The translations under genes were made by a program, and so were the position numbers. 64,000 nt of DNA from positions 124,001 to 188,000 of the forward strand of contig NIVC01001024.1 of the NCBI GenBank assembly GCA_002269645.1, given 5' to 3'. This stretch comes from Macrostomum lignano (lineage: Eukaryota). This document shows, piece by piece, positions 1-64,000 of the stretch (within the stretch, counting starts at the first letter, position 1; every line of letters starts with the position of its first letter). The notes below the pieces were generated by a model. That model searched no databases. It had not been told where the DNA came from and was given only the letters and a program-made list of their open reading frames with translations.

Positions 1-313
1 AAAGTACACAAAATACGAGTACATGCCATAGAAATTGATTATAAAAATTTATTCTTATCTATAACGGATCTATCAGTTTCGAAGAGCGTTAAATGAGAGA
101 TAAAAACAGCATCTACGTGGGGAGTTGTTAAATTGTCTTTAATGTGCAGCAGGGAGCAGGATAAATATTGAATTTGATCAGCCAGAAGCATTGGTAGAAA
201 AAAATGGAATTTAAGCAGTTCTGAAGTTTGCTTAAAATTTTGTTTATTCGATTTTTCGAGGATTTATCGAAATAAAGTAGTAAACTTTTCACTGCTTGTA
301 CAGGTAAAAAACT

Positions 314-1882
314 TCACTTCACTCGAAGAGTGTAGCATTGCGGACCACGGGCGCCACCCGAACTAAAGAACACTTTCCGATGCTTGCTACTCTCTGCCAG
401 CACAAGCCGCAAGTTCTTCATTGAGGTCTCCCAGTCAGCAGCTTGGAGATGTTGGACAAGCGGAGCCTCGCCAAAAATTGGAATCCGCAATCCCCACGTG
501 AATTCGCCAAACGATGCCAAAGAAAGTATTGCGGAATCGTTTTCCCTCAAATTAGACGTGTCACAGCCATATGCACAGTGCCGGTCTTCGGACTGCTCCT
601 CGATGAGCATCTCCGTAATGATGCACACCTTGTAAAGTTTGGAGTCATGATAGACCATCAGCATAAAGTCGTGAACATTAATTAGCGATGACTGGGTCAA
701 ATTATCCAGGAAATCAAGCTGCAGCTGACTTTGCTCTTCTCCAGAGTCCTTGGAAATGGCGAACACCGATGCGGATTCTACCGCCACAAACAGCTTGTCC
801 GAGTTCCCAGTTAAACAGCAAATTTTAGGGTAGTTCACTGTCCAAAGCGCGACTCCGCATAGGTCTGTAGCAGTTACTGAATTTCTCTGAGCTACAAATA
901 GCAGTTGTCGACGACTATCCCATTGAATATCGACGATTGAAGAATCGCTAATGAGTGATAGTGAGGATTGGCCAAAAAGCTCGTTATCGGCTGAGATCAA
1001 TACTGCGTCAAACCATGCGCGATATTCGCTTTCATCTAAAGCTTCAGATAGAAAAGTTATGTCAACTCTAGTGGTATTAATATCAACGAAAATGACCGTC
1101 GGTTCAGGCAGCTCACGGACCCCATCGATTGCCTGACCTCTGACAATTCTGCCAGACTTATCAAGTGCATAGCCTATGGTATTGTCGCACACCACCACTT
1201 TAACTGCATTGCTGCCAGCATCAAAACAGCTGTCGATTGTCAGCTCTGGTAGCGGCAGATTGTCGCTTGACTCAGTTGAGTTCGCTGCGCTAGAAACGTC
1301 AAGGTTATCCAGAATCTGCAGCGTGATTTCTTGTTGAATTTCGATGGCATTTGCAATGCTTTTTATCTGAGCGTTCACGTCCGGGTAGGCAACCATCCGT
1401 ACTTGTTCCGCTGATTCGTCCCAGTGAATCAACTTTGAGTCCAGCTCGATAGTTTCCAAGCATCTTTCGATATCGTTGCTGATTAGAAAGGCTTGCCTCA
1501 TGTCTTTCGATTCCTTGGCCTTGGAAAGGTCATTTTTTAATTCTTCCATCTCGGAGAAAGCCGTCATAGAATTTAAAATGTTCTCATGATGCTTAGTAAT
1601 CTTATCGGTAAGCTCCTTTTGACACTTGTCGAGTGCCTCGCGGAGGTCTTCAAAATTATCTTGAAGAAGTTCCAAGTCAAAAGAGAGCCTCTGCTGCAAC
1701 TTTTGCACTGCTGGCTTAAATCGATTTAATTCTTCGATTTTTTGCCTTACGGAAGCTTCATATTTTTCATACCGTTGAACATCCACCTTAAGGTGCTGAC
1801 TGCATAGAGGCTGGCATGTGCTGGGGGACGGACCCTCCGCTGGTTGCTGGCACATCCGAACGGAACAGTTTGTAGCTTCCAT
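314..1882 (-). CDS. Intronless B-box-like/coiled-coil protein with probable C-terminal beta-propeller (RING-less TRIM/NHL-like)
   Basis: 522-aa ORF. N-terminal C-x4-C-x11-C-x3-C-x2-H (B-box-like), heptad-rich helical region at about aa 30-130, beta-strand-rich C-terminal half. Family call is by eye. Confidence 0.55.
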   Translation of the reverse strand: MEATNCSVRMCQQPAEGPSPSTCQPLCSQHLKVDVQRYEKYEASVRQKIEELNRFKPAVQKLQQRLSFDLELLQDNFEDLREALDKCQKELTDKITKHHENILNSMTAFSEMEELKNDLSKAKESKDMRQAFLISNDIERCLETIELDSKLIHWDESAEQVRMVAYPDVNAQIKSIANAIEIQQEITLQILDNLDVSSAANSTESSDNLPLPELTIDSCFDAGSNAVKVVVCDNTIGYALDKSGRIVRGQAIDGVRELPEPTVIFVDINTTRVDITFLSEALDESEYRAWFDAVLISADNELFGQSSLSLISDSSIVDIQWDSRRQLLFVAQRNSVTATDLCGVALWTVNYPKICCLTGNSDKLFVAVESASVFAISKDSGEEQSQLQLDFLDNLTQSSLINVHDFMLMVYHDSKLYKVCIITEMLIEEQSEDRHCAYGCDTSNLRENDSAILSLASFGEFTWGLRIPIFGEAPLVQHLQAADWETSMKNLRLVLAESSKHRKVFFSSGGARGPQCYTLRVK

Positions 1883-2151
1883 TGAATATCGAATTGAATA
1901 GACAATTAAAGAAAGAGAACTACGGAATAAAAAATAATTTGTTTATTTTCGTTTTCTTTTTCCGTTGCCGGCCCGTTTCCGTTCTTTCCTAGGTTTACGT
2001 AAAATTGTCTGAGTTGCCCGCTCTGTCGCAGTAGAATGGCTTTTATCGCTTATAAGGGTGGAGCGTTGCTCACTGAAAGCTATAGGTACCGTACATTTCT
2101 ATTGCATCCATCGTACCCTACCACCCAAAGGCTGGCTTTAAATGTGCAATA

Positions 2152-2280
2152 AAAATGAATGGCATAGCTTATATACTAACGCACTGTTTCTCTTGGCAGT
2201 TTTTTCTAGCAATGCCTTAGTCATATTTCTAGTCGTATCTCTTCTCTAAGAAATCTCTACTTTCTAAGTGCGTAAACAAA
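2152..2280 (+). repeat. Left copy of 129/127-bp direct repeat bracketing the 2281-13060 block
   Basis: aaaatgaatggcatagc...ctaagtgcgtaaacaaa is identical to 13061-13187 except for a 2-bp TA indel. Confidence 0.95.
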
Positions 2281-2379
2281 TTGGATACGGCTGTTATGTT
2301 ATGGATATTCGGCAGGTCATCCGGGATATTCGGTCCTAAAGCCCTTAGCCGAAGATCCATGTCGTATATAATCATGGAT

Positions 2380-3533
2380 GTTTAATGCGCATTCTAGGGT
2401 TAGAAAGTCCGAGGCTGCATTTGATGGTCTCGAGGCGAGCGAAGCGAGCCGAGGACCATTAAGTGTGACCGAGGACTTTCTACCATAGAATGCGCATTAA
2501 ACTACCGTGATCTTATATGAAATCCGAATTGCTTATTTTTGTAGCTTTCTCTTGAGCCGGGCCGAATGCGGTGCAGCCAGTCGGCAAAGACCCGATTGGG
2601 GGTGTGGGGGCGAAGCCCCCACATTGGAACCATAGACAACTTTTCCATAAATTTAAGACAGTACTAGCTAGACGAAATCCGAATTACTTTCTTTCGTAGC
2701 TTTCTCTTGAACCACACCGCGATGGAAGAAGAATTTGATAGCGACAACTTTTTTAATTTTTTCGATCTAGCCCCTGCTGGAAATGTAGTTCCGCCGCCCC
2801 TCGGAAACGCTAAAACACTGCCGACCAAACCTAGCTCTCGTTTCGGTGAGTTGCTTGATGAGACCGCTTTGGAGCGCAGAATGCTAGAGAGCTCACCTGA
2901 GTCTACACTAGCAAGAGAAAAGTGGGCGATGAATGTGTTCCAGACGTGGAAGGAGAATCGTGTCCAACTGCAAATGCAAGGCCGTCTGTCAGGACTCGCG
3001 GTGATTAAGCCTGTCAAAGAGCTTACAAAGAATGAGATCAACGAACTGTTGCACTTCTTCGTTTTTGAGGTGAGGAAGGAGAATGGCGAAAAATATCCGC
3101 CGGGAACTCTGAAAAACTTGGTATCGATGATCCAACACTTTTACGTGAGCCTGTCGCTTCTGGAGATTCCAGCGCTTCTATTACTGACCACGGTGTCAAG
3201 TCTATCATCATTGATGGAGCTAAAATCGAAATTCAGTTTAAGTGAGTTGGTGAAACGTTTAATGCATTGCCTATTATTGAAAAAACTAAATATGTTTCCT
3301 ATATAACCCTACCAATTGTCCATGGCTTGGCTAGAAAATTGTTTTTTTGTTGCTTCGTTATACAGTATATAATAACAGTTTTTTTGTTGCATCCAAGTAC
3401 ACTGTCTAGTTCTGTTTAGTCTATGGTTCAAAATGCTTTCATTTAGGGACCATCAAATCATTTGATGGTCTCCATTTTGGAGCCCATCAAATTATTTGAT
3501 GTGCCTGGAATTATAGCACTTTAAACCATAGAC
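2380..3533 (+). mobile_element. Internally deleted Crypton-like (tyrosine-recombinase class) DNA transposon remnant; ends approximate
   Basis: Contains a DUF3504/Crypton-type N-terminal ORF, a long imperfect hairpin at 2380-2502, AACCATAGAC/GTCTATGGTT motifs at 2628, 3419 and 3524, and a palindrome GACCATCAAATCATTTGATGGTC near 3448-3470. Confidence 0.6.
2722..3306 (+). pseudogene. Truncated Crypton/DUF3504 (ZMYM/KCTD1/QRICH1-related) recombinase N-terminus
   Basis: Motifs RF..L, STL.REKWAMNVFQTW, ELLHFFVFEVRKENGEKYPPGTLKNLVSMIQHF match the Crypton N-terminal core-binding region. Similarity ends after QHFY and no catalytic domain follows. Confidence 0.75.
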
Positions 3534-3606
3534 TAGGCTTTCCTGGCTCAGAATGAGCCCAATAAATGTCAATAAAATAAGTAATCGGATTTTATAAGGA
3601 TATTCA

Positions 3607-3776
3607 GTTGCCGAATAACCACAGTATGGTTATTCGGTTTCAAGTTTGAGCTATGGTTATTCTGCTTCAAGTTTGAGCTATGGTTATTCTGCTTCAAGTT
3701 TGAGCTATGGTTATTCTGCTTCAAGTTTGAGCTATGGTTATTCTGCTTCAAGTTTGAGCTATGGTTATTCGGCAAC
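3607..3776. repeat. Five 27-bp tandem units inside a 15-bp perfect inverted repeat (MITE-like)
   Basis: Unit ttcaagtttgagctatggttattctgc at 3639-3771; gttgccgaataacca (3607-3621) and tggttattcggcaac (3762-3776). Confidence 0.85.
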
Positions 3777-4100
3777 CAAAGCAGCGGGAATTTCTCCATA
3801 GACTATTCCAAGTAGCACAATTTGAGATGGATGCGTAGCATCTTTTCTTAAGAAGAATATATGTATGTATTCAACGACGCGCGATTTTCTTATATTAATA
3901 GATCCTTTAAAAATAGCATCCTCTTGATTGTCTATGTCTCTATCATCAATCTCACTGTCTTACATGGAGGAGCAGCAGCAGCAGCGGAAGCACTTTTTCT
4001 TTAACATATACCGCCCCCATCCAGCTAGTAGATATGTAACTTATTATTGATGTACTTTATTGTGCAGAAGTGCTATATAGTTGCAGCAGCTCGATCTACA

Positions 4101-6817
4101 ATGGACAACTCATGGTCCTTAGACGACGATGAGCTCAATGAGCTGCTTATTCAAGCTGCTGAAGAAGCAGATCGCGAACTTGCTGCGGCGGCGACGACCA
4201 ATGCTGCTGCCTCTGCTTCTGAGTCCGCTGGTGATGTCGCTGACATCAACGATGACGAACTAGATGCGCTGCTTATTCAGGCGGCCGAAGAAGCGGAAGC
4301 TGATGCCGCTAACGAGAACGATGAGTTGAGCCACCTGCACGATGCTGCTGCTAGGACACCATCAACGGTACCGAAGAGGCGCAGCGCGGCGTCGATCTTG
4401 TTCCGTTCACCACCACCGTCGACGCCAGTCGAGCTTGCAGAGAAACGGAAGCGGCCAACCATCCTTGTCCAAGCCTCGCGTACACCAACGCCGCCGCCAT
4501 CCGTTGCGCAGTTCGGTGACGATGACAGCGACTTCATAGTGATACCAGAGACCCAGCAGGCCGCCGCTTCATCGTCGTCGTCGTCACGCCAACCACCGCC
4601 GTCATCTTCGTCGACGCAACTGCTGCATCCGAGGCCATCGCCCAGCAGCAGCAGCAGCAGCATCATCGTCAACAACGGCGGAGGTGGCGGCGATGGGCCC
4701 GGCGCTGGGTTTATTCAGCCATCTGGCGGCGGTGCAGCAAAACCGGCATTGCTGAGACAGCCGCGCTTTGGCCCGTATGGGATCGGCCCGGCTACTGCCA
4801 GTCGCCGTTTAGCTATGCAGCCGTCTGTCGCCGTTGCTGCGCGGCTGCGCTCGCCGACAACGCCAACGCCATTCCGCGGGCTATTTGCAACCCAGAAGAC
4901 GCCGCCGACCATGCGGATGTCGGCGCCAGCATCGCCAGCGACGATGAGGATGTCAGCGTCAGCTCAAGGGCATCCGCTGCTGAAGCGCGTAGCATCGTCG
5001 TCATCTGCTTCAGCAGCTGCTCAAGTGTCGTCGCCATATTATCCAGCAGGTACGTAGGTTGGTAGCGATGTCCAGCAATTAGATTTGTGTCATAGCTTGT
5101 GACGAATTTTTTCAATATATATATATATATCGCTTTTGCATGACCCAACTCCTCACCTGCATGATCATACAGAGATGGAACGGCGATCGCTGGCTATGGG
5201 CTATGAAATGGCGGCCAGAGCAGCGGATGCTGCTGCCGATGGAGACACGGATGTAGCGCTTTTCCATGAGGTTGGCGGCAGCGGCGGCTGTGACCAAAAA
5301 TTTCAAGCACCGCACCCGTGTAATACGACTGCGTCGTCAAAGAGCACCTGTACCACCTCGCGCCTTCTGTCACCGTTTGTGCCGTTGCATCCAGACGAGA
5401 TGGTGCCAAACGACGTATATCTGGTGGCCAATAACAGCAGACGCAGTCAGCGAGCAATGTCGGTGGTACACCTGCTCTACGTGCGCAACGCGCCACAGAT
5501 GAAGCTTATGCTCAACAGCGCCTGGAGCGGAGATTTCGCGACCCAGTTGGCCATTGGTGAGTGATTAATATGTTTGTTTCTACATGCAGCTATATGTACC
5601 GATTGCTTGACTCTTAAACTAATATTTATATACTTGATCCTGTAACTTAAATTTTGTAATAATCACACAGCCGCCATAACTACGAAACAACAACAACAAC
5701 TACAATAATAATGCAATATGAAGGCCTGGCAGATAACGAATTTGCGCTGACCCCCATCCACATGGCCGATCCGTATGCCCCGACGCCCATTTGCCCAATA
5801 GGGGGTACACGATCGATACTCATATTCATGCGGACAAATGTGCTACATTGCACTGTCGAGCTGATCGACCGGCTGCGAACAATGTTCTCCTCGGGATCCA
5901 GCGCCGATACGTTTGCCGTACACGGTTGGACCCGCGCCGAGATTCGCAGCGTTCGCTCGCCGACTGCTGAAATTCGGCGTGTGACGATGCACGATCCGAC
6001 AGCTGCCGTGACCAACATTGATGACGACAGCCTGTCGCGCATCGTCTTGCTTTATCGCTGGGCAATGTCCTACCCATTAGGGACAATGCAGCCTCGCCCA
6101 GATGATCCGCATCTCGTCTGTGGGAATCCGTTGTTGCTCAAGCAGAATCTCGAATACTTTGCCAGCGTTCAAATGCTGAGACGAATTCGCGCCGAGGAGC
6201 ACGGTGTGAGTTCCGTTCCCAACTGGCTTGTCCGGCCGAGCATATGCGGCGTCTGTCAGATGCTGCCTGTCCAGTGTCTGCAGTCGTCGTCGTCGGCGGC
6301 GGCGGCGGCGGCTTCGGTAGGCAATGTGCGGAGCAACTTGGGCACGCACCGCACCGCGTTGGGTGGCAAGTGCGCCATTCAGAGGAAAATATGCGCCGCA
6401 ATGCGTCAGGCGACAGTCGGTCCGCCGTCCATTATTTACATCTGGGGTCCGAGTGGAGTCGGGAAGTCGGCGATGGTTAGTCTCCATTTCGGCCGGGAGA
6501 CCGTCTTCACTCCAAGCCTCGTCGAGACTTTTATCTACGACGGTCTGCGAGTCGGGCTGCACACCTGTCTGTTTTTTGATGAACTGACTGCAGTGCACGC
6601 CGGCGCGCAGCAGTTGCTGCTTCTTCTCAATCGGGATAAATTCATTATCAACGCCAAGCACAAGGCGCACGTCCTGACCGAGTGGACAGGCCCAATCATT
6701 TTGGCCGGGCATGTTTCTCCGGTAGATTTGCCAATTGATTTCGTCCGCCGCGTCAACTCGGGCGGTCGAAGCATTCATGTGCAGCACAACATTTTCGAGT
6801 GCAGCGGCTGCGATTAG
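4101..6817 (+). CDS. Spliced Rep-like protein with C-terminal superfamily 3 (AAA+) helicase, about 805-827 aa
   Basis: Exons 4101-5049, 5173-5556/5560, 5671/5733-6817. Intron 1 (5050-5172, AG|GTACGT...CATACAG) joins in frame. Walker A GPSGVGKS (6446-6469), Walker B CLFFDE, B-prime INAKHK, motif C PIILAGH, Arg finger FVRRV. Confidence 0.75.
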
Positions 6818-7828
6818 CTAATTGATTGATTAATCGATTCCCACCTCCTCCCTCCACTGATTGACACTTTAAGCGCGAAACTCCTACCACTTCAAATGCA
6901 CTAACTAACCACATCGTACGGTGCCCATCGCAGCACGACTCAACCCCCATTCTACGAGTACCTCCTAACTATAAGAATACCAGCAAAGTTTCGCGCAGCA
7001 AAATAAAAAAAATTACCGATCCCCCTTCTCCTCCTGGTGTGCGGACTAGTGGTAATTCTAGCCGGCCTGTCCACATGCATTGTAGTAGTTGTTGTAGTTG
7101 TTGTTTACAGGCTCTCCATGGTCGATGATAGAGCGGTGCATGCAGTCTAGATAGCTAGCACACGGGTAAAAATGCGTCGAGATTCTGCAGGTGCGGGCAG
7201 AACTTGTTTCTAACGCCTTTGTTTGATCTTGTTGCAGCAACGGCTAAATCAATTGGTTGATTCTGTTGATATTGTTGCTACGGCTGCTGCTGCTGTTGCT
7301 GCTAATTTGTTAGCCATATAGTTCAAGTCGTAAAACTATGCACTATATTCTTAAAGGAAATAGTGCTTGGCACAGTACCCAAATGGTGCGACTTGAGTAG
7401 CTAGCTAGCTAAGCTAACTAACACTATCTAACTTAGCCTTTGTTGTAAATTGGCATAAAAATATTTGAAATTCCAACTTTCAGTAGCACTTTTTCGCTAC
7501 GGTGCCTAGCAATATTTCCTTAAGATGTAGCTATACTAACAAAAATGCTGCATGAGAATTATGGGAATACGCGGAGAGCTAACTAGCGGAGGCAGTTCAG
7601 CTGCAGTTTCACGTTCGCTCGTAATGTTGTTTAGCAATTTATTTTGTTGTTGTTGTTCTTGCATTCGGTTACTGCGGTCTCTGATGTGCGTTTTTTATCT
7701 AGGTTTTTTTACTCTAAATTAGAAGCTATAATTCTCCATGTACTAAAATTTAATACAATAGCTAAGCTCCCCATATGTTTTTGTGACGAAATTTGTTAAC
7801 ACAGACAGATAGCGGATAGGCGCCTATA

Positions 7829-7859
<31 letters not shown>

Positions 7860-7959
7860 CAAGCTATTTGAAATCAATCAAATTTACCGTATATTTCTAT
7901 GGGAAATCAAGCCTTAGCACATCATAGCTTAGCAATGTGCTGCTAATAAATAATATGCT

Positions 7960-8001
7960 TAAGAAATTGTGCTTGGCACTCGTGCCAAGCACAATTTCTT
8001 A
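7960..8001. other. Perfect palindrome with 20-bp arms (putative recombinase-binding or origin site)
   Basis: taagaaattgtgcttggcac-tc-gtgccaagcacaatttctta. Confidence 0.85.
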
Positions 8002-8102
8002 TGTAATAACTTAAATAGGCTCACGCTTACAGCATTGCAGTGCTAGCTTACTTGTCGGCCGCCATTTTTCTACTTTGGCGCGTTGGTGTTTTCTTATAAA
8101 TC

Positions 8103-8283
8103 TGTTTTTGTTGCCACTGGTCGGGTGATATCGATGTTTGCTTTTTAAGGCGTAGTTGTGCTTTGATGTCAGGATGGGGCTAAATTCGTGTTCTCTTATA
8201 CATTTGTTTTTGTTGCCAATGGTCGGGTGATATCGATGCTTGCTTTTTAAGGCGTAGTTGTGCTTTAATGTCAAGATGGGGCT
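8103..8283. repeat. Two ~79-bp direct copies at 102-bp period in the element intergenic region
   Basis: tgtttttgttgcca...gatggggct at 8103-8181 and 8205-8283, with few mismatches. Confidence 0.85.
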
Positions 8284-8842
8284 CTTTTTATAAACCTTTC
8301 AATCGATCACCTACTACTCCAACTTTTTGAACTAAAGCCCATTAACTAAATTTCCCCTAATCTACAATATTTATCATATATTTTGGCATCGTTTTTTGCC
8401 TGCATACTGGCTACTATTTAATTCATTGATTGCAGCCAATATACCATCTTTTTGCTTCTTATACCATCTTACAGGCGTGGCTTGTGTTTTCCCTGTCATT
8501 TTGTCGCTTAGATGTACTTGCAGGCTAGAGAGATTTAAGACAATATCGATCTGGGCAGGGGAGGGGGAGTTAACAGCTAGCATTCTTCGTATAATACGGT
8601 GGCTTCTTTTAGTCTATGGCCTCAACTCCTTACTATGAAGAAGTGCTTCCCCTTTTATCGATTACCAAATTCAACAGTAGAGTCTCTGTTATTTGCTATA
8701 GTCTATGGCCTTAACTCTAAACTGTCTGCAGTGCTTCCCCTTTTATTGGAGAACAAGTTAACAGCAGCAGCTCGTATCCAAATGAATAGGCAGTGCAATT
8801 TCAAGACTTTGTGATCTTCTGGAATTAACAATTTCCTTCAAC

Positions 8843-8899
8843 ATGCTTTTTGGCAGTTTTCTTCACATGCTACTGGGTGGAGACGATCAGTCACAACAA

Positions 8900-8935
<36 letters not shown>

Positions 8936-11815
8936 CAACAGCAACACCCGGCTGAATCGTCTGTAGTAAGCGCTGTCGCAACTTCATCGACCACTGCAAT
9001 GCTGTCTGCTCAGTCAACGAGTGCAGAAAGTAAGTGCTCAGACATGTTCACTTTTTGTGTGTCTCGGATTATTAGTATTTATTGACAATTATCTGAAACC
9101 TGGTTTTCCTGACATGCAATGACAGGCGAACGCAGTCAGCACGAGCAGCAGCAGCAACAGCAGCGAAAGAAGCAGCAACGCAGCAAAAAAGTGTGCCCTA
9201 TACCCGGCTGTTCTGCTTTTATGCGGTTAGATGCGCTAAAGGTACATTTTTTCAGCAAGCACAAAGACTGCTGCGCTGCAGAGGAACCTACCGCGGCAGA
9301 CGGTCTGCACGCATCAGTTAATTGGTCAAAACTGGAGGACCGGCACAGAACCGAGTGGTGGTGGAGGCGCCACAGTCTTGCTGAGCCTGTGCGCGAGCAA
9401 ACGCATCCCCGCTTTGACCACTTCTGCGCAGACTGCGACGCCTTCTATCGCGATGTCGCCTACCACAACAAGCTGCATGCGGCCGAAGCTGCTGCGGACG
9501 ACGGCAACGGTGGAAGTGTTGCCCGAACCACCAAACGGCGTCGGCAGCATCAGCATCAGCCTGCGGTGGTTGCGGCGGCTACGGTCGAAGCGGAGGCGGC
9601 TACGGTCGAAGCGGAGGCGGCTATGGTCGAAGCGGAGGCGGCTACAATCGAAGCGGCGGAGGTTACGGTCGAAGCGGCAGAAATTTGTAAGCCTAAGCAG
9701 CATCAGCAAAATGCCGCAGTAGACAAACTGGACGCCGCGGTTTACGGCAAGGCGGCGGCCAAACAGCTAGCCTATATTGAAGATATGTTCTTCGACGAGG
9801 AGACCGGTATTCGCGACCGGCAGGACGCTGGTTTCCGAAAGGAATGGCAGTTGACGTACAACATGGCGATGACGGCGTTCGCCAGAATGAACCCAAGCGC
9901 CGGCTTTCGCGACGTCGCATTCTGCTTGACGGATCCCAGGCAGGCTGCCAGAGAGGTTCGGTCCTCGTCAGAAAGCTTAGGAACGGCGCGCAACCGGGCT
10001 GAGGCAATCGTCAAGTGCGTCAAATATATCATCGAGTTTATCGACAACGACCCGGTGCGACGCGCAGCAGTCATGTGTAGCTTCGGATTTAATCAGCAGC
10101 TGCAGTCCAATGAGTTCCTTGAGCGACTCGAGCTGCTTAAAAAGTCAATGCAGAGTGTCTGACGCAAGCACGATTTTGTCTACAAGTTGAACACGCCGCA
10201 AATTAACGCACGCAAACGGGCCACACAGATTACTCCTCGAGACTGGCAGCTCATCTTGGCCGACTACGCAGATCTGATTGACAACAATCAGCCGGCTGAA
10301 TGGGCGGCGGCGCGCCACAAACTGGCTGATGAGATCGCTGCAGCGGCGGCCGCGACAGTCTCCAATTGCTTTCGTAATCCCGATGATGCTCGCCGCCTTC
10401 TCGGAGATGGAGATGGCACTGAAGATCGCGACGACGAAAACAGCTGCGACAACGCCGCCGATGATGCTGACGTTGAATGCGAAGACGACTCTGATTACGA
10501 TGGCGACATTGATGGCGTCTGCGGCGGCGGCACTGATGATGAAGAAGAGAACGACGGCAGTGGCAGCGGAACAAGCATCCGGTCGGAATGCAGCATGCGA
10601 AATCGGCTGATACTGCATGCGGTGGTGCAGCATCCCCAGCGTGTTGCCCCGTGGATCGGGCTTCGCGTCGAGTACATTCTGCCCGGGAGCATTTATCGAG
10701 TCGACGACACCGACTCTGGGTTCACAACGATCTGCCTGCCCGGAAAGTATGTGCCGCACAAGCGCCGCAACGGCATTGGTTGCAGCACGCTGGCAATCGC
10801 CACTCCATTTGTGGACGCTCTGCTTGGCTGGTGGTGCAACGGCTGGCTGTCGGAGCGACAGAATTCGCTGTCTAGTGAGGCGACGACCCTGCCAATTCAA
10901 CGGCATGTCTTTTCAGTGCGCCACCGCAGTATTATCGCCACTGATGCAGTCGCCGCCGCCGCCGCCGCCGACGCCGCTACAGCCGATGCCGTTGACGCCA
11001 GATGCAAGCAGATGTCGGTCAGCAGTTTCGGCCATGCCGTGCGCTATTTCGCCTACCGATTGCTCGGCCGGCGTGGGATAGGACCAACCAAGTTTCGCAG
11101 CAGCAAGCAGGACATTGTGGTGCGCAAACACCCCGAGCTGACTGCCGACCTTGCACGCCTGATGGAGACGTCCGGCCAGATGGTGCGCCAGTTTTATACC
11201 AATGCTGCCCAGCTGCATGCCAAGGCCTCTTTGCAGGCCAAAGTGTTCGCGCTAGTGGCAGCTGAAGCTGCCACTTCGGGTCCTACGGGCGCAAGCAGCA
11301 GCAGTATTGTTGTCGTCAGTGATCCTGCCGCTGCTGGCGTCGATTTGCCACCCGGTATGTCGTCGCCGTCGTCGTCTCTGTCTTCGGCGTCGAGTCAATT
11401 GCGCAAGCGGCGTCAAAAGCGTCCTTCGCAGGAGCCAGCATCAGGAGATGATAGTAGTAAGCCGCCGACTGCAAAGCGAGCAAGGGCCGCCACCGCTACG
11501 ATGACCACCGCCGCCGCATCTCAGTCGTCAGCCAAGGCCACCACCGTCGCAGCCATTCATCAGCAACGGCCGCCTGCATCATCAGCCACTGCTGCTGCTG
11601 CTCTCCCGGTGGATGCCGATGACAGTGCCGATCCGGCTAGGTTGGCTGCGGCCGCGGCGGTCGTCGACAGCAGCAGCAGCAGCAGCAGCCAGCGACGTGC
11701 CTCGGCTACGGCTGCTCTAGCTGCTATTCGATCGGCCGTATCGTCGATTCTCAGCGTTGGTCGACAGGGTCGAAGACTGCCGGCTCAGCAGAAGCAGCAG
11801 CAGCAGCGAAAGTAG
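8843..11815 (+). CDS. C2H2 zinc-finger tyrosine recombinase/integrase (958 codons) interrupted by one in-frame TGA at 10160-10162
   Basis: Exon 8843-9029 splices in frame (A|GTAAGT...GACAG) to 9126-11815. ORFs 9119-10162 and 10187-11815 are in the same frame. Fingers CPIPGC...HFFSKH and CADC...HNKLH. Catalytic-like motifs HPQR, PHK, PTKFR, LARLMETSGQMVRQFY. Confidence 0.72.
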
Positions 11816-12750
11816 CATGGTTTAATTGAACTTCAATTAAGGTCAGAGTTAAGCTGTTGCACTGGAACTTCTATGTTGAATACTGTATTTATAAGTATAG
11901 TCAGAAGAAATCGACACAGATTTGAAACAACAGCTAGATTTTGTGGTCGGAAAGTAAAAAACAATTTTAACTACTGTGCAGCTCGACCTTGCAACATAGG
12001 TTGTAGCTCGTTTTATGGACTTATCATCTAGTAGCTAGCTATTGGATAACTAGGAGACAGGTAGCTATCAACATGTGCTGATATTATTGCTTGTATATGC
12101 CCATGCTTAGCTCACTGTCCTAGTAATTAATCAGGGTACAACTGAGGCGGGTGCAATCAGATATGTAGTCAATCAATCAATCAATATATTACTAATCAAT
12201 ATTGGTCTGCATTGATGCATTATTGGTCTGCTTTCTCTCTGAAATTTTGTTCAGCATCCTTTGGTGGCAGGAATTGTTAATTAGAGGAGCTATTGAACTG
12301 TTTATTTGCTTATATCTATGAATGCTGATAAATATGCAAAAGGCTCATGCCACTTTTTAAATGATTGTTGAAATTTGCTGTTTTTTTTCATTTTTAGATT
12401 TTATTCTAATCCAGGCTTACCTTCAACGCCCCCGCATATGCTTAAGAAGTAAGTAGCACAATTCCGGAATAGTGGCTAGCACATTTTCCCTTAAATTAAT
12501 ATGCAGTCCGCATGGCCTCTATCAATCAATATGGCCTGCATAATTTTGGAAACTCCATACATAACGTCTATAATATCTATACGAAATTGTGCTAAGCGTA
12601 ACTCCGAAATTGTGCTACCTAGTTCAAAAATACTTATTGTATTAGCCATATATATGCTTGTTTAGTCCTATAGCTATATGTATATATCGGTTATTTATAG
12701 CCAATCAATCAGGATAACTATACTTGCACCACACAGCTTTAGTTAGAGCT

Positions 12751-12792
12751 GTGAAATTGTGCCTGGCACCATTGTGCCAGGCACAATTTCAC
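12751..12792. other. Perfect palindrome with 19-bp arms, homologous to 7960-8001
   Basis: gtgaaattgtgcctggcac-catt-gtgccaggcacaatttcac. Confidence 0.85.
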
Positions 12793-13060
12793 AAGTCCGC
12801 CATTTGCTATTTCTGCTGCTGCTCCCGATCCTTGTCTGTAGCTAGCTATCGTTTGCATCTTTTCATAGCAGTTCATATTTTCTCGTTCATTTGCTTCCGC
12901 TATCCAATCTGCCGTGTTTTCCTATTTGAAACAGTTTTTTTTCAGTTGTATTGTTTGATTTTTTTGACCGCCGAATATCCATACGAATATCCAGACAGGT
13001 CGGATAACCCTCCTGGCCATAGACATCAATTGAAATCATCTGTTTTCGCTTTGAATATCC

Positions 13061-13187
13061 AAAATGAATGGCATAGCTTATACTAACGCACTGTTTCTCT
13101 TGGCAGTTTTTTCTAGCAATGCCTTAGTCATATTTCTAGTCGTATCTCTTCTCTAAGAAATCTCTACTTTCTAAGTGCGTAAACAAA
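13061..13187 (+). repeat. Right copy of the 129/127-bp direct repeat
   Basis: Matches 2152-2280. Confidence 0.95.
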
Positions 13188-13499
13188 CTGAAAATGTTCT
13201 GAAAATTACAACATTCTAGGTTTTTGGAGCATATCAAGAATATACCTTCTGTTGAAATAAATAAGCAGAAACACCTTGTTATAACTCTCATGACGATTTT
13301 ATGCAGCTTAGTGAACTGAATAATCAATCATTTTGATGATTGTTTGTATACAGATAAGCAATAAAATATATATCTTTTCAATTAAAAACGTTTCAAATAA
13401 AGCTGAAAATGAGGTATTTATATCCGAAAAAACTACTGACTAGTAGTGTATTTTTGAAGTCACAACGAAAATGCATCCTCTATTAATAATTAAGTTCAC

Positions 13500-13772
13500 C
13501 CTGTCTAATGGGCAGATGAGCAACCGACAGCTCAGCCGCAGCTATTGCGCGGCGCATCTGAAGGCTGCGTACGGCTGTTCAGTCCAAGGACTGGGGGGTC
13601 GCCACACACACCCTCAATTACCCCAGCTAATGCTGACACCCATTTTACAGCTGGGTGAACTGAAGCAATGCAGAGTGAGGTGTCTTGCTTAAGGACACAA
13701 ATTGTCCCAGGTGGGATCGGGAAACGAACCACCGACCTTCAAGTCATCGACCAATGCATCCTCCACCTTGAA
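13500..13772 (-). mobile_element. tRNA-derived SINE (same family as 40333-40596 and 48980-49260)
   Basis: Shared body accgacagctcagccgcagctat...cagtccaaggactgggggg...tacagctggg; degenerate tRNA head. Confidence 0.8.
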
Positions 13773-16700
13773 CAATATTTTGATATGAGCTCCCAAAATT
13801 TATTTTTCATTTAGCAATAAATAACTAGCATTTAAATCTCAAAAGATGCCGATGGACAGCTTCCCCTACTTGAGCAGCATGGAGCTGGCGAATCAAGTCG
13901 TAGAATTTCTGCTCTTCAACGAAAAAAACTTGTTGTTCAAGATAGCGCAGACTCTTGATAGAGGATCGCTTTTGTTAAAGTGCATTAGAGTCGCTTCTGA
14001 ACACGTTGAAGCCAACCTTTTGAGACACGGTACAAAGTCTATCAGCTCGCTAAGCTCCCCAAGTGTTGGCGCGCTTGTACATTTTTTTGTACATCCTTTT
14101 AGTGCCGATTGTTTTGACGATCTTGCCGAAGGTGCTGCGCCAAGGTGCCCGCAGCCCTCCCCGCCGAGCACACGGTGAATGCACTTTTCTATCCGAAACC
14201 CAGCCAGAAACATATGAGGGTCAACCGGCGATACGGGGCTCAAGTACATGCCAGGAAGAGTTGGACAAGTTGACAATCGTGACTGCATGCTGCTGAAGTT
14301 ATGTAGAGAAGCTTCAGGTTGCTGTTGCAGTACTGAAAATCTCTGATAGGCTAATCCGATTCTAGCTGCACTTTAGTGGAAATTGCTGATCTGCCTCCTT
14401 GGCCGCTTTTAAAGCTTTCAGATCCCCACAAAATTGGATGGTCTCAAAGATTCTATAACTTGGCTGTTGCGCTTGGCGAGTGTAGCTATGAGTTCACCAT
14501 GACACCACACCAGCTTCCGTCGGAGCTCGGAAGGAGTTACCTTAATCAGGTGCAAGTAGGGCTCAAGCATGCTTCAGTGGTTTTCCGGTAATTTTCAAAA
14601 CTAGGAATATTGTCTCGACTCTTCCAAGTTTGTCAAGTCCATGTAATTAAATGTGGCGAGACAGCCTATCCCGAATTTTCTGCTTTTTTGCTATCAAAAG
14701 CACTGAATAATTTTGTTATGATGCATCTTAGTTTCGGTGCTTTGGTCCGCCAGCATATACAAGTCTGATACTTGTATTTTAAAGCCAGCTAGCTGATCGG
14801 CTTGCAAGCTGCAGGTGGATTTTCTTATAGATTTTGTTCAGACCTCGAGTTTTAAATCGTCTCTCGGATTCGAAAACCGAAATAAAATCACTGAAAATTA
14901 TAGTTGCCAGCTATCGTGTGAGCTTGCGTTTTTGAATTTTTTGTTTGAATTAGTCAAGAGCTATTAGCTCCACAGCCGGACCCTGTGACGCTACTATGAT
15001 TACCTATGCATTATTAAATCTGTAATTCGAAAACATTATCTTTAGCATATTTTTCTACGGGACTAAACGATATACCAGATAATATAGTACTAGTTAAAAA
15101 ATTACTAACTTTTGATGCTCTCTTTTGCTCTACTTCTCTCGTCAAAGCTTCAACAACCTGCACTTGTATTAGCATCCTCAGCTAAACAAAATCTACCCAG
15201 TTTTCCGGCTTCGATCCTCCCTCTCTCTGCTCCGTTCTCAGAGCTGAACTCAATTCCCAACGCCTACGCGAACTCCCCGTTTTAGTCCAGGACCTGTCTA
15301 ATTCCTACTTCTCCCTTAACGAACCCAAGAGAGCAACAGATTGAAAGCCGTTGCCGAACGAAGTCGCTCCTCTCTCTGGGTGTCTGAGAGCCGTCGTCAA
15401 GACCTCGCGCGGCCTCCACAGCCGAGCAAATCAATAAACCGTTGTCACCCCACAGCTCGTTGCAGCCGATCAATCACAGGCGGCAACAGGCTGCACTAAA
15501 AGAAGAAGAAAAAACACACTTCTTTCTCTCTTTGCTGTTCTTCGCGAAGTTTCTTGCACCTCGTATCGCGATACGCGAGTTCATCCGCGCGATAAAATTC
15601 TCGCGTGTTCGTTGCCGCAGTTCCTCAGTTCAATACGAAACCTGATTGATTCTTTGAGAAAGGAGGTGAACCATCTCATCAGTCACAGGTTTAGGTGTGT
15701 TAGCAGAATATTTATATGGTTTTGTGATATTTTAGAATCCCCGGGGCATCGCTCCAGAAATTTTGTTACATTCATGCCCTTTTCTCTTTGCTAGATCCTG
15801 CAGAGCTCCTCAGATTCTCAGAACCCGGACGTACGCATCATAATTCAAACAGTGAAGAGTTTGGATCTTCTAACATTTCGTTTGCTGTGGCAGTCGGTAA
15901 ACATTCAGTGGTTTGCCTGATTGTAACCGGAACAGGCTTGCTCGGTCGTAACAACGCTTTAGCCAGAAACTTAACAGCTAAGAGCTTCTCTTTGCCTTAC
16001 TTTCAATGCAAATTTTAACGCAGCATTGATCCCAACGCCAAGTCCTCCGAAGCCCTCAGGGAAGAGTAGCCTGTGTTTCCCTTCTCCGTCCTTCCCATGT
16101 GAGCTGTCTCCTATTCCCTATTGAATTTATTCAACTGATCTCATTCGACTCACTGCACCGCCTTCAGCTCTTCCACTTCTCCCGTCTCCCTTAAATTTCT
16201 TGATCTGCCAAAAAAGGTCAGTCAACGGAACCTGGAGATCTCTTACTGCTCAGTTTAGTTCGAAGAGAACACCCTCGAGCAGCTTGGCTCTGTGAATTGA
16301 TGAGCTGCGCATTACCCTACACAGGACCGGGAATGCAGTGCTCCAGCCCCAGAGACAGGCAAACTCATCGCCTTCTGATGCTTGCACTCCTCAGAGCACA
16401 AGAGGCCTCCCTGAACAGACCCAAACAGTTTCGCGCTGAATGAAGTGGCGAATGGCATTTTCTCCAATGCCAGTTTGAAGTGCTCAAGCGGCCTGGCCCG
16501 CGACTTTTGCAGACCTTCCCCCCGCTATCTGAGCAGCCCTAAACTCGGGAGCCCTCCCCCATTTTTATCTGTCAGTTCGAGTTCGAGTCATCAATCAGAG
16601 GGTGACGAAGTGGCGCGGGTCTGTGGGGGGCTGGCAGTCTTCGTTGGCTCCTGCACTATAGCCACTATACTCTCATATCTCATAGACGGATCTCAATTTA

Positions 16701-17614
16701 TGTGAGGTGCGCTGTCTGCAGCTCTGACCCCTCTGCCCCACTCCTGCAGTGCCTATCTTGCCTATCTCCTCAAATATTTGGCAGAAAGGGTTAAGACAAT
16801 TTGGACTTAGATGCCCAGATACTTCTTTTTTCGTGGACTTTTGCAGTATAGAATTTTCCGTTTGACTTACATTTTTATAAAATCCATTCAACTTGGGAAA
16901 AGGATTATCGGATGGCATATTTTATCAGAATCTGCTTTTCGATACTTTTTGCCCAATTCTTTTGATGTCATTCATTCGGCGAAACAGCATTGCCCAGCCC
17001 ATTTTTGATCAGAGAAGGGGAGCTTGATGTCTCAATCAGAGGCCACTGGCGGTCAGGCCAAGCTAATCCTCTTGATAATCCTTAGCCATGACAGCGCGGG
17101 GAGTCGCTAATCCAGTCCAATTCCCTGCTGCACTTCCCTTTGCCTCTGCCCCCAAATTCTAATTCTCTTTTCGTCAACTGTGATTTCATTTTTCCTTCTG
17201 GCAGAATTCTTGCGTGATTATTTGGTAGGAAGGCTGCGGCTAGCGTTGGGTTGAAGTGGCCCTCAGTTTTTGGACAGAGAAATCGTCCTAACGCGTGTGT
17301 CAGTCCTCTAGACTGCTGTAAAACAAAATGCACGTGCGACTTTGACACTCGCTGCCGGAGACAGACCCGATTGCCGGCTGGCTGCTTTTAAATTCGCAAA
17401 GTCACGCCAGGTTAAAAACAGAACCGGCGAGAGTTTCTATATATCGATAGGCGTGGATATTCTGAGAGAGTGACGGAAGTGCGCGCATGCCGACCTGCCA
17501 TGTTCAGAGGCCTGACGGAATGATTTTTGCTCTTACGATTGCTCAGTGTACTAGACTTTTAGAGACAAGTGATGAGCTAGAGTGAGACAAAATAGATTAA
17601 GACAGACAGGACTG

Positions 17615-18250
17615 GTGGAGACACGATGGAAGTTTAGAGACAGGGCAGGTTAGAGACAGGGTGGGTTAGAGACAGGTCAGGTTAGAGACAGGGTGGATTA
17701 GAGACAGAGTGGGTTAGAGACAGAGTGGGTTAGAGACAGAGCAGGTTAGAGACAGGGTGGTTTAGAGACAGAGTGGGTTAGAGACAGAGTGGGTTAGAGA
17801 CAGAGTGGGTTAGAGACAGAGTGGGTTAGAGACAGAGTGGGTTAGAGACATAATGGGTTAGAGACAGGGCAGGTTAGAGACAGGGTGGGTTAGAGACAGG
17901 TCAGATTTGAGAGTGGGTTAGAGACATAATGGGTTAGAGACAGAGTGGGTTAGAGACATAATGGGTTAGAGACAGGGCAGGTTAGAGACAGGGTGGGTTA
18001 GAGACAGGTCAGATTAGAGAGTGGATTAGAGACATAGTGGGTTAGAGACAGGTCAGATTAGAGAGTGGGTTAGAGAAAGGGTGGGTTGAGGCTAAAGACA
18101 CGAGAAGTAGAGACAGGACAGGTAAAGACAGGAAGAAACAGGACAGATAGAGGGTAAAGACACGACAAGTAGAGACAAGGACGAGTAAAGACAAGAATGT
18201 TAGAGACATGGATGTTAAAGACAGGACAGGTAGAGAGCGAGTAAAGACAC
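17615..18250. repeat. Purine-rich minisatellite (about 16-bp gggttagagacagagt units, degenerating rightwards)
   Basis: Tandem ggttagagaca cores. Confidence 0.85.
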
Positions 18251-21066
18251 GACAAGTAAAGACAGTATAGCAGGGCTAAATGTGGAAATACGAAAATTGC
18301 AAAAAGAACAAGATGGCCACTGGATCATGATAGGAAGCGATGTAGAGATTTAATCCTTATCTATATATACAGGACTTAATGCTAGGATGTACCTGGTATG
18401 TGACGCGTCAAAGAATAAAATAGTTAGTTTCCCTAGCTTCCTGTCTCTGTGAAATCTCATCACTGAGGGGAGGTTACAGAGACTCCGGAAGCCTTTGCCT
18501 ATCTGAGTCGCCTGTGTAGGAAATGACTTGCCAGCTTGGCGGATATTGCAATCCGAGGAGGAGAGGTGGGCAAGTAATGAAATTGTATTAAAGGTCAGCG
18601 GACTAACTGCAGTCAACATCCTTGATGCAACAGGTGTTGTTAATGCTCAGATATAAAACAAGGCGTGAGGCTTTGATAAATAATTCCTGTCCTGTCGTCC
18701 TTTAAGGCGTATTTCTCACTGCTTAGGAAGCCTACCTAGTCTAGAATCCTGACAGTTATGGGTCATCCAAATCCGAGTTAGCGCTTTGAATCCCTGATTA
18801 AACTCCAGGTTTTCACCATTTTCTCGCCTTTCTCAGACCAGAGACCACTTCCTGAATCTACTGTCGCCCGCAACGTTCCCCCTCTCTTGCTGACTTTCTC
18901 GTTGGTACCCTTTTCACCCTCCGCCCCGCCATTCCGGGCGGCCCGGCCTATTCGCCTCGGAACGGAAGTCAATCATGACCGCGGTAATTTACTGACTAGC
19001 AGGCTGGGCTTGGCCGTGGCGAGAGTGTGCGAGGGGGCGGGTTGGGCTGGAGGAGCACGGGGCGAGGCTGGTCCCGGAGCGGCGGCAACCCCCCGTAATC
19101 TCCTTATCTCTCGGGGGACTTTCCGCCCAGGCTGGGAGAGAGTCCGGCGGGACCGGTAGCCATGAGAGCTAGGGTGTGTGGGATTGGGGGGGGGACCAAG
19201 TCTGAAAACCTCAGCAGCGCGAAGGGCTTCTGTCGCCCTGGCGCGCGTTTCCTTCTGTTGGGCCTGACCTCCCCCCATTGCTTATTGCAACCTTCGGGGA
19301 AAGAGGAAGAGAGAAAGGACGCATATGAGGACAGATCGAGTCAGTCGTGGGTGAGAGGGTTTGGTGAAGCGGAGATTCTTCTACTTTCTCCTTCCCCCCT
19401 TCTATGCTCGATCTTAAATCTCACGCATGCTTTGCTTATGCATGTTATTTGCCCGTCCTTTCAGAAGCAGCCGCTGCTGCCGTCACCGCCGCTACCTCCC
19501 TTGTGTTTTTTCTTCTTTTTCTTTTCTCCCCATCTCCAGGCGGAGCTGTTGAAGGCAGTTGAGCTCACTCAGACATCCACTCCAATGCGACCGCGGCAGT
19601 TGGTGAAGTGTAGGTATTTAAGCCGGAGCGAGGACATTCATTCAGCCATGAAAGAAAGAGGGAGAGGGCGAGGGAGGGAGAGAAGAGACGTCACTCATAA
19701 CGCTAGAGTGGACAACGCAGCACGCTACGACATCCTTGTCTCGAGGCTCGCTTCACTTAATCTCTCCATCTCTCCCTCTCCTTTATCCCTATCTACCTAT
19801 TCCTCGTTCCAGTCGCTAATAGAGCGAATATAAGAGAATAAACTGAACCAACTTGGGTTGGGCCAGAGCTACCGGCCTAAATTATTGTACAAGACGTATC
19901 AGTCCGCCTATAAGTATATTCAAGGGCTTGTGGAAGCTAATGCTGATTAATAGTGCAAGGCGATGATCAGTTGTCACACTCAGCAACATGTTAAAGTTTC
20001 CACCTCGAAATCAATGGTCCTGTGTGAGTGTGCGCCCGCGTAGAATTGGTTGTGGGACGAGTTCAATGAAGTCGTTACTCCAGGGTGCCACAGCTCTTCT
20101 TCAAATTGAATATTATTACTGTTATGCATTACATTTTCACTGCTTATTATACTATCATATAGGGTTAACACCTGAGAGCCATTAACGATAAGTTGATTTG
20201 ATTAATAAAACCGCAAATTCTTGAAATTCTACAAAATTCTGTGAAGAAATGAAAAAAACTGAAACAAATTAGAAAATACGCCGTAATTTATAGAAATAGA
20301 AAATACTCTTCTTTCGATGAATGCTTTTTACTTTGAAACTGTCGATGAAGTTCCGATTAAGTTTGTAACATTAATTACAATTGACTTAAACGTTAATTCT
20401 GTATAGTAAATGCGAGCTGACACAACGGGATGGGAAGGCTACAGGTTTTAACAGCGGGGGGGGCTTGGCGGTAGACTCGGTCGGTGCTCTGTGCAGATTT
20501 TGATGCAATGATGACAGTTTGACATATGCTTGGGGCATAGAAAGTGTGACATATAGTAATTGATTTTTTGCTTGAAAAGAGCCATAAAGGACGAGGAAAA
20601 AAACAGGAAAAGATGAACTACCAGAGACACAAACTGACTAGCAATTGACATGCGGAACACTACATGTTAAGCTTCATAATTTGCAGAATTACTTCCACAA
20701 GCCGCAAGTTTTATCAAATTCTAGAATGGTAAAATCACAGAAATTCAATCGAATGTAACGCTGACCACTGAAAGCTTACAGATAGGAGAAGCGAACAAAC
20801 ACTAGCTGTATGAGGAGCAAGGCACTTGACAACGAAAAATAGCGATGAGTGCTGAACGCGCCTGATCCTCTCAGACCTCCGAAGAAGAAGTGCTCTAGTT
20901 GATTGAATGAGAAACAGAAATTGGACGGCGTCGATGATCTCGATGCTCTCCGGGCTGGAAAAATCCAGATTTTGTGCACCGGTGAAGTGCCACTATTGCA
21001 GATGGGAAAACACGTGCATCGGAACATTTTTCCAGAGTAGCTATCGAGTGTAAGCCAGCCTGTGTA

Positions 21067-21915
21067 TCACATGACACAGCACTGGTTCCGTCGCAGCGCC
21101 TCCTGCACTCGGGCCGAGGTGGGCTTATGTCCAAAGTCCTTGTGATCGATTGCCTTCAGTAGTTCGCGGAATGCGCTGCCTACGTGCCAGTTGTACTTGG
21201 CAGAGCACTCTACAAACATACACTTCCACTGCTTGCGCACTATGTTGCTTGTCTCTCGGCGTGCCTCCTTGCCCTTGTCTTTCGACGCATCCTTGTTGCT
21301 GTTCTCTTTCTCTGATTTGCCGTTGCTAACCAGGTCGGCTTTGTTCGCTGCCACCAGTATTGGCGCGTCGATGCCCTGCTCCTGGATGCTCTCGCGAATA
21401 CGCCGGATGTAGGCAAACGAAGATTCGTCGCTGATGTCGTAGACCAGGACGTAGCCGGATGCTGAACGCAAGCCGAAGCCGCGAAAGTCGGAGAATTCTT
21501 GCAGCGAGTCGGTTGGAAAGTAGCGCAGGGTGGGACAGTCGACAATGCGAGCGTCGTAGCAGTGCTCATTGACAGTGATCGACGGGTGGTAGATTGTTGG
21601 CTTGCGAGTTGGGGTGTAGACCTCCGGGCAACTGCATTGGACGAACTGTTGCACCAGACAGGTCTTACCAACTTTGCTTGCTCCAAGGACAACAATGCGG
21701 ATGTCCTGCACCTCTGGTCCGGTCTTTTCCGCCGCGTTATGATTTGAAAAGGCGCCAGCGATTGTGCGGTCCTTGGTCTTTGAGTCTTTTGTCTGAACTG
21801 AGTGACCGTTGGAGCTGCCGCCCCCGCTGCCGCCGATGCCGCCGCTGCCGGCCAGCCCACCGGCGCTGCCGCCACCGCCAATACCGCCGCTTCCACCGCC
21901 TCCGTTTCGGAACAT
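21067..21915 (-). CDS. RASL10: Ras-like protein family member 10 (RASL10A/B-like) small GTPase, intronless
   Basis: GASKVGKT, NKAD, ECSAKYNWHV, ALRRNQCCVM CaaX end; pattern characteristic of RASL10. Confidence 0.88.
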   Translation of the reverse strand: MFRNGGGGSGGIGGGGSAGGLAGSGGIGGSGGGSSNGHSVQTKDSKTKDRTIAGAFSNHNAAEKTGPEVQDIRIVVLGASKVGKTCLVQQFVQCSCPEVYTPTRKPTIYHPSITVNEHCYDARIVDCPTLRYFPTDSLQEFSDFRGFGLRSASGYVLVYDISDESSFAYIRRIRESIQEQGIDAPILVAANKADLVSNGKSEKENSNKDASKDKGKEARRETSNIVRKQWKCMFVECSAKYNWHVGSAFRELLKAIDHKDFGHKPTSARVQEALRRNQCCVM

Positions 21916-23475
21916 GTTTTGGTTGAAATTACTCTTTTATTCTGTTGCTTTTAGAAGAAGCTGCTTAAGACTTTTTGGCGATGGTTGCAGAGCTCTCAAC
22001 CTGTTTGAAGTAAAGTCGTTGAAAATTTCAGCAGCGAACTGACACGCGCGAAATTGGGCTTTAAAACTCCTGATGCAGTGACAGGAATAAAAGATTCTGA
22101 CGACTTCTGTGAGAACAGAGAGGGAAAAATCTGCCAACGCTTTGTGGAGCTGGAGGCTCGGGAAATGAAAAAGGCCTGATATGAGGAGTGCAGTGTAAAG
22201 GAGGCGGAGAGGCGACGAGAGAAAGAAGAGCAGTAGCGCTTTGATGCCTTCTCTACCCTAGCTAAAGTCTCATTGGGCGAACTGGCAGACAGAAGAGGGG
22301 GTTATTAGTAGACTCAAGGGCAGGGGAGCAGACAACACAGGGAATCAACAGGACTCGGTTGACGTGATATACAAGTGGTTATTTTATGCATGCAAAAATC
22401 AATGCGCTTATATGAATAAGTGGTTATTTTCGTCGATTTTCGCAAATTGTGGCAAGTGAGACTCGGTCACGGCGCGCTCCGTCTCGGGGTTTGTTGCCCC
22501 AGCCCTGTCTTCAGGGCAGTTTTGTGTCCAAGCTCCCCCTTTGCGTATGCCACGGATCGGAATTGACTAATTTGAATAGCATCTTCGCTTTTCTAGTTTG
22601 GTTTTTTTAATAACTTATAAAGAGTGAACAGATTTGTTCATATCGACCAGAACAATAGTGCAATTCCTAATCCAGGATATTTGAGTTTTTCTAGAGAGGA
22701 AGCAAAGTGAGCTCCAGAGCCCCGAGATGGCAGGTGGAAATAGAAGAGAACGATCTAGGGAAAAGGGGAAAGGGAAGTGGAGGGACAATTGAGGAATAGA
22801 CAGTAGGGGGTGCAGAGGGCAGGACGGGCAAGCAGACTGAGAGCATGGATGAGCCGCTTTGGCGAAGCCCCCCGGTTGTCAGTCCCAGTCTGGGGATTGG
22901 CAGGTGCCTCCCAACTCGGAAGCGCAGAAGAGAAGAAAGCGGGAAGGGAGAGCCAAAGTAAAGAGAAAAGCAGAGGAAATTAGTCTTTGGACACGAACCT
23001 CGTGCTCAAGTACACGGGACTAAAAAGCCCCTCAAATGCTAAAGGAATTGAAGACATCCCATTTTGCTGTCTTCAATTGATCAAAGCCGAACAGACGAAC
23101 TCATTTCTGCCCAAGCTTCAGTTCGCGAATATTAAAAGCAACAAAAGAGCAATCCTTTAAATGAAATCGGGCTATTGAAAGCAGTCAAATCAACCAAAGC
23201 GTTCGCCTTGTCTAGCTCAATCAATTGATTGGATTAAATTGCTCAGCTTCACAACGTCATAACCATCACAACCTAAACAGCCTAATTTATCAGGAATTAA
23301 CTCGAAGCCAAGATCCATTAACGCCCACGCGTTTAAGTGCAGACAGATAAGCTGCTCTGACAGGATTAGTGGCTTATAATTATTGCAAATGCTCATCACC
23401 CGGCTGTGGGGAACTGGCTGCAATTCGTCAGGGTTTCCATTTTTAGACAAGTCTGTTTGTTTGCGGTCCCTCCTG

Positions 23476-23825
23476 GGGCCGATTTCATAAAAAAACTACA
23501 AGTGACAAGTGACAAGTCGACAAATGACAAGTGACAAGTGTCAAGCGTCAACGATTTTGGTTTCATAAACATCACGCGTTACTAGTGTTAAAAATAACTC
23601 ACTTGTGTGTCTATGGTTGAACCACCTTATAAAATCGATCGAGCCTTTTGACCACAGACCAATATCTTTAGAGTTATGTCAAATTTGTCAAATTTCGCTT
23701 GTCACTTGTCACTTGTAACTTGTCGATTTGTCAAGTTGTAGTTGTTTTTTATGAAACGCATTATTTTTTGAAATTGTCACTTGTCACTTGTAATTTGTCC
23801 AACAAGTGCTTTATGAAATAGGCCC
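23476..23825. mobile_element. PIF/Harbinger-type MITE
   Basis: 16-bp TIR gggccgatttcataaa / tttatgaaataggccc (1 mismatch), 3-bp CTG TSD at 23473-23475 and 23826-23828, subterminal (acaagtg)n/(cacttgt)n. Confidence 0.8.
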
Positions 23826-24162
23826 CTGCCAGTTCAAGTCTGACTTTTGTGCAAATTTTTTTTTATATCTTAACTTCAACTGAAGTTTTGTATCGTCCCA
23901 CTGCAATGTGGGTGAGTTATGCATGCAAACCGCAAATTACAGGAACGAACGCCGACTCGAGTTCAGATGAAAATTGGGCTGTCTGCATTGGGGAGCAAAC
24001 AGTGAGAGCTGCGCTGAGTGCAGGAGGAAACTCAGCCGAGGAAAAATATATACACATTCCCGCGAGTAGGTCGCAGCTCAGCAGCTGAAGACCCACCGAG
24101 GGAGATGCAGCTGGGACGGAAAGACGATTAGAAATCTTGAAATTAACTTTGCCGTCTTCTTT

Positions 24163-24206
<44 letters not shown>

Positions 24207-25059
24207 CCACATCTTCCTTTCCAGTCTGTCGTCGAGCAGGGGGGGGGTGTTTTTCGCGCGACTTTAATCAGCTTGAATAATGAGTACCATGTGAATATTG
24301 GGATATTTGTTTATGCGCACGTATAAGCGCTAGGCTTTGTGTGATCACTAGGACAACCCTGAAGCTCTGCTCAGACTCAAATTATCAAGCAAAAGGTTCC
24401 ACAGCGTCTCGAGGGCTGGACACAGGAAGGAGTCCCAGCTGACTCAGGAAGTCGCTTAAAAGTGGGGTCCATTAAAACTCAATTGAGCATGAAATTCTTC
24501 TCCGCTTTGAGAAATCTGGGCCCTAAAGAGCAGTAAAATGAAATAAAATTGATGCAGAAAAAGAAAGATTTTTGCGTGACAAAGCGAACCAGACGATGAT
24601 GGAAGTGGGCGAGAAGGAACCTCGGATATAAAAATGAGCGAGCCTTCGGGGAGCCTCCGAGAGGCACACGATCAGACAGATAGACAGAAATTTCTATCAC
24701 AATAAATTTGCCTTCAGCATTTTGTTTTCTAGGTAAACTCAAAAGAAAAAAAATCATCAATCTGCCTTAAAAAGCAACACATGAGGTTGCGAGTTGAGAT
24801 ATTTTCGTTGTTTCACGCAGAGATCGCGGGAGAATTCTGGGTTCAAAGTAAGGGCGTGAATGAGTGCCTGATTAATTAATTTCCATTTACGCTTGGCTTA
24901 TTCTGAGTGTAAGCAGCTTCAACAGCATCCATGAGACTGGAGTCACAGTTCATAGCATGATAAAAAACGCATGAAAGTGTACTTTAAAAACCTGGCAGTT
25001 TTTTATGTTCCTAATTTATAAAATAACGATTTTTAGAGCATTCAACAATGCTAATACAA

Positions 25060-26201
<1,142 letters not shown>

Positions 26202-26604
26202 TAATGCATTATTAGGGGTTGAACACGCAGAATGGTTTCAAAGCTGAGTAACTGCTAGAAATCTGTATATTATTTCATCTTTATTGAAAAAGAATTAGTC
26301 GGATAAAAGGATAAGGGGCTTCAGATAAAGCGAGATGCGTTCACCCTCTTCCCACTTGAACGACTGTCAGCTATTGAATCTAGTTGCTACTAAATCGCAG
26401 GAATTTTATTAGAGCTGACAAAAATAATCGCATTTTATCAAGACTGCCATGGAGACTGTTGCTCTACGGTTATGCTGGCTATAATGCAGGGGTCGGCCAA
26501 CTCCAACCCGCGGCTACATGCGGCCTGCAAAGCCTCTCTATCCGTCCGGCCCTCGGGTCCTTTGAAACTTTAAAATAGTAATCCGTCTCGCTCAAAGTTT
26601 GTGT

Positions 26605-27580
26605 CTCTTCTTAGCTCTCTTCTCTCACCTTTCTCTTCTCCTCTCCTCTCCTCTCCCTTTTCCTCTCCTCTCCTCTCCCTTTTCCTCTCCTCTCCTCTCC
26701 TCTACTCTCCTCTCCTCCCCTCTCCTCTCCTCTCTTCTCCTCCCCTCTCCTCTCCTCTCCTCTCCTCTCCTCTCCTCCCCTCTCCTCTCCTCTCCTCCCC
26801 TCTCCTCTCCTCCCCTCTCCTCTCCTCCCCTCCCCTCTCCTCTCCTCTCCTCTCCTCTCCTCTCCTCTCCTCTCCTCTCCTCTCCTCCCTCTCCTCCCCT
26901 CTCCTCTCCTCTCCTCTCCTCTCCTCCCCTCCCCTCTCCTCTCCTCTCCTCTCCTCTCCTCTCCTCTCCTCTCCTCTCCTCCCTCCTCCCTCTCCTCTCC
27001 TCCCTCTCCTCTCCTCCCCTCCCCTCTCCTCTCCTCTCCTCTCCTCTCCTCTCCTCTCCTCTCCTCTCCTCCCTCTCCTCTCCTCCCCTCTCCTCTCCTC
27101 CCCTCCCCTCTCCTCTCCTCTCCTCTCCTCTCCTCTCCTCCCTCTCCTCTACTCTCCTCTCCTCCCTCTCCTCCCCTCTCCTCTCCTCCCCTCTCCTCTC
27201 CTCCCCTCCCCTCTCCTCTCCTCTCCTCTCCTCTCCTCTCCTCTCCTCTCCTCTCCTCTCCTCTCCTCCCTCTCCTCTACTCTCCTCTCCTCTACTCTCC
27301 TTTACTCTCCTCTACTCTCCTCTCCTCTACTCTCCTCTACTCTACTCTCCTCTCCTCTACTCTACTCTCCTTTACTTTCCTCTACTCTCCTCTACTCTCC
27401 TCTACTCTCCTCTCCTCTCCCTTCTACTCTTCCTTCCATCCTCTCTCCTATCATTCTCTTCTCTTCCTCCCCTCTCTCCTCTCCTATTTGATATCTCGTC
27501 ATCTCTATTCCTTTATTCCCTCGCCTCTCCTTTTTCCTATTTCTCTTATCTATTCTCTCTCCTCTCTCCCCTCCTCTGGC
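26605..27580. repeat. (CTCTC)n polypyrimidine tract
   Basis: Direct reading. Confidence 0.95.
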
Positions 27581-27670
27581 GCTCAGTCATGCGCTGGCTT
27601 CTCAATGTAGACAGAAATTCTTGTTGTAAAATTTCTTTTATAAATTAGTTTCCAGTCAAAATTTGTTCCG

Positions 27671-30600
27671 CTAGCACAAAACATGCAGCAGCGAAATCTT
27701 CACCGACCCGACATTGACGCCTGTTTTGGTGTTGCCGCCCGTGATAGCGACGCAGTCGCTGCCGTCGCAGTAGGAGCCGCCGCCGCCTCCAGCCATATAT
27801 TTGATCCGCCCGGCTCCGCCGCCGCTGTAGCCGCCGCCGCCGCCGCTGGCTCCATAGTAACCGCCGCCGCCGCCTCCACCGAAGCCGCCTTTGTAGTCGT
27901 GGCCGGACCCGGCCTCGCCGCCGACCCAGTTGTTCGCGAGGCCGCTGCCACGAGCTCCGTCGTTGGTGCTGCGCCGCGTCATGTTGGGCCTGCCCAGCCA
28001 GCCAGCTCCGGAGCCGCCGTGCTGCTCATCGAAGGGCTCGACGTTCGTTCTTGTGAATCCTGGCTGGCCGTTCGAGCCACCGAAGCCTCTGTACATCGAT
28101 TCTGGCTGGGAGTTTGTTCCGCTGGTGCCCGCCTGGCCGTCTACGCCTGCAGTTGGGAGACAGGCTTGAGATTAATGTGGACATTAATGAATAGGGCGCC
28201 GATGCCCTCAGTTCTTCAGATTTGGCGCCGATGCCCTCAGTCCTTCAGATTTGGCGCCGATGCCCTCAGTCCTTCAGATTTGGCGCCGATGCCCTCAGTC
28301 CTTCAGATTTAGCGCCGATGCCCTCAGTCCTTCAGATTTGGCGCCGATGCCCTCAGTCCTTCAGATTTGGCGCCGATGCCCTCAGTCCCTTCAGATTTGG
28401 CGCCGATGCCCTCAGTCCCTTCAGATTTGGCGCCGATGCCCTCAGTCCTTCAAATTTGGCGTGGATACCCTCAGTTCTTCAGATTTGGCGCCGATGCCCT
28501 CAGATGTCTCGTCGATGCCCTCAGTTCTTCAGATTTGGCACCGATGCCCTCAGATGTGGCGTCGATGCCCTCAGTTCTTCAGATTTGGCACCGATGCCCT
28601 CAGATGTGGCGTCGATGCCCTCAGTTCTTCAGATTTGGCACCGATGCCCTCAGATGTCTCGTCGATGCCCTCAGTTCTTCAGATTTGGCACCGATGCCCT
28701 CAGATGTGGCGCCGATGCCCTCAGTTCTTCAGATTTGGCACCGATGCCCTCAGATGTGGCGCCGATGCCCTCAGTTCTTCAGATTTGGCACTGATGCCCT
28801 CAGATGTGGCGTCGATGCCCTCAGTTCTTCAGATTTGGCACCGATGCCCTCAGATGTGGCGTCGATGCCCTCAGTTCTTCAGATTTGGCACCGATGCCCT
28901 CAGATGTGGCGCCAATGCCACAGTTCTTCAGATTTGGCACCGATGCCCTCAGATGTGGCGTCGATGCCCTCAGTTCTTCAGATTTGGCACCGATGCCCTC
29001 AGATGTGGCGTCGATGCCCTCAGTTCTTCAGATTTGGCACCGATGCCCTCAGATGTGGCGTCGATGCCCTCAGTTCTTCATATTTGGCACCGATGCCCTC
29101 AGATGTGGCGCCGATGCCCTCAGTTCTTCAGATTTGGCACCGATGCCCTCAGATGTGGCGTCGATGCCCTCAGTTCTTCAGATTTGGCACCGATGCCCTC
29201 AGATGTGGCGTCGATGCCCTCAGTTCTTCAGATTTGGCGCCCTCAGTCCCTCAGATTTGGCGCCGATACCCTCAGTCCTTCAGATTTGGCGCCGATACTC
29301 TCAGTCCTTCAGATTTGGCGCCGATACCCTCAGTCCCCGAACCAGCAGATCAAGCCTCACCAATTCCCAGTCCCTCAGGTTTAATAAGAGTTACCATCAC
29401 CGTCTTTGCCGGCTCCGCCGCCACCTCCGGCAGCCAGCAGCAGGGTGTTGTCGGCCTCCGTGTAGACGAAGCTGCCTCCGCCGCCACCTGCGCTGCCATG
29501 CAATGAATTTGGTAGTAGTGGTAGGTTGCCGCCCCTCTTCCCGACAACAACAGACAGACTCGTGCCGGCTGTCAGCCTGAAATTGCCACTCATTTTGGCG
29601 CCGTTGCCTTCACTTCGAGTGAACACCTTGCCGCCATCGGCACCCAGCGCCTCGATCCGGTAGCAGGCGGTGAACGGCAACTGTACCGTTTGAACCGAAC
29701 CAGTGCGAACGGACGTCGTAGATGAAGCTGAGAAATATTTTTTATTTAAATACATTTTAGAGTAGGTCTTAGCTATAGAGTTGGGTCATAGAGTTGGGTC
29801 ATAGGGTAGGGTCATAGACGGAATTGGGTCATATTCGGAATTGGGTCATAGACGGAATTGGGTCATATACGGAAATGGGTCATATAAGGAATAGGGTCAT
29901 TTACGGAATTATATCATATAAGGAATTGGGTCATATAAGGAATAGAGTCATATAAGGAATAGGGTCATATACAGAATTGGGTCATATAGGAAATTGGATC
30001 ATAAAAGGAATTGGGTCATATACGGAATTGGGTCATATAAGGAATTGGATCATCGACGGAATTGGGTCACATACGAAATTGGGTCATATATGGAATCGGG
30101 TCATAGATAGAATCGGGTCATATATAGAATCGAGTCATAGATAGAATCGGGTCATATATAGAATCGGGTCATAGATAGAATCGGGTCATATATTGATTCG
30201 GGTTATTGATAGAATCAGGTCATACATTGAATCGGGTCATTGATAGAATCGGGTCATTGATAGAATCGGGTCATTGATAGAATCGGGTCATTGATAGAAT
30301 CGGGTCATTGATAGAATCGGGTCATAAATAGATTCGAGTCATAGATAGAATCGGGTCATAGATAGAATCGGGTCATAAATAGAATTGGGTCATATATAGA
30401 ATCGAGTCATACAAGTAGATAGAATCGGGTCATAGATATAATCAGGTCACAGATAGAATCGGGTCAAAGATATACTCGGGTCATAGATAGAATCGAGTTA
30501 TGAATAGAATCGGGTAAGAGATAGACTCGGGTCACAGATAGAATCGGGTCAAAGATAGAATCGGGTCATAGATAGAATCGGGCATCGATAGAATCAAAAG

Positions 30601-31727
30601 ATGGAATCGGGTCATCGATAGGATCGAAAGATATAATCAGGTCATAGAAAGAATCATGTCATATATATAATCGGGTCATAGATAGAATCAGGTCATAGAT
30701 AGAAACGGTTAGATAAAATAGGGTCATAGACGTAATTGGGTCATGGATGGAGTTGGGTCATAGACAGAATTTTGGATCATAGATAAATTGGGTCATAAAA
30801 GGAATTGGGTCATAGTCGGAATTGGTCATAGAAGGAATTAGGCCAATGATAGATTTCGGAGAGTAGGATCGGGCAAACCTCATGGAAAGTCTTCCAGGCT
30901 ACTCACCAGAAAAAGTCTTCTCAAACGGCGGCAGCGAGGCGGCCATCCGCAGCTCCAAGTCGGCCACTTTCCACAGCCGATCGGACGGCCCGGCCTCTAC
31001 GTGTCGCCGCACGCGGCTCGGGTTCGAATTCGGCAGCGTTTTGGTCGAGTCATCTACCAGAAAAATCATTTGGCAGAGGTCGGAACCGTTAGCCAGGCTG
31101 GCGACTGAGCAGCCTCTCTGCATGCAGGCGGTGGCGCACTCGATCTCGGAGCGGACTCCAGTCACATTCAGCTCGAAGCTGCTTGTCACATTGTCGATGA
31201 GCACCGAGTCGGTTAGGGTGAGCTCGGCCTGGTTCACGTTTGAGTCGGCGCTGGCGGCTGGAAACAGAATCAGCTTCCCATTGTCAGAAAGTTCCATTCT
31301 GGCATCGGTGCCCACTAGAATGCATCGATGCCCATTAGGCTACATCGATGCCCATTAGGCTACATCGATGACCATTAGGATACATCGATGCCCATTAGGC
31401 TCCATTGATGCCCATTAGGCTACATCGATGACCATTAGGATACATCGATGACCATTTTTAGCCATCTATGACCAATTGAAGCCATAACCATTTGAAGCCA
31501 TCGATGACCAATTGGAGCCATGACTATTTGGAGCCATCGATGACCAACTTGAGCCATCCGTAACCATTAGAAGTCATTGGCGCCGCCAAAAGTTGGCATA
31601 ATAACCACAAATGTGGCCCCTTTTAGCACCAGCTACATAGTCGGATAAATCAGTTGCTATCTGAGAACCCGGCCGTTTCGGCCAACTCACCCAATGAGCA
31701 GCAGCAGATTAGCAGCAGCAGCAACAT
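27671..31727 (-). CDS. Secreted PAN/apple-like + ALK/LTK-type glycine-rich domain protein, 417 aa, 4 exons
   Basis: Exons 31727-31691, 31314-30907, 29727-29395, 28146-27671; all phase-1 GT-AG introns join in frame. Hydrophobic start MLLLLLICCCSL, ECATACMQRGC, YRIEALGADGG, VVVGKRGG, GGGGGSFVY, LLLAAGGGGG, GGFGGGGGG, GGGYSGG. Confidence 0.8.
28195..29335. repeat. Intronic minisatellite, 29-bp monomers flanking a 21+29-bp composite core
   Basis: ctcagttcttcagatttggcaccgatgcc alternating with ctcagatgtggcgtcgatgcc. Confidence 0.92.
29775..30835. repeat. Intronic minisatellite, about 17-19-bp gatagaatcgggtcata units
   Basis: Direct reading. Confidence 0.9.
31322..31570. repeat. Intronic 20-bp minisatellite abutting the exon-2 acceptor
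   Basis: catcgatgcccattaggcta units. Confidence 0.85.
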
Positions 31728-32349
31728 ACGTGCAGTTTCCATCATTGAAAATTACTTACGTAGCATAAAAATTAACGAAAATGCAATTTTGGAAAGCAAA
31801 AGTGGAGGCGCATCTGTGAGTGGATTTTTTGCTTTTTATGCAAAACTGTGAGCAGATATTGTACACTTGCTCAGTAACGCCCCCGGATGAAGCGCTTGAC
31901 ACTAAATTTCTAGAAAGTTTGGTCGCTATGGTTACTAATTGATTTCTAGGCTAATTAAAACACTGTTGAGTGTCTCAAATACCTCAATTAGAAAGCTACT
32001 GGTATCTTAAATACGGCTAATTGAATTGCAAGCATCACAGATGAATGTTTGCCATCATCATTCTCGAGTAATTAACCTGATCATTTCCTTGGCTCACGCA
32101 AACAGAAAGGTCCCGATCTCTTGTGACTTCTTCATGTCTCTCTGCCTACCTTTCTGGAAGAGCAAATATGTCCTGCATTGGAAGGAATGCAGCAGGCTCC
32201 TCTTAAAACCTACTTGACTTAGCTGCAAGGTGGTCCGGACTCCGTAGACACCCATTTCGCTACTGAAGTGCTACTTACTTACTTTGTATTTACTTACTTC
32301 TGACGGGGGCAGAGCGCCGCGATTAGTCCGCGAGGCCCCTATCGCAACC

Positions 32350-33700
32350 TCAAGCTAAACACAGACAGGCCTTGGGGCTGCCGCGCCCATCCCTCGCCAG
32401 CAGCAGAAGAGCTCGCGAGAGTGGCGTCCCGGACGAATGCGCGTAGGCCACGGAGCCGGTGCAGGGGTGGAGTTGACATCGTTAAAGTGCGGGCAGAAGG
32501 TGACGTGGTGCGTCGAATTTTCCTCCTCTAGATCAAAAAAGGGGCGAATGGGAGAGCAATTACTTTGTAGTTGAATATGTCTTTGGAAGAAGCCATGCGG
32601 TAACAACCATGTACATCTCCCTGAGATCAGTTTTACTTGAGGAGATTAGGTATTCGGATACTTTCCGCTTTATGGCAGGCGTTGACATTCGTGTTTGCCG
32701 ATAATCAGAGCAGCTGTCCCTATGCAGCAGGTGTTGGTAGTTCAACATTTTTTGGAATGGCACGGTGGACTGGTGGCCAGATCACATTGATTCTATTGAA
32801 AACCGCCAGTTTCTGCAAGCTTTTGAAACGGTCTTAAACTGACTCGGTTGAAAGCTTGATAGAAGACAAAGTCTTGCTGTCAGAGTAAAACTCAAAGCTA
32901 AAACTAAAAGTCAAAGCTGCTGATGGTCAACACACTGGTTGATGGCCATGACTTTGGATTGAAAACCGAGACATTCTCAAAAAGATAAAGGCCACACTTG
33001 TGGAAAATGGCTATGCCTGCGCTAGCCATCACAAACGAAACGCGTGGCACCTTTCATCGCCTCAGCTCTGATAACCAGATGCAGAGGAGGCATGTTTGAG
33101 GATGGTGTTGAGTCCCTTGTAAGGGGTGGAGGGGTACGCACCAGTGATGGCCCGGCAAATGCTTCCCTGAAATTGATAGAGACGGTCCCACACTGTCTTC
33201 AGCTCCAACGCACTGGACAAGATGAAGCAAAAGTAGATGATGCTGGGTCGGATGATGCCCGTGTAGATCCACCGGTCCGTTTTGGGAGAGGGTCCATAGG
33301 CCCGATAGCTTAATTGGCGCGCTCGATCAGCATGTTTGGTCCAACGCAGATCATGCGCGAGTGTCACACCTATATATTTTGTTTTCTTGCCGTAATTTTT
33401 ATATTTTGAACTCTTGTGAGTTCTCAGAGCTGAGTGATAGTTCTCATAGTCCTCTGGGGTGCTCTTCTGGTTGGCAATCCGATGCAACCGAAGGGAATTC
33501 TTTATTTCACCAAGGTGAATACACCCTAAAGGTGAATACAGACTAAAGGTGAATACACCAAGGTGGCCTATCTTCCTACTGTTCAGCATTTCAACAAGTT
33601 TCTTGCACGGGGCTTCAATAATGCTTGAATATCTTTGCAACTTTCCAATTTTTCAGTCGGTTCATTGCTGATCCGAGACTTAAGGTCCCTTCTGAAGCAG
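32350..33700 (-). mobile_element. Decayed, 5-prime-truncated non-LTR retrotransposon (RNase H-bearing, R1/LOA/I-like)
   Basis: KYIGVTLAHDLRWTKH, WIYTGIIRPSIIY, QGSICRAITGAYPSTP (post-RT thumb region); degenerate RNase H-like [14 protein letters not shown] near 32740-32790. Confidence 0.75.
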
Positions 33701-34164
33701 ATCCAGTCCTCCAGCTCCCTCTTCAAATTTGGGCGGTCCGGTCCGCCTTAGTGGTTTAAACGGATGTAATAAACATACTGTTCACGGTGAAGGTACAATG
33801 ACTCTAGGAGAAGAGGATCTGGTAGTCTTTCGGCAGCAAAGTTGGCTTAACTCGCAGGGTGTAGGGCTCCTGCATGAGGTAAATGTCCACACCGGTGCCA
33901 CCTAGAGTGTTCGGTGAGGCTACTGAAGGCTGCGACCGCTTGGTCCAGGTTGATCAGTACAATTTGCAGGTTATGGTCACTATTTTGCGTGAGTGTGGTA
34001 ACATCATCATTGGATCCACCCGCAGGGTTGGCGACAAGATGACGGCGGATCTTCTTGATCGTTCTGGAACCCGAGTAAAAAGCCCTGTACCTCTTACAGG
34101 GAGGGGGTGGGCTCTCCCCAGTACTCCAGTCGATTGCCGCGCTGTCGCGGTGCTTGGTGGTATC

Positions 34165-34183
34165 AACAGACAGACAGACAGAA

Positions 34184-34228
<45 letters not shown>

Positions 34229-34287
34229 GGCAGACAGACAGACAGACAGACAGACAGACAGGCAGACAGACAGACAGACAGACAGGC

Positions 34288-34360
<73 letters not shown>

Positions 34361-34361
34361 C

Positions 34362-34427
<66 letters not shown>

Positions 34428-34430
34428 GGA
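34165..34430. repeat. (CAGA)n microsatellite
   Basis: Direct reading. Confidence 0.97.
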
Positions 34431-34856
34431 CTACGTGAAGCAGACCTGTACAACCCAATCTGATAAAATTTTTAGTCAAGAATCAAGCAGGAATGCAATT
34501 CTCAAATTTTTACTATAAGTAGCGTACTGTGTATTCGAGTATTGAAGTTTCAAGCAAAAAAACGATAGCGCATAGAACAATGCCAGTTTCAAAAGCTCAA
34601 ACGTCATTGGTCAGCCCGAGATCCAATCAGAAACACGCAGAATTTTTTTCACTCTGGATAGCGGCATGAGAAAAAAATTGTTGCAAGCAGTTGGTCTTCG
34701 CTCCGGCGGTATTTTCACAGCTTTTTAATTTAAGGACAAGAAGAGCTCTGCCATCAGCTGTTAGTCCTCATCAGAGCGCTGCAGTGTTAATGCATTTTCA
34801 TCTGCACACAAGCGATTGAACAGGCGGTGCAAAAAGCACGAGCTGCAGAAGCAGGT

Positions 34857-50347
<15,491 letters not shown>

Positions 50348-50616
50348 CCTATTTATAACGACACGATTAGATACTAGAGGATCTGCATGCAGCAACTTCC
50401 AGTTATTGTAATTCTAATACATTTTCTTGTATAATAGCTACCCCAGAAACAAAAAGAAGACACTAACAAAAATTTCATGTTTAGTGTAATGCATGAGAAG
50501 CAGTTATTAAAACGGACAAGTACACTATTTATTATTTAACTATTATTACATAAATACTTGTGAAATAAATACAAAAAATGCTTTAAAACATAGTTTAACA
50601 GCTAGAAATGCAAACT

Positions 50617-50873
50617 TCAAACATCCCATCCAGCCTCCCAGTCTCTGCCGGCACCATCATCCCAGCCGCTGACATCAGCCGCAGCAGCAGCTCCATCTGC
50701 AGCATCCCCAGGCTCAATAAACTCGTCGTCTCGTTCAAATTTAGCCACTAAGCGGATGTCGATTTTGGCGGTTGACTGTTGCTGCTGTTGCTGACGATTA
50801 GTAAATGTGCTCTGGTTCCTGGAACTGGACATGCCGCCGATCGAATTTGAATGATGAATAAACTTTTGAGAAG
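50617..50873 (-). CDS. Terminal coding exon (acidic, Trp-repeat C-terminus), probably exon 2 of the ANKRD39-like gene
   Basis: Acceptor ttctcattccag, 257-nt open frame SQKF...WDDGAGRDWEAGWDV*; joins in phase 1 to a GT at 51614. Confidence 0.5.
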
Positions 50874-51189
50874 CTGGAATGAGAAACCATCGTTAGCCTG
50901 TTTAATCTGATGAAAAATCTTACTTCACAATACAAGACCTAAAAGAATTTCACAACCACCTACAAGCAAAGTGTTTGCACACAATCTGATGCAATATTCT
51001 TGCTTACTGGAACCATAAAAAGATTTGAAGTAACAGTTTTAATAGTTTATTTTCATGTACTTGCAGATGAACTTACATGTACGAGTGAAATACAAAAGCA
51101 TCAAAAAATTGTTTTGATTTTTTGATTTGAAAGACAATAAGGGCACATAGCTCGTAAAAGGGGCAAATTAATCATCAAGACAATGTGCA

Positions 51190-51560
51190 GATAGGGGCGG
51201 AAATTATAGAGACAAGGGCGGATAGGGGCGGAAAACATCGAAACAAGGGGCGGATAGCAGTGGATAGGGGCGGAAATCATCTAGACAAGGGGCGGATAGG
51301 AGCGGATAGGGGCGGAAATCATCTAGACAAGGGGCGGATAGGAGCGGATAGGGGCGGAAATCATCTAGACAAGGGGCGATAGGGGCGGAAATCATCTAGA
51401 CAAGGGGCGGAAATCATCTAGACAAGGGGCGGAAATCATCTAGACAAGGGGCGGATAGGGGCGGAAATCATCTAGACAAGGGGCGGATAGGAGCGGATAG
51501 GGGCGGAAATCATCTAGACAAGCGGCGGATAGGAGCGGATAGGGGCGGGAATCATCATGC
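51190..51560. repeat. Minisatellite ggatagggcggaaatcatctagacaagggg-type
   Basis: Direct reading. Confidence 0.9.
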
Positions 51561-51609
51561 CAAGGGGCGGATAATCACGAACAAGTTTGAATATTGTTGA
51601 ACAGCAAAT

Positions 51610-52095
51610 TCAACCGGCAGACTCCAGTTTCGCCTTCTCAATAAGGTCGGCCAGCTCAGAGTGTCCGGCCTCGGCCGCCCTACCAGCCGGACACCGTCCA
51701 TCTGCGTCCAGCGCATCAGGTTTGGCGCCGCGCGCCAACAACAAGCGCGCGCAATCCAATCTACCGGTAATTGCGGCGCGATGCAGAGGCGTAGCGGCGC
51801 CGGAGCGAGTTGGCGCATTGGGATCGGCGCCAGCATCCAGGAGGTACTCGCACACGCCAAGGTGCCCAGCCCTGCAGGCATAGTGCAGGGCGGTGTACCC
51901 GCCGGAGTCTCTGGCATCCACGCAGGCGCGCTTGCGACCGTCGGCGCCTTCAACGAGGCGTTTCAGTCGGGGCAGGTCGCCAGTCAGAGCGGCTGACCAG
52001 ACGCCGCGATCGAAGTCCAACTCGGAGAGGCTCTGCACCACCGATGGGGCGGTGGCGCTGCCTCCGGAGCAGCCGCAGCTACCAGCTGGGTGCAT
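51610..52095 (-). CDS. ANKRD39: Ankyrin repeat domain-containing protein 39-like
   Basis: QSLSELDFDRGVWSAALTGDL, GYTALHYACRAGH, ATPLHRAA match the ANKRD39 pattern. Confidence 0.85.
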   Translation of the reverse strand: MHPAGSCGCSGGSATAPSVVQSLSELDFDRGVWSAALTGDLPRLKRLVEGADGRKRACVDARDSGGYTALHYACRAGHLGVCEYLLDAGADPNAPTRSGAATPLHRAAITGRLDCARLLLARGAKPDALDADGRCPAGRAAEAGHSELADLIEKAKLESAG

Positions 52096-52129
52096 TGCGA
52101 TTGAGAGGGGCTGCAGGAGACGAGAGAGC

Positions 52130-52620
52130 GGAAATCATGTGGATTTGGGGCGGATAAGGGGGAGGAAATCATGTGGATTTGGGGTGGAAATCATGTGGAT
52201 TTGGGGCGGATAAGGGGGAGGAAATCGTGTGGATTTAAAATGGAAATCATGTGGATTTGGGGTGGAAATCATGTGGATTTGGGGTGGAAATAATGTGGAT
52301 TTGGGGTGGAAATAATGTGGATTTGGGGTGGAAATAATGTGGATTTGGGGTGGAAATAATGTGGATTTGGGGTGGAAATAATGTGGATTTAGGGTGGAAA
52401 TAATGTGGATTTAGGGTGGAAATAATGTGGATTTAGGGTGGAAATAATGTGGATTTAGGGCGCATAAGGGGGTGGAAATCACATGGCTTTAGGTTGGATA
52501 GGGGTGAAAATCATGTGGATTTGGGGCAGATAAAGGGTAAAAATTATATGGATGTGTGGTGGATAAGGATTCCAGAGATAATCTAGAGATGTAAGGCAGA
52601 TAGGGGCATCATGTAGATGT
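52130..52620. repeat. 21-bp minisatellite ggaaataatgtggatttgggg-type
   Basis: Direct reading. Confidence 0.88.
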
Positions 52621-54234
52621 GGGATGGAAATCATTCAGACATGGGTAGATTAGGATTGAGAAATTTGTTTCAATAAATTATCAATCAAATAGAAGCAATA
52701 GGCAATATTTATTTTAATATAATGGGAATTGAAAACAACAAACAGAATAGCAACTCATTCAAGATTTTTTTCATTTAAAATAAAATAATTTGATATGCAT
52801 TTATCTATAGGCCTAGTTTTATCTATCAAAATATTTACAATTATATTTATTTATAATATTCTGTTTGCCTAATTTTATATTTATGATCCAATTTTTGCAT
52901 TAGCTTAAACTAAATCACTTGTTAGACTCAAAATTTTATATCCTAGGGCCTAGTTAAAATTTGGTCAAGATTTGAATAATCCAAAAAATATAATATTATA
53001 CATAAGACTAATATATCTTAATATTAGGCCTTATCTAAGCACCATTAGCTTTAGATATAAGCTATAATAGATACTAATAAGTTTATGAAAAAATCTAAAA
53101 ATGTTTATATTTGCTTTAAATGTGATACTATAATATATATAAGGCAATATTTATTAAAGTTCTCACATTTAAATAATTATACAAACATATTAGGCAAATA
53201 CCAAATATTATATTTTATTTTCAGTTAGCCATTTGGTCAAATTAATTTTAATTAACTATATAGAATTATGGTATAAATAAGAGTTAGCATTGAGATAAAA
53301 AACAAATTTATAATCACTGGCTTATTTGATTTGATAATCTTCACTATTTAGATATATATAAACTTAATGATAACAACTAGGGGCCTAGCCTCAATTTCAA
53401 AGACACAAATAATGATAATTCTATATTAATCTTGATTCTTTTAAGACAATAACCAAGATTATTAAATATCCATATAGGCCCTAACTTGAAAGAATTAATA
53501 CATATTTTGAAATTATATAATTAGACTAAGCAATCTAATAAATTGCCTTAGCTTAGCGCTTAGTTCAACCAAATATATCTGTAGTAGGGCAGTATTTTAG
53601 GAATGGGAATTAGTAGCGAAGCAGATATGCTTTTCGCCTACTGTCAGTAGTTTAGGTTTGGGAAAGTAATTAGAGCGGGGGAAAATCGCTAGTTTTCGGG
53701 ATTCTCTAGAAGTATAGAACAGTTTGGGGTTTGGGAAAGTAGCCTTGTGAGTTAGTTTTATTTTCGCTGGCTGGCAAAGAGATCTCAGAAATTAGGAAGG
53801 TAAGAGGCAGGGAATATTGGGAAAAGTTTTTAAGTAAAACTGTCAAGGTAGTTGATGCCGAAGCAGTACACATACAGGTAGTCGATGCCTGACATTTTGC
53901 ACCAACCATTGCATGCTATCTTCATTTTTTTTGTTTTCTTTGAAGTATAAAACTTTTGTTAAATAATTCGGTTTTCCTGAGTCAATCCTTTGTCTCTACA
54001 ATAATAGGACTAGGGAAACAGGAAGCCTGGTGGCAGCGATTCTACCAAATCTCAATTCAGTACAGCAGACAATAATCCACTAGTAAAATCCTTAGCAATA
54101 GAAACCAGTAGCCTAAACCACAGGTACCACGCTTGTCCATATCTAATATCTATTAAAAAAGCCATAGCCTATAATCTTTTACTCCCGATAATCTAGATTA
54201 AAATATACATGGTATTTTACTCTTAATATACTAC

Positions 54235-54529
54235 CATACATGCGCAACCTCCAAAATTCGGTCGGCCATGCGACTTAGTTTTAACAAAAATGCGACATTG
54301 GACATAGTTTTTGGCCAAAAATGCGACTTACATGTAAAAAAACCCTAACGCAAAATTAGGGTAAACGGCAGGAGTAACTATTACTGTCTTATTAGGTCAA
54401 AATGCCTCATCAGCTACTTAGTACTACTACTTTGGTATTTTTTTGGGTGGGCATTTTTGCGACTTCCTTGGTTGGCCGCCAAATCGGTCGGCCAGATCGG
54501 CTGACTCGGCCGACTGTTGCGCATGCATG
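54235..54529. mobile_element. hAT-type MITE
   Basis: 14-bp TIR catacatgcgcaac / gttgcgcatgcatg (1 mismatch); 8-bp TSD tatactac at 54227-54234 and 54530-54537. Confidence 0.85.
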
Positions 54530-54629
54530 TATACTACCAGAAGTATATTGTGTTCTATTTTCATAGGTGTATACACAAGAAAATAATCATCTTAATTAAG
54601 ACATTACATTGGTAGCATCTAATAATAGA

Positions 54630-55390
54630 TATACTACTATCTATGGTATAGAAGAATAATAGGCATTCTTTTCAAATCATTCATTAAACTATTCTTTCAA
54701 CACTTTTTGCATTTTCTTCACTTTAAAAGCTGATTTTAACATGTTTGGACATCCCCCAAGCTATTAAAACAGTAAAATTAACAACTTTGTTTTTTAAGCA
54801 CTTTTTGCCATCTTTAGAAATTCCTAACAATTTCCAATAATTCGAGGGCAGCCTCCTGGCATGGTGGCAAAACTTAATGGTTGGTTACTAGTCTTAGCAA
54901 GAACTAATTAGCAGCAAAAACATAAAGTCTGAGTGCTCAGACTTCCCCTCCCTCTAACCAACTTATCCCTTTAGACCATAGACACTCCCAACAAGAATCA
55001 GTGCCATGTCAAACAATATGTGCATGCTGGATTTGTACTTTTTGTTTTGCAATTCAGCCTCATACTTTTCAGGTAGCCAACTCCCTTTGTCTACTATGCT
55101 CTTTCCCATAGACAATCCCAGCTGTTGATTTACCACAGATATTTTAGCTTTGAACCTGTTCGCTATTGTGGTATAAATACATGTTTAACTTGCACCCTTA
55201 ACTTCTTTTTTGCCCTACTCAGTCTAGAGATTGAAAAAAGTGCTTAAAAAACAAACTTGTTAATTTCAATGTTTTAATAGCTTAGGGGATATCCAAACAT
55301 GCTAAAATCAGCTTCTAAAGTGGAAAAAACATAAAAAAACATGTATAGAAGAATGCCAAATATTATTCTCTTTATAACATAGACATAGAC
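54630..55390. mobile_element. Foldback element with about 200-bp diverged inverted arms
   Basis: 54700-54815 (aaaagctgattttaacatgtttggacatcccccaagctattaaaac...aagcacttttt) is the reverse complement of 55230-55325. Confidence 0.65.
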
Positions 55391-56829
55391 CAATCTGGCA
55401 ATCACTTCTATTGCAAATCATAAAAATAAAAAAGGGATGAACTTTTGACAAAAAAAGTTCAAGATAGATAGAAATAAAAATTGAATTCCCTAAACCCAAA
55501 ATAATTAAAAGTACTACAACCACAACTACTGAACTACTGCAAGATAAAAACTTAGTCATTGATTAAGAACATATTGGAAATTAATTTAAAAAGAAACGTT
55601 TGATCTTTTTAATCAATTAAGGACGATAAGTACTGTTTAGAGATTAATTAATACTCATTAATATCCTTATCCATTTTAGTTACTTATAGCCTTATTAAGT
55701 AATTACATTACATTCCTTTTTATAATTATATAGGATTGGCTATATTATATATCCTTATTATAAAGGAAGATTAATATAAATATAATAAGGTCATCATACT
55801 GCAATTCGTCATATTATTACTATTGATATTGATTATTTAGCTTTCCACCTAAATTTAAATACTGCAAGAGTTTGATTGAAAGCACGTGTCTCGTGATCCC
55901 ACTGGCCCACTGACCCACTCCCTGAACATGTCTTGGAAAAATCTTAATTTAAATTTTGTGAACAAGATGTACACTATGAAAGTAGTTAAAACAAAACGCA
56001 AAATAGCATTATATAAAAAATATTCTCCTTGGTTTTTGTACTTATTTTTCTTACACTTATTTTTTCGCGAATCAAAAAGCAAAAAAATTCGGAGTATACT
56101 TCTCAAAGTTCAATGTATTTTATTTAGTGGTTAACGCACCATAGGCACGATATTTATTTATCATTTATTTCAGGTTAAAAACACTCAGATTATCTTTACC
56201 CCCAATCGGGCAGAAAAGCAAAATACATGCGAATTTCAATCTATTGTTTCATTTATCAATGTAGATGGAGGGCCTGGTGTACTTTTGTACGAAGGGGCTG
56301 TGCATCATGATCGAATTTCGATCATGCAGCAGCGCCATTGACAGATGGACCTTCTCATTTGGACCTCGTACTAATTTCCAATACGTTAGCAAGGATCACT
56401 ATTTTTGTTCCTTGGCACTTAGTTTACGAGGAATGTATACTACTTAGGATTGAACAACTGCAGGGTATATACATATCATGTACACGTGCAGCTGCCAGTG
56501 TATGTAACGCATGTAAACCCGAGCTACATGTATAGTACATGTATTAAACAAATGTAAAGTTTAGATTTAGGTTTGGTGCAAAATACTGGTTTACATTCAG
56601 ACGGGATTCCATGCACGAGTCGCAATTTAAACTGTCGAAGGAAGATATGTCTTCCGCATAGTGACAAAGTATTCTTAAATGCCAGGCAGCATGCACCGCG
56701 GTTGCATCCTCTCGAATTTTGCCTCCATGGCTATTAATCTTACACATGGCTGCAGATTTTTGTCCTACTGTAAAATAGCAACAATTGGTTTGCCGTGTTC
56801 AACTAATTTATTTAAATTACAAAAATAGA

Positions 56830-57607
<778 letters not shown>

Positions 57608-58028
57608 AAAAGCAGTTAGCAACTAGCTATCCATCTACTAAGTGTATCAAACAAAAGTGAGTCTACTCTATCATTTGTACTTTTAACTCTGTGTACCTGA
57701 AACACACTTCGCCATTCGGGAATGTACAACACTGCTCCGACCCTTTTGTCTCTTTCACGATGCCCTCTTATACTCTTTCTTTCCACTTTCTGCCTGTGGT
57801 CTCGTCCACGCCGAATACCAGTATGCATTCGCAAGAAACTGTGGTATCCAATCGGAGAGTTGCAGTTATGAATTCTCGCTTTCCAGAATAAGGTCTACAG
57901 TTGACACCGTAGCCCTATTTATTGAACTTGCGCGCCGTAGAGTACAGAGTAAAAAGATTTTTTTTTCAATGCTGTGAGCTTTAATTGCTGCATTGTCTTG
58001 CTGAAGCGACAACAGGTAATTTGAAGAC

Positions 58029-59746
58029 ATGAGCTCGACATACGAAGATCACTCCTGCTCGTGCTCCGGCATCACCAGTTCTCGCAACTGGCACATGGCA
58101 ATGTCGGAGCTGCTGGGAACTTTTCTGCTGGTGTCTCTCGGCCTGTCTGCCGCTGCCACGGCCGCCCTGTCAGCCCCAGCCACCGCTCAGCTGGGCTCCG
58201 GCTTGGCTCTGGTTGTGGCTCTCTACGTAACCATGGGAGCCTCTGGGGGGCACATCAATCCGGCCGTCTCAACAGCCCTGTTCGCTGTGAAACGCATGTC
58301 TCTGGCCGACTTCCTGCTCTACCAGACTGCACAGTACACCGGAGGCCTGCTGGCTGCAGCTCTTGTCTGCTGCTTCTTCTATCCACCTCTGCTGGACTTC
58401 GAGACCGCCAAGATTGCGTCCTCAGCCGTTGCGGGCAACGCAGGTAACATCACCGAGGCGGCAGCGAATGTTGCGTCGACTTTTGCTGCACATTCTGCTG
58501 CGGAACAAATGGAGGCAATCTACGTGACGCATGCGCATCAGAGTGTGTCCTTGTGGCGTGCTTTGTCTAGCGAGGTGAGAGAACTGAGGTGTTGAATCTG
58601 GGTACGAGTACATACTGTATCCGTGCTCAAGGGTCAGAGCAGAGGCGTCGCCATGGATTATATGGTGGGGGGACAAAGCTAAGAATTCTACATGTACATG
58701 TACGCTTGTACATATTATTTTTAGAATCGGTGTTGTCAGCGCTCAGTGCTTATTTTGGCGCCGCAGGCAATCATTTTGGCGCTACAGGCACTCATTTTAG
58801 CGCCAACTAATTTTAGCGCCACAGGCACTTTTTTGGCGCCGCAGGCACTCATATTAGCGCCTACTCATTTTGGCGCCACAGACACCCATTTTAGCGCCGC
58901 AGGAACTATCTTTTGTCACCTTGAAGCAAAATTATTGATTTTCAAAACGGGTCATGAGGTTCGGTGAGGGGGGAGGAGGTGCTGACAAAGCATTTGGAAT
59001 GTCCCCCCCCCTACAAATTTTACTAAGGTCAGAGGATGACTGCATGGCCTCCTGTTGACGGGGCGAGGCCTATGACGTCATAGACCTAAATTTGACAGAC
59101 GCGCTTCCAACCAACCCCGCAGGTGTTCGCCACCGGCTCTTTCATCCTGGCCGTCCGTGGCATCACCGACAACCGCAACGCTGGGCCGCCGCTGTACCTG
59201 CAGCCGCCGATGATCGCGGCAACGGTCCTGGCGCTCACCCTGTGCACCGCGCCTCTGTCCGGCTGTTCGTTGAACCCCGCTCGCGACCTGCCGTCCAGAA
59301 TCGTTGTCGCCGTGTTTCAACTGGCCGTGGACGGCTGCACAACCGGCCTCTTTAGTCTTGGCGGCAGCTCCAGCTTCGTGGCACCGCTGATCGGTCCGTA
59401 CCTTGGCGCAGCCGTGGGCTCCTGGCTCTACGAGTTGTGCATCACCCGTGGACTGAAGGCGTCCTTGGCGGCTGCAAATGACCAGCTACAGCGTGAGTCA
59501 GACGGCAAAATCGATCCAAAGGACGACTTGGAAGATTCGGACGATTTAAAGGAAACTCGACCCAACGGGGATTCGGACAACCTGGACAGCAGCGAAGGTC
59601 CGGATCCCAACCCTAACGCTGCAGACAGCAAGCGACGTAGACAGCAGCCTCGAAAGCGAGTGGCTACTAAGGACACCGAACTGAGTCTGCTTGAAAACTC
59701 GGAAGGCAAAAGCCGTGACGTCAGTGTTTCACTTTACAATGCTTGA
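58029..59746 (+). CDS. Aquaglyceroporin (AQP3/7/9/10-like MIP), 2 exons
   Basis: Exons 58029-58574 and 59123-59746 (GAG|GTGAGA...CCGCAG|GTG). SELLGTF, SGGHINPAVS, SLNPARDL, APLIGPYLGA. The D after the second NPA-R is the glyceroporin signature. Confidence 0.88.
58627..59030 (+). mobile_element. MITE-like element in the aquaporin intron with internal ttttggcgcc repeats
   Basis: Homologous to 45600-46162 (reverse) and 60415-60600. Confidence 0.55.
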
Positions 59747-60974
59747 ATAATTCATAGTGCAGAACTCAAAAGATGTTCAGATAGCTACGTCTGAGACTAT
59801 TCACTGTAAATTGTCATTTTCCTACCCAACTGCTCAACACAGTCAAGTTTTAGGCAACTACAGTAAGCTTTAAAATTTCTCTCAACCTAGAAGACGATAT
59901 AATAGAATAGAAAATTCGAGCAAAGTCTTTTTTAAAAAGAAGAACTGCAGCTCTTAGGTAGATGAACTCGCGACCATAAGGCACCGCTTTTTATTGCTAT
60001 GAAAGTTTTATACTAAACTGCTTAAAGGGTCGTAGCTGCATGCATTGTCTGTTCGCGCGTAGTAGAGAGAAAGATAAACTGGAACACACGAATTATAACA
60101 AATGGATGAATGTCTTCTGCTAATGAATAAACGCTATAAACTTCTATTTAAAGTTTAGCCGAATAAAACAAATCTAATTTTGTTATAATTTATTACTATT
60201 ACAGCAGCATCAATTTGAGTGTGTTTTCAAAATTATCAACCAATATAAGATTTAAATTAAATTACCGCAATAAAAGCTCGAACGTTAATACGGAACGTTA
60301 ACTAGAAAATGAAAACTAAAAAATACGATTCAAATTCTGTGGCCGAGTGTCTACTAGAAGTAGGCTGCTTCAAACTTTGAAGTTTTTTCTCATTATAAGT
60401 TTTAAAGACGCTCATTTTGGCGCCGCAGGCACTCATTTTTGCAGGCGCCGTAGGCACTTATTTTGGCGCCGCAGACATTCATTTTGGCGCCAAAGGAGCT
60501 GTATTTTGGCGCCCTGAAAGAAAATTATTGATTTTCATAACGGGTCACAAGATGCAGGGGTCGACAAAGCCCCTGCTCAAAGGGAGTATGCAGCGTCCTC
60601 ACCAGAATAAACATTGGTTTTCTGACCATTACTCGATGTACTTTCGCCTTGAGCTACATTTATCCCCCAGCTAAATTGAAAGTGCTCTGCGATTTGAGAA
60701 TCCCAACAGCTAATCAGGCAGATGAAAGAAGTTGCGCTATACGCAAAGTTCTGTTCTTTGCGAAAGGGCACCTCCGGCTTCTGAAATCCCCTGCATTGCT
60801 TGAAGCCAGCAGCTATTGCTGCATGTCCTTTTATGTTTTTTTCTCATTAAAGTCACCTCTTTCCTTAACTTTATGACGCTAATGAGTTTGACGTCATGTT
60901 TTTCAGCATTATGATTAACGCTACTATTGTGTAGATGGCCCCATTAATGTGTAGATTGGCCCAAAAATGTGTAG

Positions 60975-61570
60975 ATTGGCGTCACTAATGTCTATTTTAG
61001 CGTCACTAATGTCTAGTTTAGCGTCACTAATGTCTATTTTAGCGTCACTAATGTCTATTTTAGCGTCACTAATGTCTAGTTTAGCGTCACTAATGTCTAG
61101 TTTAGCGTCACTAATGTCTATTTTAGCGTCACTAATGTCTAGTTTAGCGTCACTAATGTCTAGTTTAGCGTCACTAATGTCTAGTTTAGTCACTAATGTC
61201 TATTTTAGCGTCACTAATGTCTATTTTAGCGTCATTAATGTCTAGTTTAGCGTCACTAATGTCTATTTTAGCGTCACTAATGTCTATTTTAGCGTCACAA
61301 ATATCTAGTTTAGTCACTAATGTCTATTTTAGCGTCACTAATGTCTATTTTAGCGTCATAAATATCTAGTTTAGTCACTAATGTCTATTTTAGCGTCACT
61401 AATGTCTATTTTAGCGTCACAAATATCTAGTTTAGTCACTAATGTCTATTTTAGCGTCACTAATGTCTATTTTAGCGTCACAAATATCTAGTTTAGTCAC
61501 TAATGTCTATTTTAGCGTCACTAATGTCTATTTTAGCGTCACAAATATCTAGTTTAGCGTCATTAATGTT
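60975..61570. repeat. 21-bp minisatellite
   Basis: gcgtcactaatgtctatttta / gcgtcactaatgtctagttta units. Confidence 0.93.
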
Positions 61571-62059
61571 TTCTGAACCTAATAAAGCTAATTAGGTAAC
61601 CCACTTTGAAATTTAACAGTTCATTCTCTATCATGAAAAGTGCAATTTGAGAGAAATTATTAGCTTTACTTAGTAGCAAACCGCGAGCATTACTGCATAT
61701 ACCAAATATGTTTGGCTTTTTTATTTACAATTAGCGGCCTCTTTACAAATTACAGCGTATTTGAAAATTAATTCAGCGTCCACGAACCGCAACGCGTGAA
61801 ATTCGGACTTGGAAAAATTTCATATTATTTTTCATTTTTTGTTCGCTAGTTCGGTCCACGCATTTATCACGCGGCGCAGTCGTGAAGGTCGATGCGATGA
61901 AACGATTAGAAGGTCAGAGAAACCTATAGAAAGTTAATACAGCGGTTCGCGGTCACGATTTCGCACTACATGTAACTAGAGTGTAATTAATTAACCAAAA
62001 TGTACCTTAAGAGACTTGAGATTTGTCTTTAACTAGAAACCCACGTGGTGTCAATGGAC

Positions 62060-63300
62060 AGTCCTGTCTTATAGTGTTAACACCTCTATCTCATAGTGTG
62101 GACACCTCTCTCATGGTGTGGACACGTCTGCCTTGGTGTGGACACTTCTGTTTTGTAATTTGAACACCTATTTTATAGTGTGGACAGTGTAGACATCTCC
62201 CTTATAGTGTGGACACTTCTGTCTTATAGTGTAGACACCTCTGTCTTATAGTGTAGACACCTCTGTCTTATAGTGAGTGGACACCTGTGTCTTATAGTGT
62301 TGACACTTCTTTCTTATAGTGTGGACACCTCTGTCTCCTGTGTGGAAATCCTATCTTATAGTGTGGGCACCTCTGTCTCCTAGTGTGGACAGTCCTGTCT
62401 TATAGTGTGGACACCTCTGTCTCCTAGTGTGGACAGTCCTGTCTTATAGTGTGGACACCTCTGTCTCCTAGTGTGGACAGTCCTGTCTTATAGTGTGGAC
62501 ACGTCTGTCTCCTAGTGTGGACAGTCCTGTCTTATAGTGTGGACACCTCTGTCTCCTAGTGTGGACAGTCCTGTCTTATAGTGTGGACACCTCTGTCTCC
62601 TAGTGTGGACAGTCCTGTCTTATAGTGTGGACACGTCTGTCTCCTAGTGTGGACAGTCCTGTCTTATAGTGTGGACACCTCTGTCTCCTAGTGTGGAAAT
62701 CCTGTCTTATAGTGTGGACACCTCTGTCTCCTAGTGTGGAAATCCTGTCTTATAGTGTGGACACCTCTGTCTCCTAGTGTGGACAGTCCTGTCTTATAGT
62801 GTGGAAGTCCTGTCTTATAGTGTGGACACCTCTGTCTCCTAGTGTGGAAGTCCTGTCTTATAGTGTGGAAGTCCTGTCTTATAGTGTGGAAGTCCTGTCT
62901 TATAGTGTGGAAGTCCTGTCTTATAGTGTGGAAGTCCTGTCTTATAGTGTGGAAGTCCTGTCTTATAGTGTGGAAGTCCTGTCTTATAGTGTGGAAGTCC
63001 TGTCTTATAGTGTGGACACCTCTGTCTCCTAGTGTGGAAATCCTGTCTTATAGTGTGGAAATCCTATCTTATAGTGTGGACACCTCTGTCTCCTAGTGTG
63101 GACAGTCCTGTCTTATAGTGTGGACACCTCTGTCTCCTAGTGTGGACAGTCCTGTCTTATAGTGTGGACACCTCTGTCTCCTAGTGTGGACAGTCCTGTC
63201 TTATAGTGTGGACACCTCTGTCTCCTAGTGTGGACAGTCCTGTCTTATAGTGTGGACACCTCTGTCTCCTAGTGTGGACAGTCCTGTCTTATAGTGAATG
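62060..63300. repeat. Minisatellite with 22+22-bp higher-order unit and a central 21-bp monomer run
   Basis: gtgtggacacctctgtctccta + gtgtggacagtcctgtcttata; gtgtggaagtcctgtcttata run at about 62840-63010. Confidence 0.93.
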
Positions 63301-63584
63301 GATGCGTGGACACGTCTGTCTCTATAATGTGGACACTCTGTGTGTGACATCCCAGAGTTCTAGTGTGGACGCACTGCCGTAGCAATCCAGAACTTGAATT
63401 ATTGTTAATACATAAACTATGAGTAATAATTGTAATTAAAAATGCCAACCCAACATTCCTAATGACCGATAAATGATAAAAATGATGAGCAATAGTCATA
63501 CCACAGTACTTCATCTCTGACCAGAGCAGAAAAAATTACTAACACAATGCGCATGCACAAACATTAAACTTGTATCAACAAGCT

Positions 63585-63931
63585 CTAAGCAGCATCGCGA
63601 CAAACATGATCAGCGGAACAACACGAGCTTGACAGCGACAAGCGACAATGTTCATCGTCGATGTCTTCATCATTGTCAGAGCAGTCGTCGCAATAGTCGA
63701 TTTGAACTGTTGTCGATGACTGCTGCACCTGTGTCGGCGGCGGAGGTGATGGCAGCTTCTTGCTCGGAGGTGGATCGCAGCCCAGCCAGCTGAGGCACAT
63801 CAGCAGCAGAATAAGCAACACTGTCGCCATGGAAACAGCGATCCAAGCTCCGGAATCTGGTGCACCGTAGATCCGACCCAGCTCAAGCATGCTTGGCTGA
63901 GTGGACGGTCGCGGGCTCGACTCTGCTGATC
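63585..63931 (-). CDS. Terminal exon of a single-pass membrane protein; upstream exons lie outside the window
   Basis: Acceptor gcttacag, hydrophobic segment AWIAVSMATVLLILLLMCLSWL, Pro-rich then acidic/Cys tail. Confidence 0.5.
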
Positions 63932-64000
63932 CTGTAAGCCTCTTTGCACTCATTAATCATTTACTGGTAAGAGTCGTCTTAGAACTCTTGAGACTCTTCA

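What the first reader, a model, noticed from the sequence alone, without database searches (positions are those of the whole stretch)
3812..12792. Candidate new animal mobile element: intron-containing SF3 helicase + tyrosine recombinase, no capsid or polymerase
Seen: only two large co-oriented genes, both with spliceosomal introns and host-like polyQ/A/S tracts, one ending in an SF3 helicase and the other a C2H2-finger YR. Shared GCACAATTT motifs occur at both ends and in the middle. Known: Cryptons and DIRS have YR but no SF3 helicase; Helitrons use HUH plus an SF1 Pif1 helicase; Polintons use pPolB plus a DDE integrase; CRESS viruses and parvoviruses have SF3 but no YR. YR plus SF3 is seen in phage satellites and some Polinton-like viruses, the latter with capsids. 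Inference: a capsid-less element that excises as a circle, replicates with its own helicase and re-integrates, i.e. an animal analogue of an integrative plasmid or satellite. I cannot confirm novelty without a database search.
Basis: partly seen in the sequence, partly recalled or inferred. Interest (0 to 1): 0.92.

Follow-up and report, generated by a model that had tools for sequence, protein, structure and literature searches.

The report
Rep-derived helicase plus putative recombinase element
A 9-kb stretch of an unidentified eukaryotic (probably animal) genome carries two intron-containing genes, a virus-derived replicative helicase whose DNA-cutting domain is dead and a zinc-finger protein that may be a tyrosine recombinase, framed by their own repeated DNA sites; the same gene pair is linked in a flatworm, so it is probably a rare, undescribed capsid-less mobile or plasmid-like element.

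Summary
The observation largely holds. Window 3810-12793 contains two co-oriented, GC-rich, multi-exon genes and nothing else recognisable. Gene 1 (4101-6817) ends in a genuine SF3 helicase: Foldseek's best matches are papillomavirus E1, parvovirus NS1 and CRESS Rep. New result: the segment upstream of the helicase is homologous to the motif-III/linker part of a Rep HUH nuclease, but the catalytic tyrosine is absent in all five family members, so the nuclease is inactivated. The closest nuclease-competent relative lies on a 2.1-kb circular CRESS-like contig. Gene 2 (8843-11815, one in-frame stop) has C2H2 fingers. Its tyrosine-recombinase identity is not confirmed: Pfam, NCBIfam, PHROGs and PDB profiles found nothing and the structure model failed. 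Only a conserved R..K..R..Y pattern and a weak profile-profile signal (1 of 150 shuffles as good) support it. A 17-mer site occurs seven times, only inside the unit, including two perfect 19-20-bp palindromes. The helicase family is very rare (12 hits in 1.84 billion representatives). In Macrostomum lignano a helicase homologue sits next to a homologue of gene 2, but in convergent orientation. Mobility, copy number and termini are untested. Verdict: partly supported; probably a new variant of the YR-plus-SF3 integrative elements; interest 0.7.

The parts
3810..3847 (-). Left-end 38-nt module with two direct half-sites (AGCACAATTT-type). It is the first occurrence of the element-specific motif.
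   Evidence: Family D11 has three homologous copies, at 3810, 7481 and 12451.
4101..6817 (+). Helicase gene, three exons: 4101-5049, 5173-5556/5560 and 5671/5724-6817. It is intact, with a product of about 810-830 aa. The N-terminus has acidic repeats and a low-complexity linker.
   Evidence: ORFs. Frame-preserving GT-AG introns. The second intron position is shared with M. lignano.
5927..6178 (+). Segment homologous to motif III plus linker of a Rep HUH endonuclease. The catalytic Tyr column holds R here, and R/W/S/K in relatives, so the nuclease is inactivated.
   Evidence: hhalign probability 88.9, E 2.4e-6, score 46.4. Forty column shuffles reached at most 15.3, and BLASTP gave P0005-P0009 1.9e-5 and window-P0012 1e-3. 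Column inspection.
6356..6814 (+). SF3 helicase ATPase domain. Walker A lies at 6446-6469 and Walker B at 6566-6583. A conserved C-terminal H..xC.GC motif is present.
   Evidence: Family alignment.
7357..7518 (.). Convergent pair of 38-nt modules (7357-7394 forward, 7481-7518 reverse), each holding two half-sites.
7960..8001 (.). Palindrome 1: a 19-bp perfect stem around a short asymmetric centre.
   Evidence: DNA fold -21.1 kcal/mol, z -9.9.
8083..8283 (.). Two tandem copies of a 99-102-bp unit (92% identical) upstream of gene 2. Its role is unknown.
   Evidence: Family D8.
8843..11815 (+). Gene 2: a C2H2 zinc-finger protein with a putative tyrosine-recombinase-like core. There is one 5' intron (9030-9125). 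The reading frame is interrupted by one in-frame stop codon and has no frameshifts.
   Evidence: Homology to the M. lignano neighbour gene.
9194..9262 (+). C2H2 finger 1 (CPIPGC..H..H). A second CxxC..HxxxH motif lies at 9425-9478.
   Evidence: sequence.
10592..11236 (+). Conserved core of gene 2, with candidate catalytic residues in PWIxLR, VPHK, (K/D)(F/W)R, xTS and a downstream Y.
   Evidence: Alignments. Smith-Waterman against 2000 shuffles: 0 as good for the whole core, 28 as good for the C-terminal half. hhalign against YRs: score 20.6, matched by 1 of 150 shuffles.
12451..12625 (.). Divergent pair of 38-43-nt modules (12451-12488 reverse, 12583-12625 forward).
   Evidence: I6, D11 and D13.
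12750..12793 (.). Palindrome 2: a 20-bp perfect stem. It is the last occurrence of the motif and the presumed right end.
   Evidence: DNA fold -25.3 kcal/mol, z -9.8.

Best explanation
Window 3810-12793 is an integrated copy of a rare, capsid-less, two-gene genetic element of eukaryotic nuclei.

Gene 1 descends from the Rep protein of a small circular (CRESS-like) replicon. It has kept a functional-looking SF3 helicase and lost the nuclease tyrosine, as papillomavirus E1 and polyomavirus large T did. It probably acts as a sequence-specific origin-binding replicative helicase that recruits host polymerases.

Gene 2 is a C2H2 DNA-binding protein. Its conserved core most likely adopts a tyrosine-recombinase-type active site and supplies the DNA breakage and joining that the dead nuclease no longer can: integration/excision, inversion or multimer resolution.

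The iterated GAAATTGTGC half-sites (14 in 7 pairs) and the two perfect palindromes are the cis sites for one or both proteins.

Shown: the helicase fold; Rep ancestry with loss of the catalytic Tyr; rarity of the family; linkage of the two genes in a second, distant genome; motif enrichment confined to the unit; introns.

Inferred: recombinase chemistry; which protein binds which site; any circular or replicating form; present-day activity.
For: Helicase and Rep ancestry:
- SF3 fold.
- Rep-nuclease remnant without the catalytic Tyr.
- The nearest nuclease-competent relative, P0009, carries motifs I, II and III and sits on a 2144-bp contig with a 30-nt terminal overlap, so it is circular, together with a second ORF.

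A shared, selected gene family:
- Walker A/B, a B'-type Lys and an RR motif after motif C are conserved across the family, as are a CxxC and a C-terminal H..C.GC.
- The inactivated-nuclease state is shared by all five members compared. That indicates one selected family rather than independent decay.
- The family is rare: 12 hits in 1.84e9 representatives, and none in 5.8e9 clusters by word search.

Linkage:
- M. lignano contig NIVC01001938.1 has the helicase gene (locus L001 8454-10759, + strand) and, 4.2 kb away on the - strand, a homologue of gene 2 (14941-17651).
- These are reciprocal best tblastn hits, E 3e-4 and 9e-4, with BLASTP 2e-5 and 0 of 2000 shuffles as good.
- The flanking genes differ between the two loci.

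cis sites:
-.
- The positions that differ between the two palindromes are mirrored in the partner arm of each, so dyad symmetry is maintained (reading).

Integrity:
- The helicase gene is intact and gene 2 has a single stop, so the copy is young or constrained.
Against: - The recombinase assignment has no significant database support.
- The His-II position of the HxxR box is not His in either sequence.
- No second copy, target-site duplication or empty site was available. Only one copy exists in 64 kb.
- The M. lignano locus has no comparable palindromes, and its genes are convergent rather than co-oriented.
- Introns, one at a position shared across very divergent copies, and host-like low-complexity tracts fit long-resident cellular genes as well as they fit an element.
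- The palindrome centres are 2-4 nt, so any 6-8-bp crossover region would have to include symmetric stem bases.
Confidence: 0.5

Rival explanations
1. Domesticated host genes. An ancient endogenous CRESS-like Rep lost its nuclease, gained introns and low-complexity regions, and is now a cellular helicase gene kept next to a C2H2 partner gene. Nothing here is mobile any more.
For: - Spliceosomal introns, with one position shared between the window and M. lignano despite only about 39% protein identity.
- Other introns occur in Logan copies.
- Host-like poly-Q/A/S tracts.
- A single copy per locus examined.
- No cis palindromes in M. lignano.
Against: - The distribution is extremely sparse, and no hit came from well-annotated animal proteomes.
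- GC content is about 57%, in a 37-45% GC neighbourhood.
- The element-specific iterated sites and perfect palindromes are confined to the unit.
- Gene 2 carries a stop, and the M. lignano helicase has one apparent frameshift. Both are unexpected for essential host genes.
- Gene orientation and flanking genes differ between the two species.
Confidence: 0.25
2. The unit is mobile or episomal, but gene 2 is not a recombinase. It would be a zinc-finger DNA-binding partner, for example an origin-recognition or transcription factor, and integration would be incidental or host-mediated.
For: All profile and structure searches for a YR fold were negative or marginal. C2H2 fingers are present. The half-sites could simply be binding sites for this protein.
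Against: - R, K, R and Y are conserved between two very divergent homologues, at spacings typical of YRs.
- The hhalign best segment is colinear with the YR fold and scores above 149 of 150 column shuffles.
- The secondary-structure order is alpha-alpha, three beta strands, then helices (low confidence).
Confidence: 0.2
3. A fragment of a larger integrated DNA virus (an endogenous viral element) whose structural genes were lost or lie outside the unit.
For: The helicase's structural neighbours are all viral replication proteins. The closest active Rep is on a virus-sized circle that has a second ORF.
Against: - No capsid-like or other viral domain occurs within the unit or its flanks.
- The same two genes alone recur in M. 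lignano.
- IMG/VR holds no relative.
- The genes carry introns.
Confidence: 0.08

Closest known systems
CRESS-DNA virus / pCRESS Rep proteins (HUH endonuclease + oligomerisation domain + SF3 helicase), e.g. the Rep P0009 on the 2.1-kb circular contig L050
   Same: The SF3 helicase is homologous by sequence (phmmer 1e-4) and by fold. The motif-III/linker segment of the nuclease domain is also homologous.
   Different: The catalytic Tyr and the YxxK Lys are absent, and the HUH is reduced to one His. The gene has introns, a long low-complexity N-terminus with acidic repeats, and a C-terminal Cys/His motif. It is chromosomal, 9 kb with its partner gene, has no capsid gene, and has no nonanucleotide stem-loop origin.
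Papillomavirus E1 / polyomavirus large T antigen (own knowledge: origin-binding domain derived from an inactivated HUH fold, SF3 helicase, palindromic arrays of short binding sites at the origin)
   Same: E1 is the best PDB structural match, aligned over about 270 columns including the helical region before the ATPase. The nuclease is dead. Palindromic and iterated short sites lie near the gene.
   Different: There is no detectable sequence relationship beyond the helicase. There are no capsid or early/late gene sets. The partner is a putative recombinase. The genes are spliced nuclear genes inside a chromosome.
Cryptons (eukaryotic YR-only DNA transposons; own knowledge, and PMC10288648 for their status as a TE group)
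   Same: If gene 2 is a YR, both would be capsid-less YR-encoding DNA elements in eukaryotes whose genes can contain introns.
   Different: Cryptons encode no helicase. Gene 2 gives no match to Phage_integrase or DUF3504-type profiles. This element has palindromic sites and iterated modules.
Yeast 2-micron plasmid (own knowledge: Flp YR, two inverted repeats with FRT sites dividing the circle into two unique halves that invert)
   Same: Two related dyad-symmetric sites divide the unit into a helicase half (about 4.2 kb) and a recombinase half (about 4.8 kb). The relative gene orientation differs between the window (co-oriented) and M. lignano (convergent), which is what inversion isomers would produce.
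   Different: The 2-micron plasmid has no own helicase and is not integrated. No homology was shown. The M. lignano locus lacks recognisable sites.
P4-like phage satellites, archaeal integrative plasmids, and Tlr1 / Polinton-like viruses (YR + SF3-type helicase; PMC5499653, PMC11296320, own knowledge)
   Same: The gene logic is the same: a site-specific recombinase for integration plus an own replicative SF3 helicase.
   Different: Those helicases are primase-helicase (D5/P4 alpha) types, not Rep-derived. PLVs and Tlr1 carry capsid genes. The hosts are prokaryotes or protists. No sequence relationship was found.

Membership tests
SF3 helicase (Rep/NS1/E1/LT class) | Walker A and Walker B motifs | tested here: met
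   GPSGVGKS and CLFFDE. Both are conserved in the family alignment.
SF3 helicase (Rep/NS1/E1/LT class) | AAA+-like fold matching solved SF3 helicases | tested here: met
   pLDDT is 85-95 over residues 215-368. The top 20 PDB hits are E1, B19 NS1 and AAV Rep at E 3e-7 to 2e-5. BFVD hits are NS1, Rep and EO1.
SF3 helicase (Rep/NS1/E1/LT class) | Motif C with a sensor-1 Asn | tested here: inconclusive
   The family shows LAGH/LANV/LAAV/FSSV at the expected place. Asn is present in one member only.
CRESS-type Rep (HUH-SF3) | Homology of the nuclease domain | tested here: met
   hhalign probability 88.9, E 2.4e-6 over 78 columns. Shuffle controls reached a maximum score of 15.3 against 46.4 observed.
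CRESS-type Rep (HUH-SF3) | Motif III catalytic tyrosine (YxxK) | tested here: not met
   The Tyr column holds R, R, W, S and K in the five family members. The Lys column is also not conserved.
CRESS-type Rep (HUH-SF3) | Motif II HUH/HUQ and motif I | tested here: inconclusive
   Only one His is retained, in (W/L)H(L/V/C)(Y/T)E by eye. This region lies outside the significant hhalign segment and was unmodelled by AF2.
Tyrosine recombinase | Significant match to a YR profile or solved YR | tested here: not met
   Nothing in Pfam, NCBIfam or PHROGs at E<=10. Nothing in PDB sequence or profile searches. hhalign against Cre, lambda Int, XerC/D, FimB/E and IntA gave probability about 1%.
Tyrosine recombinase | Catalytic R-K-H-R-(H/W)-Y in order and spacing | tested here: inconclusive
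   Candidate R (PWIxLR), K (VPHK), R ((K/D)(F/W)R) and Y are conserved in the window and M. lignano, with R-to-K 32, R-to-xTS about 22 and then about 10 to Y. His II is absent. Only two sequences are available. The hhalign score was matched by 1 of 150 shuffles.
Tyrosine recombinase | YR catalytic fold | tested here: inconclusive
   The single-sequence AF2 model had pLDDT 35, so its Foldseek matches are meaningless.
Crypton | A Crypton-type YR as the only element protein | tested here: not met
   A second gene, the SF3 helicase, is linked in two genomes. There is no DUF3504 or Phage_integrase match.
DIRS / Ngaro / PAT YR retroelements | Reverse transcriptase and RNase H | tested here: not met
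   No such domain occurs in any ORF of the unit.
Polinton / Polinton-like virus / Tlr1 | Major and minor capsid proteins, packaging ATPase, pPolB or primase-helicase | tested here: not met
   There are only two genes, with no further domains. There are no IMG/VR relatives.
Helitron | Y2 HUH Rep fused to an SF1B (Pif1-like) helicase | tested here: not met
   The helicase is SF3 and the catalytic tyrosine is absent.
Mobile element in general | Multiple copies with defined termini and target sites, or insertion polymorphism | not testable with these tools
   The source genome is not in the collections. There is one copy in the window.

The most novel reading that the evidence does not exclude
A previously undescribed class of eukaryotic, animal-borne DNA element. 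It would descend from a CRESS-virus Rep that lost its nuclease and became an E1/large-T-like origin helicase, and it would be paired with a highly divergent tyrosine recombinase acting on palindromic sites. In effect it would be a nuclear integrative plasmid, or a 2-micron-like element with invertible halves, that carries its own introns and is scattered through flatworms and other eukaryotes.
Probability: 0.33. Interest if true: 0.9.

Novelty: new variant of a known kind. Interest (0 to 1): 0.7.

Why it matters
If the reading holds, it adds a new gene combination to the short list of eukaryotic DNA-element types. It would also be a second, independent case, after the papilloma/polyomavirus lineage, of a Rep nuclease being inactivated while its SF3 helicase is kept.

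It would link ssDNA-virus replication proteins to a chromosomally integrated, intron-bearing element in animals. That bears on how viruses, plasmids and transposons interconvert.

Even under the most conservative reading, a domesticated pair, it defines a rare conserved family of Rep-derived helicase genes with a fixed partner gene that no library currently names.

Tried and rejected
Searches that found nothing:
- Word-indexed protein searches with the helicase ORF, with the 3' segment of gene 2, and with the two-sequence gene-2 alignment.
- Exact look-ups of window ORFs to identify the source organism.
- IMG/VR scans with the helicase, the gene-2 core, the P0001/P0002 alignment and the 16-mer site. 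These gave nothing or only chance single matches with no protein homology.
- Rfam scan of the whole window: no match.
- Search for the window's site in all fetched loci: none.

- A degenerate VPHK..FxDALL DNA pattern in metagenomes gave 9 chance hits.
The single-sequence model was unusable and its Foldseek output was discarded.

Ideas rejected:
- The 48-bp inverted repeats between the two M. lignano genes looked at first like an analogue of the window's palindromes. They are the ends of an unrelated Tc1/mariner-type MITE with TA flanks and an HTH remnant.
- No significant similarity was found between the region of gene 2 upstream of its core and the flatworm protein's N-terminus, or between the N-terminal parts of the two helicase proteins beyond a short acidic motif.
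- Replitrons were considered and rejected: their Rep is active and they have no helicase.


Full report
**1. What is in the sequence**

Between about 3810 and 12793 the window rises from 37-45% GC to 50-59% GC. This stretch holds two sets of long + strand reading frames.

The first set joins into one open frame with two GT-AG introns. Intron 1 is 5050-5172. Intron 2 is either 5561-5670 or 5557-5723. The resulting three-exon gene spans 4101-6817 and encodes about 810-830 aa without any stop or frameshift.

The second gene starts at 8843 and has one GT-AG intron (9030-9125). It then runs in a single frame to 11815, interrupted by one in-frame stop codon and no frameshifts.

Both products are rich in Ala/Ser/Gln/Pro tracts. 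No other ORF in the interval, on either strand, matches any Pfam or PHROG family. Nothing there resembles a capsid or a polymerase. The interval has no second copy in the 64-kb window at DNA or protein level.

**2. The helicase**

Library HMMs give only weak P-loop hits: AAA_16 at 2e-4 and RNA_helicase PF00910 at 0.07. The word-indexed search of 5.8 billion clusters found nothing.

The exhaustive HMMER search of 1.84 billion representatives found only 12 proteins. Nine are close relatives:
- P0001, from Macrostomum lignano (PAA62424.1), at E 7.6e-25.
- The rest are fragments from metagenomes and Logan assemblies.

Three are more distant (about 1e-4). Pfam and inspection identify them as Rep proteins with HUH motifs I-III and an SF3 helicase. 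P0011 matches Viral_Rep at 2.5e-9.

An AlphaFold model built on the family alignment is confident over the ATPase, with pLDDT 85-95 for residues 215-368.
- Its best PDB matches are all SF3 helicases: papillomavirus E1 (3e-7), B19 NS1, AAV Rep68/Rep40, SV40 large T, PCV2 and vientovirus Rep.
- Its best BFVD matches are parvovirus NS1, CRESS Reps, adomavirus EO1 and bidnavirus NS.

Walker A, Walker B, a B'-type lysine and an RR motif after motif C are conserved in the family. The sensor-1 Asn of motif C is not. The SF3 assignment is therefore confirmed.

**3. The helicase protein is a Rep with a dead nuclease**

I aligned the region upstream of the ATPase from five family members: the window, L002, P0005, the M. 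lignano copy and P0010. I compared this alignment with the N-termini of the three Rep-like proteins.
- hhalign gives probability 88.9%, E 2.4e-6 and score 46.4 over 78 columns.
- Forty column-shuffled controls never exceed a score of 15.3.
- Pairwise BLASTP agrees: P0005-P0009 1.9e-5, P0005-P0012 3.6e-5, window-P0012 1e-3.

The matched segment of the Reps runs from motif III (..VLKYITKED..) through the linker (..W.K....DDPF..). In the family, the column of the catalytic tyrosine holds R, R, W, S and K, and the YxxK lysine is also lost. Only one histidine of the HUH motif seems to be kept. That part lies outside the significant alignment and was not modelled.

The family therefore descends from a CRESS-type Rep, but its members share an inactivated nuclease. 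Two added features are also shared: an N-terminal acidic repeat (D-[SD]-D-D-E-..) and a C-terminal H...C.GC motif. Shared derived features point to one selected gene family, not independent decay.

The closest nuclease-competent relative, P0009, lies on a 2144-bp Logan contig with a 30-nt terminal overlap. It is thus a small circle, and it carries a second ORF.

**4. The second gene**

It has a classical C2H2 finger (9194-9262) and a second CxxC..HxxxH motif (9425-9478).
- No Pfam, NCBIfam or PHROG family matches at E up to 10, for either the window protein or its flatworm homologue.
- PDB sequences show nothing, by sequence or by profile.
- Two word-indexed searches found nothing.
The single-sequence model failed at pLDDT 35, so its Foldseek list is meaningless.

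The points in favour are limited:
- The window core (10592-11236) and the flatworm core are homologous. Smith-Waterman scores 73 against 31 +/- 5 in shuffles, with 0 of 2000 as good. The C-terminal half alone has 28 of 2000 as good.
- The residues they share include an Arg in PWIxLR, a Lys in VPHK, an Arg in (K/D)(F/W)R, a xTS motif and a Tyr about 10 residues later. These fall in the order and approximate spacing of the YR pentad, but without the second-box His.
- I built a reference profile from Cre, lambda Int, XerC, XerD, FimB, FimE and IntA, all taken from annotated records. It gives only probability about 1% and P 0.05.
- Its best segment is nonetheless colinear with the YR fold, and its score (20.6) is matched by only 1 of 150 column shuffles.

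I rate the recombinase reading at roughly 60%.

**5. The cis sites**

GCACAATTT occurs 7 times against 0.62 expected. The 17-mer GAAATTGTGCTTGGCAC, with up to 3 mismatches, occurs 7 times against 0.22 expected. Every 17-mer match lies between 7357 and 12790; counting the 9-mer as well, every motif match lies between 3815 and 12790, all in non-coding DNA of the unit.

The sites are organised as follows:
- A 38-nt module with two direct half-sites at the left end (3810-3847).
- A convergent module pair after the helicase gene (7357-7394 / 7481-7518).
- A perfect palindrome at 7960-8001.
- A divergent module pair after gene 2 (12451-12488 / 12583-12625).
- A second perfect palindrome at 12750-12793.

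Both palindromes fold as 19-20-bp stems with z about -9.8. The positions at which the two palindromes differ, one internal T/C and the outer bases, are each mirrored in the partner arm. Dyad symmetry is therefore maintained rather than accidental.

The motif is absent from the other 55 kb of the window, from all fetched loci and, beyond chance, from IMG/VR.

A four-base AAGT occurs at both borders. It is also part of the internal module at 12451, so I give it little weight.

**6. Relatives and linkage**

On M. lignano contig NIVC01001938.1 (locus L001), the helicase homologue occupies 8454-10759 on the + strand. It has the same three-part layout, an intron at the same I-G|GTGAGT position as the window's second intron, and one apparent frameshift.

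About 4.2 kb downstream, on the opposite strand, lies a gene (14941-17651) with an N-terminal Cys/His region, low-complexity tracts and the core homologous to the window's gene 2. The two are reciprocal best tblastn hits at 3e-4 and 9e-4, with BLASTP 2e-5.

The spacer between the two flatworm genes contains GA-rich simple repeats and an unrelated Tc1-like MITE. The flanking genes (COG7, EME1 and a glycosyltransferase-like ORF) differ from those of the window, which are a QRICH1-domain ORF, a Ras-like GTPase and MIP. So the pair, not the neighbourhood, is conserved.

The flatworm locus shows no comparable palindromes.

Other copies:
- A metagenome contig (L002) carries an intron-less full-length helicase homologue at 6e-45. 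It confirms the spliced junction inferred for the flatworm.
- Logan copies L021 and L023, at 33-37% GC, have other intron-sized gaps inside the helicase domain.

The family thus resides in several different eukaryotic genomes. The remaining contigs are too short to test linkage.

**7. Interpretation**

A helicase that keeps its ATPase but has no nicking tyrosine cannot start rolling-circle replication. The known precedents, E1 and large T, bind palindromic arrays of short sites and unwind a double-stranded origin (own knowledge).

A fixed partner gene with zinc fingers and a YR-like core would supply strand breakage and joining. Dyad-symmetric sites with short asymmetric centres are what simple YRs use.

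The most economical reading is a capsid-less, integrated, two-gene element of CRESS-Rep ancestry that works like an integrative plasmid. The two palindromes split the unit into a helicase half and a recombinase half, and the relative gene orientation differs between the two species. This is compatible with 2-micron-like inversion, but that is speculation.

The main rival is a domesticated gene pair. Shared intron positions and host-like tracts favour it. Rarity, the GC contrast, the private cis sites and the coding defects in two copies argue against it.

I could not examine copy number, termini or target sites, because the source genome is not in the collections. No matching element turned up in the literature searches.

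**8. Verdict**

- Confirmed: the SF3 helicase, the motif arrays, the absence of capsid and polymerase genes, and the linkage of the two genes.
- New: Rep ancestry with an inactivated nuclease.
- Open: the recombinase identity, and mobility.

Novelty: new variant of a known kind (YR-plus-SF3 integrative elements). There is about a one-in-three chance that it represents a genuinely new class of animal DNA element.

Noticed in passing
window 2707-3306 (+): An ORF just upstream of the unit has a QRICH1-type domain (PF25561, 8e-7, just under the gathering score). This domain type is shared with Crypton-derived genes. No catalytic domain was found downstream of it or beyond the unit.
   Followed up: partly
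window 3417-3806: A MITE-like block abuts the left end of the unit. It consists of a 58-nt imperfect hairpin (3417-3535), then six to seven copies of a 27-bp minisatellite (3598-3800), bounded by TAGTCTATGG / CCATAGACTA. The same 10-mer recurs at 8610 and 8699 inside the unit (11 matches against 3.7 expected in the window).
   Followed up: partly
window 6815-6845 and L001 10757-10795: Directly after the helicase stop codon, both the window and the M. lignano copy have a stop-rich GATTGATTAAT-type run (ATTGATTGATTAATCGAT / GATCGATCGATTGATTAATG). The reverse complement CAATCAATCAAT recurs at 12170-12190, 12520 and 12700. Its meaning is unknown.
   Followed up: no
window 4123-4171 and 4249-4297; L001 8454-9536; L002 452-991: The N-terminus of the helicase protein carries one or two copies of a short acidic helix motif (D-[SD]-D-D-E-L/R-..-A-L/A). 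The motif is conserved in window, flatworm and metagenome copies. It resembles a ubiquitin-interacting motif by eye, but there is no Pfam hit.
   Followed up: no
L001 11201-11922: A Tc1/mariner-type MITE with perfect 48-bp terminal inverted repeats, TA flanks and a remnant HTH reading frame is inserted between the two flatworm genes.
   Followed up: yes
L050 (Logan SRR17247090 contig, 2144 bp): A small circular contig (30-nt terminal overlap, 36% GC) carries a complete HUH-SF3 Rep (P0009) and a second ORF of at least 224 aa with no Pfam match. It is probably an undescribed CRESS-like virus lineage, the nearest to the helicase family.
   Followed up: partly
window 25000-28000 and 35000-37000: Kilobase-scale stretches have extreme strand composition (GC skew -0.6 and +0.8, AT skew up to 0.89). 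Long low-complexity ORFs there give spurious extensin-, TTR-52- and folate-receptor-like hits.
   Followed up: no
window 21067-21915 (-), 58029-59746 (+): Ordinary cellular genes: a Ras-family small GTPase (2.4e-24) and a two-exon MIP/aquaporin. They show that the window is eukaryotic chromosomal DNA.
   Followed up: partly
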